Made by a program: the position numbers and the translations under genes | Assembly (NCBI GenBank): GCA_963710455.1 | Contig: CAVQAG010000017.1 | Coordinates: 323,225 to 387,224 of the forward strand | Source: an uncultured delta proteobacterium | GTDB taxonomy: Bacteria > Desulfobacterota > Binatia > Binatales > Binataceae | Reading direction: 5' to 3' | DNA: 64,000 nt | Notes under the pieces: generated by a model | Seen by the model: the letters and a program-made list of their open reading frames with translations, nothing else | What the model was told of the DNA's origin: nothing | Databases searched by the model: none | In this document: positions 1 to 64,000 of the stretch, piece after piece | Layout: every line of letters starts with the position of its first letter | Numbering within the stretch: position 1 is the stretch's first letter

Positions 1-83
1 GGCAAATCGAGGCCAAGGCGTTGCGCAAGCTGCGCCAGACCGGACGTTCGCGCAATCTCGAAGGATTCATGGAGCGCGAGTAG
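1..83 (+). CDS. RNA polymerase sigma-70 family factor, C-terminal fragment (region 4.2); gene truncated by window edge
   Basis: Frame 3 reads QIEAKALRKLRQTGRSRNLEGFMERE-stop. This matches the conserved region-4.2 tail of RpoD/RpoS-type sigma factors (E. coli RpoD ends ...IEAKALRKLRHPSRSEVLRSFLDD). Confidence 0.55.
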   Translation, partial: QIEAKALRKLRQTGRSRNLEGFMERE

Positions 84-128
84 GCGGCCGGGCCGCGAGC
101 CCACGCCGCAGGGCGCGCTCCGCGCTGG

Positions 129-1709
129 TTAGCGCGGTTTGCGCGCTCGATATACGGCGAACGACTCGCCTTTCCACAAGAGCTGATGCCCGTCGAGCGC
201 GCGCTGGATATCGGGCCACCAAACCAGCATATTGCCGAAGCCGGAACTAATCACCACGACGATCCGTTGAGCGCCATCGATCTGCCGCATCAGCCGCGCT
301 AGCTGATCCGGCATCAGCTCTCCCGGATTGAAATGGTTGGCGAATGGCGGCTCAAATTGCGCCGACAGCACGGGACCGCATCCCATCGCGGTGAGCAGTA
401 GCGCGTGATGCCCGTCGATGGCGCGCTGAACCTGTTCCCACTCGCGCACTTCTTCGGACGACGCCCACATCCCCGCCGTAACCGGGCTCGGCGTGGTGAT
501 GCGCCACTGGCCGGCGATTTGCGCGAAATGGGAGACGTTGCCCAACAAGGCCATCACGGCAAGCACGCCTGCGACTCGCGCCGATTGCGTATCCCGGATG
601 CTAATCGCAGCGACGCCCATCACTAGTATGTAGCAGTAGTAGCGCCAGCTTACCTCCGATCCGAAAAAGACGGTGACAAAGGTCACGTGAAGTATGGCGC
701 AGGTTAGGATGAACTCATCGGTAGCGACTGAAATGTCGGGTGCGGGAGGTGCCGATAACAATCTCCGTCCCGCCTGCAGACCTGCAACGATCAGCCACAA
801 AGTCGCGGCAGTCCAGAAGCCGACTACTGAGAAGAGATAGTAGGGCAGCCCGAGGTGCGGCTCATACCAGAAATCGCGCCCGACGCCGTTAAAGAAACCC
901 GAGGCCTGATTACGGTGCGCCGCCATTCCGGCGAGAGGCAGGATAGTCTTCGCCAGCGGAAGCGGCCCGTAGACGGCGCACAGGACGAGTATCAGGACGA
1001 TACCGGTGATTAGAGCGGGTGTGGCTGTGCGGACGATGGTCGCCCGGTTAATTGGCGAGTCTGAGTCATCGTCTCGCTTCGGACTCCGCCACAACAAACC
1101 GATCAACAGCAGGAAGCCATAAAGGTACGCCATGCTGGGATTCACGAAGCACGCTGCGGTGGTCAGCGCGAGTGCGCTCGAGGGTCTTTGTGCGGCCTGT
1201 TCCGCAAGCGCATTCGACAGGAGCGCGGCTTCTAAAGCGTAGGTCAGAGTGAAGGTCGGAAACGCAAAGGGCAACGCGACTATGATCAGGACGATAGCGA
1301 TCGTGCCCAAGTGCAGCGCCGCGGCCATTCGTGCGATACCCATTGCAACCAACACGGCGCAAAGGACCATTATTGTTTCGTTTGCCTGTGGAGTCGCGCC
1401 GAAGAGCGCAAACCACACCCGCGCTAGCAAGATCGGTAGGAGTCCCCAATGGTAGCCGAAGTCGAGCGCCGGCCGGCTGCCATGTGCAACGAGGTACGAG
1501 ATCGAAAGGAAGTCGCCCCGATCGCCGAACGCGTTGGCGTCGAAGCCGAGATCGGTGGGCAGCCGGAATATCGCGTAGGCGAGTGTCTCCATACCGAACA
1601 GTAGGCTCAGCCCGAACGCGCTGTGGCGTCGCGGCGGTATCCGTGACGCTTCGGTTGACATCGGGCCCCTGCGTGCCGGCGAAGATTCCGGCCCCGGCGC
1701 GCTAGCCAA
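129..1709 (-). CDS. polytopic integral membrane protein of unknown function (about 12 predicted TM segments)
   Basis: 526-aa ORF in the six-frame track with coherent hydrophobic-segment structure throughout. No recognisable catalytic motif. The true start may lie downstream of the first Met. Confidence 0.5.
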   Translation of the reverse strand: MASAPGPESSPARRGPMSTEASRIPPRRHSAFGLSLLFGMETLAYAIFRLPTDLGFDANAFGDRGDFLSISYLVAHGSRPALDFGYHWGLLPILLARVWFALFGATPQANETIMVLCAVLVAMGIARMAAALHLGTIAIVLIIVALPFAFPTFTLTYALEAALLSNALAEQAAQRPSSALALTTAACFVNPSMAYLYGFLLLIGLLWRSPKRDDDSDSPINRATIVRTATPALITGIVLILVLCAVYGPLPLAKTILPLAGMAAHRNQASGFFNGVGRDFWYEPHLGLPYYLFSVVGFWTAATLWLIVAGLQAGRRLLSAPPAPDISVATDEFILTCAILHVTFVTVFFGSEVSWRYYCYILVMGVAAISIRDTQSARVAGVLAVMALLGNVSHFAQIAGQWRITTPSPVTAGMWASSEEVREWEQVQRAIDGHHALLLTAMGCGPVLSAQFEPPFANHFNPGELMPDQLARLMRQIDGAQRIVVVISSGFGNMLVWWPDIQRALDGHQLLWKGESFAVYRARKPR

Positions 1710-2898
1710 TCGCCCGCGCCTCGCGCAAACGGGCCAGCTCCTCGTTGGTGAAGCCGTGCGCCGTCAGGACTTCGGTCGTGTGCTCGCCGAGCAGCGGCGG
1801 CCGTGTTACGTGCCCCGGCGTCTCTGAGAGTTTCACTCCTAGTCCGGTCGTTTTGATCTCGCCGCGCACCGGATGCGGTAGACGGACGAGCATCTCGCGC
1901 GCCGCGACCTGCGGATGATTGAACATCTCCTCGATAGTGAGGATGGGACCCGAGGGCACGCCTGCACGATTGAGCAGATCGATCCAATGCGTTGCCGTAT
2001 TGGAAGCGAGTGCAAGGTTGATCTCGGCGGTTAGTGCTGCGCGATGCTTTATCCGATGGCCCAGCGAAACGAATCGCAGATCGTCCTTGAGTTCGGACCT
2101 GGCCGATAGCGTCGGCCAGCGCGTGCCACATCGTCTCGTTGCCGCACGCGATATTGAAGGGCCGGTCTGAAGCCGCGTGGACGCCGTGTGGCGCCGCGAG
2201 TGGATGATGGTTGCCGGCGGGGTCCGGTGTGCGCCCGGTGTCAAAGTAGATCCCCGCTGACCAGCTAAGCACGCTGACGATCGCTTCGAGGATGGAAGTC
2301 TCGACGCGTTGGCCTCGGCCGCTCCGATGGCGCGCGTGGAGGGCAAGCAGGATACCCTGCGCGGCGAAGATTCCTCCAAGCAGATCGCAGATCGCGATTC
2401 CAACCCGCATCGGGCCGCTCTGCTCGGTGCCCGTCACACTCATCAATCCGGAGAATCCCTGCGCGATCTGATCGAACCCCGGCGTATCACGCATCGGACC
2501 GCTGGCGCCAAAACCGGAGATCGAGCATCCGATGATACGCGGATTGCGGGCCGCGAGCGTTTCGTACTGGAGGCCCATCGCTTCCATCACGCCGGGACGA
2601 AAATTGTCGATCACCACGTCGGCTTGGTCGGCCAGACGGAGCATCACGTCGCGCCCGGCGGCTGCCTGAGATCGATCTGCACGCTTTTCTTAGAGCGGTT
2701 GGTGCTCATGAAGAAGTAGCTGTCTTTGCCCGTATAACCGCCCATCTCTGCGCGTGCGTCCTTGACCGGCTCGATCTTGATTACCTCGGCGCCATAGTCA
2801 CCGAGAATCTGCGTGCAAAAAGGCCCGGCCAGGTAACGCGTAAGATCGACGACTGTGATTCCAGCAAGCGGGGCAACGTCCCCCATCGTACCTGGCAC
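1702..2898 (-). pseudogene. CoA-transferase family III (CaiB/BaiF-type) gene disrupted by two 1-bp frameshifts
   Basis: The N-terminus (ORF 2644..2898: ...GITVVDLTRYLAGPFCTQILGDYGAEVIKIEP...IDLRQPPGAT) is a typical CaiB start. The middle (frame of 1607..2647: MLRLADQADVVIDNFRPGV...NIACGNETMWHALADAIGQ) and the C-terminus (frame of 1702..2403: SELKDDLRF...WIDLLNRAGVPSGPILTIEEMFNHPQVAAREMLV) continue the family in two other frames. Junctions lie near 2655 (a missing G in a G run restores ...DLRQPPGRDVMLRLADQ) and near 2100. Confidence 0.7.
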
Positions 2899-3047
2899 CT
2901 CCTCGTGACAATTGGGGCAACAATATCGGATGACGCGGCAGGGCGAAAAGTAGGGACTTCTGTTCCCAGCGGGCGCTACGCGGTGGGTGACAGTGGGGCG
3001 GTGCCGGTGTTAGCATCGGGACATCTCAGTCCACGGAGGACGCTGTC

Positions 3048-4001
3048 GTGGCGGTAATGCGCATCGGACATGTCTCGGTCCGAGTAACTGACATCGAAAA
3101 AGCTCGCAACCATTACGCCAATGTAATTGGGCTCATCGAAACTCATCGCGAGAGCGGCGGAACGAGTTACTATAAGGCCTGGGACGAATGGGATCGCTAC
3201 AGCGTGATCCTCACACCCTCTGACCACTCCGGGGCGAACTATATCGCATACAAGGTGGAGCGTGACTCCGAACTCGACACCTTTGGCGACGCGATCGCAA
3301 AACGCGGCATCGAGGTCGAGCAACTGAAGCCCGGCGCGATCCCATTCGTCTGCCGTGCGATCCGCTTCACGTTGCCGAGCAGCCATCGAATGGTCCTGTT
3401 CGCCGAGAAAGAAGCGGTCGGCAGAAGCGTGGGTGCGATCAACCCTGACCCATGGCCGAACGACATCAAAGGCGCGGGCGCGATGCATCTGGACCACTGC
3501 CTCCTGATGGCTGAGATCGAGTCGTCTCGGGGCGTCAATCGGGTGGCCGAAAACTGCCGATTCTTTACCGAAGTACTCAACTTTCAGCTTACTGAACAGG
3601 TGATGGTGGGTCCGGGCAACAGCATTCAGGCGGCCGCGTTTCTTTCCTGCACGAGCAAGCCGCACGACATCGCGTTCGTTGGCGGGCCGCGCCCGGGATT
3701 TCATCATTTTGCCTTTTATCTCGACAACTGGAACGACGTTCTGCGCGCCGCCGACATATTGTCCAAGAATCGGGTCAAGATAGACATCGGGCCGACTCGC
3801 CATGGCATCACGCGCGGAGCGACGATTTACTTCTTCGATCCCTCGGGTAACCGCAACGAGACTTTCGCCGGCCTGGGCTATTTCGTGACCCGCGACATGC
3901 CAACTATCACCTGGACCGAGGACCACCTGGGAGCGGCGATTTTCTATCATGGACGGGAGATCAATCCCGACTTCACTAACGTCTATACCGAGGCGACCTG
4001 A
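3048..4001 (+). CDS. catechol 2,3-dioxygenase (type I extradiol dioxygenase, two-domain VOC fold)
   Basis: 317 aa. The motif HGITRGATIYFFDPSGNRNE and overall length match XylE-type C23O. The N-terminal MAVMRIGHVSVRV is the typical VOC start. Confidence 0.85.
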   Translation: MAVMRIGHVSVRVTDIEKARNHYANVIGLIETHRESGGTSYYKAWDEWDRYSVILTPSDHSGANYIAYKVERDSELDTFGDAIAKRGIEVEQLKPGAIPFVCRAIRFTLPSSHRMVLFAEKEAVGRSVGAINPDPWPNDIKGAGAMHLDHCLLMAEIESSRGVNRVAENCRFFTEVLNFQLTEQVMVGPGNSIQAAAFLSCTSKPHDIAFVGGPRPGFHHFAFYLDNWNDVLRAADILSKNRVKIDIGPTRHGITRGATIYFFDPSGNRNETFAGLGYFVTRDMPTITWTEDHLGAAIFYHGREINPDFTNVYTEAT

Positions 4002-4099
4002 GCGCCGCTTCGCCAAATTTTCGCGCTGCCTTCAGTTCGGCCATTGAAGCGCCCGGAACTTGCGGCGTGATTCGGAGGTTTGTTACTGGCGAGGACCGT

Positions 4100-4939
4100 A
4101 TGAGCAAGAAGTCCGCGCCCGTGCACTTGGGATTGGCCGCCATGATTGGCGCTATCACGCTCGCTCTGGGAGCCGGAGCGGCCTTCGCAGGCGAGCGGGC
4201 GGGATTCTCGCAAGCCAGCGCGGCGTCCGAGGATACTCCGGTGGTGCTCGAGCTTTTCACCTCCGAGGGATGCTCGAGCTGCCCGCCTGCCGACGAACTG
4301 CTGAGCCGGATCGGCGCGTTTACCACCGGCATGATACCACTCGCCTACCATGTCGATTATTGGGACAGCCTGGGATGGTCCGACCCGTTTTCGTCGAATC
4401 AATGGACGATGCGCCAGGTCGAGTACGTTCGCGCGATGCAACTGAGCGGCTCGTATACGCCGCAAATCGTGATCAATGGCCAATGGCAATGCGTCGGGTC
4501 CGACCCCAACCTTATCGCTCGCGCAATCGCGACCGCCCGTGCGACGCCGCCGCCGGGCGTGGTCACGGTGCGCGCAATGCCGCTGGCTGCGGGCGCGCGC
4601 AAGCTCAACCTGAGCGTGAGTGCGCACATCGTGCGCACGGCGGGCGACAAATCGCTGATCGTGCTAGTTGCGATTTACGAGAATGGATTGATGGCCAAGA
4701 TCGACGGGGGCGAAAACCGGGGCCATCGGATCACGTACGACTACACGGTGCGAAAGATGATTCCCGCATTCGAACTGCGCCCGCAAGCCGGCTCCGCGCT
4801 GGAGAACGAACTCAGCGTCGATCTCGATCCTTCATGGAAGCTCGACCATCTTGGGATAGCGGCGTTTATCCAGGACGAGAGTTCGCTGACAATCGACGGC
4901 GCCGTGGCGCTATACCCGATCAATAAAACTACAAATTGA
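4100..4939 (+). CDS. secreted DUF1223-family thioredoxin-like protein
   Basis: LELFTSEGCSSCPPADELL and AYHVDYWDSLGWSDPF are the DUF1223 signature. An N-terminal signal peptide (MSKKSAPVHLGLAAMIGAITLALGAGAAFA) is present. GAGG lies 5 nt upstream of the ATG at 4100; the ORF track extends to a GTG at 4067. Confidence 0.7.
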   Translation: MSKKSAPVHLGLAAMIGAITLALGAGAAFAGERAGFSQASAASEDTPVVLELFTSEGCSSCPPADELLSRIGAFTTGMIPLAYHVDYWDSLGWSDPFSSNQWTMRQVEYVRAMQLSGSYTPQIVINGQWQCVGSDPNLIARAIATARATPPPGVVTVRAMPLAAGARKLNLSVSAHIVRTAGDKSLIVLVAIYENGLMAKIDGGENRGHRITYDYTVRKMIPAFELRPQAGSALENELSVDLDPSWKLDHLGIAAFIQDESSLTIDGAVALYPINKTTN

Positions 4940-4966
4940 TCGCCTGAGGCTGGCCCGCCGCACGAC

Positions 4967-6799
4967 CTACTCGACCGTCACCGACTTGGCCAGGTTGCGC
5001 GGCTGATCGACGTCGGTGCCGCGATAGACCGCGATGTGGTACGCGAGGAGCTGCAACGGCACGGTTGTGAGCACCGGCATCAGCATCCGATGCGTCGTGG
5101 GAACCTCGATTATCTCCCACGCGACCTCTTCGAGTTCGGGCGTGGGATGGTCGGTGACGGCGATGATCCGCCCGTTGCGCGATTCGACTTCGCGCAGGTT
5201 CGACAGCGTCTTTTCATAAACGTTGTCGAACGGGATGATCACCACCACCGGCATCTCCTCGTCGATGAGCGCGATCGGCCCGTGTTTCATCTCACCCGCC
5301 GAGTAGCCCTCGGCGTGGATGTACGAAATCTCCTTCAGCTTGAGCGCACCCTCCAACGCGACCGGGTAGTTGATGCCGCGGCCGAGATAGAGGAAGTCGC
5401 GCGTCTTGCCGTATTTGCGCGCCACGCGCTCGATCTGGCGCTCGCGCTTTTCCAGTACTTCCTTGATTTGCGCCGGAATCGCAAAGGCCGGCTGCAGCAT
5501 CGCGTTGACCTCGCGCTCGCTGAGCCTGCCCAGGCGCGCGGCGAGGTGGATCGCGAACAGGTAGAAGGCCTCGATCTGGGTCAGGAAGCACTTGGTGGTG
5601 GTGACGCTTATTTCGGGGCCGCAGCGGGTATAGAGCTGCGCGTCGGCCTTGCGCGCGATCGACGAATCGACGGTGTTGGTGATGGCGAGCAGATGGCATC
5701 CACGCTGGCGCCCTTCTTCCAGCGCGGCCAGGGTGTCGGCGGTCTCGCCCGATTGCGACACCGCAATCATCATGGTGCGCGCGTCGATCGGCGGCTGGCG
5801 GTAGCGGAACTCGGCCGAGTAATCGACCTCGGCCGGCACGCCGCACAGCTCCTCGATCATGAATTTGCCGATGAGCGAAGCGATCCACGAGGCGCCCGCG
5901 CTGACCATCACGATTCGCCCGATCGCCTCGGGCCCGGCCGCCGGCAAAAGTTCGCCCTCGAACCGCACCGCGCTGGAGCTGGCCGCGGCGCGCCCGCTCA
6001 GGGTATCGATCCAGGCCTGCGGCTGCTCGGCGATCTCCTTGCGCAAATAATGCTGAAAGCCGCCCTTGGTCGCGGCGACCGCGTCCCATTCGATGAGCCG
6101 GGGCGTGCGCTCGATCGCCGTGCCGTCGAAAGTCATCAGGCGCACGCCATGCGCGGTCAGCTCGGCCAGTTCGCCATCCTCGAGCACGATCGTGCGGCGG
6201 GTGTGGCCCAGGATGGCCGGGATGTCGGAGGCGACGAAGTTTTCGCCTTCGCCCAGCCCGAGCACCAGCGGGGTCGCGGTCTTGGCGGCGACCAGCTTGT
6301 CGGGCTCGGTCTCGGAGAGCACCACGATGGAGAACGATCCGCGCAATTCGAGCACGGTGTGGCGCACCGCCTCGGTCAGCCCGAGGCCGGCGCGGACCTG
6401 TTCCTCGACCAGATGCGAGATCAGTTCGGTATCGGTTTCGGAGCTCAGCTTGTGGCCGCGCGTGGTCAACGCGGCGCGCAGCTCGACGTAGTTCTCGACG
6501 ATGCCGTTATGAATGACCGCGACCGGGCCGGCCTTGTGCGGATGGGCGTTGCCTTCCGAGGGGCGCCCATGCGTTGCCCATCGCGTATGGCCGATTCCGA
6601 TCGAACCCTTGAGCGGTGCGCCGTCGAGCGCGCGGCGAAGATTCTCGAGCTTGCCGACCGCGCGCCGGATTTCCATCCCGCTGCCATTGATCGTCGCCAC
6701 GCCGGCCGAGTCGTAGCCCCGATACTCCAGCCGCGCGAGCCCGCCGATCAGAATCGGCACCGCCTCGGACGGGCCCACGTATCCAATTATTCCGCACAT
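4967..6799 (-). CDS. glmS: glutamine--fructose-6-phosphate aminotransferase
   Basis: 610 aa. The N-terminal MCGIIGYVG is the Ntn glutaminase start. Two SIS domains are present, with a C-terminal ...SVTVE. Confidence 0.95.
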   Translation of the reverse strand: MCGIIGYVGPSEAVPILIGGLARLEYRGYDSAGVATINGSGMEIRRAVGKLENLRRALDGAPLKGSIGIGHTRWATHGRPSEGNAHPHKAGPVAVIHNGIVENYVELRAALTTRGHKLSSETDTELISHLVEEQVRAGLGLTEAVRHTVLELRGSFSIVVLSETEPDKLVAAKTATPLVLGLGEGENFVASDIPAILGHTRRTIVLEDGELAELTAHGVRLMTFDGTAIERTPRLIEWDAVAATKGGFQHYLRKEIAEQPQAWIDTLSGRAAASSSAVRFEGELLPAAGPEAIGRIVMVSAGASWIASLIGKFMIEELCGVPAEVDYSAEFRYRQPPIDARTMMIAVSQSGETADTLAALEEGRQRGCHLLAITNTVDSSIARKADAQLYTRCGPEISVTTTKCFLTQIEAFYLFAIHLAARLGRLSEREVNAMLQPAFAIPAQIKEVLEKRERQIERVARKYGKTRDFLYLGRGINYPVALEGALKLKEISYIHAEGYSAGEMKHGPIALIDEEMPVVVIIPFDNVYEKTLSNLREVESRNGRIIAVTDHPTPELEEVAWEIIEVPTTHRMLMPVLTTVPLQLLAYHIAVYRGTDVDQPRNLAKSVTVE

Positions 6800-6881
6800 C
6801 GAATTTTCACCTTTCCCGGCCTAGCCTTAAGTTTGCCGGTCCGGGCGACGCGCCGCCAGCGCCAATCCGGACCCTTTCCGC

Positions 6882-8309
6882 CTAATCCGACCCATCGCCA
6901 TCGCGGCCATCGCCGTGGCGGCGGCGCCATTCGGCGGTCCATCCGGGCTTGATTTTCTGCGGATGATGCGAAACACAGAGCGCCCCGTCGGGGACCTCAC
7001 GCAAAATCGTGGTGCCCGAGGCGACGTAGACGTCGTCCCCTACCTTGACCGGCGCGACCAATTGCGTGTCGCATCCGATCATACAGCGGCTGCCGATCCG
7101 CGTGAGATGCTTGTCGTAACCGTCATAGTTGACCGTGATCACGCCGCATCCGATATTGGTCTCGCGGCCGATCTCGGTGTCGCCCAGGTAGCTCAGATGG
7201 CTCGCCTTGGTGCCTTGGCCGAGCCGCGCCTTCTTGGTCTCGACGAAATTGCCGATACGGTTATGGCCTTCGAGCTCGGTACCGGCGCGCAGGTTGGCGA
7301 AGGGACCGATTTCGCAATGCGGCCCGATACGGCATTCTTCGGCGCGCACGCCAAGCTTCAGATGGCATCCGTCGCCAATCTCGACGTCGCGCAGATATGC
7401 CGTGCCCTCGATCCGGACGCCCTCGCCGACTTTGCTGCGGCCGAGAATCTGCACGTTGGGGCCGATGGTCGAGTCGCGCCCGATTTCGACCTGCTCGCCG
7501 ATATAGGCAGTCGCGGGATCGACGATGGTCACGCCCGCCCCCATCAACTTGCGATTGACCGCGGCTCTGATCTCGGCTTCCATCTCTGCCAGCTCCTTGA
7601 GTGAATTTATACCGGCGAACTCGGCCGCGTCGGGTGCGCCCCAGGCCTGCACCGCAAGTCCGCCGCGCCGCACGATCGCCACCAGGTCGGTAAGATAGTA
7701 TTCGCCCTGCGCATTGTTGGGCCGCAAATCCCCAAGCGCCGCGCGCAACACGGCCGCGCGTGCGAGGTAGACGCCGGTGTTGACTTCGCGGATCGCAAGC
7801 TCGGCGGGCGACGCGTCGCGCGCCTCGACGATCGCCGTCACCGCGCCGGCGCGGTCGCGCACCACTCGCCCATACGCGCCCGCGCCTTCGAGCGTCGCAC
7901 TGATGAACGATAGCTCCGCGTGCTTTCGGCGATGCTCGCCGATGAATGCCTGCAGCGTTGCCGGCCGGATCATCGGCATGTCGCCGTAAAGGATCAGGAC
8001 GTCGCCGTCGAAGTCCGGGGAGAACGCCTCCAGCCCGCATCGCGCCGCGTCACCAGTGCCGCGCTGCGCGGGCTGTCGCGCGACGTCGATCTGCAGGCCA
8101 GGGACGCAGGCGCGCGCCGCCTCTGCGACCGTATCGCCCTGATGGCCGACCACCACGGTCAGCGGCGCGGGCGCAAGCGGCGCGAGCGAGCGTATTACGC
8201 GCGCGATCATCGGCTCGCCGCCAAGCTCGTGCAGCACCTTGGCGCGCGCCGATCGCATCCGCGTGCCGAGCCCGGCGGCCAGAACGATCGCCCCGGTTGC
8301 GGCCGTCAT
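6882..8309 (-). CDS. glmU: bifunctional UDP-N-acetylglucosamine pyrophosphorylase / glucosamine-1-phosphate N-acetyltransferase
   Basis: The N-terminal LAAGLGTRMRS nucleotidyltransferase motif is followed by left-handed beta-helix hexapeptide repeats. It lies directly upstream of glmS. It has an unusual Gly/Asp-rich 19-aa C-terminal tail. Confidence 0.93.
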   Translation of the reverse strand: MTAATGAIVLAAGLGTRMRSARAKVLHELGGEPMIARVIRSLAPLAPAPLTVVVGHQGDTVAEAARACVPGLQIDVARQPAQRGTGDAARCGLEAFSPDFDGDVLILYGDMPMIRPATLQAFIGEHRRKHAELSFISATLEGAGAYGRVVRDRAGAVTAIVEARDASPAELAIREVNTGVYLARAAVLRAALGDLRPNNAQGEYYLTDLVAIVRRGGLAVQAWGAPDAAEFAGINSLKELAEMEAEIRAAVNRKLMGAGVTIVDPATAYIGEQVEIGRDSTIGPNVQILGRSKVGEGVRIEGTAYLRDVEIGDGCHLKLGVRAEECRIGPHCEIGPFANLRAGTELEGHNRIGNFVETKKARLGQGTKASHLSYLGDTEIGRETNIGCGVITVNYDGYDKHLTRIGSRCMIGCDTQLVAPVKVGDDVYVASGTTILREVPDGALCVSHHPQKIKPGWTAEWRRRHGDGRDGDGSD

Positions 8310-8716
8310 GGGTTTTTCTTCTTGAATAATGCCTCGAGCCGCTCGCGCGCGGCGCGCTCCGGTGACGGCCGAGAGGATGGCGGCTGAGACGATGGCGGCC
8401 GAGACGATGGCGGCTGAGAGGAGCGAGATGCGGCGGCGCGGGGCGCGAAGTACTCGCAGAAATTCGACCGGTCCTTGTCCACCACCCGCTCAGCCATCGT
8501 CTCGCGGCACTGATTGTTGTAAGCCGGGTCGTAGAGCGAACAATTGCGGCAAACGTGCAGCGGCCGATCGCATTGGGGGCAGTGCGCGTGAAACCCGACG
8601 CGCTCGATCGTCTCGACCGGTTGCCCGCAGTTCCAGCAGTTCATCGCCAGCAGTTCACCGTGGGTGCGGCGCGCGCCAGCTTCGTGCTTTTGCGCCTTGC
8701 GCCCGCTTGATAGCAT
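8306..8716 (-). CDS. zinc-ribbon protein with a C-terminal low-complexity SSxPP repeat tail; translationally coupled to glmU
   Basis: Cys pairs CWNCG...HAHCPQCD...CRNC form a zinc-ribbon. The stop overlaps the glmU start (ATGA, 8306..8309). The C-terminal tail SSQPPSSRPPSSQPPSSRPS is encoded by a tandem DNA repeat. The alternative start MNCWNC at 8644 is more plausible given the xerC promoter 24 bp away. Confidence 0.5.
   Translation of the reverse strand: MLSSGRKAQKHEAGARRTHGELLAMNCWNCGQPVETIERVGFHAHCPQCDRPLHVCRNCSLYDPAYNNQCRETMAERVVDKDRSNFCEYFAPRAAASRSSQPPSSRPPSSQPPSSRPSPERAARERLEALFKKKNP
8340..8400. repeat. tandem direct repeat of about 3.5 x 15 bp (gagaCgatggcggcY), inside the zinc-ribbon CDS
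   Basis: Seen directly: gagaggatggcggct / gagacgatggcggcc / gagacgatggcggct / gagaggagcgagatg. Confidence 0.8.
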
Positions 8717-8740
8717 AGCGTTTGGATTAGACGCGAGTCG

Positions 8741-9661
8741 ATGCAGGCGGAAATAGAGTCATTCGCGGCGGCGTTGGGCAAAGCCTCGCGCGCGGCCGAC
8801 AATACGGTAGCGAATTATCGTCGGGATTTGTGCGATTTTCGCCGCTTTCTGCTCGAACGCGGGGTAGCGCTGGCCACGGCGGGTGAGGAAATCGAGCCCG
8901 CCGCGATCACGACCGATCATATTCGCGGCTATCTTTCCGAAGCAATGAAGACGCTCAGCCGGGCGACCGTCCAGCGGCGTCTGTTCGCGATCAAGGCGTT
9001 CTTTCGCTGGCGCGAAGCGATGGCCACGCCGGCAGGTTTTGAGAGCGCACCGAGCCCGGCGCGAGCCCTGCGCTCGCCCCGGAGCCAGCGCCGCCTGCCG
9101 GCCATTTTGCCGGAAGACGACGTGCGCAGGCTGATCGAAGCCGATGACGAAGACGGGGGGCCGGCCGCGTTGCGCGACCGCGCGATCCTCGAAGCGCTCT
9201 ATTCCTCGGGGCTGCGCGTGAGCGAGTTGGTCGGGCTTAACTGGCGCGACGTCGACGATGAGGTCGGGATGGTGCTGGTGCGCTCGGGCAAGGGCAACAA
9301 GGATCGGATGGTGCCGATCGGCGAGCCGGCGCTCGACGCGCTCAAAGCGTGGCGGCGCGCGATGCCCAAGGCATGGGAACTTGACGGCCCGGTGATCACC
9401 AACCTGCGCGGCGGACGGCTGACGACGCGCGCAGTCGAAAACATCCTGGCCCAGCGTATCGTGGCGGCCGGGCTGGGATCGTCGATCACCCCGCATGGGC
9501 TGCGTCACTGCTTCGCGACCCACATGCTCAACGCCGGCGCCGATCTGCGCTCTATCCAGGAGATGCTCGGCCATGCGAGCCTAGCCACCACGCAGCGCTA
9601 CACTCACGTGAGCGTCAACCATCTGAAGGAGGTCTACCGCCGTGCCCATCCGCGCGCCTGA
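8741..9661 (+). CDS. xerC: site-specific tyrosine recombinase XerC
   Basis: N-terminal SAM-like domain plus a C-terminal catalytic domain with R...HGLRH...LGH...TTQRYTH (Tyr nucleophile). It sits immediately upstream of hslVU, as in codV-clpQ-clpY/xerC-hslVU arrangements. Confidence 0.85.
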
Positions 9662-10202
9662 GCCGGACACCGTCATCCGCGGGACGACGATCTTGTGCGT
9701 GCGCAACGCCGGCCACGTGGTGGTCGCGGGTGACGGGCAGGTGAGCGTCGGGCAGACGATCATGAAGCATGGGGCGCGCAAGGTGCGCCGCTTGCACGAG
9801 GACAAGGTGCTGTCGGGCTTTGCCGGCTCGACCGCGGACGCGCTGACGTTGTTCGAGAAATTCGAGGGCAAGTTGCAGGAGTTCAACGGCAACCTGCGCC
9901 GGGCGGCGGTCGAGATGGCCAAGGACTGGCGTACCGACCGCGTGTTGCGCCGCCTGGAGGCGATGCTGATCGTGGCCGACCGCGAAAGCTCGCTCCTCAT
10001 CTCGGGGCTGGGCGACGTGATCGAGCCGGACGACGGGATCCTGGCGATCGGGTCGGGCGGCAATTACGCGCTGGCGGCGGCGCGCGCGCTGGTGCGTCAT
10101 GCGCCGGCGATGAGCGCGCGCGAGATCGCGGAGGGCGCGATGCGGGTCGCGGCGGAGATCTGCGTCTACACCAACGATCGGTTTATAATTGAGGAATTGT
10201 AG
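9642..10202 (+). CDS. hslV: ATP-dependent protease subunit HslV
   Basis: [21 protein letters not shown]...[14 protein letters not shown] is the canonical HslV sequence. The only in-frame start is a GTG 14 codons upstream of the catalytic Thr. It overlaps the xerC end. Confidence 0.88.
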
Positions 10203-10210
10203 GGCCCGCG

Positions 10211-11626
<1,416 letters not shown>

Positions 11627-11649
11627 CGTCCCGGCCCAGCCCTGGTTAG

Positions 11650-12532
<883 letters not shown>

Positions 12533-12677
12533 GGCGAGCATTCCGCGGCGTCCTGTGGCATACAGCTTAGACCGGGACCCGGCGATCCCTTGTGCGTACG
12601 CACCTGGAAGCGCGTGCGGCTGGACACGGCGCGGCCGGGGGTTGCCGGAAAGCCATAAGATTCGGGGAAGAATAACG

Positions 12678-13892
12678 ATGAACAACGCTGAAATCGTCGA
12701 CCTCGCCCATCAAAATCTCATCAATACCTACGGCTGCGTGCCGCTCGCCTTCGTGCGCGGCACCGGCGCCTACCTTTATGATGCCGACGGCAACCGTTAC
12801 CTGGATTTTTTCTGCGGCCTCGCCGTGACCTCGCTCGGGCACGGCCATCCCCGCGTCGTACGCGCGATCAAGGAGCAGGCCGAGAAGCTGACGCACGTCT
12901 CAAATGTTTTTCACACCGAGCCGATGGCGCGGCTGGCGGCGCGGCTGTGCGGCCATTTCGGCGACGGGCGGGTCTTCTTTTGCAACTCGGGCGCCGAGGC
13001 CAACGAGGCCGCGCTCAAGCTGGCGCGGCGCTGGGGTCACGACCGTGGCGCCGGCCGCTTCGAGGTCGTCTCGACGCTCGGCTCCTTCCATGGCCGCACC
13101 TTTGGCACCCTGAGCGCGACCGGGCAGGAAAAATATCACATCGGTTTCCAGCCGCTGGTGCCGGGCTTTCGCATGGTTCCTTACGATGACGTCGAAGCGC
13201 TGGACAAGGCGGTCCACGACGAGACGATCGCGATCATGCTGGAGCCGGTCCAGGGCGAGGGCGGCGTGGTCACCCCGCGGCTCGACTATCTCAAACGCGT
13301 GCGCGATCTCTGCGATCGGCGCAAAATCCTGCTCATCCTCGACGAAGTTCAGACCGGGATCGGGCGCACGGGCAAGCTCTTCGCCTGGCAGCACGTGGGG
13401 GTCAAGCCGGACATCATGACGCTCGCCAAGGCGCTCGGCGGCGGCTTGCCGATCGGCTCCATGATCGCCAAAAGCGAAATTGCGCAGAGCCTTACGCCGG
13501 GCAGCCACGGCTCGACCTTCGGCGGCAACCCGGTTTCGTGCGCCGCGGCGCTGGGCGTGCTCGACGCACTCGAGCACGACGGCGCGATGGAGAACGCGGC
13601 CAGCGTCGGCGGCTACCTGCTCGAGCGCCTGCGTACATTCGCCAAGGGCTGCGCACGGGTTTCCGAAGTGCGCGGGCTGGGCATGATGATCGGTATCGTG
13701 TTGCACGGCGAGGCCAAGAGCGCCGCCGACGCCTGCCTGCGCGAGCGGCTGCTGGTCAACGCCACGGCCGAGAACGTGCTGCGGCTTTTGCCGCCGCTTA
13801 CGCTGACCCGCGACGAGGCCGACGCCGGGCTCAAGATAATCGAGCGCGCGCTTTCGGCCGCGCCGGCGGCGGCTTCAGCCGCGGCAAGATGA
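12678..13892 (+). CDS. argD: acetylornithine aminotransferase (class III PLP aminotransferase)
   Basis: MNNAEIVDLAHQNLINTYG..., the PLP-lysine region LDEVQTGIGRTGKLFAWQH...MTLAKALGGGLPIG, and placement within the arg cluster. GGGGAAG lies upstream of the ATG at 12678. Confidence 0.9.
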   Translation: MNNAEIVDLAHQNLINTYGCVPLAFVRGTGAYLYDADGNRYLDFFCGLAVTSLGHGHPRVVRAIKEQAEKLTHVSNVFHTEPMARLAARLCGHFGDGRVFFCNSGAEANEAALKLARRWGHDRGAGRFEVVSTLGSFHGRTFGTLSATGQEKYHIGFQPLVPGFRMVPYDDVEALDKAVHDETIAIMLEPVQGEGGVVTPRLDYLKRVRDLCDRRKILLILDEVQTGIGRTGKLFAWQHVGVKPDIMTLAKALGGGLPIGSMIAKSEIAQSLTPGSHGSTFGGNPVSCAAALGVLDALEHDGAMENAASVGGYLLERLRTFAKGCARVSEVRGLGMMIGIVLHGEAKSAADACLRERLLVNATAENVLRLLPPLTLTRDEADAGLKIIERALSAAPAAASAAAR

Positions 13893-14905
13893 CCAAAGAA
13901 GGGCCACAGCGCCGGCTCGCGAATCGAGCGAGCGCGGCTCACAAACGGCGCCTGGCGCGCGCCAAGCGCGACTTTCTGGATCTGGGCTCCCTCAGCTCCG
14001 ATGAGCTGGAGCGTCTGCTCGCGCTGGCGGCGCGCCTGAAGGCCGAGCTGCGCGCCGGACTGGAGCATCCGTATTTGCGCGGCCGCACGCTCGCGATGAT
14101 CTTTCAGAAACCTTCGCTGCGCACGCGGTTGACCTTCGAGACCGGGATGGCGCAGCTTGGCGGACACGCGATCTACCTCGCCCCGCAGGATATAGGGATC
14201 GGCGAACGCGAATCGGTCAAGGACGTGGCGCGCAATCTCTCGCGCTGGGTCGATCTCATCATGATTCGCACTTTCGCCCACGAGATCTGCGTCGAATTGG
14301 CTCTGGAAGCCAGCGTGCCGGTTATCAACGGGCTGACCGACCTGCTGCATCCCTGCCAACTGCTGGCCGACCTGCTGACCCTGCGCGAGCATTTCGGCGA
14401 TCTGAGCAAGCTCCGCATCGCCTACGTCGGCGACGGCTTCAACCTGGCGCAGAGCTGGATCGAGGCCGCCGCCCTGGCGCGTTTTGAGTTGCGGCTCGGC
14501 TACCCGCAGGGGTATGAACCACAGCGCGAGTTCGTCGAGCTGATGCGCCGCGACAAACTCGGCATCGTCACGCACGATCCGGTCGAGGCGGTGCGCGGTG
14601 CCGACGTGATATACACCGACACCTGGACTTCGATGGGCCACGAGAACGAGGCAGCCGAGCGCCGGCGCGACTTCAAAGCCTTCCAGGTCAACCGCGAGCT
14701 GCTCGGCCACGCGCGCCAGGGGGCGGCCGTGATGCACTGTCTGCCGGCGCATCGCGGTGAGGAAATTACCGACGAGGTGCTCGATGGTCCGCGCTCGCTG
14801 GTGCTCGATCAGGCAGAAAACCGACTGCACGCGCAAAAGGCCGTGATGGTCTGGCTGCTGCGCCCGGCGATAATCGGCGCTACCGATGTGTCCGGCACTA
14901 CTTAA
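13888..14905 (+). CDS. argF: ornithine carbamoyltransferase
   Basis: RDFLDLGSLSSDELERLL...FQKPSLRTRLTFETG (STRTR carbamoyl-phosphate motif)...HCLPAHRGEE. Its start overlaps the argD stop (ATGA). Confidence 0.9.
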
Positions 14906-14936
14906 GGCACGGGCACGAATGCCTTAAGATGTCGGT

Positions 14937-16169
14937 GTGGCGACCACTGAAATAAAAAAACTGGTGCTCGCATACTCGGGCGGACTCGACACCTCGGTCA
15001 TCCTGCGCTGGGTGCGCGATTTTTACGGCTGCGAAGTGGTGGCCTATTGCGCCGACGTCGGCCAGGCGGAGGAAACGGCCGGGCTCGAGCAGAAGGCGCT
15101 CGCGACCGGGGCGAGCAAGCTCTATCTCGAAGATCTGCGCGAAGAGTTCGCGGGCGACTTCGTTTTTCCGATGATGCGCGCGAACGCGGTCTACGAGAGC
15201 TACTACCTGCTGGGCACGTCGATCGCACGGCCCGTGATCGCCAAGCGCCAGGTCGAAATCGCGCTGGCCGAGGGCGCCGACGCGGTCGGTCATGGAGCGA
15301 CCGGTAAAGGCAACGACCAGGTGCGTTTCGAGTTCACTTTCGCCCGCCTTGCGCCACAGTTGAAAGTGGTTGCCCCGTGGCGTCATCCGCAATGGCCGTT
15401 TCGCGGACGCGCCGATATGCTCGCCTACGCCAGCGAGAAAAAAATCCCGGTGCCGGTGACGGCCGAGAAGCCTTACTCGATGGATCGCAACCTGGTCCAC
15501 GTCAGCTACGAGGGCGGGATTCTGGAAGATCCGTGGCGCGAGCCGTACGACGATATGTTCCGGCTGACCGCTTCGCCGCAAAGCGCGCCCGACGAGCCCG
15601 AGTATGTAGAGGTCGAATACGCGGGTGGCGATCCGGTGGCGATAAATGGCAAACGATGTTCTCCCGCCGCGCTGATCGAGCACGCCAACACGATCGCCGG
15701 CAAACACGGCGTCGGACGCGTCGACCTGGTCGAGAATCGTTACGTAGGAATTAAATCGCGTGGCGTATACGAGAGCCCGGGCGCGACGATGCTCCTGCAC
15801 GCGCATCGCGCGGTCGAACAACTCGCGCTCGATCGCGAGACCTTGCATCTGCGCGACGCTCTGGTGCCGCGCTACGCCGAGATGGTGTACAACGGACAGT
15901 GGTTTGCGCCCGAGCGCGAGGCGATGCAGGCCCTGGTCGATCGCGCGCAGCAGAGCGTGACGGGCGTCGCGCGCTTGAAGCTCTTCAAAGGCGGGGTTTC
16001 GATCGCCGGGCGCAAATCGCCCAATTCACTCTACGATTCTTCGCTGGCGAGCTTCGATGAGGCCGGCGGCTACCAGCAGGCCGATGCCGACGGTTTCATC
16101 CGGCTCAACTCGATGCGCCTGCGCGCGCTGGCGCGCCTGGGCGGTCGCAAGTCCGAGGACCACCGTTAG
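14937..16169 (+). CDS. argG: argininosuccinate synthase
   Basis: The [12 protein letters not shown]-loop, [15 protein letters not shown], and full-length collinearity (410 aa). GTG start. Confidence 0.95.
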
Positions 16170-16429
16170 CCTGCGCCATGGGCAAAGTGATTCAATTCAG
16201 GCCCTCGCGTCCGACGCCGCGGCTGGTACCGCGTCCGGGCCAGAAATGTCCGAAGTGCAATCACAAGATGGACGTGCACATCACCCATCCCAACGGCGTG
16301 ACGAGTTGCGCGGCGCGCGGATGCTTCTGCCGCATCCCCGCCCCGCGTTGACCCGGCATACCTTATCCGGGTGAAAGACCTGCCCGTCTGGCTGTCAACG
16401 CGTCCCTCTAATGGTCTGCGGTCCGACCA

Positions 16430-17560
16430 ATGATTTGGCTCGCACTACGGATGTCCCTTCATAATCGGACCCGTCTGGTGGTGACGCTGGTGGGAGTCGT
16501 TTTCTCCTCTTATCTGACCCTGACCGAGGTCGCGCTTTATATCGGGATGATGAAGAATGCCACGGCGGTGATTCGCCATGCCGGGGCCGATCTCTGGATC
16601 ACCTCCAGAGGTATACGAAACTTCGATTTCGCCAAGTTGTTCCCGGAAGATCGCGTCAGGCGAGTGCTGGCGCTGCCGGAGGTGCTCTGGGCGCGGCTGA
16701 TCATGCTCACCTGGGGATTTTTGAAGTTAGCCGACGGAGCCCAGGAGCAGGTAGAAATTGTCGGATATGACCCGCTCAGCCTGGTCGGTGCTCCATGGAA
16801 AATGGCGAAGGGCAGCGCTCGCGACGTCCGGGGCGGGCCTTTTATCATTCTCGACGAAAGCGCCAGGCGGCATGTCGGCCAGCTGCGGATTGGAAGCTCG
16901 TGGGAGTTGAACGACACTCCTGTCCGGCTGGTCGGAATTTCGCGCTCGGCCAAGACGTTCACCACCGCGCCGATCGTTTTTACTTCGTACTCGTTTTCGC
17001 AGGAAGTATCGAGCGATGTAGCGTGGCGCAACAGCACCGCCTTTCTTGCGGTCAAGCTGCGAGATCCGGCTGAGAGCGCCCGAGTTGCTAATCGTCTACG
17101 CGAAGAGTTGAAGGACAACGACGTCCTGTCCACCGATGATTTCGTCAAGCTGACGATATTTTACTGGACGGCGGAAACCGGGATCGGAGCGGCGCTGTGC
17201 CTGACTGCGTTGCTTGGTTTGATTGTCGGAGCCGGCGTCGTCGGCCAAACCGTTTTCGCCAACACCATGGAACACATCGCGGAGCTGGCCACCTTGAAAG
17301 CGATCGGAGCGTCGAACGCGGAACTTGATACTCTTATCTCTGCCCAGGCGCTGCTGGATGCCGGTGTCGGTTATGCCATTGCTACTCTGCTAGCTATTCT
17401 TACCAAGCCGGCGCTCGAGCAAAGTGGAGTATCGCTCGCGCTCGATGCGCCGCTCATCGGCGGCCTGCTCATTCTGGTATTGGGGATCAGCGTATCGGCG
17501 GCGTATCTTTCGATCCGTCGGGTGCGCCGACTCGATCCGGCGATGGTCTTTCGGAGTTAG
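16430..17560 (+). CDS. ABC transporter permease, FtsX/MacB-LolE family (1 TM + periplasmic domain + 3 TM)
   Basis: 376 aa. The topology and the C-terminal FtsX-like region (...LKAIGASNAELDTLISAQALLDAGVGYAIATLLAIL...) match the family. It is followed by a cognate ATPase. Confidence 0.8.
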   Translation: MIWLALRMSLHNRTRLVVTLVGVVFSSYLTLTEVALYIGMMKNATAVIRHAGADLWITSRGIRNFDFAKLFPEDRVRRVLALPEVLWARLIMLTWGFLKLADGAQEQVEIVGYDPLSLVGAPWKMAKGSARDVRGGPFIILDESARRHVGQLRIGSSWELNDTPVRLVGISRSAKTFTTAPIVFTSYSFSQEVSSDVAWRNSTAFLAVKLRDPAESARVANRLREELKDNDVLSTDDFVKLTIFYWTAETGIGAALCLTALLGLIVGAGVVGQTVFANTMEHIAELATLKAIGASNAELDTLISAQALLDAGVGYAIATLLAILTKPALEQSGVSLALDAPLIGGLLILVLGISVSAAYLSIRRVRRLDPAMVFRS

Positions 17561-17562
17561 GA

Positions 17563-18243
17563 ATGAGAGCACGCCTGGAAGCCCTGGACGTTTCGAAGAC
17601 TTACCAACGGGGATCCATCGCGGTCGCGGCGGTTCGATCGGTATCGATGGTGATTGAGCAGGGACAGATTGTGCTGGTCATGGGACCTTCAGGCTCTGGC
17701 AAAACCACGCTACTCTCGATCCTGGGCTGTATTCTTCGGCCGACCTCGGGCTCTATCCGCCTGGATGGAACGGCGATCAGCGAGTTGTCCGAATCCCGGC
17801 TTCCCGCGATTCGCAGATCGTGCTTCGGCTTCGTTTTTCAGACCTTCCATCTCTTTCCCTTCCTCACGGCGCTGGAAAATGTGGAGATCGCGATGCGGTT
17901 GCAGAGAGTTTCCCGCAGCGTCAGCAAGCCGCGTGCGATGGATTTGCTGGTGCGCTGCGGTTTGCAACAACGGGCCGCCTTCTATCCTGAAGACTTGAGC
18001 GGAGGCGAAAAACAACGCGTCGCTTTCGCTCGTTCCCTGGCCGGAAATCCTCAGTTTGTATTGGCTGATGAACCGACCGCCAATCTCGACTCCGCAACCG
18101 GCGAAGAGGTATTCAACATGCTGCGCCAGTGTGCAAAAGAATTGAACAAGGGGGTGGTGATGGTTACCCACGATCCGAAGGCGCGGCAATTCGCCGACCG
18201 GGTGTTTAGCATGACTGACGGCCGGCTGAGCGCCTTGTCTTGA
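17563..18243 (+). CDS. ABC transporter ATP-binding protein (MacB/LolD-like)
   Basis: Walker A GPSGSGKTT, Q-loop, signature LSGGEKQRVAFARSL, and Walker B FVLADEPTANLD. Confidence 0.9.
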   Translation: MRARLEALDVSKTYQRGSIAVAAVRSVSMVIEQGQIVLVMGPSGSGKTTLLSILGCILRPTSGSIRLDGTAISELSESRLPAIRRSCFGFVFQTFHLFPFLTALENVEIAMRLQRVSRSVSKPRAMDLLVRCGLQQRAAFYPEDLSGGEKQRVAFARSLAGNPQFVLADEPTANLDSATGEEVFNMLRQCAKELNKGVVMVTHDPKARQFADRVFSMTDGRLSALS

Positions 18244-18307
18244 GCACGTGAGCCTGTTCTATGAGTTCGGCGCGGATGTCCCGCGCGCGAATTAGCCCGG
18301 TGCGATA

Positions 18308-18347
18308 ACCCGTCCCGAAAACCAGTTTCGACAGGGTGGCGGGACGG
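18308..18347. terminator. inverted repeat between the convergent ABC ATPase and YceI genes (9-bp GC-rich stem CCCGTCCCG/CGGGACGGG, 22-nt loop); possible bidirectional terminator
   Basis: Seen directly in the sequence. The loop is long and there is no clear U-tract, so the call is weak. Confidence 0.25.
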
Positions 18348-18362
18348 GAAGCTGAAGCTCAA

Positions 18363-19037
18363 TCAGGGCGAGGCGTTCGAACCTCGCGCGCCTTCTTCGG
18401 CCGTGCCGGCCGGGACCCAGGTGACCCGGCCTTGCGTTTTGATATCGACGTAGACGGTGTCGGCGCAGCGAAAAATCAGAAGGCTCGGGTTCTTCAAGCC
18501 CCACGCGACATACGGTACGGCAAAATGGCCGGTGGCGGTGAATCGGTCGCCGTTTGGCTGCACCATCATATTAAGCGTGATTTCGTGCGGCTTGCCATGC
18601 AGCGTCAGGATGCCGCGAACGGCCGCCGGGAATTCGCCCTCGGCGGAACGTTGACCTTCCGCCTGTTGGGGTATGAACGTGATTTCCGGGTAGCGATCGA
18701 CCTCCAGGATGCTGTCCTTCATTTCGCTGTCGCGCATGTGGCTACCGCTGTCGCCGCTGGTGGCGGAGACAATCACGCTGCCGTCGGCCTTGCCGCTCAC
18801 AGGATCAATCCGGATGATGGCGCGCGCGAGCCGGAACGTTCCATTAGTAATGTGTGGCCAACCCTGGAGAGAGTAGTGTATGTAAGTAGTCGCCGGATTC
18901 AGGTCCAGCACAGCCTGCCGCGCGGTCGACGAGATAGCGAGACCTTTCGAACAGATACTGATTAGCATCGCTAACGTCAGTCCCAACGTAGCGCAGAATC
19001 GGCGGATAGTCATTGTCGTGACCTGAGGCATAATCAA
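18363..19037 (-). CDS. secreted YceI-like polyisoprenoid/lipid-binding protein
   Basis: A signal-peptide-like N-terminus and the YceI-domain pattern (...ADGSVIVSATSGDSG..MRDSEMKDSILEVDRYPEITFI...GILTLHGKPHEITL...). Its start overlaps the stop of the upstream flavoprotein gene by 4 nt. Confidence 0.72.
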   Translation of the reverse strand: MIMPQVTTMTIRRFCATLGLTLAMLISICSKGLAISSTARQAVLDLNPATTYIHYSLQGWPHITNGTFRLARAIIRIDPVSGKADGSVIVSATSGDSGSHMRDSEMKDSILEVDRYPEITFIPQQAEGQRSAEGEFPAAVRGILTLHGKPHEITLNMMVQPNGDRFTATGHFAVPYVAWGLKNPSLLIFRCADTVYVDIKTQGRVTWVPAGTAEEGARGSNASP

Positions 19038-20197
19038 TATGGATAGGCGCGGGCGGCCGATCCGGTGGCCGCGAGCAACCGCCAGGCAAAACCGACCACG
19101 TCCAAAGAGGCGGCTGACGGTCGCAGCGCGCCGACGTGAACCGCCAGCAGCTGACTGAACGTGCGCGGCCGGCCAGACAGCGCGCGCAGCGCACGGCGCC
19201 GCATACCAGCGCTCCTGCCCAGCCCGAGCATCACGCGCGACATCAGCCGGGGCGTCCGACCGATCCGACGATGGGCCGCCTGGTAGATCGTGAGATCGTC
19301 TTTTGACAAGGCGTCGGCCAGAACCGTCGCCTGCCGGAATGCCAGCGCAAGTCCTTCTCCGGTGATCGCGTCGACCGATCCGGAAGCATCTCCGATCAAA
19401 GCCAGCCGTCCTCGGATAACGCGGCGCAACCGCGTAGAGACCGAGACAGCTCCTCGCGTCGAGCCGGTTGGTGTTGCGCCGGCCAGGCGCTGGCCAAGTT
19501 CAGGAAACAGCGACTGTAAGTCCTCGAAACGCAGGCCGGTCCTGCTGCCGATCAGCGCGACGCATATCTCGTCGCGCCCGACCGGAGTTATGTAGGCTTG
19601 GCAACCGTCGCGCCAGTGGACCTCGACGAAGTCGGTCCATGGTGTGACGCGGAAATGCTGACGGAGCCCGACTCGCCTCACGCTGCTCCAGACCGGATCG
19701 AGCGCAGCCCATCGCCGCATCCGCGAATTTGTGCCATCCGCGCCGATCATCCATCGGCAGCGCACGGTTCGCCCGCCAGCTTTGAGGGTGCTGGCGTCGA
19801 TGGTGCGCACCGACGTAGCCCATCGCAATATGACGCCATCCGCCAGCGCGCGCTCGATGAGTAGCTGATGCAGAACCGGACGGCGAATGCCTAAACCGTG
19901 GCTCTCGGGAAAGCAGGCCTGCGCCGACAATCCACCTTCCACAAAACGGATACCGTGAAACGGAAAGCCGTGATCGATGGTTGTGGCTATTCCCAGTTGG
20001 GCGAGCGCGGCCAGGCCGTCGGGCATCAGGCCCTCGCCGCACGCTTTGTCGATCGGCGGTTGCGCGCTATCGGCGACGATAACCTCGAAACCGCGCCGGC
20101 GCGCAGCGATTGCCGCGGCTAGTCCGGCTGGTCCGCCACCGATCACGAAAACGTCGGTTTCGCCTGGCAGTACGTCCATCGCCTCACCAGCGGACAA
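19034..20197 (-). CDS. FAD-dependent oxidoreductase, geranylgeranyl-reductase family
   Basis: The N-terminal dinucleotide-binding fold VFVIGGGPAGLAAAIAARRRGFEVIVAD, ...CGEGL..., and GADG. It overlaps the PKS gene by 14 nt and YceI by 4 nt. Confidence 0.8.
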   Translation of the reverse strand: MSAGEAMDVLPGETDVFVIGGGPAGLAAAIAARRRGFEVIVADSAQPPIDKACGEGLMPDGLAALAQLGIATTIDHGFPFHGIRFVEGGLSAQACFPESHGLGIRRPVLHQLLIERALADGVILRWATSVRTIDASTLKAGGRTVRCRWMIGADGTNSRMRRWAALDPVWSSVRRVGLRQHFRVTPWTDFVEVHWRDGCQAYITPVGRDEICVALIGSRTGLRFEDLQSLFPELGQRLAGATPTGSTRGAVSVSTRLRRVIRGRLALIGDASGSVDAITGEGLALAFRQATVLADALSKDDLTIYQAAHRRIGRTPRLMSRVMLGLGRSAGMRRRALRALSGRPRTFSQLLAVHVGALRPSAASLDVVGFAWRLLAATGSAARAYPY

Positions 20198-21389
20198 GAA
20201 TCATTTCCGAACAGAACCCCGGTCCCATCGCCAGCAATACGCCGAGCGTGCCAGGCGGCGGCCGATGCCGCATTGTCGCGTTTTCGAGAACCAGCAGGAC
20301 CGACGCCGACGACAAGTTGCCGCAGCACCGCAGCGATTCCCACGAGCGATCGAGTTCCCGATCGCCGAGTTCCAGCGCGTCCTGAATAGCCTCGAGCACC
20401 TTGGGTCCGCCGGTGTGAATTAGCCAGTTGCCGATTTCACTACGACCAAGACCAAAGCTCTGGAGAAACGCGTCGACATCGCCCGCAAGATGCCGCTTGA
20501 TTATGTCGGGCAACCTTGGTGAAAGGACGATCCGAAAACCGTCCTGCGAGATCTTCCAACCCATCACGTCTTCGGAATCCGGGTAGAAGATCGACCGGCT
20601 TCCCACGATGTGCGGTCCCGCCGTCTCGGCGCCTTGCGCCTGGTTGGATGCTCGCTGCGAGCCCGCGACAATCACTGCCGCGGCGCCGTCCCCGAAGAGT
20701 CCCGTCGAGATCAGGTTGGCGGTCGAGGTATCGTCGCGCTGGATTGTCAGGGAACATACCTCGACCGCCAGCAGCGCGGCGGCATGTCCGGGATAAGCCA
20801 ATACATAGTCGGCTGCGCGTGTCAGGCCAAGCGCGCCGCCAACGCAGCCAACGCCAAAAATCGGCGTGCGTTTTATATCGGGCCGGAGCCGCATCAGGTT
20901 TATCAGTCTTGCGTCGAGCGACGGGCTCGCGACGCCGGTGACGGAAACCACGAAAAGCGCGTCGAGGTCCTGGCGCTCAAGACCTGCGCGTTCGAGCGCA
21001 CCATCGATCGCCCGCGAGCTCAGTGTCTGCGCAACCTCGAGCCAGGCAGCATTGGTCTCACCCCAATTTTCAAAACGCGCATATCGCTCGAGCGGGAAGG
21101 CCAGGTGACGGTATTCGACGCCGGCTCGAGTATGCAGACGATCCAAAAGTTCGGGCCGCGCCAGGCTTCCGTTCCAATGGTGCTTCAGCGCGGCGGTAAT
21201 TACTTCCTGGGAATAGCGATATTCCGGAAGTGCGCTGGCCACGCCAGCAATCCTGCTCTGTGATATTTCGCCGAGCGGCGATGCTCGATTTACCTCGCGG
21301 CTCGTCGAGTGCGTAGTGCCCGTAAACAGTGTCATGTTACTGCCATTCCTTGTCGCGCCGGCCCGCGGTCTGCCGCAGCGATCGCTCAC
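20184..21389 (-). CDS. type III polyketide synthase (chalcone/stilbene synthase superfamily; alkylresorcinol/alkylpyrone synthase-like)
   Basis: The catalytic triad contexts are present: Cys in FGVGCVGGALGLTRA, His in WLIHTGGPKVLE, Asn in CGNLSSASVLLVLE. About 380 aa of KAS-III fold. Confidence 0.85.
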   Translation of the reverse strand: MSDRCGRPRAGATRNGSNMTLFTGTTHSTSREVNRASPLGEISQSRIAGVASALPEYRYSQEVITAALKHHWNGSLARPELLDRLHTRAGVEYRHLAFPLERYARFENWGETNAAWLEVAQTLSSRAIDGALERAGLERQDLDALFVVSVTGVASPSLDARLINLMRLRPDIKRTPIFGVGCVGGALGLTRAADYVLAYPGHAAALLAVEVCSLTIQRDDTSTANLISTGLFGDGAAAVIVAGSQRASNQAQGAETAGPHIVGSRSIFYPDSEDVMGWKISQDGFRIVLSPRLPDIIKRHLAGDVDAFLQSFGLGRSEIGNWLIHTGGPKVLEAIQDALELGDRELDRSWESLRCCGNLSSASVLLVLENATMRHRPPPGTLGVLLAMGPGFCSEMILVRW

Positions 21390-21446
21390 CGCCGTGGAGT
21401 AAGCACAATGCGCGTATAGCCAACGTCATGTGAATCGGCGAACGTC

Positions 21447-22811
21447 TCAGATGCTGGTCATTACGCGGCCGGCAAGCTGCAAAGCTTCAGACCAGAACGA
21501 CGCCGAAGAATGCATCAGATCCACAACCGCGCCGATCGCCTCAACGTAGTGCCCGAGCTGCGCATCGTTGACTATAAGCGGTGGTGCGACCTTGAGCACC
21601 ATGAAATTATTGCCGCAGATCTGACTGAGTATCCCATGGTCGCGGAATAACCGCATCACCACCACTTGACCGAACATCGCGGGATGAATTCTGGCAAAGG
21701 CCTGAAATGGAACTCGCAGCCGGAACCGGCGCGGCGCCTTGAACTCAATTGCGCTGAGCAGGCCGAGTCCTCGGATCTCGCTCACCATTTCGTGCTTCGC
21801 GAGACGCGCGGCGAGCCGTTTGCGCAGCGCTTCGCCGGCGCTGGCGGCGCGCTCGCCCAGCCGCTCATCCTCGAGCACGTCGAGGGTCGCGAGGCCGGCG
21901 CGCATCGCCAGACTATTTTCACTGTATGTCGAAGTGTGGATGACCGCGCGCTTGAGTGAGCTGTACACCGAGTCGCATATCGCGTCAGACATCAGGACGG
22001 CGCCGCAGGGGACCAGGCCGCCGCTGAGCGCCTTGGCGAGCACGACCATGTCTGGTTCGATCGCAAAGTGATGAGCCGCGAGGAAGCGGCCCGTGCGGTA
22101 CATCCCGGTCTGAACTTCGTCGAGCACCAACAGGGTTCCGTGACGCCGGCAGAGCGCCTGCGCCTGCTGGAGATATTCGCGCGGCGGTACAAGCACGCCG
22201 CTCTCCGCCTGGATCGGTTCGAGAATGAAGGCGGCGAAATGGCGAGTGGCGAGCCTGAGCGCCAATTGGTCGAGGTCGCCGAATGGAACCGCTTCGGTGC
22301 CTGGCAGCATCGGGCCAAAACCCTCGCGCCAGAAGGGGTTCGACATCAGAGAGAGCGCGCCGCAGGTCAATCCGTGAAAGCCGCCGGCGGCGTACAGGAT
22401 GCCCGGCCGCGAGGTGTGGGCGCGCGCAAACTTGAGCACGGTCTCGATCCCTTCACTTCCGGAAGAATCGAAAAAAGCTTTGCTCAGGCGCCCGCCGGCA
22501 CGTTGGCACAGACGCGCGGCGAGATCTCCGGCGAGGTCCGAGACATGGCTCTGCAGCATCGCAGGACCATTGCGGTCCAGTTCGTCTTTGAGTGCCGTGA
22601 TCACTCGGGGATGGTTGTGACCGACATTGTGGACGCAATACCCGGAGATAAAATCCAGAATCCGCCGGCCGTCGGCCGTATGTAGTTCGGCGCCGACGCA
22701 GCTCGCATACTCGACGTTCATCTGCAGAACATCGAGCAGCCGCACCCATTGCGGATTCACGTATCTCTCGTAGAGCGTTTCGCGATCCGCGACGCGCCTT
22801 GCTTCCAACAT
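21447..22811 (-). CDS. class III PLP-dependent aminotransferase (acetylornithine/omega-aminotransferase family)
   Basis: LDEVQTGMYRTGRFLAAHHF...MVVLAKALSGGLVPCGAV (PLP Lys) plus the full class-III fold. It is the first gene of the minus-strand operon, preceded by a 736-bp lower-GC intergenic region. Confidence 0.85.
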   Translation of the reverse strand: MLEARRVADRETLYERYVNPQWVRLLDVLQMNVEYASCVGAELHTADGRRILDFISGYCVHNVGHNHPRVITALKDELDRNGPAMLQSHVSDLAGDLAARLCQRAGGRLSKAFFDSSGSEGIETVLKFARAHTSRPGILYAAGGFHGLTCGALSLMSNPFWREGFGPMLPGTEAVPFGDLDQLALRLATRHFAAFILEPIQAESGVLVPPREYLQQAQALCRRHGTLLVLDEVQTGMYRTGRFLAAHHFAIEPDMVVLAKALSGGLVPCGAVLMSDAICDSVYSSLKRAVIHTSTYSENSLAMRAGLATLDVLEDERLGERAASAGEALRKRLAARLAKHEMVSEIRGLGLLSAIEFKAPRRFRLRVPFQAFARIHPAMFGQVVVMRLFRDHGILSQICGNNFMVLKVAPPLIVNDAQLGHYVEAIGAVVDLMHSSASFWSEALQLAGRVMTSI

Positions 22812-23546
22812 CGGGCTTTTCCTTCGCGCAGCTCGCGCGTGCGCTGCTGTTCAGCGTGTTACGGCGATCTCGAGCTGGTCGAGCGGGCGCCGCCGAAAAT
22901 CAGAATGTAGACACAGGATCTCGTAGAGGTGGAAGTCCTCAGCAGTGCAGGGGCAATCCACTTCACATTCATCCGCAGGATGTCGAAGAAGGACATTTAG
23001 TGCAATTTGTCTTGGCGATTGTAAAGCATCGCGAAAATGCACGGTCCGAGTTCTATGGAATTGAGAGCCATAATCAATATCAACTCTGAGATCGCGTATG
23101 GTCAGTAGGATGGTATATCGTGCGAAGGCACTAGTTGCTGCCATAAAAACACGTCCACGCCGCCCCGTCCTGGAAAATGCGTGCGACATCGGCGACCGAA
23201 GAGACTTCTCTCTCGGATCAGGCAGAGCCGCTTCGGAGCAAGTTATCTGCCATTTGATCGGCGCCTCGGCTGTGGTTCCTTCGCGAGTTTATGCCATCAT
23301 TTATCGTCAAGCAGCTTTTCGCGCGTCCGAAAATTTGAGCGTGGCCAGCGTATCCGTTCAAAATTCTGAACGTACTTTTAAAGGTACCGGTCTGAATTGC
23401 GCGAATACCGTGATGAATTGCAAGCCGTGCCCCCTTTCCGGGCCGGGCATCGCACTTGCGTTTGCGATATGACGGCTCAGGGGATCGTTCCGCGCAGGTT
23501 CGAGGTGCCGATGACTCACGATAAGCCGACCAGTCGTTTTTAAGAG

Positions 23547-24860
23547 ATGACATCTCCAGGAATAATGAACGGCGACGGCGGCTCTGATCTGGCAGTGAAT
23601 GAGTACCAGTGTTTTCGGCGCCAGGAGGTGTTCTTTGCGCTCCTCAATCTCGTACTAATCGGCGCGCTTCTGACGCTGCAGGAGGTTTCCAGGGCCGTCC
23701 GCGGCAGACCCGCGGCGTCGGTTGTCATAGTCCTGGCGGTGGGCTTTACGATCCAGGCGGCTTATGTCACGTGGCTATACGGAGAGACCGCGCTGCTGTC
23801 GCTCCCACAGCGCCAAGCTTTGACGTTATGGGCGCTGGTGTTCAACTCAGTGCTCGCGCTTGTCCTCACCTCTCTGACTATTCGCGGAGACACCGCGTAC
23901 TACGCCCTGATGCTGCTGCCGATACTGGAGGCCGCATTCAGGTTCGGCCTGGGCGCAACCATCGCGATGGCAGTGCTGGCGGACTTCGTCTGCTTTCTCG
24001 GCGCGTATGGGATGCGATTCGGTGAGTATATCGAGGCCGGAGCCATGTCGGTTATTTACACGGTAATGGGCGTGCTCGTATGGCTGTTGATAAACAATGC
24101 GCGCGAGCGGGAGGCGAGATTTGTGCGCAACCTGCAAGAGCTCGAACACACTCGGCAGCAGCTATTCTCTGAAGAAAAGCTTGCCGCGGTGGGCCGTCTA
24201 TCGAGGGCTATCGCACACGAAATTCGCAATCCGGTGGCGATGATTTCCAGCTCGCTCGCAACCGCAACACGCGCCGGACAAGGAGAGGCAGAACGAAGGG
24301 AAATGTTTGCGATCGCGGCCAAGGAGGCCGCGCGTCTGGAGCGTTTGACCAACGACTTCCTCGTATATGCGCGCCCGCGCGCGGCGCAGATCGCGCGCGC
24401 AAATGTTACCGATACTCTCAACTACGTCGCGTCCGTTACCCGGGCTCATGCGGCGAACAAGGGCGTGGTGATCGATGTCCGTGCGCAGGGCGATATGGAA
24501 GGGGATTTTGATCCGTCACAGATTCAACAGGCACTATTGAACCTGGTGCTCAACGCAATCGACGCCTGTAGAGGCGGCGACTCGGTGCAGTTGCAGGCGC
24601 AGGCGAAATTACCTGGCGTTATTTGCATTGATGTCATCGATCCGGTCGGCCCAATACCCGAGGAAGCCGTTAACCGCATTTTCGAACCGCTATTCACTAC
24701 CAAGCAAGGCGGGAACGGACTCGGCCTGGCGATCGCGCGCAATATCGCCCGGGCGCATGGAGGCGACATCATGCTCAGGATCAACGAGCCTGCGCAGGTA
24801 TGTTTTTCGATTGAAATTCCGGCGGTTGCCAACAGCTCAGACGGGCTTCAGAGAGTCTAA
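23547..24860 (+). CDS. sensor histidine kinase with N-terminal 5-6 TM sensing domain (HisKA + HATPase_c)
   Basis: A multi-TM N-terminus, H-box AIAHEIRNPVAMI, N-box LLNLVLNAIDA, and G-boxes ...GNGLGLAI.... It is immediately followed by an NtrC-family regulator. Confidence 0.8.
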   Translation: MTSPGIMNGDGGSDLAVNEYQCFRRQEVFFALLNLVLIGALLTLQEVSRAVRGRPAASVVIVLAVGFTIQAAYVTWLYGETALLSLPQRQALTLWALVFNSVLALVLTSLTIRGDTAYYALMLLPILEAAFRFGLGATIAMAVLADFVCFLGAYGMRFGEYIEAGAMSVIYTVMGVLVWLLINNAREREARFVRNLQELEHTRQQLFSEEKLAAVGRLSRAIAHEIRNPVAMISSSLATATRAGQGEAERREMFAIAAKEAARLERLTNDFLVYARPRAAQIARANVTDTLNYVASVTRAHAANKGVVIDVRAQGDMEGDFDPSQIQQALLNLVLNAIDACRGGDSVQLQAQAKLPGVICIDVIDPVGPIPEEAVNRIFEPLFTTKQGGNGLGLAIARNIARAHGGDIMLRINEPAQVCFSIEIPAVANSSDGLQRV

Positions 24861-24861
24861 A

Positions 24862-26271
24862 ATGGGCAGGATATTGGTCGTCGATGACGAGCCGAGCATG
24901 CGGCGAATCCTCGTTTCGAATCTGAGGCAGGAACAGCATGAACTGGTCGAGGCAAACGGCGTCCGCGATGCTCGGCGTGTTCTCGCGGAGTGCGGGTTGG
25001 ACGCAGTAATTACGGATCAAAAGATGGGCGACGGCGAAGGCCTGGAGGTTCTGGCGGCGGTCCATGAAACCGACCCTGCCTTGTCCGTGGTTTTTCTAAC
25101 TGCCTTTGCGACGATCGAACTTGCGGTCGAAAGCATGCGGCGTGGAGCGTTTGATTTTGTCACCAAGCCTTTTATACCTGAAGCGCTGCTCGCCTCGGCG
25201 GCTCGCGCTGTCGAGCACACGCTGCTGCTGCGTGAAAACGAAAGGCTCCGCGACACGGTGCTTCGGCTTGAAGGTTCCTCGGAGATCGCCGGGCGAAGCG
25301 CCATAATTCGGCGGCTGCGAGAGCAAATCGCGCGCGTAGCGCCAACCAGCGCAACCGTTCTCATTGCGGGCGAAACGGGGACCGGTAAGGAATTGGTGGC
25401 CCGTGCGATTCATTACAGCAGCCCTCGATCCGCAAAACCTTTCGTGGCCGTGAACTGCGCGGCGTTTACCGAGACGCTTTTGGAAAGCGAACTGTTCGGA
25501 CACGAGCGGGGAGCATTTACCGGCGCCAGCCACGCGCGCGAAGGCCTGTTCGAGGCGGCGCATGAAGGCTCGCTCTTTCTCGACGAGGCGGGCGAGATGT
25601 CGATGGCGGCGCAGGCCAAGTTGTTGCGCGTGCTGACGGACGGTTTGGTGCTGCGAATCGGTTCGACCAAGCCGCGCCAGGTCGATGTTCGTCTGATTGT
25701 TGCTACGCATCGCGACTTGCGGCAACGAGCGCAGGAAGGTCTCTTTCGTGAAGATTTATACTATCGGCTCGCCGTAGTGCCGCTGTTCGTTCCTGCTCTT
25801 CGCGAACATCTGGAAGACATCCCGGAGCTATGCACGCTCTTTTTGGCGCAAGCGGCGCGCGATCTCAAGGTGTCTCCCCGCAAGATGGGCGCCGACGCGA
25901 TGCGCGCGCTGATGAACTACGATTTTCCCGGCAACATACGCGAACTGCGCAATCTCATCGAGCGCGCGTGTATTCTCTCGGCCGGTGATGAAATCACCGC
26001 CGATAATTTTCCCGTAGCCGCATCAACTCGCTCGCCAAATATCCCGGTGCCGCTTACTCCATCCGCGCTCAGCCCCGATCATCTGGCAGAGCTGATCCCC
26101 GAGACCTCCGATCTACGAGAATTTCTGGCAGCGGTCGAAGCGGCGATAATCCAGCGGTCGCTTAAGATGACCGGCGGCGCACAGGCCGAGGTGGCGCGGC
26201 GACTTGGACTTTCACGAAGCCATCTTTCTTACAAGCTGGCGAAGCATCGCATTAAGAGCGCGACGAGCTGA
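24862..26271 (+). CDS. sigma-54-dependent response regulator (NtrC/Fis family: REC + AAA+ sigma-54 activator + HTH)
   Basis: Receiver ILVVDDEP...DQKMGDGEG, Walker A GETGTGKE, the GAFTGA sigma-54 contact motif (ERGAFTGA), and the C-terminal Fis-type HTH ...VARRLGLSRSHLSYKL. Confidence 0.9.
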   Translation: MGRILVVDDEPSMRRILVSNLRQEQHELVEANGVRDARRVLAECGLDAVITDQKMGDGEGLEVLAAVHETDPALSVVFLTAFATIELAVESMRRGAFDFVTKPFIPEALLASAARAVEHTLLLRENERLRDTVLRLEGSSEIAGRSAIIRRLREQIARVAPTSATVLIAGETGTGKELVARAIHYSSPRSAKPFVAVNCAAFTETLLESELFGHERGAFTGASHAREGLFEAAHEGSLFLDEAGEMSMAAQAKLLRVLTDGLVLRIGSTKPRQVDVRLIVATHRDLRQRAQEGLFREDLYYRLAVVPLFVPALREHLEDIPELCTLFLAQAARDLKVSPRKMGADAMRALMNYDFPGNIRELRNLIERACILSAGDEITADNFPVAASTRSPNIPVPLTPSALSPDHLAELIPETSDLREFLAAVEAAIIQRSLKMTGGAQAEVARRLGLSRSHLSYKLAKHRIKSATS

Positions 26272-26528
26272 GGCGCCACTCGCCCGCGCCTCGACTTTCG
26301 GTCAGAACATCCAAGAACAGCGTCGCCTCCCTGTCGTTATCGGCGGGAGTTTGTCCGAATTTCGGAACATCGGTGTTCAAATTCTCGGACGAGTCGCACT
26401 CAGCTTGTTCGCCCGGTCCAATGAAATAGCTCGAAGCACGCGCCCAGTGGTCAATCAGCGGAAGGCATGAGCTTTGCGTCGGCACTCGAGCTGAATCGAG
26501 TGCCGCTCAGCAATAGAAGTGCAATTAA

Positions 26529-27928
26529 ATGCGTCATCTGAATATCCGGCGGGTGCTGGTGCTGGCACTCCTTCTCCGCGCCTTACTCCCGATAGCGGGA
26601 TATCTGTATACGCGTGACGTTACCATCGTCTACACGCCTGACACAGCCTCCTATCTACTACCGGCCCGCGAACTAATCGCTCATCACCGGTTTTTTTCCG
26701 ACGGAACACCGGAAATCGTTCGAACTCCCGGTTATCCCCTGCTGCTCACGGCTGGGCTGCTGTTGGGTCATCCGGAATTCGTTACGATAGCGCTCCAGAT
26801 CCTGCTTAGTTGCCTCACGGTGTTCATGGTATATAAGACAGCTCGTGAGATGTTCGAGAGACGAACGAATAGCTCTCATTGCTGCGGCATTGTATGCGCT
26901 AGAGCCATTATCGATCTTGTTCTCAAGCCTGTTAGCTTCTGAAACTCTGTTCGCCGCGATAGTAATAGTCGGCTTTTACTACCTAGTGAGATACTTGAAA
27001 CGGCAATCGCCGGCATGCCTGCTAGCCTCGGGAGCCGCGCTGGCCGCTTCGGTATACATTCGGCCGGTAGGCTACTTTTTGCCAGTGATAATAGCTGTCG
27101 GGCTGACGGCGTGGGCTGCGGTCACGGCCCAGCAAAACAGGCCTCGGCGCATAGCTCAAGCCCTGGGCTTCGTTATCGTTTCCTTTGCGTTGACCAGTCT
27201 GTGGCAGGTTCGGAACGAGGCCGAGGCTGACTTATCCTGGTTTTTCTGCTATCGCCAGCGACAACATGTACTTCATTTTGGCGGCCTCGGTTCTGGCCGC
27301 CGAACAGCATGTGCCCTATTACGGGATGAGAGACCGCTTGGGCTATCAGAACCCGCGCGCTTATTTCCGGGAGCATCCTGAACAGAAGACTTGGTCTGTA
27401 GAGAAAAGAACCAATTATCTGACTCGGACCGCTGAGCATATTTTGCTGGGCGATTCGCTGACCTATGCGTGGATTTACTTCGACGGCGTTCTTCGAGGAA
27501 CCTTTGATCCTGGCTCTACCGAGTTTCTGCGGTTTTTCGACCTCTATCCAAGGGACGGCGGTCTTCTGACGGTTGCAGTCGACAAGGGCAGAATCGCAAC
27601 CGTCGAAGCGCTTTATGCCTATCCACTACTCTTTTGGAGCACCGCCATGATGCTCCTGATGCTGCTGATATACCTCTCGTCTGCGTGCGTCACACTCTGC
27701 AGCCCGGCAATCCAGGACCCTTCGATTCTGGCCGCGTGGTTAATAGCTAGCTACTATATGGCTATTGCGGGAGGACCCGGTGACTGGGGTCGGTTCCGGC
27801 ATCCCGTTATGCCGATCATCTGCACCCTGGCCGGCTATGGTCTATACGCAGTCTGGAGCCGGTTGCGCCACGACCACCGCACCGTCTCCAAAGCGCGAGA
27901 GATGATTCTCAGGTCCATCGCAAACTAG
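26529..27928 (+). pseudogene. GT-C-fold membrane glycosyltransferase (PMT_2/ArnT-like, GT39/GT83-type), split over three frames by two frameshifts
   Basis: The three consecutive ORFs 26529..26942, 26845..27381 and 27266..27928 are each hydrophobic and collinear with one polytopic protein. The family motif ...TPGYPLLLTAGLLLG... is present. Junctions lie near 26870-26880 and 27225-27240. Confidence 0.5.
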
Positions 27929-29149
27929 CGCGTCGGGCCCGAGGCTTCACCGATTCGTTCCAGTATCACGTTTCCGTCCTCGCTCACGGTAGAACCTCGC
28001 GAGCTCGACCTCAGCGCCTCGAATTTCGCCGCGAACTCCGCGTCACCGAGCGTGAAACGCAGCGGGCGATCGACGGTTGAGTAGTGAAACCGCTGACCCT
28101 GATAGATATTCGTCAGCGTCGCGCCGAGCGCACCGCCGGCGGCTAGCTGCCCCTGGCATTGGAGCTGCGCAACCACGTCATTGTTATTGCAGTTGACCGC
28201 CGGTGCTGTGAGCGTCACCTGGCGAATCGCGAGATCGTCACCCTCGCACTGGACCGCGGCGTTGTAGCTGATATTTGCGAGTTCGACTTGTCCCGCGACC
28301 GTCATCGTATTGTCGCCGCCCGAGGCGCTGATGTTTTTGGCCGTCAGCGTTTGCGTCATGCCCTGGATCTGAAGCGGGATCTCAAATGAAGCGGCGTATA
28401 GCCTGAGCAACGCGTTGATGAATCCGTATTGCGCGTCGGCCACCGCGTTGGCGCGTGCCGGCGCGTCGCCGATCTCGGCCTCGAGCGGCGGATCGCGCTG
28501 CAGATATGGCTCAGGATTGCTGACACGACCCGAGGGAAAGAGGGCCACGACGATCGACGACTCTCGAAAACCAATCGCGACGTCAAATCGGTTGTCCTCT
28601 CCGGGCGGCGGCAGAATATGCAGATTCGAGGTCGCGAAGCTGTTGAGTTGACCGAGTTGCTTGAGCGAAGGCCCTGGACTGCCGCTTCGGCTCGCACCCG
28701 CGGCGTCTGTCACCGTGAAGCGCAACACCCACGGCCTCCACGAGACGTGCGCTTTCGCGATCTCAACCCAGGCCGGCCGCGTCCGCGGAATGCGCGAGAC
28801 GCTGGGCGGTCGCGGGCAGCGGAGCCTGGCAATCGGCGGTCGAAAGCACGTTCGATCCCACAGGGGCCGAGTCAGGATAGGCGACAGCCAGTGCCCATGC
28901 GCCGCCTTGCCGATCGCTGCCGCAGTACACGAGCCCAGCAATTTTGACTTTCGAAGCGCGCGAGTGGGTGCGCTCGGCCGCAAGGTCCAAAGTAAGCGGG
29001 ACCAGTTGCTGCAACACACTGGGGAGCAACTCGGGCATGATGACAACACGCGCAAGCGGCCTTTCATCCGCGTCCGCCGGCGCGACTCCCAAGCTGCAAA
29101 CGAGCACGGCGCCAAGAGCGCCGACCAGAAGCCGCCACGCGCGATTCAT
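27925..29149 (-). CDS. secreted Cys-containing protein of unknown function; reading frame apparently shifted near 28745-28765
   Basis: The N-terminal part (frame of ORF 28763..29194) starts with the signal peptide MNRAWRLLVGALGAVLVCSLGVAPADA. The remaining ~270 residues continue in the frame of ORF 27925..29115 (...NISASGGDNTMTVAGQVELANISYNAAVQCEGDD...). The N-terminal 120 aa of the 396-aa track ORF look like wrong-frame noise. Confidence 0.4.
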
Positions 29150-29399
29150 CTGCAACCCCGCCCCTCCATCATCCCGCGCGCTATCGTAGAGCACATCCTA
29201 TTCCAGCCTGTCACAACCGGCCGGCGAGAGACAGAGATGTCCGGGCGGCGCTGCGATGGTCGTCCAGCGCGCTCATTGAATTTTTGCGGATAGTGTCCTA
29301 CTAGTCGCGAAGCGGCTAGCGCCGGGTTCGCGCTATGAGGCGCTCGACAGAAGTGCGCGAACATATCGATACGCGAGTCTACCATGGAGGTATCCGAAA

Positions 29400-30827
29400 A
29401 TGTTGGACCTGCTTATTCGCGGTGGCGAAGTTGTAACTCCTCAGGGCGTCGGTAGATGGAGCGTCGGGGTTCAGGGCGAAAAGATCGCCTTCATTGGAAC
29501 CGACGAGCATGCACCCCAGGCGGGGCGAACGATCGATGCCAGCGGTAAGATCGTGGTCCCGGGAGGCATCGAGCCTCACGCCCATCTCGACATCTACGAT
29601 CTTACCAATCCCGACGCCGGCGTGAGCACGCTGGGCCCCGAAGAGGATACACGCGGGATGGCGTTCGGCGGAACGACCACCCATCTGGATTTCTGTTTCA
29701 TCGAGCCGGGAATGGATATTACCCAGGGGATCGAGACGCGGGTGGCGCGCTGGAAAAAGCAGTCATACGTCGATTACTCTTTTCATGTCGGATTGATGGG
29801 CGCGCTTCCTATCAGCATATTCGATCAGATTGGCGATGTAATAAAGCAAGGGTTCCCAAGTTTCAAGATTTTTACCACGGACGTGATGCCACCGCATCCC
29901 AAACGCGTCAGGCTGCGGCTCGACATGGGACGGGTGCAGCTAGCGATGGAGAAGGTCGCTAAAAACGACGGCATCATGGTCGTTCACGCCGAGGACGACG
30001 ACCTGGTGCAGTTCAACTACGAAAGATTCGCCGCGGAAGGCAGGACCGAAGGATGGAACATGAACCTGGTCCACACCAAGCTTTCCGAGGAACTCGCCTT
30101 TGACCGAGTAATCCGCCTGGCCCGCGCGAGCGGTGCGGGAGTATACTTTGTACATACTTCGGCGAGTGAAGGCGTGGAAGCGGTGGCCGAGGCCCGGGGA
30201 CGCAACCTGCCTATCTATTGCGAGACGCTGCATCACTATGCCTGCTTTTCGGCTGATGACTACAAAACGCCTCGCGGCTTTTGCTATCACACTTATCCTT
30301 CGTTGAAAGGACGCGACGATAACAAGGCGCTGTGGAACGGACTGATTAACGACGCAGTATCCACAACCGCAACGGACGAGTTTCCGACGTCGCTCGATCA
30401 CAAGCTATCGGGTAAACGAATAGACAACGTGACCGGCGGAAACCTCGGAGCCGAGGCGCGGATGGGTATCGTCTATACCGAGGGCGTGGTGAAACGCGGG
30501 ATGACCCTGCAGCGCTTCGCTGACGTGACTTCCACCAACGCCGCGCACATCCTCGGTCTCTTTCCGCGCAAGGGAGTTATCGCCGCGGGCAGCGACGCCG
30601 ACATCGTGCTAATCGACCCATCGATTAAAAAGAAGCTGACACGCGAGGACTTCCACGTCAGCGATTATAGCCCGTGGGAAGGATGGGAGGTCGCGGGATG
30701 GCCAGTGACCACGATATTGCGCGGCAAAACGATCGTTGAGAACGGCAAACTGCTCGCAAATCTGGGTTACGGGCAACTGATCCCGCGCAAAGTGGATCCG
30801 GTGGTGCTGCGCCGGCCGGCCGCGTGA
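29400..30827 (+). CDS. D-hydantoinase / dihydropyrimidinase (cyclic amidohydrolase)
   Basis: The metal-binding motif PGGIEPHAHLD, the carboxylated-Lys region ...FKIFTT..., and the ...VHAED... and ...GSDADIVLIDP... motifs are present. It is collinear with the dihydropyrimidinase family (475 aa). Confidence 0.82.
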   Translation: MLDLLIRGGEVVTPQGVGRWSVGVQGEKIAFIGTDEHAPQAGRTIDASGKIVVPGGIEPHAHLDIYDLTNPDAGVSTLGPEEDTRGMAFGGTTTHLDFCFIEPGMDITQGIETRVARWKKQSYVDYSFHVGLMGALPISIFDQIGDVIKQGFPSFKIFTTDVMPPHPKRVRLRLDMGRVQLAMEKVAKNDGIMVVHAEDDDLVQFNYERFAAEGRTEGWNMNLVHTKLSEELAFDRVIRLARASGAGVYFVHTSASEGVEAVAEARGRNLPIYCETLHHYACFSADDYKTPRGFCYHTYPSLKGRDDNKALWNGLINDAVSTTATDEFPTSLDHKLSGKRIDNVTGGNLGAEARMGIVYTEGVVKRGMTLQRFADVTSTNAAHILGLFPRKGVIAAGSDADIVLIDPSIKKKLTREDFHVSDYSPWEGWEVAGWPVTTILRGKTIVENGKLLANLGYGQLIPRKVDPVVLRRPAA

Positions 30828-31186
30828 CCGCGAACGCCTGCGTAATCCCGTCGCTGCCCGCTCGTCAAAGGAATTCGAGCGACCCGCCAGTCGCAGGCCG
30901 GCAGGCCTGCCTGAAACCGCAGGGCCCATGAAGTTCTGAAAGCCACGGGCATTTGCGACCGGCGGAAAAGCCGGACGACACAGCCTGTTTGGGTGATCGA
31001 GTTCCTGAAATCTTAAAGACGCCGGACGGGTCTCCCACGCAAAGCCCGCCAGACTTCTCAGGGACCTCTAGGATTATAGAAACATTTACCGTTTGGTCCG
31101 GTACGATTTACTGAATGCCTACGCGCTAGAACGCTCTTATTTCGGCAAAAACGCCCTTCCTATTAGTCTTTAATGCGTTCCTGAGA

Positions 31187-31201
31187 TGGCACAACGGTTG
31201 C
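31187..31201 (+). promoter_or_regulatory. sigma-54 (RpoN) -24/-12 promoter TGGCACaacggTTGCT upstream of the Wzy/O-antigen-ligase-like gene
   Basis: Exact match to the TGGCAC-N5-TTGCW consensus, seen directly. It is located ~90 bp upstream of the ATG at 31291 in a 460-bp intergenic region. Confidence 0.7.
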
Positions 31202-31290
31202 TGCACTAAAACCGGCCTCATCGTGCGGGAATTTATGGAGACACAGGAAGCGCTCTCGCCCGATCCAACGATCCGGGCATTCGCATCTAG

Positions 31291-32823
31291 ATGGTGAAAA
31301 TGGCGGGACTCGACGCAACCGTGTTTACGTCGCCACCGCGCGAGCGCCCGAAGCCATTCGCCGCGCGGCTGATCATTCCTGCCGTCGCGGCGGGGCTGCT
31401 TCTGATCAGCCTTCAGGTCGAGCAAAGCAAGATGCTGATGGTGGTCGGTGGCCTCGGCGCGTTGCTCGTGGTTTTTTACGGCCTGCCGTTCGTGACGCGC
31501 CATCGTGACTGGCTGATTTGTGCCCTATTGATGGTGCTTCTTATCACCGGCATCTCGTTTCTCGATCCGACGACTCGCTCGCTCTTCCATTATTCAGCGC
31601 TCGCGCTGCTTTGTTTTCCGGTTCTAGGTATCGCGGTTCGCTCGGACGTTTTCCGCAGTGGCGGATTCCGCCTTTACACGGTCTATTTCCTATGGGCGGC
31701 GTGTACGATCCCTTATTCACTGGCGCCGGAATTCTCGTTGGCCCGGCTGGCTGAAGCATTTCTGACTTTGGCCGCGCTGGCGGCGATCGTGGTGGATGTT
31801 CGCGAGGCAGATGGCCCGAGGCGTCTCTTATCTCACATTCTGGTGGCCGCCGGAATAATACTTTTCGTAAACGTGCTTGCGGCCTTGATCTTGCCCCATA
31901 GCATCACGTGGCTGAGCCCGTTGGAAAGCTATAGCGCCGACGAATTGCAAAAGATGCAGAAGCTCGGAATTTCGCCGGCGGGCATGGACCGCTTCAGAGG
32001 GCTTCTCAGCGGGCCGAACGACTTGGGCGGGCTGATGTTGATCGTGGTTGGCCCGGCGCTCGTGTGTTGGCAGAGCGCGAGCAAACGCCAGCGCGCGCTT
32101 TTGGCGGCATTGGTGGCGGGGGCGGTGTCCCTGGCAGCGCTGGCCGATTCTCGATCTCCGTTTGTCGCACTGGCTATCGGTGGCGCGTGGTACTCGGTCT
32201 GGAGGTGGCGTGCGCGCGGGATTCTGGTATTGGCGGCGGCCACCACGATGCTCGGTGCGGCACTCCTTGTCTACTCGCATGGCGACCTGGGCGCGTACAT
32301 GGGACGCGATGTGGGTACCCTGACCGGACGTACCGATATCTGGAGCTTCGTAATACAGCAAATAAAAGCCCGACCCATCCTGGGCTATGGATACGAGGTA
32401 TCGGGGGCAATCTTCCAGAGCGTGTACTTTCCCGTCTGGTGGGGCCCTTGGGACCTCGGGCCGCATAGCTCACTGCATAATGGGTACCTTGATCATGCCG
32501 TCGGTGTAGGCATACCCGCCACCCTATTCTGGCTTTACATCATCCTCGAGCCATGGGTATTCGTGTTCCGCCGGTCCGGCGATAGTTGGAACCTTAAGCC
32601 GATTTTTTTCCTTATAGTTGTACCGATCCTGATCAATAACTTTTCGGAGGCACTTCTAGGCGATTTTACCGATAGCGTGGGCATCGTATTCGGCCTGGTC
32701 TGGGCGCTCGGCGAACGCTACCGCTTACTTGCCTTGCAACGGGCCGACACCGTCCGCGCCGAAACACTGGCGAGCCTGCCAGGGTCGCTAGCCGCATTGG
32801 CGGAGGCCGGTGAGGCACGTTGA
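31291..32823 (+). CDS. O-antigen ligase / Wzy_C-family membrane protein (polysaccharide or O-glycosylation ligase-like)
   Basis: About 12 TM segments with a Wzy_C-type periplasmic loop (...GRTDIWSFVIQQIKARPILGYGYEV...). 510 aa. Confidence 0.8.
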   Translation: MVKMAGLDATVFTSPPRERPKPFAARLIIPAVAAGLLLISLQVEQSKMLMVVGGLGALLVVFYGLPFVTRHRDWLICALLMVLLITGISFLDPTTRSLFHYSALALLCFPVLGIAVRSDVFRSGGFRLYTVYFLWAACTIPYSLAPEFSLARLAEAFLTLAALAAIVVDVREADGPRRLLSHILVAAGIILFVNVLAALILPHSITWLSPLESYSADELQKMQKLGISPAGMDRFRGLLSGPNDLGGLMLIVVGPALVCWQSASKRQRALLAALVAGAVSLAALADSRSPFVALAIGGAWYSVWRWRARGILVLAAATTMLGAALLVYSHGDLGAYMGRDVGTLTGRTDIWSFVIQQIKARPILGYGYEVSGAIFQSVYFPVWWGPWDLGPHSSLHNGYLDHAVGVGIPATLFWLYIILEPWVFVFRRSGDSWNLKPIFFLIVVPILINNFSEALLGDFTDSVGIVFGLVWALGERYRLLALQRADTVRAETLASLPGSLAALAEAGEAR

Positions 32824-33223
32824 TTGGCCGGCCACGTCGCGTTTACGCACGACGAAACCGGGACACTGCCGGACGGGCTGCTGGCTGGCCCGACAGGTTC
32901 TGCGCGAGAGTCATACGTGGTTGTTATCGAGCGAAGATTCGCGCGGCTGCTTTCCTACAAGATGGCGTTCTTTGCCGATGAGGCTTCGCTCTATCGAGTC
33001 GCTTATCTTTGCGCGGGCTCGCCGCGTCTGGGAACCATCGTACAGCCGCTGTTTGACTTGGCTTACGCCCGCGTCCGGCTCAAGAGCGCGCTGAAGTCTG
33101 CGATCGGTCACGCCTCATCACGGAAACGACGTTACCCTACAGGATCACAGAGCGAAACGCGCGGATACCAAAGCCTCAGTAACAACTCTTATGGCACCAC
33201 GGATCAGCCAAGAACCAAGTGAT

Positions 33224-34114
33224 ATGAAAGATTCAGGCTGCGGACGAAGAAGTCCGCTCGAGCGAGCGCGATCCGTCGGCATTCCGGCGGCCGTCGCGGC
33301 GCTGGTTGCCGTTGCCGTCATGCTTTCGGCGCGGGCAGCAAGCGCGGCAGGAGGACCGGAGCATTTCAGTACGTTGCTGCCGCGAGCGTCGCTGCCCTCA
33401 GGGCAGGACTGCGCAGCGGAAATATCGGCGACTCCGGAAACGGTGACGGCCAATATTCCTTTCAACCAAACGATGCCGACGGCGTCACAGTTGGCCGCGT
33501 TCTATAGCCATCCGGTCTTTGGAGCGAACCCACCGGCGGCGGATTTCTTTCGCGTCGATGGCCACTATGTTGGCTCAACTGACATGATTTTGCGTTGGGC
33601 TGCATGCAAATGGGGTATCGACGAGGACGTTGTCCGTGCGCAGGCGTGGACCGAAAGCAAATGGCGGCAGGGCGGTCCGAGCCCCGGCGATGGAGGTGGC
33701 GACAAGCGCGTCTCGCGGAGCCAATGCGTGCAAGGCGCGTTTAGTGCTCTGTGGAACTTCGGCTGTGAGAATTGTTGCTACCAGTCATGGGGGATTCTCC
33801 AGACCAAGGTCTACTATGAGTGGGGCACCTGGCCGATGATCAAGGATTCCACGGCGTTCAATGCCGACTATCGCGAGGCCGATCAGCGCGCCTGCATGAA
33901 CGGGGATTATGCAGGATACTTGGCGAGTACCGTACAGCAACCGAATACGTACGCCGCCGACATCGCCAGCGGTAATATCGATCGCGTTCTGTGGGGATGC
34001 ATCGGCAAGCACTATTCTGGCGGATGGTACACAGCGCCATCGTTGGGATATATCAGCGAAGTTAAAGGATACCTGCTCGCAAAACCGTGGGAAGCGCTGC
34101 GTAGAACGCCATGA
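33224..34114 (+). CDS. secreted Cys-rich protein of unknown function (weak lysozyme/transglycosylase-like E-S motif)
   Basis: The signal peptide follows MKDSGCGRRS... (VGIPAAVAALVAVAVMLSARAASAA). It contains multiple Cys pairs and WTESKWRQ...WGILQT. No firm family assignment. Confidence 0.5.
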   Translation: MKDSGCGRRSPLERARSVGIPAAVAALVAVAVMLSARAASAAGGPEHFSTLLPRASLPSGQDCAAEISATPETVTANIPFNQTMPTASQLAAFYSHPVFGANPPAADFFRVDGHYVGSTDMILRWAACKWGIDEDVVRAQAWTESKWRQGGPSPGDGGGDKRVSRSQCVQGAFSALWNFGCENCCYQSWGILQTKVYYEWGTWPMIKDSTAFNADYREADQRACMNGDYAGYLASTVQQPNTYAADIASGNIDRVLWGCIGKHYSGGWYTAPSLGYISEVKGYLLAKPWEALRRTP

Positions 34115-34362
34115 GCTTCGCTGGCCCGCCGACGTCTTAGTGAAGTTCCTTCCCTGTTGGTAAGAATTGCACCTTGCGCGCGCAAGACCCTAAATGAAAT
34201 CAGGAAGCCGCATAGCGTAATCCGCCAGTTTCCGGCTCGACACGTTCACCGACGAACCCGAGCAGTCTAAAATCCTTTGGCACGTTCCGCGCATACGCCT
34301 TTCAGGGCTGGTGCGCCCTGCGCGGACATCGGTACCCGGCGTGTTGACACAACGGAGTTTCT

Positions 34363-34593
34363 ATGAAACCGCTGCTTATCATTGGAGCACTGCTCGCCCT
34401 TGCGGGCATCGTCACCCTGATCTTCCCCGCATTCTGGACCAGGGACACGAAGAGGGTTGCGCAAATAGGCGATGTCACGATTCAGCACAAAGAGAATGTC
34501 CTGCATGTCATCCCACCAAGTGCAAGCGTGGGAGCGATCGTGCTGGGTGCCGGCCTGATCGTGGCCGCCGTCGCCTTGAAGGGTAGAGATTAA
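34363..34593 (+). CDS. small two-TM membrane protein (76 aa)
   Basis: GGAG lies 7 nt upstream of the ATG. It has two clean hydrophobic helices and sits in a gap between well-supported genes. Confidence 0.45.
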
Positions 34594-34600
34594 ACTTCAG

Positions 34601-37534
34601 TTGCCAGTGAGCGCGCGCATTCCCTCGGCTACGTATCGGCTACAGCTCAATGGCGAGTTCACGCTCATCGACGCAGCCGGCATAGTTCAGTATCTCGACC
34701 GGCTCGGCGTCAGCGACTGCTACATCTCTCCAATCACGCAGGCCCGGGCGGGCAGCCCGCACGGCTATGACGTCATCGATCACCGAAGGATCAATTCGGA
34801 GCTCGGTGGTGAGGATGGATTTCGCCAGTTTGCCGGCCAGGTCCGGCAGCACGGCATGGGCGTTATTGTCGACACCGTTCCCAATCACATGTGCATCGCG
34901 GACACGTCCAACCAGTGGTGGTTTGACGTGCTCGAGAACGGACCGAGCTCTCCCTACGCGTCTTTCTTCGATATCGACTGGCAGCCGCCCAAGGCGGACC
35001 TTGCCAATAAAGTTTTGATTCCCGTGCTCGGAGACCAGTTCGGGCATGCGCTCGAAGATGGTCAGCTTTCGGTCGCCTACCGAAAGGGCGCTTTTGAAGT
35101 TGCCTACTTCGATCACGTCTTTCCGCTCGCCCCCCGTACCTGGACCACTATCCTGGAACCGGCCCTCGCGCGGCTGACCGATGAGCTGGGCGAGTCCAGC
35201 CGCGAATCCATCGAGCTGGCAAGCATAATCACCGCGCTTAATAACCTTCCGCTGCGTACTGAAACCGACCCCGCGAGAGTCCGAGAACGCCAGCGGGAAA
35301 AGGAGATCGTCAAGGAGCGGCTCGCCGCGTTGATGGAAGCGAGTGCGTCCGTGCGCGCCGCGGTGGCAGCGTCGATCGCCGAGCTCAACGGGATTAAAGG
35401 TGAGCCCCACAGTTTCGATCGCCTGGAACAGCTGCTGGACGACCAGGCCTACAGGCTGAGCTTCTGGCACGTTGCCGCCGACGAAATCAACTATCGCCGC
35501 TTCTTCGACGTCAATGACCTGGCCGCGATCCGTGTCGAACTCCCCGACGTTTTCAAAGCCACGCACGAACTCATCATGAGCCTGGTTCGTGAAGGCATGG
35601 TCAGCGGTTTGCGGATCGATCACGTCGACGGCCTGCGCGATCCGGGACTCTATCTGCGTACGCTTCAGAATGAATGCACGCTCGCGCTTGCCGCGGCGGA
35701 AACGGCGCTGGATCCGGACGGAACGGACATCAGGCCGAACGATCCGAAGGCCCGTCCCTTCTACATCGTGGTCGAAAAGATTCTCGGCCCGGATGAGCGA
35801 TTGCGGGCAGACTGGCCGGTGCACGGCACTACCGGCTATGAATTTCTAAACGATCTGAACGGGCTCTACGTTGACAGCGGCAACTGCGAGCAACTGATGG
35901 AATTTTACTCGCGCTTCAGCCGCGTGCGGCGCGAATTTCCTGACATCGTCTACGATTGCAAGAAGCTCGTACTGCGCGCGTTGATGTCAGGAGAGCAGAA
36001 CGTGCTGGCGCGCAGGCTGGACCGCATTTCGGAGCAGCATCGATGGTCTCGTGACTTCACGCTCAACAGCCTCGGCCGCGTCCTGGCCGAAGTTATCGCC
36101 TGCTTTCCGGTTTATCGTTCGTACGTGACCTCCGACGGCTCGGTGAGCCTCGACGATCGCCGCTATGTAACGGCCGCGGTCAATAGTGCCAAGCGAAGAA
36201 ATGCCGCGCTCAGCGAGTCCACCTTCGATTTTCTCGCGGCGGTGCTCTTGCTCAATCATCCCGAGGGGCTCGACGGCGCCGCGCGGGCGGAACGGCTCGA
36301 TTTTACTTTGCGTTTCCAGCAGCTCACCAGCCCGGTAATGGCGAAAGGATTCGAAGACACCGCGCTCTACCGGCTTTATCCGCTCGCTTCGCTGAACGAA
36401 GTCGGCGGCAATCCAACGTCGTTTGGCGTCTCGGTCGGGGCCTTTCATGCCCGCAATGAGCGCCGACTCGGCGAATGGCCGCACGCGCTGTCAGCGACTT
36501 CGACCCATGACACCAAGCGCGGCGAGGACGTGCGCGCCCGAATCAACGTGTTGTCGGAAATGTCTGATGCGTGGGAGCAGGCCGTGCTTAGATGGCATGG
36601 GATCAACGCTTCGCTGCGGGTTGAATGGGAAGATAGCTACGTCCCCGATCCCAACGAGGAATACTTTTTTTACCAGACCCTTGTAGGAACGTGGCCGCTC
36701 GAGACGATGACCTCCGCCGAGCATGAGCAGTTCGTCAAACGGATCGAGGATTACCTGCTTAAATCCTCCAAGGAGGCGAAGTTCCACACCAGCTGGGTCA
36801 GCCCCAATGCGGCCCACGACGAAGCGTTCGCCACGTTCGTGCGTGCGGCGCTCAGGCGCGATTCCGCGAATCAGTTTTTCGCCGACTTCGCCAGATTTCG
36901 CCGGCCTATCGCGATAGCCGGAATGCTCAATTCACTTTCGCAGAGCGTGCTCAAAGCAGGGGCGCCTGGAGTTCCAGATTTCTATCAGGGCACCGAATTG
37001 TGGGACTATAACCTAGTCGATCCCGACAACCGGCGGCCGGTGGATTTTGCGATCCGCTCGGCGATGCTCCAAGAGATCGTCCGCGAATCCGATCGCAACC
37101 GGGCCAAGCTGGTGGAAAAGCTTCTGGCGAGCCCGCAGGACGGGCTTATCAAAATGTATGTAATCCATCGCGCTCTGGAATTTCGCCGCGACCATCCCGA
37201 GTTGTTCGCAAGCGGAGCATACGTGCCGCTAAAGGCGCTCGGCAAACGTACGCGCCACGTGATCGCTTTCGCCCGACGTGCCAGGAATGACTGCGTAATA
37301 ATCGCCGCCGGCCGATTTTTCGCCGGGCTGGAGGGCGCCAGTGATTCGTTTCCTGACGCCGCGGCGTGGTCGGATACGAAGCTCACAATGCCCGCCGATT
37401 TTGCGGCGCGCCGTTATATCGATCTGTTTACGGGTTACACAGTCAAGGCACGCACGGAGGCAGGCGTCGCGTCTCTGTCGATGGCAGAAGTGTTCGGGCG
37501 AATGCCGATCTCGATGCTCGTGCCGCTGGATTGA
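34601..37534 (+). CDS. treY: malto-oligosyltrehalose synthase
   Basis: 977 aa. N-terminal ATYRLQLN...DCYISPI GH13 start with VPNHM and other alpha-amylase-family motifs. Full-length collinearity with TreY. Directly followed by treZ. Confidence 0.9.
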
Positions 37535-37543
37535 GAGCAGCTG

Positions 37544-39424
37544 TTGGATACTCGAACAGGGCAAGATCCGGCGTGGCGCCTTGAGTTTGGCGCCAATCGA
37601 GGCGAGGGAGGGATCCGCTTCCGCGTGTGGGCGCCGCTGGCGGAGCGTCTATCCGTGCGCATCATGGGGCCGCGCCAGGCGGTCTTGCCTATGGATCGCG
37701 ACGCGGACGGCATTTTCACCGCATTCGCCGATCATCCCGGTGCCGGCGCGGATTATTACTATGAATTTGGGTCCGGCCGTCGGCGTCCGGATCCGGTTTC
37801 GCGGTTCCAGCCGAACGGAGTGCATGGCGCTTCTCAAGTCGTCGACACTGAAGCCTTCGTCTGGACCGATCGGAATTGGAAAGGGCGTCCCCTTGAAGAC
37901 TTCATCATTTACGAACTTCACACCGGAACCTTCACCTCCGAGGGAACGTTCGATGGCGTGATCGGCCGGCTTGGGTACTTGCGCGAGTTGGGAGTCACGG
38001 CGATCGAGCTCATGCCGATCGCATCGTTTCCCGGCGCTCGTAACTGGGGTTATGACGGCGCCTATCTTTACGCGCCGCATCCCGCGTATGGCGGGCCGCT
38101 CGGCCTCAAGCGCCTGATCGACGCTTGCCATCGCGAGGGTCTGGCGGCCGTGCTCGACGTGGTTTACAACCATCTGGGCCCGGAAGGAAATTATCTTGGC
38201 GAGTATGGCCCGTACTTCACGGACCGCTATCGAACCCCGTGGGGCGCGGCAATCAATTTCGACGGCCCGCAGAGCGATGGCGTCCGGCGGTTCTTTATCG
38301 ACAATGCTCTGTACTGGCTGACCGAGTACCACGTTGACGCGCTGCGGCTGGACGCAATTCACCGGATCTTCGACTTTGGCGCGATTCACGTTCTCCGCGA
38401 ATTGGCCGACGCGTTTCATCAGCAGGCGCGCCTGCTGGGGCGCGACGCGTGGCTTATTGCCGAGAGCGATTTGAATGACCCACGGGTGATTAATGCGCCC
38501 GAGGTCGGCGGCCACGGAATCGATAGCCAGTGGAACGACGACTTCCATCACTCGCTACATTCGCTGCTGACCGGTTCCAGGAATGGCTATTTCATCGATT
38601 ACGGCCGGATCGGAGATCTGCGCAAGGCTCTAACCGATGGATTTGTCTATGATGGCCGCCGGTCGATCTATCGCCAGCGCCGCCACGGCGCTTCATCCCG
38701 CTCGAATCCCGGCCGGCAATTCGTCGTGTTCAATCAGAATCACGACCAGATCGCCAATGCCGACGCGGGACAGCGGCTCTCCGGGCTTATCAGACCCGAG
38801 CAACTGAGGCTCGCGGCGATGATCCTGATCTGCGCGCCGAACCTGCCGATGCTCTTCATGGGCGAAGAATTCGCAGCGTCGACGCCGTTTAATTATTTCA
38901 CAAGCTTCGAGGATCCCGCGCTGGCCCACGCGGTATCCGAGGGACGCCGGCGCGAGTACGAACCTTTTTTCAGGGACCGGCCCTTTGCCGATCCGCAGGC
39001 GCCCGAAACTTTCACCGGCTCGCAAATCGATTGGACGGAGACTGCGCGATCGCCCCATCGGGAGTTGCTCGCGCTCGAGCGCGCGCTCATCATGCTGCGC
39101 AAGCAGAATCGCTGCCTCTCGAATTGCCGCAAAGACCTGACAAAGGTTGATTTCAATGAGAGCGAGCGATGGATGGTAATCCGGCGCGGCGATCCCTCGG
39201 GCGAGAGCGCGCTGCTATTTTGCAACTTGAGTCCCGAGCCTCGAACACTGCCTATGCCGGGCGAGGCCACAGGCTTCGAGCTTGCGCTCTTTACCGGCGA
39301 GCAGCTTTTCGCGGCCACGCCTGCATTGCCGTCGCCGCCCGGCGTGCTCGACGCCGCCTCAAAGGGAATCGAGATCGCCCAATCCAGCGCAGCGCTGTAT
39401 CTGGGCGGCGCCAGGTCTCGATAG
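37544..39424 (+). CDS. treZ: malto-oligosyltrehalose trehalohydrolase
   Basis: 626 aa. GH13 motifs VVYNHLGPEG, DALRLDAIH, EFAASTPF, FNQNHDQ, and an N-terminal CBM48-like domain. Confidence 0.9.
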   Translation: MDTRTGQDPAWRLEFGANRGEGGIRFRVWAPLAERLSVRIMGPRQAVLPMDRDADGIFTAFADHPGAGADYYYEFGSGRRRPDPVSRFQPNGVHGASQVVDTEAFVWTDRNWKGRPLEDFIIYELHTGTFTSEGTFDGVIGRLGYLRELGVTAIELMPIASFPGARNWGYDGAYLYAPHPAYGGPLGLKRLIDACHREGLAAVLDVVYNHLGPEGNYLGEYGPYFTDRYRTPWGAAINFDGPQSDGVRRFFIDNALYWLTEYHVDALRLDAIHRIFDFGAIHVLRELADAFHQQARLLGRDAWLIAESDLNDPRVINAPEVGGHGIDSQWNDDFHHSLHSLLTGSRNGYFIDYGRIGDLRKALTDGFVYDGRRSIYRQRRHGASSRSNPGRQFVVFNQNHDQIANADAGQRLSGLIRPEQLRLAAMILICAPNLPMLFMGEEFAASTPFNYFTSFEDPALAHAVSEGRRREYEPFFRDRPFADPQAPETFTGSQIDWTETARSPHRELLALERALIMLRKQNRCLSNCRKDLTKVDFNESERWMVIRRGDPSGESALLFCNLSPEPRTLPMPGEATGFELALFTGEQLFAATPALPSPPGVLDAASKGIEIAQSSAALYLGGARSR

Positions 39425-39450
39425 CTAGCGGATAAAAATATCGCGACGCT

Positions 39451-41979
39451 TCATTGCAGATCGCGGGCGCTGAGTCGGTCAGGCGGGGGGCGGTCAGCTT
39501 CGGCGGTCTCAGTCACTGTCGGGTGGGGCAGGTACAATCGCACTGTCGTGCCCCGCTGTTCCTCGCTAAAAATTTTCACATGCCCGCCGGATTGCTTGAC
39601 GAACCCATATACTTGCGAGAGTCCGAGACCGGTGCCCTGGCCGGTTTCCTTGGTGGTGAAGAAGGGATCGAAGGCGCGCTCGAGGACCGCCTTGCTCATC
39701 CCGATACCGATATCGGCGACCGAGATCATCACGTACTGGCCGGGCAGCAATCCGTGATGCTGTGTGCAGTACTCGTGGTCGAGATAGCTATTGGCCGTTT
39801 CTATCGTGATTTTACCGCCATCCGGCATCGCGTCGCGGGCATTGACGGCGAGGTTCAAAATCGCGCTTTCGAGCTGGTTGTGATCGGCGGAAACTCGCTC
39901 CGGATCCGCCGCCAGCAGCATCTCGATTCCGATATTGTCGCCGACCGTGGTGCGCAACAGTTCCGACATGTTGCTGACCAGCCGATTCACGTTCAGCGAT
40001 TCGGGTCTGAGCGGTTGCTTGCGGGCGAAAGCCAGTAGCCGCTGGGTCAGAGTCGCCGCGCGTTGTCCGCCGCGCACGGCGGCATCGGTGAGCCCAAGCA
40101 GTTCCTCGCCGAGCGGGAGGTTGGACGGGGCGACTCGCCGGCGCAGAGCGTCGAGGTTGCCCATGATCACCTGAAGCAGATTGTTGAAATCGTGCGCGAC
40201 GCCGCCGGTGAGTTGCCCAATGATCTCCATCTTCTGCGCCTGACGAAAAGCTTCCTCGGCCTGCATCCGCTCCTGGATTTCGGCCGCTACCCGCTGTTCG
40301 AGGGTTTCGTTGAGACCTCGCAGATTGTCCTCTGCGACGCGCCGATCATTGATGTCCTGCACGATGAGAACTACGTATTGCGGTCTGCGTTCGGGGCCAT
40401 CCAGCAGCGACACACTATTGGCAATCCAGGTGATCGATCCATCAGAACGCACCTTGCGTACTTCGATCGTAAAGGGCCGCCCGGTTTCGAACATCCGATT
40501 GAGCAATTCGTTGAAACGGCCTACGTCCTTGGAATACGTGAGATCGATCAGCCGGGTTCCGAGCAGCTCCTGCATCGAGCGGCCGACGATCTCGCAGTAT
40601 TTCCGGTTCACCAGGACATAGCGGCCGGCAAGATCGATCTGCGCGATACCCACGTTGGCTTCGGCGAAAATCGAGCGGAGCCCCGCAAGGTCTGTCGGCT
40701 CATAAACCGCCTGCAGCCTGCCCGCTTCGAGCCGCGAAAAATCGAGCAGCGTGTTGACGAGCTTTAAAAGCCGCAGGCCATTGCGGCGCAGTAGTTCAAG
40801 CTGTTTTCGTTCGACGGTGACCATGCCACTGCTGGTGCTGCGCAGCAGGTCCTCTATCGGGCTAAGCATCAGAGTGAGCGGCGTCCGGAATTCGTGACTG
40901 GCGTTGGAAAAAAACGTGGTCTTGGCGCGATCGATCTCGGCCAGCGCTTCGGCCCGGCGCTTTTCACGCTCGTATGCGCGGACGTCGGCCAGCCCGGCCG
41001 CAATCTGGCCGGCCAGCAGATCGATAAAGCCGCGATACGCACTGTCCAACGGACGGTAAGGATTCAGGCCGATGATCATCACGCCCGCTGGTTGATTCTG
41101 CGCCTGCTCGGCAATCGGAACCACGATCGCCTGGTGCGGCGGAATGTCCCAGCCTCCGGTCGGCAAATCGCCGAAACGGGAAACCAGATCATCGAGGATC
41201 AAGGCCTTCGATTCCGCCCACGCTTGCTTGATCGGCCATCCGCTCGCATCGAGCCGGAGCGATTGCGGCGCCGCACGATGACTCGTGTGAATTCCGGTGC
41301 TACAGGCTAGTTCAGCGCTCTCACCACTGCTGTCGATCAGATAGATCAGGCTGAACGGAAGATCGCGCTGATTGGTGGCCAGGCATTCGCAGACCATTGC
41401 GAACAAGCTTGCGGCGGTCTGTTGATTGGCTATTCGCGCGCCGATCTCCTGCAACATTCGCAACCGCCGCTCGCCGATAAAGCGTTCGGTGTCCTCGATA
41501 ACGACGCAAAGATGTCCGCCGATGCCCCCTTGGTCGTCGGGCAACGGACTATACGAAAAAGTATGAAAAGTCTCCTCCGGATATCCCGAGCGATGAAGAA
41601 TCAGCGGGAGGTCCTGGTCATAAGTAGCACGGCCGGTAGTCAGGACCTCTTCGAGTCTAGGACCGATCGCGTCCCAGATTTCCTTCCAGACCTCGCGCGA
41701 GGGTTTGCCCAAAGCCCACGGATGTTTGGTTCCGAGCGTCGGCGTATACGCGTCGTTGTAAAAAAAAGTGAGCTCCGGCCCCCAGCCCATCCACATCGCG
41801 TACCGGGAACTGATCATGATCTGAACTGCTGTTCGGAGGCTCTGCGGCCACGACGCGGGGGAGCCAAGCGGCATTTGCGACCATTCGAGGTCGCGCATTC
41901 GCCGTCCCACCTCGCCGTCCGCTGCAAAAAACTCGGAGCGGGCCACCCTCATGATCGACGAGCGCACATCATTATTCAT
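39451..41979 (-). CDS. multi-domain sensor histidine kinase (N-terminal PAS/GAF-like sensors, HisKA, PAS, second HisKA, HATPase_c)
   Basis: The first H-box is FFSNASHEFRTPLTLM with X-box LVNTLLDFSRLEAG. A PAS follows (VGIAQIDLAGRYVLVNRKYCEIVG). The second H-box is LTGGVAHDFNNLLQVIMGNLDAL, then N/G boxes ...NLAVNARDAM...GQGTGLGLS... Confidence 0.85.
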   Translation of the reverse strand: MNNDVRSSIMRVARSEFFAADGEVGRRMRDLEWSQMPLGSPASWPQSLRTAVQIMISSRYAMWMGWGPELTFFYNDAYTPTLGTKHPWALGKPSREVWKEIWDAIGPRLEEVLTTGRATYDQDLPLILHRSGYPEETFHTFSYSPLPDDQGGIGGHLCVVIEDTERFIGERRLRMLQEIGARIANQQTAASLFAMVCECLATNQRDLPFSLIYLIDSSGESAELACSTGIHTSHRAAPQSLRLDASGWPIKQAWAESKALILDDLVSRFGDLPTGGWDIPPHQAIVVPIAEQAQNQPAGVMIIGLNPYRPLDSAYRGFIDLLAGQIAAGLADVRAYEREKRRAEALAEIDRAKTTFFSNASHEFRTPLTLMLSPIEDLLRSTSSGMVTVERKQLELLRRNGLRLLKLVNTLLDFSRLEAGRLQAVYEPTDLAGLRSIFAEANVGIAQIDLAGRYVLVNRKYCEIVGRSMQELLGTRLIDLTYSKDVGRFNELLNRMFETGRPFTIEVRKVRSDGSITWIANSVSLLDGPERRPQYVVLIVQDINDRRVAEDNLRGLNETLEQRVAAEIQERMQAEEAFRQAQKMEIIGQLTGGVAHDFNNLLQVIMGNLDALRRRVAPSNLPLGEELLGLTDAAVRGGQRAATLTQRLLAFARKQPLRPESLNVNRLVSNMSELLRTTVGDNIGIEMLLAADPERVSADHNQLESAILNLAVNARDAMPDGGKITIETANSYLDHEYCTQHHGLLPGQYVMISVADIGIGMSKAVLERAFDPFFTTKETGQGTGLGLSQVYGFVKQSGGHVKIFSEEQRGTTVRLYLPHPTVTETAEADRPPPDRLSARDLQ

Positions 41980-42158
41980 TTTGCAAGAAACGAAGCAGCA
42001 AGAATCGGGCCCGCAGCCTGCATCCGCAGATCAACGTTTAGAATAAGCCATTCAATGCTCTGCAGCCGTTTACACCCGCGCGCAGGGCTGTCAGCATAGT
42101 TCGGAGAAACCTGTCCTGTCATCGCCGGTCGTGATGGACCTCCTCCGCAGGAGAACGA

Positions 42159-42530
42159 TTGAGTTCGTCCAGCCTTTTACTAGTCGACGATAACGACGAC
42201 GTGCGCGAAGTCACCGCGCTGCTGCTGCGCGATAGCGGATACGCTGTAATCGAGGCCTCCAGCGGTAACGCCGCGCTCGCCGCGCTCGACGCCAATCCGG
42301 CGATCGAGGTGCTGATCGTGGATTTTTCAATGCCGGGGATGTCGGGAATCGAGCTACTTGAACGGGCTCGCGCCAAGAAGCCGGAAATCAGGGCGGTGTT
42401 CATCACCGGGTATGTCGATAACACGTGGCTCGAAGGGAGGCTCGTCAACGAAATCGTGGTGAAGAAGCCATTTACGATGGCACAGCTCGCACCCGCGGTG
42501 CGCAAGGCTTTGGGCGAGTCCGAAATTTAA
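42159..42530 (+). CDS. single-domain response regulator (CheY-like receiver)
   Basis: LLLVDDNDDVRE...phospho-Asp in LIVDFSMPGMSG...conserved Lys in VVKKPF. 123 aa. It is divergent from the kinase gene. Confidence 0.8.
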   Translation: MSSSSLLLVDDNDDVREVTALLLRDSGYAVIEASSGNAALAALDANPAIEVLIVDFSMPGMSGIELLERARAKKPEIRAVFITGYVDNTWLEGRLVNEIVVKKPFTMAQLAPAVRKALGESEI

Positions 42531-42808
42531 GCCGCTCGCCGATTGGTGAAGGAGCCCAGCTTTTCGTTTTCGAGAAGCGCCTAGTCTTTAGACGCTTGCC
42601 CGGCGCATCAGCGCCGTCCGTACTCACGCCAAACACATTCCTTCGCTTCTTTTCAAGAGCCTGGAAAAACCTTCCGCCGATCGTAAAGTTAACCGCTTCC
42701 GGCGACGATTCATAACAAGGTTTTTTCTGGCGGCACAGTAGTTGCTGTAGTCACTTAGGTCGCAAACGCAACTATCTCTGCTGGATGCAGGTAAAGGGGC
42801 TAGATCAA

Positions 42809-43000
42809 ATGAATCAAGATCAGGTTAAGGGCAAGTGGAATCAGCTCAAGGGCGAAATCAAAAAGAAGTGGGCCAGGATGACCGACGACGATCTGCTGGA
42901 GACCGAAGGCGATATCGACAAGCTCTCCGGGAAAATCCAGGAGCGGACGGGCGATCGGAAGGAAGACATCCGCAAATGGCTTAACGAGCGCTACCAGTAA
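42809..43000 (+). CDS. csbD: CsbD-family general stress protein
   Basis: KGKWNQLKGEIKKKWARMTDDDLLETEGDIDKLSGKIQERTGDRKEDIRKWLNE is the CsbD/YjbJ signature. AAGGGG lies upstream of the ATG at 42809. Confidence 0.8.
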   Translation: MNQDQVKGKWNQLKGEIKKKWARMTDDDLLETEGDIDKLSGKIQERTGDRKEDIRKWLNERYQ

Positions 43001-43362
43001 GTTCCCTTGATGCGGTGGCGGCTTTCAGCGTGTACGAGATCGTGCGCCTGGAAGCCGCGCCGCACTACAGTACGGAGCATAAAATGCGATATTTTGTGGC
43101 ATGGCTTCTCGGAGTACCTATTTCAGTTCTAGTGCTTTGGTATCTAGTCACTCATCTGCTTTAAAGCATCGTTGCAATATGCTTCGAGGTCGCGCTGACG
43201 CGTCGAAGCCGAGTGCCGATTTCGGCGTAAACCGAGAATAGTAGGCGGCTAATGTGATAGCCGGGTTCCGTATATCGATGCAAGTGCTTCGTTAAGTGCT
43301 AGGAGAAGCGGAAATATTGCCGGCGCTAACCGGATCGACAATCCGAGTCGCGGGCGGGACTA

Positions 43363-45000
43363 TCAGCCTGCAGCAGTCTTCGCTTGACGGTCGAATCCCG
43401 GCAGGATCGCATTGACGAACCCGTTCTGGACGAATTGTATCAACGCCTGCCACGTACTCACATCCGGGTTGTTGAGTTTTCCGGACAAGTCGACTTTGGT
43501 CGCCACCTTTTGAGTCGACGAATTCTTGACTATCTTGGCAGCTGCTCCAACCGCTAACTCATAAGCCTGATGAGTAATCGATTTGTTCTTATCCTTGTCC
43601 GGATCGTAGACCTGCACGTCGCTAAATAGCGGTTTTACGTAGCCTACCATCCGTCCACGCCGGACATTGACCTGCGAGAAGACGGAAAGCTTCCCCTGCT
43701 TAACGTCAAACCTGCCATAAGCGCGCAGCAGGTTGTTCAGCGCCGGAAGGCTGGCGTCGCGGATCGCGAGATCGAGGTCGAAGTCCGAGCCGGGCTTCTC
43801 CGGACGAAACTCGCCGCTGATAACGATCTCGCCACTGTCCATGAACCGGCCCCGTAGCAGCATGTGGGCTGGACCTTCGGCAAAATGGTTGGATAAGTTT
43901 CTGATCTGAAGCTCCATATCGGAAATGGAGAGTTGGTAATGGGGCTCCTTGGTCTCATCGATGTACACTACCTGGCTACCGACGATCTGGAGCCTGGCGA
44001 TTCTTACCAGGGTTTGCGGAGCATTGTTGATTTTCTGGGTTCCCGCCTTCACCGCCGCCACGCGATGCTCCTCAGCGGCAGCGGTGGGTGTCGCATGGGT
44101 ATACGCAAATCGCCCGCCGGCGATCTTGATCTGATAGACGTCGACCTTTTCGATCTTGGGTCCATACTCAACGAACCCGTAGCTGGACAATATGCCGCCT
44201 TCCACGCTGGTGTTTACCCGACTGAGCTCAGGTTTGAATTGTGTGAGCGGCACATTTTCCAGACGATAGCTAACGGCGGCGCTGGCAACCGGCTTGGTCA
44301 GGAAGTTCGCGCTGCCCTTGATGCTCGCATGGCCCACATCGAAAACAGTTGCTTCAGCCTGTATGGGGGACGGATACGCTGTGGCAGCCGATCTCGCATT
44401 GCGGATGTTATCCGCAGTAACGTACAGGTGCTCAAGTCTAAGCGGCCGGTTAGGATCGGTATCCACGTAGACGGCGTCCCCATCTTCAATTGTGAAATGG
44501 TTGATCTTGAATGGATAAATGCTCTCTACGGCGTCCTGCCATCCTTTTTTGCTTAACGGTAATTTGTCCTTGTATTCGGCGCGCAACTGTATCAGATCAA
44601 TATGCAGCCGGGGATGAAAGAGAGACAGATCCGCCACGACGTGCCCGGTGAACAGGTCGCGCCACTCTATTTCCAAAGTAAAGATCGGGAACTGAGCCAC
44701 CGAGGTGCGCGGATGCAGTTTCTGGATCATCTTAAGGTCACGCAAGGTGAGCGTGAAGTCGACCAGGTTTAGATGCGCTCCGCCGAGGTGGGTTTCATAA
44801 CCCTTCAGCCTCGCATTCATATTTCTTTCGGCCCACGAGCGTATGGTGGGATCGAGCAAATATGATGCTGCCAATAGGATTACCAGACATCCAACAAACG
44901 CCACCGCCAACCACGATGCTACTCGCGCGCCACGAGATTGCCGCGGCCGCTCTGGCGCAGCCCGGCCATTGTCAGTCGAATCCTCCACAGCCATCGACAC
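43363..45000 (-). CDS. DUF748/AsmA-like membrane-anchored protein (outer-membrane biogenesis family)
   Basis: 545 aa with an N-terminal TM anchor and a long beta-rich periplasmic region. The family assignment is from overall pattern only. It sits in a lower-GC stretch. Confidence 0.55.
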   Translation of the reverse strand: MSMAVEDSTDNGRAAPERPRQSRGARVASWLAVAFVGCLVILLAASYLLDPTIRSWAERNMNARLKGYETHLGGAHLNLVDFTLTLRDLKMIQKLHPRTSVAQFPIFTLEIEWRDLFTGHVVADLSLFHPRLHIDLIQLRAEYKDKLPLSKKGWQDAVESIYPFKINHFTIEDGDAVYVDTDPNRPLRLEHLYVTADNIRNARSAATAYPSPIQAEATVFDVGHASIKGSANFLTKPVASAAVSYRLENVPLTQFKPELSRVNTSVEGGILSSYGFVEYGPKIEKVDVYQIKIAGGRFAYTHATPTAAAEEHRVAAVKAGTQKINNAPQTLVRIARLQIVGSQVVYIDETKEPHYQLSISDMELQIRNLSNHFAEGPAHMLLRGRFMDSGEIVISGEFRPEKPGSDFDLDLAIRDASLPALNNLLRAYGRFDVKQGKLSVFSQVNVRRGRMVGYVKPLFSDVQVYDPDKDKNKSITHQAYELAVGAAAKIVKNSSTQKVATKVDLSGKLNNPDVSTWQALIQFVQNGFVNAILPGFDRQAKTAAG

Positions 45001-45171
45001 AACCTCAAATGTTTTATTATCTGCCGCTCAGGGGTGATCCGTAGCTGCCGGCGCCAGCGCGCCGAATGTGATGATAGGAGAGGCGCGGCTTGAGCGGTTG
45101 GCGGAAGGTTGCCAAGCGTTGTATGCACCTCAAATCCGTTATGTACGCAGCAACCGCAGACTCTCCCGCGC

Positions 45172-45432
45172 TTATTGGGCGGGCTCAGGAGGTGAATAGG
45201 TCGTGGTCGACCGCTTTTGAACTACGCCACCATTGGGACTCGTCGTAGTGGTGGTGGTGGTGGTCTGTGATGAGGTTGAAGGAGGAGTCGTTACGACCGG
45301 CGCAGGCGGCGGGACTGTTCCATATTCGGTTGTGGTAGTGGTTTCCCTGGTGGCGGTCGGACCGCATGCAGAGCAAAAGCCGATACCAAAGGCGGCGATA
45401 GATACAGTAGCCCACGATTTCCAGTGTTTCAT
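45172..45432 (-). CDS. small Thr-rich secreted/lipoprotein (86 aa); paralog of 50609..50816
   Basis: GGAG lies 8 nt upstream of the ATG. A signal peptide ends ...GFCSAC, followed by a Thr/Pro-rich tail ending ...QKRSTTTYSPPEPAQ. Compare ...RQRSTTTYAP at 50609. Confidence 0.55.
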   Translation of the reverse strand: MKHWKSWATVSIAAFGIGFCSACGPTATRETTTTTEYGTVPPPAPVVTTPPSTSSQTTTTTTTTSPNGGVVQKRSTTTYSPPEPAQ

Positions 45433-45492
45433 TGGGTATACTCCGGGTAGATCGAAAACTTAAATGACGTGGCCGGGCTTTCGCGTGTGCTT

Positions 45493-45684
45493 TTATCGCG
45501 AGGGAACTTTAGCCCCCGACTTCCGCGCTTCGGAAAGCCCGATCGCGATTGCCTGTTTACGGCTCTTGACTTTCTTGCCGGATTTGCCGGACTTGAGTTT
45601 GCCGCGTTTCATTTCATGCATCGCCCGCCCAACTTTGGAGGAAGCCTTCTCGCCATATTTTCGGGATTTGCTCTTTGTCGCCAT
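45493..45684 (-). CDS. conserved small basic protein (about 63 aa, Lys/Ser-rich)
   Basis: MATKSKSRKYGEKASSKVGRAMHEMKRGKLKSGKSGKKVKSRKQAIAIGLSEARKSGAKVP resembles a widespread small basic hypothetical family. The longer 117-aa track ORF has an implausible N-terminal extension. Confidence 0.45.
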   Translation of the reverse strand: MATKSKSRKYGEKASSKVGRAMHEMKRGKLKSGKSGKKVKSRKQAIAIGLSEARKSGAKVPSR

Positions 45685-46086
45685 AGTTACTAACCGTAGG
45701 TGAGGTTGTTTCAAGCCGCGCGCGACGCGCACTTTCGTATATAGATCGGCCGCAAAAGCCCTCAGCTTGATTGTTTTCTCGCGTATAAACGAAATCATGG
45801 CGGCCTCGTCATAAACTATGACTATATGAAAATCCCGTGCCGACAATTTCTACATCTGTTCTCGTCGACTATAGCTTGAATTTGTTAGGCACGATCGCGC
45901 GTCTTGGACTCGCGGAGTGGCACAAATTACGTTGTGCGTTGACCGGTTTGAAATAGCCGGACTGATTTGAAGAGGCGAACTGGCAGCAGAGCGCCATCAT
46001 CGCCAGTGCGAGGATTGGGCTCTATCCCCTGCCTCGCCTGTGAAGCTTGGGCGCAGAGCCACCTTTAGAACTGTCAGTGGCCGGGA

Positions 46087-47484
46087 CTACTCTTCTTTGA
46101 GATGGTTGTAGAGGGTTTTCAGCGAGACGCCGAGAATTTCCGCGGCCTTGGCCTTGTTGCCACCGGTAAATTTGAGCGTCTGCAAAAGAAGCTCGCGTTT
46201 CACCGCGCTTAGCGACATGCCCACGTGTATATCGAGAGCGGGATGGCCTTGGCCGTTGTCTGGTTTGAAGGCCGCGGGCGGACTAGGTTTTACGCTATCT
46301 GGCATATCGAACGTGATCTCCTCTGGCAGGTCTGCCGTCGAGATCATCGGCCCGCGTGTAACGATAAGCGCCCGTTCGATAACGTTGCGCAACTGCCTTA
46401 CGTTGCCCGGCCAGCGCTGAGCCTTGAGCAACTCGAGACATTCCGCTTCCATGCCGACCACCGCTTTGCCCGCGGCGGGGGCCAGTTGCTGAAGAAAATG
46501 TTCGATCAGGGTCGGAATATCCTCGGCGCGCTCGCGGAGAGTGGGCAGTTGAATCGTGAAAACGTTGAGTCTGTAGTACAGATCCTCGCGGAACTTTCCG
46601 TCGCGCAACTGGCCTTCCAGGTTGCGATTGGTTGCGGCTAATACGCGTACGTCGACAGGAATCTCGGCACTACCGCCCAGGCGGCGAATCTTCCGTTCCT
46701 CGAGCACCCGCAAGAGCTTCGCCTGCAATTCCGGCTTCATCTCGCCGATCTCGTCGAGCAGGAGAGTTCCGCCGCCGGCTAATTCGAAACAGCCCTCGCG
46801 GCGGCGATCGGCGCCGGTGAAGGCTCCCCGCTCGTGGCCAAACAGCTCGCTTTCCATCAGCGTCTCGGGCAGGGCGGCGCAGTTGATAGCGATGTAAGGA
46901 CCGCTGGACCGCGGCGACAGCTCATGGATGGTGCGCGCAGCGAGTTCCTTGCCAGTACCGCTTTCACCCACGATGACGATCGAGGCACTGCTCGGCGCGA
47001 CTTGATCGATGGCGGCCATTACGCGGCGCATCGCGAGCGATTGTCCTATCAGCTGCCCCAGTTCGCCGGCATCCATCAGGCGGCGGCGCAAAAGCTGGTT
47101 TTCTTTGCTGACCGTCAGATGGGTGCGCAGATTGTTGAGCAGCACCTCCATGTGATGCGGATCGACGGGCTTGCGCAGATAGTCATAGGCCCCGAGCTTT
47201 ATCGATTGAACGGCGTCGTCGATATCGCCCTCGCCGGAGATCACGATGGTCGGAATCTGCCAGCCGTTTGCACGGATTTCGCGAAGCACCGCCAGGCCGT
47301 CTTTTTTCGGGAGCCTCAGGTCGAGCAGGAGGATTTGCGGGTCGGAGCTTTCAATCAACTGCAAAGCCCGTTCGCCGTCTTCAGCGTTCTCCACCCGGTA
47401 GCCCCAAGACGAGATCAAGGTGGACCACGCTTCCCGCGCGTCCGAGTTGTCCTCGACAATGAGTACTTTGATGCCGGCTTTCAT
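46087..47484 (-). CDS. sigma-54-dependent transcriptional activator (NtrC family: REC + AAA+ + Fis HTH)
   Basis: Receiver KVLIVEDNSDARE...LLLDLRLPKKDG, Walker A GESGTGKE, GAFTGA (ERGAFTGA), and the C-terminal HTH ...AAEILGVSLKTLYNHLK. There is no adjacent kinase gene. Confidence 0.9.
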   Translation of the reverse strand: MKAGIKVLIVEDNSDAREAWSTLISSWGYRVENAEDGERALQLIESSDPQILLLDLRLPKKDGLAVLREIRANGWQIPTIVISGEGDIDDAVQSIKLGAYDYLRKPVDPHHMEVLLNNLRTHLTVSKENQLLRRRLMDAGELGQLIGQSLAMRRVMAAIDQVAPSSASIVIVGESGTGKELAARTIHELSPRSSGPYIAINCAALPETLMESELFGHERGAFTGADRRREGCFELAGGGTLLLDEIGEMKPELQAKLLRVLEERKIRRLGGSAEIPVDVRVLAATNRNLEGQLRDGKFREDLYYRLNVFTIQLPTLRERAEDIPTLIEHFLQQLAPAAGKAVVGMEAECLELLKAQRWPGNVRQLRNVIERALIVTRGPMISTADLPEEITFDMPDSVKPSPPAAFKPDNGQGHPALDIHVGMSLSAVKRELLLQTLKFTGGNKAKAAEILGVSLKTLYNHLKEE

Positions 47485-48772
47485 AGTAATCGCATTCGCT
47501 ACTGGACTACTCATTCGCCCAAAAGAATGTTCCGAGTGAGGATGCCCGCCCGCTTCGGCCGCACGCACTAATTTTAAGAAATAGGAACGCGCGATCTGTT
47601 CCAGGCTGTCCCCGGCCGATAATCCCGCCGTCGCGCGATGCCAAATGATAGCATCAATGATGCCATTCTCTGAGCTTCGATTGTCACAGATCAGCCTTAT
47701 AAGGCGTCCGAAAACAGAGGCGTGAATGCGTGACCAAGACTGATGTCCAGCGCATTTTGTAACATTTCCATTTTGTCGGCCGCAAACTGGCTGTTATTTC
47801 GTGGATTGATCGCCGACCTTGCACAACGGCCAGCGCGACGTATTCGATCAGATGACCGAAGGTTGGCCATGCGTCGTCAAACCCTCACCTACGCGCGCGC
47901 CGCGCATGCTGAGCGTCGCTCAGAGCGCTCCAAGCTAGTTCCGCATGAGCGCGGTCCGAATCGACCGCGACAATGCGATTAGCGAGAGCCCTTGTTTTGC
48001 TATGGGAAGCGATCGCCCGAGTAATCGTATGTCGCGCAGGCGACGGGGGTTGACCGTCGCGACCACGAGGAGAAATTGCTCGAAGGTCATCCCCAAATGA
48101 CGAAATCCGCCCTGGTAGAAAATGAAGGCGTAAAAATCCACCAGCTCGTCCGGCATCGCCGGTGGCAGCTCAGGACGGGCAGCGGCCAGCCGAAATGCTC
48201 GGACGTTCCGTGCCTGGTTGGCAAGATGAGATCTCCGACGAATTGCCGGCGACGATGACTCGTTCGAGTCAACAGATGGACGCGAAGCGACGTTAACCGA
48301 TGGCATCGCGCTCACGCTTTGAGCCTCCGAACGGGACTTGACCTGGCTGAGGAGAAGTGGACCGCCGCGCGGAAGGTGCAGAGGCCCGAACGAAAAAGGG
48401 GGGGGTAGGATTTTCATTCGGAACAAGTCCGCGCGGCGGTCGGGCGTTTGGAGACCATAAGAACCAGTAGCTGCCTTGAGCAACAGCTATGCCGAACGTC
48501 TCTGCTAACGATACGCTGCTTTTGCGTGCGCTTTTGGTTGTTGTCTCTCTCGTCAGATTGCAAAATTTTCAAAGGTGTTTGAAATTATCCTCCTCAGTAC
48601 GTTTTACATAGACCAGCTTAAATGTCGGAAAGTTTAGAGACCCCGAAGCGACAGACTACAAATTGTCCTGCGTTAACCCAGGGGGACGGCAGGTCGCGTG
48701 AACGGAAGGTTCGACAAGGTCTGTGGATATTTGTGATTAAAACATCAAAAATCGAGGCTCATCATCGTCTAC

Positions 48773-48787
48773 TGGCACGGCGCTTGC
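48773..48787 (+). promoter_or_regulatory. sigma-54 (RpoN) -24/-12 promoter CTGGCACGgcgcTTGCC, 38 bp upstream of the ExeA-like ATPase gene
   Basis: Exact match to the extended consensus YTGGCACG-N4-TTGCW, seen directly. It is divergent from the sigma-54 activator gene across a 1.3-kb mostly non-coding region. Confidence 0.75.
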
Positions 48788-48825
48788 CCAAGCATCCAGC
48801 GACATAAAGAACATAACCGACGCCC

Positions 48826-50501
48826 ATGTACTACAGACACTTCCGCCTGACGGGCCCACCCTTCGAAGCTTTGGCGGGCCCCGAAGCTCTCTACCTCAGC
48901 CGGGCTCATCGCGAAAGCCTGGCGGCTTTGGAGTGGGGTCTGCTGCATGAGCCAAGTGGCTTTACCACCCTGATCGGAGAAACCGGCACCGGTAAAACCA
49001 CCCTGGTATCTTCCATCCTTGCGCGCAATTTCACCCAGCTGCGCGCGGCCTACGTCATAAATCCGAAGCTCTCATTCGAAGATATCCTGCGCGTCGTCCT
49101 CGGCCAGTTCGGCATTCCATGTACGGAGCCAAACAAGCTGGATCGCATAGAGGCACTGGTCGGTTTCCTCCGCGCTCGGACGCCGAGCGAGCGGCTGGCG
49201 ATAATCGTTGACGAGGCCCAGGGCCTCAGTGACGAGGCTCTCGAAGAGCTCCGCCTGTTGTCGAACTACGGGCAGCGGATCGGGAAATATCTGCAACTCG
49301 TCCTGGTCGGGCAACCGGAACTGGGGCTACGTCTGAAAAGCCCATCATTGCGGCAGTTCAACCAGCGAGTGGCCGCGCGTTCAGTGCTCAGCCGGCTGAG
49401 TTTTGCAGAGGCCCATGAATACGTTGAATATCGATTGCGCGCGCGGGACGGACGCATCAAGGATATTTTCGAATCCGACGCTCTGGACTACCTTCTCCGC
49501 CATAGCGCAGGAATTCCCCGCCAAATCAACGTGCTATGCCACAACGCGTGCTGCTGGCGTATTCTTACGGATCGCCGCTGGTGGAACTCAAAGCCGCCAG
49601 GGCGGCAGTAGCCGATCACGGCGAGTCGCTACTGGCAACTTGGACTCTGGCTATTCCGTCCAAGCGCATACAGCCTATATATGTTGGGGTCGCCGCGCTG
49701 GGACTGCTGCTCATTGCCGGATATGGCTATAGGGCGGTGCCCACGCATGCACCGCCGATCAACGCCGACGCATCGGCGGCCGTCTCGATGCGGGCGGTAC
49801 GGGAAAACAGTGGGGCGCCGCTTCAGGCAGCGCGAGAGTCCAAAGCATCATTCAAGCCCATGGCGAAATCGGTAGCAGCGCCCGCACCTCTAGCCCCACC
49901 GCTCCACCGGGAGGCCGAGGACGCAAGCTCGGTTGATAGTAAATCTATTGACCCCCCGCGCACTTTGCCGCCGGGAGAGGCCGTGCGCGGCAAAGAGGTC
50001 CAGCAGCAAAATAGCAAGATCACGGCGAGCCTCGTCTTCCCTGCCGTGCCGCAGCCTGCTCAGCCGGACGTACAACACGCAAATCTGGATCACGCAAATC
50101 TGGATCCCTCAAGTCTGCGCGAAAAAAATCCGAACGAAGAAATTGGCGAAGCGCGCAACGCACAACAACCGTCAGACGACTCGGGCGCGTCCATCGCCCA
50201 AGAAGGCGATCATCAGCGCAGCATCGTGGTCAAATATGGGGACACAATGGAGAAGCTCGCGCTTCGTCACCTGGGTTCCCGTTATGCGCTCAATGAACTG
50301 ATCGACAACAACCCTCAGATAACAGACATCAACAGAATTTATCCCGGACAGAGAGTCTACCTGTCTCGATCAGAACCAAACGAGGCTGGCGAATCGCCCG
50401 CATCCGAGACCGGCTCTCAACCCCCGCCTTCACTCGCGGGCAATACCTCGCACATCGATGACTCCAAGATGTCGAGTTCTGCCCGCGCCGGCAAAAACTG
50501 A
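48826..50501 (+). CDS. ExeA/GspA-like AAA+ ATPase with a TM segment, Pro/Ala-rich linker and C-terminal LysM domain; frame broken near 49545-49555
   Basis: The N-terminus MYYRHFRLTGPPFEALAGPEALYLSRAHRESLAALEWGL...GETGTGKTT is collinear with ExeA/MshM/TIGR03015-type ATPases (frame of 48826..49611). Continuation ...NALLAYSYGSPLVELKAARAAV..., the TM segment PIYVGVAALGLLLIAGYGY, and the LysM IVVKYGDTMEKLALRHLGSRYALNELIDNNPQITDINRIYPGQRVYL lie in the frame of 49536..50501. Confidence 0.7.
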
Positions 50502-50608
50502 CAAACTTAGCGATTCTAGTTTTCAGTCCATCCGCACTCCGGACGGCCGAAGCCCGCTTCGCCGCATCCGAACTCGGCCGTCCGGCTTTCATGAAAACTT
50601 ACGGGACC

Positions 50609-50816
50609 TTACGGCGCGTAAGTTGTGGTCGAACGTTGCCGCACGCTTCCATCGTCGCTTTGCGTGGTAGTACTGGTCGTCGTGCTTGGGGCAGATGGCT
50701 CGGCCACTGCCGGAGTTTCGGTTTCGGTCTTATGGTAACTGAAACATCCGGTCGCCAGGACCATTGAAAGTCCTGCAATAGCCAAGGTGATCGTATGTAT
50801 TAGTTTCCGCATCATA
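50609..50816 (-). CDS. small Thr-rich lipoprotein (about 68 aa); paralog of 45172..45432
   Basis: GGAGG lies 7 nt upstream of the second ATG of MMRKL. The signal peptide has a lipobox-like LATGC, followed by a Thr-rich tail ...TTTSTTTQSDDGSVRQRSTTTYAP. Confidence 0.6.
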
Positions 50817-51122
50817 TGGCCTCCAAAAATCGTACTATATCGAGATGAAACTGAGATTCCGGCATTCGCCGTCTGATAATGAAAGTCTGCACCTCCTGTG
50901 CCAACCACGGCGCATAGTGATCAAAGGACGAAGGCCCTGGATTTGTTGTGCGTGTTACATGCGCACACAAATTCGTTCATTCGCCTATGATGATAAAACT
51001 CGCGCTCAAGTCCGCGATGGCGCGACTGAGTATTTGACCGTTTTACAGGGCCGCGATCTCCTTGACCAAGGGAGCTCGCGGTAAAATATTCGCTCAACCC
51101 GCGAAGGCGTCAGCGATTCGAA

Positions 51123-51527
51123 TCAGGATTTTTTTATCTGGATCTCGCCACCGAGGAGGGACTCGCCGGTAAATTCGGAAACCGGGCGATACTCGATGCT
51201 CGGCGTAACTGGTGGATTGCGCGAAGGATCGAGCGGCGGTAGGCGGGAGTTCCGTTTCGCGGCCGCTTCCACCAGCGCGGTGTCGGGCCGCCACGGTTCG
51301 GCATCGTTGTTGCGGACGGCAGTTCCGCGAAAATCGTAGCGCATCCAGTAAACCGTACGCATCGCGACGCCTGCGGGATCACGATGCAGATGCGTGTAAA
51401 GCCATTTCTCGTTGAAACAGACGCCGTCCTCTTCGCGTTCCCGCGGATCGTCGAGGCTGCCCTCGGTACGGTCGGGCGTGCCGAGAATCGCGACAATCGC
51501 ATTGCGGGCCGGCCGATGATCGTTCAT
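51123..51527 (-). CDS. hypothetical protein, last gene of the nuo-like operon
   Basis: The ORF continues directly after the nuoEF stop; the start is assigned at MNDHRPARNAIVAILG. No recognisable domain. The N-terminal part of the 175-aa track ORF overlaps nuoEF and is probably not translated. Confidence 0.4.
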   Translation of the reverse strand: MNDHRPARNAIVAILGTPDRTEGSLDDPREREEDGVCFNEKWLYTHLHRDPAGVAMRTVYWMRYDFRGTAVRNNDAEPWRPDTALVEAAAKRNSRLPPLDPSRNPPVTPSIEYRPVSEFTGESLLGGEIQIKKS

Positions 51528-53314
51528 ATCTCGAAGCTCTGCGGAAAGGGGCATCGATGTTGCGCGATGTGCGCCTCGAAGTCGGCGCGGAACTGCTTGA
51601 GGAACGCGCGCGCGGCCCACGACGCGCCGTCGGCGAGCGCGCAAATACATTTGCCGTCCATGAAATCGAAAGTATCGGCCAGCGTCTCGAGGTCCTGCGG
51701 CGTGCCTTGGCCGCTTTCAATCCGGCCGAGCGTCTTGTAGGTCCATCCGGTGCCCTCGCGGCATTGGGTGCACTGGCCGCACGATTCATGCTCGAAGAAA
51801 CGCGCGACCACCAGCGCGGTGCGTACCATGCAGGTGCGTTCGTCCATCACGATCACACCGCCAGTGCCGATCAGCGTACCGGCCGCGCGCAGCGATTCGT
51901 GATCCATCGCGACGTCGATCTGGTCGCCGCGCAACACCGGCATCGAGACGCCGCCCGGGATAACCGCCTTGATCGCCCGGTCGCCGATAACCCCGCCGGC
52001 GTGCTGATAGATGAGGTCACGCAGCTTCACGCCGAGCCTGAGCTCGAAAATTCCGGGATTGTTGACGTGGCCGCTGACGCCGAACAGCGTGTGGCCCGCG
52101 GCATTCTTGACCCCCTCGTCGAGAAACCACTGCGCGCCCCGCTTCACGATCGCCGGCACGTGCGAAAGGGTCTCGACATTGTCGACGGTGGTCGGCTGGC
52201 CCCACAATCCCACCTGCGCGGGAAAGGGCGGACGCTTGCGCGGCTGGCCCTTGCGGCCTTCCATCGATTCCAGCATCCCGCTCTCCTCGCCGCAGATATA
52301 GGCGCCAGCGCCCTGCTGGATCGTGATATCGAAGCGGCGGTTGAAGCCGAGCGCGTTGTCGCCGAGAATCCTGGCCTCGTACAGGCGGCGGATTGCCGCG
52401 CTCATCGCCGCGAACTCCTCGACGTATTCGCCGCGGATGTAGATGAAGGCCGCGGTCGACTCCATGGCCATCGCGGCGATCATGATTCCCTCCAGCGGCA
52501 GGAACGGATTGCGCGCCATGATCTGGCGATCCTTGAAAGTGCCGGGCTCACTTTCGTCGGCGTTGACCGCGAGGTAGCGGGGACGCGCGTCGCGCGGCGG
52601 CATGAAGGTCCACTTGAGCCCGGTGACGAAACCGGCGCCGCCGCGGCCGCGCAGGTTGGCGTCTTTGACCAGCGTGGCGAGTTCTTTGGGCGCAATCTCG
52701 CCCGCCTTGCGCACGGCTTCGAATCCGCCGTGCCCGCGGTAGTCCTCGAGGGTCAGCCATTTCTCGTCGCCACGGGGCAGCAGGTAGCCGTCGACGCCGT
52801 CGGGAACGCGCGAGATGATCGGCGCAGGCCGGCGCGCGGCGAGCGCGGCGTCGGGCGATTCGAGCAGACCTGCGGCGATCTCGGGCGTCACGTTTTCCAG
52901 GTATGGATTGCGATTTACCTGTACCACCGGCGCAGTCGCACACGAGCCGAGACATTCGACTTCCACAATCGCAAAGCGGCCGTCGGGCGTTGCGGTGCCC
53001 GACTTTATTCCAAGGCGGCCCTCGAGCTCGCGCACCACGCCGCGCGCGCCACGCAGGCAGCACGGAAGATTGGTGCAGACCTGGATAACCGCCTGCGCGC
53101 GGGGCAGGTTGAAGAGCGAATAGAAGGAAGCGACCTCGGCGACCTCATTGGGGCGCATCGCGAACAGCGGCGCCAGCTCGGTGAAAGCTTCGGGACCAAG
53201 CGCGCCCAGGTCGTCGCGCGCGAGATAGATTGCCGCGAGCAACGCGCCGCGCGGATTGGGAAAGCGCGCCTGCTCGGCGCGGATCTTTGCCTGCGTTTCA
53301 GCCGACAAGCCCAT
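51524..53314 (-). CDS. nuoEF: fused NADH-quinone oxidoreductase subunits E and F (24-kDa [2Fe-2S] thioredoxin-like domain + 51-kDa FMN/NADH-binding [4Fe-4S] subunit)
   Basis: The N-terminal NuoE part carries CTNLPCC...ECLGSCATAPVVQVN (4 Cys). The NuoF part carries GRGGAGFVTGLKW (FMN), the NADH-binding Gly-rich region, and ESCGQCTQCREG...C (N3 cluster). Single 596-aa ORF. Confidence 0.9.
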   Translation of the reverse strand: MGLSAETQAKIRAEQARFPNPRGALLAAIYLARDDLGALGPEAFTELAPLFAMRPNEVAEVASFYSLFNLPRAQAVIQVCTNLPCCLRGARGVVRELEGRLGIKSGTATPDGRFAIVEVECLGSCATAPVVQVNRNPYLENVTPEIAAGLLESPDAALAARRPAPIISRVPDGVDGYLLPRGDEKWLTLEDYRGHGGFEAVRKAGEIAPKELATLVKDANLRGRGGAGFVTGLKWTFMPPRDARPRYLAVNADESEPGTFKDRQIMARNPFLPLEGIMIAAMAMESTAAFIYIRGEYVEEFAAMSAAIRRLYEARILGDNALGFNRRFDITIQQGAGAYICGEESGMLESMEGRKGQPRKRPPFPAQVGLWGQPTTVDNVETLSHVPAIVKRGAQWFLDEGVKNAAGHTLFGVSGHVNNPGIFELRLGVKLRDLIYQHAGGVIGDRAIKAVIPGGVSMPVLRGDQIDVAMDHESLRAAGTLIGTGGVIVMDERTCMVRTALVVARFFEHESCGQCTQCREGTGWTYKTLGRIESGQGTPQDLETLADTFDFMDGKCICALADGASWAARAFLKQFRADFEAHIAQHRCPFPQSFEI

Positions 53315-53353
53315 CGTGGTTCATGCTCAAACGGTTGTGGCGGTGGCGGCGCG

Positions 53354-54592
53354 CTAGCGGTCGCACTCGCCGCCGATCATGTTGATCAAGTCGAAAGTCG
53401 GCACCACGTCGGCCAGCATCCCGCCGGTGATCATTTTCTCCAGCGCCGACATGTTGGAGAAGCTGGGCGCGCGGCATCGGCACTTGTATGGCTTACCGGT
53501 GCCGTCACTCACGATATAAAAACCGAGTTCGCCGTTGGCGCCCTCGACCGCGTGGTAGATTTCGCCGGGCGGAATCAGTCCGCCCTCGGTGACCAGCTTG
53601 AACTGGTCGATCAATTCTTCCATCCGGCCGAAGACCTTGCCCTTGCGCGGCCAGCGCACGCGGGGGTCATCGGAGTTTACCGGCCCGGCGGGAATTTTCT
53701 CGAAGCACTGCCCAATCATGTGCCGGCTCTGCCGCACTTCCTCCAGGCGCACCAGGTAGCGATCGAAGTTGTCGCTGTGCTCGCCTACTGGAACCTCGAA
53801 GTCCAAGTCTCCGTAAACGAGATACGGGTGCACCCGGCGCACGTCATAGGCCACGCCGCCCGCGCGCAGAAGCGGACCGGTCACGCCGTGCCCGATGAGC
53901 GCCGCGGGCGCGAGATGGCCGGTGCCTTCGACGCGCTCGCGAAAAACCGGATTCTGCGTGAGTAGCTTGTCGGCGTCGCCGAGCAGCAGCAGCGAACGAT
54001 CCAGACGCTCCGCGGCGAAACGTTCGAAGCCGTCGGGCAGGTCGGCCGAGACGCCGCCGATACGGATGTAGTTGGTGGTGACGCGCGCGCCGCAGAGCGC
54101 GTCGAGCAGGTCGCACATCAACTCGCGTGCCTCGAGCAAGTAGAGAAAGGGCGTCATCGCCGCCAACTCCAGCGCCATAGCACCTAGGCACAGGTAGTGA
54201 TCGCTCATGCGCGAGATTTCGCCTGCGATCACGCGGATGAAATCGCAGCGCGGCGGCGTGCGCAGATCCATCAGCTTTTCGACCGCAAGGCAGTAGCCGA
54301 CATTGTTGAGCATCGGCGAGCTGTAATTCAGCCGGTCGGTGTAGGGGATATTCTGGTAGTAATAGCCGCTCTCGCACTCCTTCTCGAAGCCGCGGTGCAG
54401 ATAGCCGACCTGGACGTCGGCCTTGACCACCCGCTCGCCGTCGAGGTCGAGCACCATCTTGACCGTGCCATGGGTCGCCGGATGCGACGGGCCCATCTGC
54501 ATCCGCATCAGCGGCGTCTGCAGATCGCGCGACGGATCGGCGGGCGGCAGGTCAGTGGGGACGGCGCGGTTCGTTGGCTCCCGGTCCGGCAT
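53354..54592 (-). CDS. nuoD: NADH-quinone oxidoreductase subunit D (49 kDa)
   Basis: MGPSHPATHGTVKMVLDLDGE...YLHRGFEK...ends ...MIGGECDR. There are no NiFe-hydrogenase CxxC ligands, so this is a true NuoD. The start is probably at MRMQMGP (54508) rather than the track start. Confidence 0.9.
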   Translation of the reverse strand: MPDREPTNRAVPTDLPPADPSRDLQTPLMRMQMGPSHPATHGTVKMVLDLDGERVVKADVQVGYLHRGFEKECESGYYYQNIPYTDRLNYSSPMLNNVGYCLAVEKLMDLRTPPRCDFIRVIAGEISRMSDHYLCLGAMALELAAMTPFLYLLEARELMCDLLDALCGARVTTNYIRIGGVSADLPDGFERFAAERLDRSLLLLGDADKLLTQNPVFRERVEGTGHLAPAALIGHGVTGPLLRAGGVAYDVRRVHPYLVYGDLDFEVPVGEHSDNFDRYLVRLEEVRQSRHMIGQCFEKIPAGPVNSDDPRVRWPRKGKVFGRMEELIDQFKLVTEGGLIPPGEIYHAVEGANGELGFYIVSDGTGKPYKCRCRAPSFSNMSALEKMITGGMLADVVPTFDLINMIGGECDR

Positions 54593-55205
54593 AGTCCTGA
54601 ATCGGTTGTTCGTCGTGTTTGGCGTAGTCCTTGCGCAACGGATGTCCCACGAATTCGTCGTAGAGATAGATGCGGCGAAGGTCCGGATGGCCCTCGAAAC
54701 GGATCCCGTAGAGGTCGAACGTTTCGCGCTCGAGCCAGTTGGCGCCCGGCCATAGCGCGCTCAGGCTCGCGATCACCGGATTGTCCTCGGGCACCCGGCA
54801 TTTCACCCGCAGGCGATGGAGCAGGCGGGTGGAAACCAGATGATAGACCATCGCGAACCGTGGCGCATCGCCGCGCGCGGGAAGGTTGACGCGATGGCGC
54901 CACTCGGCGCGTTTGCGGACCAGGTTGTGGTTGCGATCCCAGACCTCGGGCGCGTTATGAAAGCCGTCGGGCTGGCCGAAATAATCGACGCAGGTGACGT
55001 CGAGCAGCAGGTCGAAGCCGAGGTCAGGCGAGTCGCGAAGCGCGCGCGCCACTTCGAGAATATTTTCACGCGCGACGTGGATACAGTCGTCGCCGTGAAA
55101 GCTCTGATGCTCAGTTACCAGCGGGCCGAGCCGCGCGGTCACTTTCTGCAACAGTGCGGAAAGCTCGGGCGGCGGTGGTGTTTTTGGTTCTTCGGCGGCG
55201 CTCAT
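54552..55205 (-). CDS. nuoC: NADH-quinone oxidoreductase subunit C (30 kDa)
   Basis: ...VDYFGQPDGF...LVSTRLLHRLRVKCRVPEDNPVIASLSALWPGANWLERETFDLYGIRFEGHPDLRRI is the NuoC signature. The start is assigned at MSAAEEPKT. Confidence 0.85.
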   Translation of the reverse strand: MSAAEEPKTPPPPELSALLQKVTARLGPLVTEHQSFHGDDCIHVARENILEVARALRDSPDLGFDLLLDVTCVDYFGQPDGFHNAPEVWDRNHNLVRKRAEWRHRVNLPARGDAPRFAMVYHLVSTRLLHRLRVKCRVPEDNPVIASLSALWPGANWLERETFDLYGIRFEGHPDLRRIYLYDEFVGHPLRKDYAKHDEQPIQDYAGPGANEPRRPH

Positions 55206-55233
55206 TGGTCCTGATTCGGTTCTTATTCGGATG

Positions 55234-55794
55234 CTAGTTGGGGTTCTTGTTCGCAGGCGCTTCTTCGTAGTGGCCGCGCAGAAAATCGGTCCGGGTCTTG
55301 AGGCGGGCCTGCGGCACCAGCAGATCGGCCTTGCGCCAGAGCGAGCCGCGGCGCGAGTAGCTCGCAATTTCGACCTCGCGGCTCATCACGATCGCCTCCT
55401 CGGGACAGGCCTCCTCGCACAGCCCGCAGAACATGCAGCGCGACATGTCAATGTCGAAAATTTCCGGATAGCGCTCGACCTCGTCCGCGGTTTCGGCGGG
55501 AAAGATCGTGATGCAGGTGGTGGGGCAGGCCCATTCGCAGAGCCCACACGCAACGCATCGCTCCTTGCCGTTCTCCATCTGCACCAGCACCGGCATCCCG
55601 CGCATCGCCGGCGGCTGCACGAACCGCTGCTCCGGAAAATAGACGGTAAAGTCCTGGCGCCCGCGTATGAAGCCAAACAGGTTACGCAGCATATGGGCCG
55701 TGGTCACCCACAGTCCCAGCAGCACCGCCCTAAACGAATACGCCCCGACCAGGCTAGGCGCCGGCCGTGCGACCTTTACTACTCGAACCGCCAT
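55234..55794 (-). CDS. nuoI: NADH-quinone oxidoreductase subunit I (2x[4Fe-4S] ferredoxin, TYKY)
   Basis: Two CxxCxxCxxxCP motifs (CVACGLCEWACP, CMFCGLCEEACP) in the NuoI arrangement. Confidence 0.9.
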   Translation of the reverse strand: MAVRVVKVARPAPSLVGAYSFRAVLLGLWVTTAHMLRNLFGFIRGRQDFTVYFPEQRFVQPPAMRGMPVLVQMENGKERCVACGLCEWACPTTCITIFPAETADEVERYPEIFDIDMSRCMFCGLCEEACPEEAIVMSREVEIASYSRRGSLWRKADLLVPQARLKTRTDFLRGHYEEAPANKNPN

Positions 55795-55848
55795 CTCGCT
55801 CGCTTCATCCGTCCCAAGGACAGTCCTTAGCCGTTCTCCAGTATCCGC

Positions 55849-55878
55849 CTTGCCCGATCAACTTTGCCCGATCAACTT
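55849..55878. repeat. tandem direct repeat 2 x 15 bp (tgcccgatcaacttt) in the nuoI upstream intergenic region
   Basis: Seen directly: cttgcccgatcaactttgcccgatcaactttgcagg. Confidence 0.7.
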
Positions 55879-55931
55879 TGCAGGATCAGATTGCAGATTC
55901 AGCGCCGCACTATCAATCTCGCCCTATCAGT

Positions 55932-57329
55932 TTAGGCCGGCGAGGGCCGCGCCGAGGTTGCCGCGTGCTGGTCCGAGCCCTGCCCGGCCTTGGCCGGGAC
56001 CCATCCGCCGCGTATCGCGAGCATCGCCGGAATAAGCGACGCCATCCCCGCCACCGCCACCCACATCCACGCGGCCCATCCGTAGTGGCTCGAAACATAA
56101 GCGACCAGCGGACCCGAGATAGCTATCCAGCCCCGATAAATCAATTGGAAGAACGACCATCCACTGGCCTGGAGCGCGGGCGAGATGTCCTCGAGCAGTT
56201 CCGAGTATTGCGCGCACCACGGGATAAAAGCGAAGGCTACCAGGCCGCCGAGCAGGAACATCACCGCGCCGAGTTGAAACGCTGGCAACGGATTGGAAAA
56301 CGTCCCAATCCACCAGATCAGCACCGCCAGAGCCGCGACGTCGCCGATCAACACCAGGGGCTTACGCACGCGCAGCTTGTCCGAGAGCAATCCGGCCGGC
56401 ACCAGCATGAACAGGTTGAGCAGCCAGAAATACGAGGCCATCTTGTCCGCCTCGGCCGGGCTGTAATGAAACGCCCGGTTGAACATCACCGGGAAAAACG
56501 TCTGGCTAGTAATCGGCAGGGTCAGGAAAGCCACGGATCCGACGACCAGCACCCACACCTCCCAGCGGCTCAGCAATTCTCTAAACGCCGCGCCGCCGCT
56601 GGCCGGAACTTCCATCGCTTCCTCACGCAGGCGCTCCGCGGGCGCGGCCGCCACCGCGGTTTCGCTCTCGACGATGGTCAGGCGCAGGTGCGGATGAAGA
56701 TCCTTCAGCCACAGCAGGACCGGGATGTACATCAGGATTGCCAGCAGTCCCATTATCCAAATCTGCGATTGCCAGGTGCTGAAGATCGGCAGCGTCACGC
56801 CGCTGATGAAGTTCCACAGGAAGATGCAGCCGACCGCGCCGACCGTGAGCAAGCCGAAAGCCGCGCCGCGGCTCACGCGCGGCGACATATCGCGGGTGAG
56901 CCCGCCGAGCGCGCCCCACATCAGCCCAGCCGTCAGATTCATCGCGCCGCGAATAATCACGAACGACCAGAACCCGGTCATCAGCAGGTTGGCGAAGGTC
57001 AACACGATGATGATCGCGAGACATACGTCGATAATGATGATGCGGCCGTGGCGATCGGCCAGTGGGCCACCGATCATCGCGGAACCACCGGAGAGCAGGA
57101 CCGCGAACAGTAGAAATATGGTGAAGTTTTCCAGGCTGAAGTGCAGTGTCGGAATCCACAGCGGCAGGAGCGGTGCGAACTGGAATTCGTAGAAGGAGAT
57201 GATGGTGGCGAGCACGGTGAGCATCAGCATCGCCCAGCGATGCGCGCCAACCGGGTAGGTCTCGAGCGTGCGATGAGTCGCGAGGTAGCCTTTGAGGCCA
57301 CCCGGTTCAGAAACCGCTGCGGTCGCCAT
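55932..57329 (-). CDS. MFS-type transporter (12 TM) embedded within the nuo-like operon
   Basis: 465 aa with 12 hydrophobic helices in 6+6 arrangement and a central cytoplasmic loop. It is co-directional and tightly spaced between nuoG and nuoI. Confidence 0.75.
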   Translation of the reverse strand: MATAAVSEPGGLKGYLATHRTLETYPVGAHRWAMLMLTVLATIISFYEFQFAPLLPLWIPTLHFSLENFTIFLLFAVLLSGGSAMIGGPLADRHGRIIIIDVCLAIIIVLTFANLLMTGFWSFVIIRGAMNLTAGLMWGALGGLTRDMSPRVSRGAAFGLLTVGAVGCIFLWNFISGVTLPIFSTWQSQIWIMGLLAILMYIPVLLWLKDLHPHLRLTIVESETAVAAAPAERLREEAMEVPASGGAAFRELLSRWEVWVLVVGSVAFLTLPITSQTFFPVMFNRAFHYSPAEADKMASYFWLLNLFMLVPAGLLSDKLRVRKPLVLIGDVAALAVLIWWIGTFSNPLPAFQLGAVMFLLGGLVAFAFIPWCAQYSELLEDISPALQASGWSFFQLIYRGWIAISGPLVAYVSSHYGWAAWMWVAVAGMASLIPAMLAIRGGWVPAKAGQGSDQHAATSARPSPA

Positions 57330-57418
57330 AATTTCTTGTCTCCCTGCGGCTAGTCGCCGGCTTCAAGGCCGGTTCGCAAGCCCAGAGTGCGTCAATTGAT
57401 CGCCCGGCGGCAAGCGTT

Positions 57419-59104
57419 TCAGCTGTCGTTCGAGCGCTGCGTTCGCTGCTCGGCCGCGCCATCCAGCATGATGCCGCCCGCGCCGAGGACCTCCAGCGAA
57501 ATCCCGGCGAAGCGCGGATGCGCACGCCCTATCGGCTCCCACATCGCATCGGGGTCGAAGCGGCGCTCACCGCCGTCGATCGCGTTGAGCAGGCGCGTGA
57601 AGATATCCCCATCTCCGAGCCATCCCGGCCCCAGCTCGATAGCCTTGTAGATGCGTTGCACGCGACCGGCGTGATTGATGAACGAGCCGTCCTTTTCGGC
57701 GAAAGTGGTGGTGGGGAACACGACCGCCGCGCCACTTAGGCGCGGGTCGACGTTCGAAGTCTGCAAAATCAGCAATTCGAGCCGCCCCAGGATTGGCGCG
57801 AGACGCCCGGGCGCAAGCGCGTCGAGCAGGTCGAATGAGTCCGTCGAATCACGGCCGCAAAGGTAGAGCCCCTTGAGCTCGCCAGCTTCCAGGGCGCGCA
57901 TCAGCTCGCCCAAACCGTCGTCGCTGCCGCTAACCAGTCCCAGCTCGCGCACGCCGCGCGCGTTGGGCGCTTTCTCGGCCTTGATCAGGAAGTCGTCGGC
58001 GGGGCCGCGCCGGACGGTCATCGCGAGCTTTTCCGCACCGGCCGCGCGCATCAACTCGCCGAAACAGAAATTCTCCTCAACCGTGAGATGGGGCGAGACG
58101 AGCGCACCGATCGCGCCGCCGCCGTGACGCGCCTTGAGCGCCGTTATAGCGGCGGAGGCGCGCGCGAGCGCGTCGTGCCAGGTCGCCTGCGCGAGCGCGC
58201 CGTTGTGCGCGACCATCGGCGTGCGCAAGCGTTCCGGCGCGTCGACAAATTTATAATCCAGTCGCCCCTGGTCGCACATCCAGGTGTCGTTCACCGCGTC
58301 GTTACGCCGCGGATTCAGCCGCCAGATGCGATTGCGGTGCTCCGAAATCATGATATTGCAGCCGTTGGAGCATCCGGGGCATACGCTCGCAGTTTCCTGC
58401 AAAAACCACACGCGGATACGATGATGGAAATCCTTGCTTTCCAGAGCGCCGACCGGGCAGATGTCGGCGGTGCAGATGGAGTAGTCATTGTCGAGGCGGC
58501 GGTCGTAGATGTCGAGCACCGAATGATCGCCCAGGCTGAACACCGCAAGCTCGCCGGTTTTGCTGATTTCGCGGCAAAAGCGCACGCAACGGCGGCACAG
58601 GATGCATCGTTCCTGGTCGAGCAACATGCGCTCGCCGATATCGACGCGCTTTTGATGCTTGCGGCGCGGATCCAGCGTGCGCGCGTGGCGGCTGCCAAAG
58701 CGCATCGCGTAGTTCTGCAGCCAGCACTCGCCGGCCTTGTCGCAGATCGGACAGTCCAGCGGATGGTTGACCAGCAGCAGTTCGAGCACTCCGCGGCGCG
58801 CCAGCGCCACCTCCGGATCCGCGGTATGCACGATCATCCCGTCGCGCACCTGCGTGTTGCACGAAATCTGCAGCTTCGGCATCCCCTCGATCTTGACCTG
58901 GCAGAGCCGGCAACTGCCGTCGATACTGAGCTTGGGGTGGTAGCAGTAGTGCGGGATGTCGAGCTCCGCGTCGAGCATCGCTTGCAAAAGCGGTGTGCCC
59001 TCGGGCGCTTCGAGCACGCGGCCATCGACCGTGACTTTCACGATCTTGGGTGCGTGCGGAACGTTGGCCTTCGCCGGGCTAGTCGAGCTTGCGTCCGCTG
59101 CCAT
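57419..59104 (-). CDS. nuoG: NADH-quinone oxidoreductase subunit G-like (75 kDa family, short 561-aa form)
   Basis: The N-terminal [2Fe-2S] YCYHPKLSIDGSCRLCQV, the His-ligated [4Fe-4S] HPLDCPICDKAGEC, a further CxxCxxC...CP cluster, then a truncated molybdopterin-oxidoreductase-like domain. It overlaps the nuoB 3' end. Confidence 0.85.
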   Translation of the reverse strand: MAADASSTSPAKANVPHAPKIVKVTVDGRVLEAPEGTPLLQAMLDAELDIPHYCYHPKLSIDGSCRLCQVKIEGMPKLQISCNTQVRDGMIVHTADPEVALARRGVLELLLVNHPLDCPICDKAGECWLQNYAMRFGSRHARTLDPRRKHQKRVDIGERMLLDQERCILCRRCVRFCREISKTGELAVFSLGDHSVLDIYDRRLDNDYSICTADICPVGALESKDFHHRIRVWFLQETASVCPGCSNGCNIMISEHRNRIWRLNPRRNDAVNDTWMCDQGRLDYKFVDAPERLRTPMVAHNGALAQATWHDALARASAAITALKARHGGGAIGALVSPHLTVEENFCFGELMRAAGAEKLAMTVRRGPADDFLIKAEKAPNARGVRELGLVSGSDDGLGELMRALEAGELKGLYLCGRDSTDSFDLLDALAPGRLAPILGRLELLILQTSNVDPRLSGAAVVFPTTTFAEKDGSFINHAGRVQRIYKAIELGPGWLGDGDIFTRLLNAIDGGERRFDPDAMWEPIGRAHPRFAGISLEVLGAGGIMLDGAAEQRTQRSNDS

Positions 59105-59657
59105 GGAGTTTGGACCAGAGATGTGGTTGACGTTCGTTCTGGACGCGGTACTGGAGCTTGATCAGTCCGTCAAGCACGGCCTCGGGCCGCGGCGGGCACC
59201 CGGGGATGTAAATGTCAACCGGGATGATGCGATCGATGCCCTGGAGCACCGCGTAGTTATCGTAAGGGCCGCCCGAACTGGTGCACGCGCCGAAGGACAT
59301 CACCCACTTCGGGTCCCCCATCTGCTCCCACACGCGGCGCAGGATGGGTGCCTGGCGCTGTGTGATGGTGCCTACCACCCACAGCAAGTCGGCTTGGCGC
59401 GGAGTGAAGCGCGGCAGTGCGGCGCCGAAGCGGTCAAGGTCGTAGCGCGGGCCGGAAACCGAGAAATATTCCATGCCACAGCAGGCGGTGACGAATGGAT
59501 AGGCGAAAAATGAATACTTGCGCGCCCACTGCACCGCGTCGTTGAGCCGCGTGAGCGCGAAGCTTTCAGGAAACGCCCCGCTTTCGTCGTTAAGCGAGTG
59601 GCGCGCGAGACCGCCGCGCACCATGAAGGCTGAAAATCTGCGTGATCGCTGAGTCAT
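59079..59657 (-). CDS. nuoB: NADH-quinone oxidoreductase subunit B (20 kDa, PSST)
   Basis: N2-cluster ligands in ...ACCGMEY...SFGACTSSGGPY...GCPPRPE. 192 aa. Confidence 0.9.
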   Translation of the reverse strand: MTQRSRRFSAFMVRGGLARHSLNDESGAFPESFALTRLNDAVQWARKYSFFAYPFVTACCGMEYFSVSGPRYDLDRFGAALPRFTPRQADLLWVVGTITQRQAPILRRVWEQMGDPKWVMSFGACTSSGGPYDNYAVLQGIDRIIPVDIYIPGCPPRPEAVLDGLIKLQYRVQNERQPHLWSKLHGSGRKLD

Positions 59658-59859
59658 ATCGTAAAGTCCCTGCTTTCCGATTCATCTTTCGCGAAATGGC
59701 CTTGAAGGGCAAGGCCAATCGATTTGCAATCGGAGCGTTACGGGTGGTTAGGAAAGTTCCCGCGTCTGAAGTGTCAACGGAATTCGGCTGGGGATAGTGC
59801 GGGATCGCCTGTAGCGGTCGGGATGGAGGGCGCGTCGCGCCCTCGCGCTTGCGCGAGCG

Positions 59860-60876
<1,017 letters not shown>

Positions 60877-60905
60877 TAACTATTTCCGTATCGGGTCCGC
60901 ACCGC

Positions 60906-61271
60906 TTAGTCGCCGGGGACGAGACGATGTGAATCGCTGTCGAAGTGCTGCGTGGAGAACTCGTACAACTCGGCGTCCTCCAACGCTTCCATCTGGTGCA
61001 CTAGTCCCAGCGGAACGTCCATGCACTCGCCGGCAGTGAGTTCAAACTCCTCGATAACCTCGGAGTCGGGTGATTCCTTGACACGGACTTTGAGCCGGCC
61101 CGCGCGCAGGTAGAAAGATTCGGTTTTAAGCTTGTGAAAGTGGAGCGAGCAGCGCTTGCCCTTGCGAATCTCCAGGATCTTGCCGCAGTAGAGATCGCCG
61201 TTGACGATCCATACCTCGCGTCCCCATCCCTTGGGGACAATCCTGACAGGCTTGCGTGCGCGGTTCATCAC
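60906..61271 (-). CDS. cupin-domain protein (sugar isomerase/epimerase-like)
   Basis: 121 aa. His-containing cupin motifs (HFHKLKTESFYL...GECMDVPLGLVHQ). It lies adjacent to gmd and a polysaccharide-initiating transferase. Confidence 0.55.
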   Translation of the reverse strand: MMNRARKPVRIVPKGWGREVWIVNGDLYCGKILEIRKGKRCSLHFHKLKTESFYLRAGRLKVRVKESPDSEVIEEFELTAGECMDVPLGLVHQMEALEDAELYEFSTQHFDSDSHRLVPGD

Positions 61272-61429
61272 TGTCGCCTCCGCCGTTTAGACGCTCGTCT
61301 TTACGCCCCGCCAGACGCCTAGACGCCAGTTCCGGCAGCTCCGCCGCATCCACAATGCCATAAGATAGCAACGCACACTAGCGTCTCCGGCAAGAGACCT
61401 TCATTGGGGTTCATGGCGAGGCGGGCTTC

Positions 61430-63337
61430 TCAGGCGATCGAGTGCCTTACGACAGCGGGTGTCGGCGCTTGAGCGGCCGCAGCCTGACTATCCCCTAAAC
61501 GATCGTTTTTGCCATCTTCTCTGCCGTCGCCATGGACACTGCCGTTCGCGAGAGCCGGCACGAACTCGTTGACTCCGATGGAGAAGCGCTGAAGCGGCAG
61601 ATGATGGGCGTCGGTGAAAGCCTTGACCATCTTGAGACGGTCCTCGCTGATCGCGTCGGCCGCGATGAGGATTCGGTGAAAGCCGGTAGCGCCGTGAATC
61701 CGCGGCAGATCATCGAGCGAACCAAGCACCTGGTGGCCGTGGACCAGCTTGCCGTCCTTGAAACCGTCGTCGTCCACGAAGCCGACCAGACGCACCCGGC
61801 GGTCGCTGCCCGAGAAGATGTAGCGCACGGCAGCCTCGCCCATCCGCCCTGCGCCTACGACCAGCACCCGCTCGGTCGGGAGCGCGAACAGTGCGAGCGC
61901 GCGCCGCTGGATCTGAAACGACATTCGCGTGAACACCAGCAAGTTGAACAGCAGCACCACATAGAGGACCGCGACCGATCCTGAAACCTCAATCCGCATG
62001 AACAGCGAGGCGATGGCGACCAAGGTACCTGCCAGCAGCGAGCCATTGGCGAAGCGGATAATGTCGGCAATACCGGCGTAGCGCCAAATGCTGCGGTAGA
62101 CACCGGTCAGCGCGAAGGCGAGGTAGGTGGCGGCGAAAAACACCGGCGTGGTCCCGATCATCGAGATCAGCAACGCGTCGTTGAGTTTGAAATCGCGGCG
62201 CAAAAGGCACGCGCCAAAATAGGCCGCCGGAATCAGCGCGAAATCGAGCACCGCCTCGGCCAGTCGCCGTTTGTAACCCAGGCTAAGGATGGAACGCGCG
62301 AAGCCCTGCAAATAACTGTAGGCCACGCCCGGCGCGCTTCCCTCGAAAGTCAGGTCCACCATGAACAGACCCATCACGCCGATTCCGGCGACGACCAGGG
62401 GGAGGACGCTCAGCACGTAGGGATGCGAGAGCCCGCTCTCGCCCACCGCCAGCAGAGCCCCCGTCGCCGCCAGGGTCCAACTCACGGCCACCGCGCGCGG
62501 CACGGTCAGCCCCAGCATCAGCAGACGATGATGCGAATGGTCCAGGCCGCGGCGCGAAATCGGATTTCCTGTGGCCAGCCGCGACACTGTGACGATCGCG
62601 GTGTCAAGCAAGGGCACCAGCATCACCAGCACCGGAAAGACCACCATCGACAGATGTGAATTTTGCTGGAGAGCACCAGCGCCAAGCGCCAACGCCCCCA
62701 GCAGGAAACCCATCGGCAGGGCGCCGCTGTCACCCATGAAGATCGAAGCCGGATAGAAGTTGAATAACAGGAACCCGCTCAACGCCGCTCCCGCCGCCAA
62801 CGACGCGCAGACCAGCGCCAAATCATGCGACCACCAAGCGACGACGCCAACCGCGCCCATCGCGGCAATTCCAACTCCCGACGCCAGTCCGTCGAGACCG
62901 TCAACTAGGTTGAAGGCGTTGATCGCGGCGAGCATAAAGAAGGCCGCCAGCCCCAGATTGATCAGCGGCGATCGCGTGACCTCTGGCACTCGCGGCCCAG
63001 CCCATAGGAAGAACGCGACCACAGCTATCTGCGCGAGCAACTTGCGCGACGGCTTCAGGGCGACCGCGTCGTCCAGGATGCCGACCGCCAGCAACGTCAG
63101 CATTCCGGCCAGCGTCCATACTGGCAACTGGCCCACCATGCCGAGCGCCGCGATTACAGCAACCACAATTGCAATGCCACCGACAACCGGTGTCGGCTCC
63201 GAATGTCCAGACTCTCCGCAAGGCGGTGCGACGAGTTTCAGGCGCACAGCCAGCATCCTGGCTACGGGGGTGGCCGCTACAGTCAGCCCGAAGGCGGTCG
63301 CGCCGCAGATGGCGAGGGTTTCCGTGATAGCGGTCAT
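61430..63337 (-). CDS. fusion of a WecA/MraY-family polyprenyl-phosphate N-acetylhexosamine-1-phosphate transferase (GT4 family) with a C-terminal WbaP-type CoA-binding (Rossmann-like) domain
   Basis: The N-terminal ~330 aa have ~10 TM segments with NAFNLVDGLDGLASG and DTAIVTVSRL. The C-terminal part carries extra TM segments plus VLVVGAGRMGEAAVRYI...RLVGFVDDD...VLGSLDDLPRI, typical of the N-terminal regulatory domain of polyprenyl glycosylphosphotransferases. Confidence 0.75.
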   Translation of the reverse strand: MTAITETLAICGATAFGLTVAATPVARMLAVRLKLVAPPCGESGHSEPTPVVGGIAIVVAVIAALGMVGQLPVWTLAGMLTLLAVGILDDAVALKPSRKLLAQIAVVAFFLWAGPRVPEVTRSPLINLGLAAFFMLAAINAFNLVDGLDGLASGVGIAAMGAVGVVAWWSHDLALVCASLAAGAALSGFLLFNFYPASIFMGDSGALPMGFLLGALALGAGALQQNSHLSMVVFPVLVMLVPLLDTAIVTVSRLATGNPISRRGLDHSHHRLLMLGLTVPRAVAVSWTLAATGALLAVGESGLSHPYVLSVLPLVVAGIGVMGLFMVDLTFEGSAPGVAYSYLQGFARSILSLGYKRRLAEAVLDFALIPAAYFGACLLRRDFKLNDALLISMIGTTPVFFAATYLAFALTGVYRSIWRYAGIADIIRFANGSLLAGTLVAIASLFMRIEVSGSVAVLYVVLLFNLLVFTRMSFQIQRRALALFALPTERVLVVGAGRMGEAAVRYIFSGSDRRVRLVGFVDDDGFKDGKLVHGHQVLGSLDDLPRIHGATGFHRILIAADAISEDRLKMVKAFTDAHHLPLQRFSIGVNEFVPALANGSVHGDGREDGKNDRLGDSQAAAAQAPTPAVVRHSIA

Positions 63338-63658
63338 CAGAACAAGTTCAAAGCTAGTTCAACCGCCCGCAGTGCGAGGCCGAAGCGAAAAACGAGTAGT
63401 TCGGCAAAACGGGCGGTTTTGCCCTGGGAATTTATACTCCGCATAAATGTGCGTTGCGTGGCAAGGACCTCGCCGATGTCTCAAATGCTTGATATGCATG
63501 TTTTAGACATTCAAAAGCAACCTGAGTGTATCTTAAGCTGTTATGAGATGCAAATCAGGAATAGCGGAAAACACATCATTTCACGTGAGTCCGCGCATTC
63601 GCGACCAGTGACTGGCTTTCAACCGTCACTGGCGGCTCCTGTCGAGAGAAAAAGAGGC

Positions 63659-64000
63659 CTAATCAGGCCGCAAATCTTCAGCCAGCGCGATTGCAAGCGC
63701 GCCTTCGATTGGGACGCGCTGCGAGAGGTGAGGATGGTCGACTTCGATCGCAACCTTGCCTGCGGCAGTGAGTTCCGCAAAGCGGGCGGCGTCGTCTCCG
63801 AGAGGAAAAGCAACAAATTGGACAGCGCTTATCTGGTCGGGTGACATCTGGCGCTCATCGAAGCGCGCGGCGACGCGGCGTCCATCGAGGACTATCCATA
63901 GATGGCGCTCCAGGCCCAGCAGTTGCGCGAGCTCGGCGTCGCGCTCGGCGGGTTCGGCATACTCGATGAGCAGGGTAGCAAAGAGTTCGCCCGGGTGCGG
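63659..64000 (-). CDS. hypothetical conserved protein (possibly DUF3501-like), 5'-truncated by window edge
   Basis: The minus-strand frame reads ...PHPGELFATLLIEYAEPAERDAELAQLLGLERHLWIVLDGRRVAARFDERQMSPDQISAVQFVAFPLGDD... continuously to the window end. The family assignment is a weak recollection. Confidence 0.4.
   Translation of the reverse strand, partial: PHPGELFATLLIEYAEPAERDAELAQLLGLERHLWIVLDGRRVAARFDERQMSPDQISAVQFVAFPLGDDAARFAELTAAGKVAIEVDHPHLSQRVPIEGALAIALAEDLRPD

Follow-up and report, generated by a model that had tools for sequence, protein, structure and literature searches.

The locus comprises four genes, all on the minus strand of the 64-kb window, as the whole stretch of 64,000 nucleotides analyzed here is called (Table 1); the DNA stems from a MAG of Candidatus Binataceae. 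They encode a class-III aminotransferase (AT), a type III polyketide synthase (PKS), an FAD-containing flavoprotein and a predicted exported lipocalin of the YceI family. An earlier note on this DNA had described four co-directional genes with these positions, and the open reading frames were recovered where it placed them. It had also reported overlaps of 14 nt between PKS and flavoprotein and of 4 nt between flavoprotein and YceI. These overlaps exist for the maximal ORFs read from the outermost TTG starts (20197..19034 for the flavoprotein; 19037..18363, starting at TTG 19037, for YceI), but disappear with the publicly called starts, where the flavoprotein ATG lies 4 nt past the PKS TGA and the YceI ATG 20 nt past the flavoprotein TGA. 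The three genes are closely packed whichever set of starts is used. Alternative PKS starts are GTG 21389 (maximal ORF 21389..20184) and GTG 21242 (public gene call, 352 aa), and depending on this choice the gap between the AT and PKS genes spans 57 to 204 nt, which could accommodate an internal promoter. The lower-GC region upstream of the AT gene, given as 736 bp in the note, measures 735 bp and has a GC content of 0.50-0.575 compared with about 0.60-0.67 in genes. None of the related loci has a homologue of the two ORFs (112 and 111 aa) inside this region, and an Rfam search of it returned no credible match. A GC-rich hairpin downstream of YceI marks a possible end of the operon; the fold of positions 18244-18375 has a minimum free energy of -48.9 kcal/mol (z = -1.65), which is a weak indication, and there is no U-tract. 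The genes argF and argG are located 2-5 kb from the cassette.

Table 1. Features of the cassette and its surroundings (positions in the window).
Feature	Position	Strand	Details
Class-III (omega-type) aminotransferase (AT)	21447..22811	-	454 aa
Type III PKS, long-chain alkylresorcinol/alkylpyrone type	20184..21335	-	ATG 21335, 383 aa
FAD flavoprotein, SrsC/PkqC type	19034..20179	-	ATG 20179, 381 aa (public call)
Predicted exported YceI-family lipocalin	18363..19013	-	ATG 19013, 216 aa (public call)
Lower-GC divergent intergenic/leader region	22812..23546	.	735 bp, between AT operon and histidine kinase gene
GC-rich hairpin	18309..18348	-	9-bp stem CCCGUCCCG/CGGGACGGG, between convergent YceI and ABC-ATPase genes
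Sigma-54 (-24/-12) promoter-like motif	23238..23252	-	TGGCAGATAACTTGC, 427 nt upstream of AT start codon
Sensor histidine kinase	23547..24860	+	HisKA and HATPase_c (Pfam), divergent from cassette
Sigma-54-dependent response regulator	24862..26271	+	Response_reg, Sigma54_activat (2.7e-69) and HTH_8

The PKS was identified by its Pfam matches to Chal_sti_synt_N (1.8e-14, 54.2 bits) and Chal_sti_synt_C (4.3e-16, 59.7 bits), each with a cut-off of 27, and it also matches FAE1_CUT1_RppA. The catalytic triad noted previously is intact: C164 (GCVGG), H307 (HTGGP) and N340 (GNLSS), in the numbering of the 383-aa protein, align with those of Mycobacterium tuberculosis PKS11, which is the closest solved relative (2.5e-96 over the full length). 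With the PKS of a Streptomyces srs-like operon the protein shares 49% identity, and its more than 8000 homologues carry the JGI label 'alkylresorcinol/alkylpyrone synthase'. Residue W260 (motif MGW) stands opposite a tryptophan in the alignments with both PKS11 and the Streptomyces operon PKS and is a candidate equivalent of position 281 in ArsB, where tryptophan favors aldol (resorcinol) over lactone (pyrone) cyclization (PMC9927152). By homology the enzyme is thus of the long-chain alkylresorcinol/alkylpyrone type predicted in the earlier note, a class assignment that does not divide resorcinol from pyrone formation. PKS11 (PDB 4jao) has been described as an alkylpyrone synthase and stands in another gene context; its identity to the window PKS is only about 50%, so that starter and cyclization specificity are not transferable.

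The flavoprotein had been read as a reductase of the geranylgeranyl reductase (GGR) family. Its best NCBIfam match is indeed GG-red-SF (TIGR02032), at 111.9 bits and below the cut-off of 158.8, whereas the domain matches of AT, PKS and YceI all exceeded their Pfam thresholds. The MenJ equivalog scores 71 bits against a cut-off of 700. The invariant residues include GGGPAG, the motif K45-A-C47-G-E49-G and GDASGSVDAITGEG; the cysteine in the second of these presumably resembles the active-site cysteine of GGR. A Streptomyces operon with the order PKS-ICMT-FMO encodes an 'FAD-dependent monooxygenase' that shares 42% identity (3e-50) with the window protein and gives the same sub-threshold GG-red-SF match; with the flavoprotein of a Holophagales locus (L047), whose layout is PKS-ICMT-x-FLAV, the identity is 49%. 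The window protein thus represents the flavoprotein that commonly accompanies the synthase in bacterial type III PKS operons, and the view of the earlier note that known cassettes do not include such an enzyme could not be upheld. The assignment to the SrsC/PkqC type was made through this operon architecture rather than through the SrsC and PkqC sequences. The top structural neighbors of the predicted fold are flavin halogenases, 3NIX (a structural-genomics flavoprotein of unknown function) and squalene monooxygenase; the fold neither separates hydroxylases from reductases nor singles out GGR. The halogenase motif WxWxIP was not found in the protein. The corresponding strand, which we take to be the expected place of this motif, reads C-Q-A-Y-I-T-P and contains no tryptophan, which does not support an identity as flavin-dependent halogenase. 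In srsABC- and pkqABC-type systems the flavoprotein has been credited with hydroxylating the ring, a step that leads to quinones (PMC9927152, PMC6669644). By analogy, the window flavoprotein is predicted to act on the PKS product by hydroxylating its aromatic ring.

The YceI domain (PF04264) was detected at 2.6e-16 and 60.8 bits (cut-off 23.7), and similarity to solved members of the family is weak (5ixh, 5.8e-4). The N-terminus, MTIRRFCATLGLTLAMLISICSKGLA, is hydrophobic and signal-like. In a crude hydropathy test, an N-terminal hydrophobic segment was present in 42 of 51 YceI orthologues compared with none of 31 aminotransferases. The window protein, with its putative export signal, shares the YceI domain with BcnA, E. 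coli YceI, N. meningitidis GNA1030 and T. thermophilus TT1927b, but its partner is a type III PKS-flavoprotein pair, whereas yceI is usually accompanied by a cytochrome b561 gene. Members of this family hold ubiquinone-8, octaprenylphenol or octaprenyl phosphate in the tunnel of the beta-barrel (PMC9113575). A role as carrier that binds the amphiphilic product, as proposed in the note, is therefore plausible by analogy.

The AT matches Aminotran_3 (PF00202) at 1.6e-86 and 291 bits (cut-off 30.5). Its best PDB match is 4ppm (8e-83), which we take to be PigE; putrescine and ornithine aminotransferases come next. Among NCBIfam models, the transaminase domain of PigE (NF053554) again ranks first, with 402.5 bits against a cut-off of 850. 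The PLP lysine, K260 in VLAKALSGG, is invariant in the family and aligns with LSKSLSGG of PigE, with which the AT shares the whole length of the transaminase domain. The alignment covers profile positions 378-729 of 837 and PDB residues 396-846 only, so that the AT lacks the N-terminal domain of about 390 aa that provides PigE with thioester-reductase activity. Furthermore, the family has an invariant lysine of its own, K407 in VLK(V/I)APPL, where PigE has an arginine. Neither the equivalog score nor the two-domain architecture of PigE proper was found. The curated models for other class-III enzymes also scored below their cut-offs and were rejected as identities: ArgD-type acetylornithine (277 vs 457 for NF002874 and 267 vs 410 for TIGR00707), ornithine (256 vs 378), putrescine (259 vs 612) and GABA aminotransferase (212 vs 724). 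The family is strongly conserved, with at least 70% identity across phyla, and is labelled 'ornithine--oxo-acid transaminase' by JGI. The substrate of PigE is a medium-chain lipidic molecule that the enzyme aminates at an aldehyde group (PMC7065143, PMC8341465), and both PigE and the putrescine aminotransferases, the nearest relatives of the AT, act on aldehydes and terminal amines (PMC8341465, PMC7065143).

Conservation of the gene order was assessed in 85 PKS-anchored loci, 71 of which had enough flanking sequence for layouts to be counted. The flavoprotein adjoins the PKS in 64 of the 85 loci, a YceI gene follows the flavoprotein in 51, and an AT is also present in about 30. Among the 71 adequately flanked loci, 25 have the layout PKS-FLAV-YceI, nine have AT-PKS-FLAV, and 12 show AT-PKS-FLAV-YceI in the order of the window. 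The earlier note had declared that its idea should fall if the four genes were not syntenic in any relative; instead they recur in Alphaproteobacteria, Acidobacteriota, Dormibacterota, one Deltaproteobacteria MAG and Binatia-like metagenome contigs. Such recurrence across phyla puts the arrangement far beyond chance, and the cassette is genuine and conserved across several phyla of soil bacteria. In a check anchored on the AT, all four independently sampled homologues, selected solely for the length of their contigs, lay less than 5 kb from a PKS and a flavoprotein; two of these loci are reordered to PKS-FLAV...AT-YceI, which indicates that the co-occurrence survives rearrangement. AT, PKS and flavoprotein are always together in the clade containing the window. 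The AT is missing from the neighborhood in about 60% of the PKS loci, however, so the core pathway can do without a local AT. Most Acidobacteriota loci are of this kind, PKS-FLAV(-YceI) without a nearby AT, and are interleaved with AT-bearing loci in the PKS tree.

The closest known systems are srsABC of Streptomyces griseus, pkqABC of Mycobacterium smegmatis and Streptomyces sp. MNU77, hidABC for cyanobacterial hierridin and the planctomycete mtr-fdo-t3pks, all of which couple a type III PKS of the alkylresorcinol-synthase type to a homologous FAD flavoprotein, as in the window. According to published reports, operons of the PKS-ICMT-FMO type produce quinones derived from alkylresorcinols (PMC9927152, PMC6669644, PMC10896814), and the expected product class, long-chain phenolic lipids or alkylquinones, is the same for the window cassette. 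In contrast to the srs/pkq operons, whose hosts are Actinobacteria and which lack YceI and AT, cassettes of the window type occur in Gram-negative soil phyla and carry YceI and AT at the frequencies given above. An ICMT-family O-methyltransferase (SrsB/PkqB) was not found in the 64-kb window by tblastn with the Streptomyces ICMT protein; matches were obtained in L047, L086 and L087 only, and 84 of the 85 related loci are without ICMT. What sets this undescribed variant of the srs/pkq "polyketide quinone" operon apart is thus the presence of an AT, the regular pairing with YceI and the lack of an ICMT methyltransferase. The pairing with YceI has a partial precedent: the planctomycete-related, pentacistronic type III PKS operon of 'Saltatorellus ferox' encodes a 'lipid/isoprenoid-binding protein' and a lipoprotein (PMC10896814). 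This was the sole mention of a type III PKS with such a binding protein found in the literature. Compared by its description only, the operon differs in having two methyltransferases, no flavoprotein and no AT (PMC10896814). No paper was found on the combination of AT, type III PKS, flavoprotein and YceI.

The cassette is probably a phenolic-lipid operon, a variant of srsABC/pkqABC/hidABC in which the PKS product would be converted to a hydroxyquinone and passed to YceI, with an additional amination. The earlier note had instead envisaged a GGR-type flavoprotein that saturates double bonds of an isoprenoid or alkenyl side chain, so that YceI receives a phenolic or pyrone lipid that is both saturated and aminated. 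We regard this as unlikely. In addition to the sub-threshold GG-red-SF score, the flavoprotein's Streptomyces counterpart with the same weak match belongs to an srsABC-type operon, in which hydroxylation has been assigned to the flavoprotein (PMC6669644, PMC9927152). The structural neighbors of the window flavoprotein are at least as close to monooxygenases and halogenases as to the GGR family (TIGR02032; MenJ, archaeal GGR, ChlP), and its genomic partners are those of SrsC-type hydroxylases. No prenyltransferase was detected in the window by tblastn with the UbiA of the Streptomyces operon, and fatty-acyl starters are already saturated. As the flavoprotein is homologous to srs/pkq-type hydroxylases, the 'saturated' chemistry is not the best reading.

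The remaining alternatives turn on the AT, which might be a housekeeping enzyme that transaminates ornithine, acetylornithine or putrescine and happens to lie beside a phenolic-lipid operon whose pathway is PKS-FLAV-YceI alone. The JGI label, the high conservation across phyla, the vicinity of argF and argG and the many PKS loci without a nearby AT are in line with this, but the curated ArgD, OAT and putrescine aminotransferase models all score well under their cut-offs, the four sampled homologues stand beside a PKS and flavoprotein in two gene orders and different genomic backgrounds, and the family has its own signature in K407. A housekeeping role is accordingly quite improbable. We give even less credence to an alkaloid-type pathway comparable to that of prodigiosin MAP or plant coniine, in which a linear poly-beta-keto product is aminated by the AT and cyclized through an imine, and the flavoprotein then oxidizes or reduces the N-heterocycle to an alkyl-pyridine, -piperidine or -pyrrole. 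It would account for the constant association of AT, PKS and flavoprotein in the window's clade and for the similarity to PigE, which belongs to a pathway that links a transamination with a flavin oxidase (PMC7065143). However, the interleaving of AT-free PKS-FLAV loci with AT-bearing ones indicates that the substrate of the flavoprotein is made without the AT. Moreover, the flavoprotein is of the SrsC type and its Pfam matches include no amine-oxidase family of the PigB type, the PKS groups with ring-forming alkylresorcinol/pyrone synthases, and the reductase domain of PigE is absent from the AT.

The surroundings of the cassette suggest a lineage-specific regulation by sigma-54. Motifs of the type TGGCA-N6-TTGC occur as three exact matches in 64 kb, compared with 0.65 expected, and one of them precedes the AT gene (Table 1). 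In the related locus L011, TGGCAATCTAATTGC is found 112 nt upstream of the AT, together with the same divergent kinase/regulator pair. With at most one mismatch, the motif is present in 5 of 31 AT-bearing loci against a background of 6%, and is thus a lineage-specific feature only. Orthologues of the histidine kinase lie directly 3' of YceI in L003-L005 (74-75% identical) and divergently upstream in L011 (57%), and those of the response regulator adjoin the cassette in L003 and L004 (76%), L005 (62%) and L011 (68%). Judged from this context, the histidine kinase probably regulates the cassette in the Binataceae lineage, where expression would start from the putative sigma-54 promoter under control of the adjacent kinase and sigma-54 response regulator.

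For the phenolic-lipid operon favored here, the most likely product is a long-chain phenolic or quinone lipid. The PKS, with its chemistry deduced from its family, would load a long-chain fatty acyl thioester, extend it with malonyl-CoA and cyclize it to a 5-alkylresorcinol, possibly also to an alkylpyrone. The SrsC/PkqC-type flavoprotein would add a ring hydroxyl group, as suggested by the characterized homologous operons, and the resulting alkyl-benzenetriol would oxidize to a hydroxy-alkyl-benzoquinone. As ICMT is absent, the O-methylation step of srs/pkq is missing. The YceI protein, predicted to be exported, would capture this amphiphilic lipid, as quinone or quinol, beyond the cytoplasmic membrane, where the lipid may serve as a carrier-held redox lipid, an antioxidant or an envelope lipid; such a ligand is suggested by analogy with other members of the family. 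The PigE/putrescine-aminotransferase-like AT, linked to the cassette by its gene neighborhood, would perform an amination tied to the pathway. In the most economical scheme, the hydroxyquinone or resorcinol would react as its keto tautomer, whose carbonyl the AT might aminate so that the ring carries an amino group. The AT may instead provide or withdraw an amine or aldehyde partner. We know of no transaminase that acts on a hydroxyquinone ring, and the AT step is therefore speculative. Only a small chance is given to the specific outcome that an AT in place of the methyltransferase produces an amino-substituted long-chain alkyl-benzoquinone held by the exported YceI protein. If true, this compound would be a polyketide counterpart of rhodoquinone, with an amino group where srs/pkq products have a methoxy group, and in its YceI-bound form it would act as a low-potential electron carrier or as a periplasmic radical scavenger. 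Such an aminoquinone system would then have a broad distribution in Acidobacteriota, Alphaproteobacteria, Binatota and Dormibacterota.

Four consecutive minus-strand open reading frames (ORFs), as claimed in the earlier note, were found with unchanged boundaries, and Pfam profiles bore out its domain calls for the class-III aminotransferase (AT), the type III polyketide synthase (PKS) and the lipocalin YceI (see table). Its claim that the last three genes overlap by 14 nt and 4 nt holds only for maximal ORFs with TTG starts. In the public gene calls for the contig the PKS comprises 352 amino acids, the flavoprotein 381 (ATG at 20179, 4 nt past the PKS stop) and YceI 216 (ATG at 19013), and the overlaps disappear. 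The three genes are closely packed whichever starts are used, and the spacing between AT and PKS is 57-204 nt. The reported lower-GC stretch upstream of AT was also recovered (22812..23546, 735 bp, GC 0.50-0.575 compared to about 0.60-0.67 in the genes). None of the related loci contains a homologue of the two ORFs within it (112 and 111 amino acids), which were therefore not counted as genes. A scan for sigma-70 promoters and intrinsic terminators yielded nothing exceeding shuffled expectation, and the hairpin 3' of YceI is weak (z = -1.65) and lacks a U-tract. The single match in an Rfam scan of positions 18000-23700, npcTB_6715, was sub-threshold (20 bits vs 72, E 0.053), falls antisense within the AT coding sequence and was dismissed as a chance hit.

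Coordinates and annotation of the cassette, the adjoining regulators and exact sigma-54 motifs in the window
Feature	Coordinates	Strand	Annotation
AT, class-III aminotransferase	22811..21447	-	Pfam Aminotran_3, 1.6e-86
Type III PKS	21389..20184	-	Pfam Chal_sti_synt_N/C and FAE1_CUT1_RppA
Flavoprotein	20197..19034	-	Pfam FAD_binding_3; best NCBIfam match GG-red-SF, 111.9 bits, below cut-off of 158.8
YceI	19037..18363	-	Pfam YceI, 60.8 bits, above cut-off
Histidine kinase	23547..24860	divergent, upstream of cassette	Profile annotation
σ54-dependent response regulator	24862..26271	divergent, upstream of cassette	Profile annotation
Exact −24/−12 motif TGGCAGATAACTTGC	23252..23238	- (operon strand)	427 nt upstream of AT start
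Exact sigma-54 motif	31187..31201	+	~90 nt before Wzy_C/O-antigen-ligase-like gene 31291..32823
Exact sigma-54 motif	48773..48787	+	~40 nt before ORF 48826..49611

The flavoprotein had been regarded as a geranylgeranyl reductase (GGR)-like enzyme, and the cassette as novel partly on the grounds that known PKS cassettes lack such a partner. A protein search against annotated plasmids returned only two matches, both from Streptomyces. One of them is the 'FAD-dependent monooxygenase' of an operon with a type III PKS, an ICMT-family O-methyltransferase and an adjoining UbiA prenyltransferase, the PKS-ICMT-monooxygenase order being that of srsABC and pkqABC (PMC6669644, PMC9927152). This monooxygenase is 42% identical to the window flavoprotein (3e-50), shares the motifs DKACGEG and GDAxGxVDAxTGEG with it and likewise matches the GGR superfamily profile GG-red-SF below threshold. 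A Holophagales locus inside the PKS clade of the window (L047) is arranged PKS-ICMT-(625 aa)-flavoprotein, and its flavoprotein is 49% identical to that of the window over the full length. Based on this homology, the 'GGR-type' enzyme is assigned as the usual flavoprotein partner in bacterial type III PKS operons, and the novelty argument fails on this point. The flavoprotein partner in S. griseus, M. smegmatis and Streptomyces MNU77 has been assigned a ring hydroxylation that turns (methylated) alkylresorcinols into alkylquinones (PMC9927152, PMC6669644, PMC10896814). A GGR-like reductase is thus less well supported. Fold comparison of the modelled flavoprotein does not distinguish a hydroxylase from a reductase, as the scores of halogenases, squalene epoxidase, GGR and PHBH differ by only a few Z units, and public names of its homologues conflict ('menaquinone-9 β-reductase', 'polyprenyl-methoxyphenol hydroxylase-like', 'FAD-dependent monooxygenase'). 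The Cys motif presumably resembles that of GGR.

The catalytic triad claimed for the PKS is present (Cys164/His307/Asn340). Its closest match is PKS11 of M. tuberculosis (2.5e-96, full length), it is 49% identical to the PKS of the Streptomyces operon, and its family of more than 8000 proteins carries the JGI label alkylresorcinol/alkylpyrone synthase. The N-terminus of YceI resembles a signal sequence; such a segment was recorded for 42 of 51 YceI orthologues but for none of 31 aminotransferases. Known ligands of YceI lipocalins are ubiquinone-8, octaprenylphenol or octaprenyl phosphate (PMC9113575).

The best match of AT is the transaminase domain of PigE (4ppm, 8e-83), with putrescine and ornithine aminotransferases next. 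PigE acts on a lipidic intermediate, whose aldehyde it aminates, and also carries an N-terminal reductase domain (PMC8341465, PMC7065143); the window AT lacks that domain. All curated equivalog models tested against AT (PigE, ArgD, OAT, putrescine aminotransferase and GABA aminotransferase) scored below cut-off. An alkaloid-type route akin to MAP or coniine biosynthesis is less well supported than the quinone route proposed below. In the AT family, K260 serves as the PLP lysine and K407, within 'VLK(V/I)APPL', is invariant. PigE has an arginine at the latter position, and so do OAT-type class-III aminotransferases, in which it is the carboxylate-binding residue. K407 may represent a substrate-recognition signature of the family. 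The genes argF (ornithine carbamoyltransferase) and argG are located 2-5 kb downstream of the cassette (13538..16169, + strand); the Arg/Gly-rich N-terminal extension in the maximal ORF of argF is spurious. Due to this proximity, AT could be misannotated as an arginine-pathway enzyme. Proteins that cluster with ArgG and with the flavoprotein bear the name Candidatus Binataceae, which assigns the window to a Binatota MAG.

Synteny in relatives, a check proposed in the earlier note, was analyzed in 85 PKS-anchored loci, 80 from species-representative genomes and five further ones (e.g. Beijerinckia indica and a metagenome relative), and the arrangement proved to be conserved across phyla. In 64 loci the PKS is directly followed by the flavoprotein gene, in 51 YceI comes next, and about 30 have AT as a neighbor. 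Among the 71 loci with sufficient flanks, the architectures were PKS-flavoprotein-YceI (25), the window order AT-PKS-flavoprotein-YceI (12), PKS alone (12), AT-PKS-flavoprotein (9), PKS-flavoprotein (5) and PKS-YceI (5). The complete set occurs in Acidobacteriota (Bryobacterales, Terriglobales), one Dormibacterota MAG and one Deltaproteobacteria MAG. B. indica (CP001016) harbors AT-PKS-flavoprotein, and the metagenome relative, whose PKS is 73% identical, AT-(286-aa TPR protein)-PKS-flavoprotein-YceI-histidine kinase-σ54 regulator. In the reverse sampling, four AT homologues were chosen solely for sitting on long contigs. Each of them has a PKS-flavoprotein pair no more than 5 kb away, in two cases in the order PKS-flavoprotein…AT-YceI. 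The association of AT with the pair is thus retained despite rearrangement and argues strongly for a functional link; that AT is an unrelated housekeeping enzyme is less well supported. In a rough neighbor-joining tree the window PKS falls into a clade (Proteobacteria loci, L003, L016) in which AT is universal. Acidobacteriota loci with and without AT are interleaved, so that a separate clade of AT-linked PKSs was not supported within this phylum. Close homologues number in the thousands for each of the three core proteins, and the cassette variant is very abundant in soil metagenomes.

The ICMT methyltransferase, a defining component of srs and pkq operons, is missing from the window and was found in L047 only among the 85 related loci. 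There, the 625-aa ORF (11844..13721) lies between methyltransferase and flavoprotein of an srs-like operon. Related loci contain a TPR protein (20-21 loci), a lactonase-type β-propeller (13-14) and RND and ABC exporters. In B. indica (L001, 1235..6422), genes for MlaA, DUF2147, two TPR proteins, a class-I SAM methyltransferase, DUF4399 and DUF2141 precede the cassette, and a transposase follows the flavoprotein at the expected place of YceI; further loci from Alphaproteobacteria also contain the methyltransferase and the two TPR proteins. Some AT-PKS-flavoprotein loci encode a DUF3108 protein at the position of YceI (L088, 9766..10659; L089, 9691..10560; L007); it may have a similar role as an exported binding protein. 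One locus only, L090, has a Peptidase_U32 gene right after the PKS-flavoprotein pair (2033..3289). The O2-independent ubiquinone hydroxylases UbiU/UbiV belong to this family, and the gene is in line with a quinone-type product.

Orthologues of the divergent histidine kinase and σ54 regulator accompany the cassette in its closest relatives. The window contains three exact −24/−12 motifs (0.65 expected), all upstream of co-oriented ORFs; the two outside the cassette hint at a sigma-54 envelope regulon. In L011, a related locus with the same regulator pair, such a motif is located 112 nt upstream of AT. However, with up to one mismatch it occurs in only 5 of 31 AT-bearing loci, against a background of 6%. 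The idea that the motif belongs to the cassette in general was therefore rejected, and σ54 control would be lineage-specific. A motif with one mismatch (AGGCATGAGCTTTGC) lies 52 nt upstream of a PMT_2/ArnT-like glycosyltransferase gene (26529..27928, + strand) and is exact at the orthologue in L003-L005. The gene is split into three reading frames (26529-26861, 26902-27243, 27233-27871), whereas the L004 orthologue is intact (467 aa); the two frameshifts indicate a pseudogene or an assembly error.

Type III PKS-flavoprotein operons make polyketide quinones, which Actinobacteria use as membrane-protective lipids or as alternative electron carriers in respiration. The cassette, whose genes are probably co-transcribed, is expected to work like the srsABC/pkqABC/hidABC family, with YceI and AT as additional regular partners. 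The PKS would convert a long-chain acyl thioester and malonyl-CoA to an alkylresorcinol, possibly also an alkylpyrone. Ring hydroxylation by the SrsC-type flavoprotein and oxidation of the product would lead to a hydroxy-alkylbenzoquinone, presumably unmethylated because the ICMT methyltransferase is absent, and exported YceI would hold this amphiphile. AT may take the place of the srs/pkq methyltransferase in a pathway-linked amination, for which we infer a ring carbonyl tautomer as the most economical substrate. Literature on YceI or aminotransferases with type III PKSs (the latter in Acidobacteria) and on type III PKSs of Binatota yielded no description of the combination, as the earlier note had anticipated. 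What comes closest is a single planctomycete-related type III PKS operon for which a 'lipid/isoprenoid-binding protein' is mentioned (PMC10896814).

In the cassette a defined biosynthetic pathway comes with an exported lipocalin of its own, which could close a long-standing gap, the cognate ligand of YceI proteins. The family-specific active-site signature of AT points to undescribed nitrogen-containing phenolic lipids or quinones. The cassette is widespread in soil phyla that have received little study. It is found in Acidobacteriota, Binatota and Dormibacterota, which are hard to culture, and also in Alphaproteobacteria such as B. indica, a culturable species with a complete genome. It is testable in B. 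indica or heterologous hosts, and its study could reveal nitrogen-containing polyketide quinones.

Follow-up and report, generated by a model that had tools for sequence, protein, structure and literature searches.

A compact, putatively sigma-54-dependent island around a stand-alone ExeA-like ATPase-LysM gene in Candidatus Binataceae

Introduction

What does an ExeA-like ATPase gene with its own sigma-54 promoter do away from any secretion system, and how far does the unit to which it belongs extend? These questions are raised by a 64-kb stretch of DNA from an uncultured soil member of the Binataceae (hereafter the window). A preliminary description saw an activator gene diverging from the ATPase gene across a non-coding spacer, with a small lipoprotein gene at either end. 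The core of that unit is present, but its true extent is larger, as six sigma-54-type promoters (P0-P5) lie across 42.7-50.9 kb of the window. Judging from the sequences, we consider it rather probable that they mark a compact sigma-54-dependent island of the envelope/stress type, conserved in Candidatus Binataceae.

Results

The perfect sigma-54 promoter reported 38 nt before the ATPase ATG (48826) is indeed there. P4 (48773..48787, + strand; TGGCACGGCGCTTGC) reads TGGCAC-N5-TTGC and has a perfect counterpart 44-61 nt ahead of the ATG in each of six orthologous loci (L001-L006); it is thus invariant in 7/7 sequences, within DNA that averages 56% column identity. Two perfect matches occur in the 64 kb against 0.12 expected, the other, at 31187, preceding a Wzy_C gene outside the island. 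The prediction that P4 drives a stand-alone ExeA-like ATPase-TM-LysM gene is supported. The Shine-Dalgarno sequence of this gene is CGACG in the window, GGAGG in five of the six orthologs and GGGGG in the sixth.

The 1.3-kb spacer is not non-coding: it contains a conserved small gene, as the same description had guessed it might, together with two sigma-54 promoters, a leader hairpin and a kinase remnant. The small gene (47935..48315, - strand; GTG start, GGAGG upstream) encodes 126 aa, compared with about 105 aa in the orthologs, the window copy being without the ancestral stop codon. Orthologous ORFs are found in L001, L002 and L006, and the uncharacterised family, with 85 homologous clusters in one search and 135 representatives in another of 1.84 billion proteins, has an invariant core, FxQxGF...TFEQFL; the AF2 model has a helical core (block-mean pLDDT 81-94). 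P3 (48480..48494, - strand; CGGCATAGCTGTTGC), which diverges from P4 and precedes the small ORF by 165 nt, matches 8/10 consensus positions and is found in all seven sequences, its columns being invariant in an alignment with a mean identity of 56%. The P3 leader is predicted to form a long hairpin (48360..48441, - strand; outer arms GACCGCCGCGCGGA / TCCGCGCGGCGGTC; MFE -63.1 kcal/mol, z -5.8), of which 14 outer pairs are kept in 5/5 loci without compensatory change; its arm sequence has no other exact copy within the window, and a comparison with Rfam gave no match. The shared P3/P4 control region (48495..48772) holds an A/T dyad TTGCAAAATTTTCAA, GTTTTACAT and GTCGGAAAGTTTAG. These blocks are conserved in the alignment of orthologous loci, the dyad being present in L001, and are candidate enhancer or bending sites, with no motif shown in common with the other promoters.

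On the far side of the spacer lies the NtrC-family sigma-54 activator (46087..47484, - strand; 465 aa), which had been correctly recognised: Pfam finds Response_reg (98 bits), Sigma54_activat (238 bits) and the Fis-type HTH_8 (40 bits), and the translation shows the receiver Asp and the GAFTGA motif of the AAA+ domain. It falls under every NCBIfam equivalog cut-off, PspF and ZraR included, and scores 407 bits against the PrsR model (cut-off 502.6). Orthologs in L001 and L003-L006 are 79-96% identical; the L002 contig ends before the activator could appear, which places L002 outside this comparison. In these loci, as in the window, it is found on the P3 side of the ATPase, and in the five loci showing both genes it is 1.3-8 kb upstream of the ATPase on the opposite strand. 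P2 (47651..47665, - strand; TGGCATCATTGATGC), which precedes the activator start by 167 nt, matches 8/10 consensus positions; L001, L003, L004, L005 and L006 all keep it in front of the activator gene.

The term orphan fits this activator with regard to adjacency only, as a histidine kinase (39451..41979, - strand) and a stand-alone receiver (42159..42530) are found 4-8 kb away and orthologous loci carry kinases, located in L003-L006 between P3 and the activator. With the intact kinases of L004 and L006 as references, tblastn detects a decayed remnant of about 140 nt at 47798..47938 (- strand; E 3.7e-9 and 2.7e-7, respectively). It matches the C-terminal end of the receiver domain of a hybrid histidine kinase, contains an in-frame stop and aligns with a gap of 3 aa. 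Both the window and L001 have lost the kinase genes, and these comparisons indicate that the activator was orphaned through their deletion.

For the ATPase, the family and the length of ~558 aa given earlier are right, but the gene is a single ORF only with one base restored. As assembled, it consists of two overlapping ORFs (48826..49611 and 49536..50501), and the 558-aa reading needs a base at 49548/49549, the A of Met242. Part 1 (48826..49548, + strand; residues 1-241) contains an ExeA/COG3267-type P-loop with Walker A GETGTGKT and a DEAQ box; part 2 (49549..50501, + strand, read with the base restored before 49549) contains a TM helix, an Ala/Pro-rich linker, a LysM domain and a disordered tail. 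The orthologs are full-length single ORFs of 559-564 aa, 83-94% identical over part 1, which includes residues invariant among them, and the base is present in 6/6 orthologous DNAs (AACGCGATGCTG; window AACGCG-TGCTG). The site is not in a homopolymer, and the 317 codons that follow, LysM among them, are open and conserved. At least two other conserved window genes, encoding a CoA-transferase and a PMT_2 glycosyltransferase, are frameshift-split, and NuoEF is likewise split at locus L003 of a related MAG, which points to indel-prone assembly. Because other window genes are also frameshifted and the relatives all have the base, the single-base deletion is most likely an assembly error.

Alternatively, the frameshift could be real and the module decaying, with the ATPase a young pseudogene and the activator stranded without its kinase. 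The base missing relative to all six orthologs, outside a homopolymer, would fit such decay, as would the change of the Shine-Dalgarno sequence from GGAGG to CGACG, the shrinkage of the kinase genes to a 140-nt remnant and the lost stop codon of the small ORF. We nevertheless regard decay as unlikely, since P4 is still perfect, the codons beyond the shift remain open and conserved through LysM, L001 shares the kinase deletion yet has an intact ATPase, and the splits of the CoA-transferase, glycosyltransferase and NuoEF genes speak for indel-prone assembly. The in-frame ATG at 49536 and the openness of both ORFs could also be taken to mean that the split is functional and yields two polypeptides, a soluble ATPase encoded by 48826..49611 and, from 49536 on, a membrane protein of its own with LysM; this is very improbable, as all the relatives found (identities down to 88%) have one continuous ORF with NAMLLAYS across the site, and the break falls within the conserved ATPase lid, away from domain borders. 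We favour the assembly error and the 558-aa reading.

In this protein, the layout described earlier, TM helix, Pro/Ala-rich spacer and LysM, is borne out by matches to AAA_22 (80.4 bits, E 1.9e-22) and LysM (50226..50360; 26.2 bits, cut-off 20.9) in Pfam, by a single hydrophobic helix at residues 282-300 (49668..49724) and by the composition of the linker after it (17% Ala, 12% Pro). The LysM domain also weakly matches the YgaU-type model NF008399. The replacement of PG_binding_1 by LysM, pointed out in the preliminary description, is not unusual: the ATPase has at least 1305 relatives at E <= 0.001, and among the matches listed most combine AAA_22 with LysM, JGI calling them, for instance, 'ExeA/LysM repeat protein'. 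The AAA_22 + TM + LysM architecture occurs widely and has been annotated automatically before. Among curated models TIGR03015 is the best match, below its cut-off (209 bits for the ortholog P0001 against 324.5), with the ATPase domain covering 257/269 model positions.

Paralogs of the ATPase are found within loci of the order OPX - PCP - ATPase - BY-kinase-like - sugar genes - Wzx. One such locus (L018) belongs to the same MAG as the stand-alone ortholog in L004, and the paralogs of that MAG lie between a chain-length determinant and a BY-kinase-like gene in Wzx-type exopolysaccharide export loci. We infer that the window ATPase is a stand-alone paralog of the ATPases of these loci. Pfam scans of 47 of the larger window ORFs, which hold most of the coding sequence, detected no secretion, pilus or exosortase genes, in agreement with the earlier statement that neither a secretion system nor GspB is near, and no secretin, PCP or OPX is encoded beside the ATPase gene.

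The protein could instead be a true GspA/ExeA (or MshM) homolog that assembles a T2SS or T4P secretin encoded elsewhere, with LysM in place of PF01471. Its N-terminal motif and P-loop/DEAQ layout are those of the ExeA family, JGI labels relatives ExeA/GspA, and its plan of cytoplasmic AAA+, one TM segment and periplasmic PG binder is that of GspA (PMC9239104). This is improbable, however: GspB, secretin and T2SS/T4P genes are absent from the window Pfam scans and from the gene tables of L001 and L002, Pfam finds neither PF01471 nor a peptidase-like periplasmic region, the top curated match is the PEP-CTERM-locus ATPase, and the paralogs examined lie in polysaccharide export loci rather than secretion loci.

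The remaining units of the island are small. P1 (42731..42745, + strand; CGGCACAGTAGTTGC), a 9/10 match that retains GG and GC and is kept in position in L001, L003 and L006, lies 40 nt upstream of a gene for a CsbD-like small stress protein (42785..43000, + strand; 71 aa; Pfam CsbD 68.6 bits), syntenic in the same three loci at 75-93% identity. Mini-lipoprotein A (45172..45432, - strand), a Thr-rich protein of 86 aa with the tail QKRSTTTYSPP, has orthologs in L001, L003 and L006; its gene is preceded on the same strand by a gene for a small basic DUF6496 protein (45493..45684, - strand; 63 aa; Pfam 75.5 bits), 87-95% identical in L001, L003 and L004. Upstream of both, P0 (45828..45842, - strand; CGGCAC-GGGAT-TTTC) is a sigma-54-like element whose variant -12 is without GC, so its promoter type is uncertain; its 21-mer GGCACGGGATTTYCATATAGT recurs unchanged in L001, L003 and L004, and L006, which is without DUF6496, has TGGCACGGGATTTTCA directly upstream of mini-lipoprotein A. 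Mini-lipoprotein B (50609..50815, - strand; 68 aa, Thr-rich, lipobox LATG-C, tail RQRSTTTYAP) is 73-89% identical in L001-L004 and belongs to a narrow family of 19 clusters. P5 (50889..50903, - strand; TGGCACAGGAGGTGC), 74 nt upstream, is a 9/10 match with TGGCACAAGAGGTGC at the equivalent position in L001-L004. The proposed paralogy of A and B stands (36% identity, E 3e-5, common ...RSTTTY(S/A)P tail), but B starts at 50815, not 50816, and the lipobox of A is atypical and off-consensus (F-C-S-A-C, Cys at -3). A 12-bp GC-rich inverted repeat (50539..50585), situated where the ATPase gene and that of mini-lipoprotein B converge, is possibly a two-way terminator hairpin without a U-tail; the stem is seen in the fold, the whole segment being not unusual (z -1.0).

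Thus a sigma-54-type element precedes every transcription unit in 42.7-50.9 kb, DUF748 excepted. P1, P2, P3 and P5 are each kept at homologous positions in 3-6 orthologous loci, and the four weaker matches in coding DNA of this region (44918, 46605, 46940 and 50696) have no counterpart in L001. The DUF748 ortholog in L001 has a faint YhdP match.

It is possible, if doubtful, that the six promoters do not form a single regulon, with the adjacent activator controlling a part (e.g. P2-P4) while the others answer different sigma-54 activators and clustering reflects common sigma-54 use rather than common control. A search for an upstream motif common to all six found none, so a single activator need not serve all of them; the window has another NtrC-type activator (~24860..26271) with an HK partner, the perfect site before Wzy_C is off-island, and DUF748 and other genes are interleaved among the units. 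Against this, csbD, mini-lipoprotein A, the activator and the ATPase are still clustered in the distant L006, where the best ATPase segment is 58% identical, and all units but DUF748 have the element. One sigma-54-dependent island remains our preferred reading.

Discussion

The ~8-kb island is a fresh arrangement of known parts and not a novel kind of system. In PspF-psp and ZraSR-zraP, an enhancer-binding protein and divergent or adjacent sigma-54 promoters direct autoregulated production of small envelope-associated proteins. The island shares this plan of activator, sigma-54 promoters and small envelope-associated products, but it is without PspA or ZraP homologs, its activator is under the PspF and ZraR cut-offs, and its cargo is an ExeA-like ATPase with mini-lipoproteins. 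Enterobacteria have small stress-induced envelope proteins in OsmB, the entericidins, the LysM protein YgaU/Kbp and YjbJ/CsbD. Like this set, the island brings tiny lipoproteins together with a wall-binding LysM and a protein of the CsbD family, and trehalose genes lie nearby; unlike it, the island appears to be sigma-54-controlled rather than RpoS-controlled, its LysM is fused to an ATPase, and its Thr-rich lipoproteins have no sequence homology to OsmB or Ecn. The stress theme is inferred from the neighbourhood (CsbD, DUF748 and trehalose-type genes).

The XrtA/PEP-CTERM system offers the best curated match of the ATPase domain family (TIGR03015), and paralogs have as neighbours OPX, chain-length determinant and BY-kinase-like genes that are akin to its exopolysaccharide set. 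However, the scores (209 and 245 bits) are below 324.5, the window protein has an extra TM and LysM, and the window copy lies outside polysaccharide loci, with no exosortase in the scanned window ORFs. PEP-CTERM genes are RpoN-dependent, with a PrsK/PrsR pair (PMC9850573), whereas the window activator, at 407 bits, falls short of the 502.6 set for PrsR. GspA is an AAA+ ATPase that binds PG and has a TM segment, and GspA/ExeA is thought to act on the wall, letting a large envelope structure through (PMC9239104). The window ATPase resembles GspA/ExeA of the Aeromonas and Vibrio T2SS in its same-family cytoplasmic AAA+/P-loop, one TM and periplasmic PG-binding module. It differs in binding through LysM rather than PF01471, in being without the cysteine-peptidase-like periplasmic region, and in being encoded by a stand-alone gene with a sigma-54 promoter and no GspB or secretin nearby.

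We propose that the phosphorylated activator would turn the island on, with positive feedback onto itself via P2, its own sigma-54-type promoter, and P3, which forms a divergent sigma-54 pair with P4. P3 would drive the ~105-aa protein and, in relatives, also the sensor kinases and receivers encoded ahead of the activator. The ATPase would then be co-produced with small stress-type and lipoprotein products and reside in the inner membrane, with a cytoplasmic NTPase domain and with LysM positioned on peptidoglycan. By analogy with the paralogs and GspA/ExeA, it would most likely multimerise on the wall in a nucleotide-dependent manner, a biochemical role that would assist a surface polymer or an assembly spanning the envelope in crossing, or attaching to, the peptidoglycan.

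Results

The gene for the ATPase is broken in the window: one ORF (48826..49611) carries the AAA_22 domain (80.4 bits, E 1.9e-22), and an overlapping ORF (49536..50501) holds the LysM domain (26.2 bits against a cut-off of 20.9). The preliminary description had proposed a single protein of ~558 aa with a transmembrane helix and LysM, and that protein is recovered after a one-base repair, although the frame as assembled is split in two. The joined ORFs give 558 aa, which align over their full length with proteins of 559-564 aa that single ORFs encode (67-72% identity). A DNA alignment places the missing base at the A of Met242, with AACGCG-TGCTG in the window against AACGCGATGCTG in all six orthologous Binataceae loci (L001-L006), and relatives of 88% identity are likewise uninterrupted across the site. 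The frameshift may reflect real decay, and this copy may be a true pseudogene: the site is not homopolymeric, and the window reads CGACG at the Shine-Dalgarno position where the orthologs have GGAGG. However, the window has at least two more conserved genes that frameshifts interrupt. The splits in a CoA_transf_3 gene (1607..2647, minus strand; one frame covers Pfam profile positions 78-262 and a second covers 255-366, the two meeting near 2089-2112) and a PMT_2 glycosyltransferase gene (26529..27928, plus strand; two or three pieces, broken at ~26845-26942) suggest that this assembly is prone to indels, and L003, a related locus, has a split NuoEF as well. The closest genomes are 'MFD' metagenome-assembled genomes and Candidatus Binataceae MAGs. 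We judge an assembly indel considerably likelier than real decay as the cause of the frameshift.

The repaired ATPase has an ExeA-type P-loop domain, with the N-terminal Y..HF.L...PF motif, a Walker A sequence (GETGTGKT) and a DEAQ box, in which Y2, H5, F6, P12, F13, G54, G56, K57, T58 and D129-Q132 are invariant in the alignment. This domain is followed by a single hydrophobic helix (residues 282-300) preceded by Lys/Arg, a linker of 165 residues (17% Ala, 12% Pro), a LysM domain (PF01476 above its gathering score; G472, D473, T474, N496, P497, P507 and G508 invariant) and a disordered tail. When solved structures were searched with the ATPase, only the LysM part found a match, a weak one to the SafA LysM structure 7r1l. 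The six orthologs are 83-94% identical to the window protein in the ATPase domain and 33-55% in the C-terminal half.

LysM had been described as taking the place of the usual PG_binding_1, an exchange that the relatives of the ATPase show to be widespread. At least 1305 relatives were found at E <= 0.001, and PF13401 and PF01476 occur together in most of 120 relatives among the matches listed; the AAA_22-TM-LysM architecture is not unusual, and relatives bear JGI names such as 'ExeA', 'general secretion pathway protein A' and 'ExeA/LysM repeat protein'. Of the profiles proposed for searching, AAA_22 and LysM gave matches, but TIGR03015 (XrtA/PEP-CTERM system-associated ATPase), the best curated model for this protein, fell below its cut-off of 324.5 bits, both for the ortholog P0001 (209 bits) and for P0064 (245 bits), a paralog from an exopolysaccharide (EPS) locus. 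A literature search turned up no paper that deals with ExeA-LysM proteins or with TIGR03015.

Three more distant homologs, P0064, P0045 and P0090, sit in polysaccharide export loci with one recurring gene order: Poly_export (OPX), a chain-length-determinant protein (with a GNVR match only in the P0064 locus), the ATPase-LysM gene and a 257-273-aa protein with weak BY-kinase similarity, followed by sugar-modifying enzymes, an initiating transferase and a Wzx flippase. The identical order is found in the Binataceae loci L009, L015, L016, L018-L020 and L024. The OPX, PCP and ATPase proteins of such a locus match PEP-CTERM-type models, all below their cut-offs, and no exosortase was seen in the EPS loci holding ATPase paralogs. 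The stand-alone gene is located between signalling genes and nuo genes, not in an exosortase/PEP-CTERM locus. Since L018 and the orthologous locus L004 share a MAG, at least one genome has both the EPS-locus and the stand-alone copy. Binataceae genomes also contain ExeA-like paralogs of a third class (L025 and L026, the former from the same MAG as L006), with a perfect TGGCAC-N5-TTGC 238-271 nt upstream of the start of the match, and sigma-54 control may be recurrent in the ExeA-like family.

Conserved sigma-54-type elements stand ahead of six units in the window. The criterion for a sigma-54 (-24/-12) promoter was GG and GC 10 nt apart in TGGCAC-N5-TTGC, upstream of a gene, directed towards it and conserved in orthologs. 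The perfect promoter sequence reported 38 nt before the ATPase gene is indeed present (P4, TGGCACGGCGCTTGC, 48773..48787, plus strand; ATG at 48826), and a perfect element lies 44-61 nt ahead of the ATPase ATG in all six orthologous loci, where the bases of P4 are among the few invariant columns of an alignment with 56% mean column identity. The window contains two perfect copies, against 0.12 expected. The sole one besides P4 (31187..31201, plus strand) lies ~90 nt upstream of a gene for an O-antigen-ligase/Wzy_C-type membrane protein (31291..32823, plus strand), which may connect surface polysaccharide with sigma-54 control.

Four further elements are conserved and keep 8-9 of 10 consensus positions. 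P2 (TGGCATCATTGATGC, 47651..47665, minus strand) lies 167 nt before the activator start and is conserved in L001 and L003-L006, which implies autoregulation; P3 (CGGCATAGCTGTTGC, 48480..48494, minus strand), ahead of a small ORF and divergent from P4, is found in all seven sequences. P5 (TGGCACAGGAGGTGC, 50889..50903, minus strand) precedes the gene for the Thr-rich mini-lipoprotein B (50609..50815, minus strand), with TGGCACAAGAGGTGC at the equivalent position in L001-L004, and P1 (CGGCACAGTAGTTGC) precedes csbD (42785..43000) and is conserved in L001, L003 and L006. The sixth, P0 (CGGCAC-GGGAT-TTTC, 45828..45842, minus strand), stands before the unit of DUF6496 and mini-lipoprotein A within a 21-mer found unchanged in three loci, and L006, which lacks DUF6496, has TGGCACGGGATTTTCA immediately upstream of mini-lipoprotein A; because its -12 reads TC and not GC, we call P0 sigma-54-like only. 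As a control, four weaker matches in coding DNA of the region have no counterpart in L001, though the DNA is ~80% identical, whereas all five intergenic, correctly oriented elements do.

No enhancer motif common to the six promoters rose above chance in k-mer scans against shuffles, an inverted-repeat search or an intersection of conserved k-mers, and the window encodes a second activator, so we treat a single regulon as hypothetical. That activator, also of the NtrC type (~24860..26271), follows a histidine kinase gene (23547..24860) in a conventional pair on the plus strand. By eye, P2, P3/P4 and P5 are each preceded at 60-180 nt by an A/T tract, GGAAWnTTTTAC(C/A) or TTGnAAAnTTTTCAA (47700..47760, 48553..48620 and 51060..51090), which is also seen at orthologous positions in L001-L006; this tract could mark a DNA bend or a binding site.

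The gene at 46087..47484 (minus strand) encodes an NtrC-family activator of 465 aa, as first described, with all the features of an enhancer-binding protein of this family: a receiver with its Asp (phospho-acceptor context ILLLDLRLP), a sigma-54 interaction AAA+ domain with lid (ERGAFTGA) and a C-terminal Fis-type HTH (Pfam Response_reg, Sigma54_activat, AAA_lid_14 and HTH_8). Because it scores below all NCBIfam equivalog cut-offs (AtoC 434 against 714, NtrC 413 against 559, PrsR-type 407 against 503), we regard it as a generic member of the family without a named subfamily. L001 and L003-L006 each have an ortholog of 79-96% identity, placed upstream and on the opposite strand; its absence from L002 is uninformative because that contig stops 1.7 kb past a kinase. 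The activator, signalling genes and ATPase are conservedly linked. The description of the activator as an orphan holds in that the adjoining kinases have been lost, but a GAF-PAS histidine kinase (39451..41979, minus strand) and a stand-alone receiver (42159..42530) lie 4-8 kb away.

The ~1.3 kb between the activator and ATPase genes had been called non-coding, with the proviso that a small gene might be hidden there. The proviso was correct: besides P2 and P3, the spacer contains a kinase remnant, a small gene and a hairpin. The remnant (47798..47938, minus strand) is the decayed receiver C-terminus of a hybrid kinase, with an in-frame stop (tblastn against the intact L004 kinase, E 3.7e-9). 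The small gene (47935..48315, minus strand) has a GTG start with GGAGG upstream and orthologs of ~105 aa in L001, L002 and L006. Its product falls in an uncharacterised family of proteins about 100 aa long (85 clusters; 135 representatives in 1.84 billion proteins, almost all about 40-170 aa) whose core, FYAFIFCQGGFRxLGMTFEQFLLVVA, is invariant or almost so. AlphaFold models a confident helical core (block-mean pLDDT 81-94); Pfam, NCBIfam and PADLOC gave no match, Foldseek against the PDB was empty, and distant relatives show no linkage to ExeA-like genes. A reading of the locus as a defence system was rejected, PADLOC matching only generic P-loop and bEBP models.

The leader of the small ORF carries a GC-rich inverted repeat of 14 bp, conserved and with an inner stem, which forms a long predicted hairpin (48360..48441, minus strand; MFE -63 kcal/mol, z -5.8), whose 14 outer pairs are retained in five loci without compensatory change. 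Rfam gave no match in the whole window at gathering scores or in 47400..48900 at E <= 1, and no tRNAs were found in the window. A repeated element was rejected, as the window holds no second exact match to the arm sequence. Because each arm contains the palindrome CCGCGCGG, the repeat could be an RNA hairpin or paired protein-binding DNA sites.

In L003-L006, P3 is followed (in L006 after the small ORF) by sensor kinase and/or receiver genes down to the activator; in L002, the small ORF comes next and then a hybrid kinase. Ancestrally, therefore, a signalling operon driven by sigma-54 was arranged divergently to the ATPase gene, and its kinases have been lost in the window and L001. A 90-aa gene in the L001 spacer (8779..9051, minus strand) joins a response-regulator end (GAADFLVRPFEPE) to a hybrid-kinase receiver tail, and looks like a chimeric leftover marking the same deletion that orphaned the window activator.

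The putative small lipoproteins flanking the unit, A (45172..45432, minus strand) and B, are paralogous as proposed (36% identity, E 3e-5), sharing the Cys, a Thr run and DG.V..RSTTTY.P. The family of B is narrow (19 clusters), and its lipobox, L-A-T-G-C, is acceptable against the consensus [LVI][ASTVI][GAS]-C; A has (F/V/L)-C-(S/T)-A-C, in which a Cys at -3 is off consensus. The Cys is invariant in the alignment. Among the neighbours are CsbD, DUF748 (a faint YhdP match on the L001 ortholog) and trehalose-type genes, which suggest an envelope or stress setting. The stretch directly ahead of the csbD promoter (34601..42530) comprises two alpha-amylase-family genes, which from their Pfam matches look like trehalose synthesis genes, then the GAF-PAS kinase and receiver. 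The DNA from the mini-lipoprotein B promoter to nuoEF contains a conserved ORF without a family match (51123..51650, minus strand; 83-87% identical in L001-L003), which overlaps the fused NuoE-NuoF gene (51524..53314) at the end of that gene.

Discussion

The unit is real, conserved and made of familiar parts, and its organisation goes beyond what the preliminary description recognised. GspA binds peptidoglycan and, with GspB, gets secretins across the wall (PMC9239104). The ATPase described here shares the ExeA-type P-loop domain and the wall-anchored plan, and by analogy may work in a similar way, but it fails GspA membership because PF01471, GspB and a secretin are missing: PF01471, the periplasmic domain that GspA has, usually alongside a peptidase-like region, is absent from the window ORFs and from the homologs among the matches listed, leaving LysM as the sole wall binder found, and, in agreement with the preliminary description, neither Pfam scans of the window nor the L001 and L002 gene tables revealed gspB/exeB or secretin genes. 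The nearest type is the TIGR03015 ATPase of PEP-CTERM loci, although scores fall below the cut-off and the window gene lies outside such a locus. Control of PEP-CTERM genes by RpoN/PrsR is a known parallel (PMC9850573), although the window activator is not a PrsR member.

In the mechanism we propose, the phosphorylated activator would open P2-P4, perhaps P0, P1 and P5 too, and so produce positive feedback. The ATPase would sit in the inner membrane with its LysM domain on peptidoglycan and, like GspA, might act on the wall for an envelope-spanning client. A bolder version, which we consider improbable, is that the ATPase-TM-LysM protein, both mini-lipoproteins and the ~105-aa protein form a self-contained sigma-54-induced envelope device that tethers or remodels the wall and outer membrane under stress, without a secretin or polysaccharide exporter. 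To our knowledge, ExeA/GspA-like ATPases are understood only as helpers for secretin passage through peptidoglycan, and such a device would, if real, be a new job for them.

The value of the analysis lies in comparative annotation and a testable model, and it holds no surprise for specialists. The locus exemplifies a two-component pathway in the course of being stripped by deletion. It also reveals a LysM-bearing ExeA/GspA branch tied to polysaccharide export loci, one detached copy of which, alongside mini-lipoproteins and stress-type proteins, is under tight predicted sigma-54 control. If the proposed mechanism holds, wall-anchored P-loop ATPases would have a wider role in envelope assembly, and the uncultured, globally distributed phylum Binatota would gain a small promoter-defined regulon.
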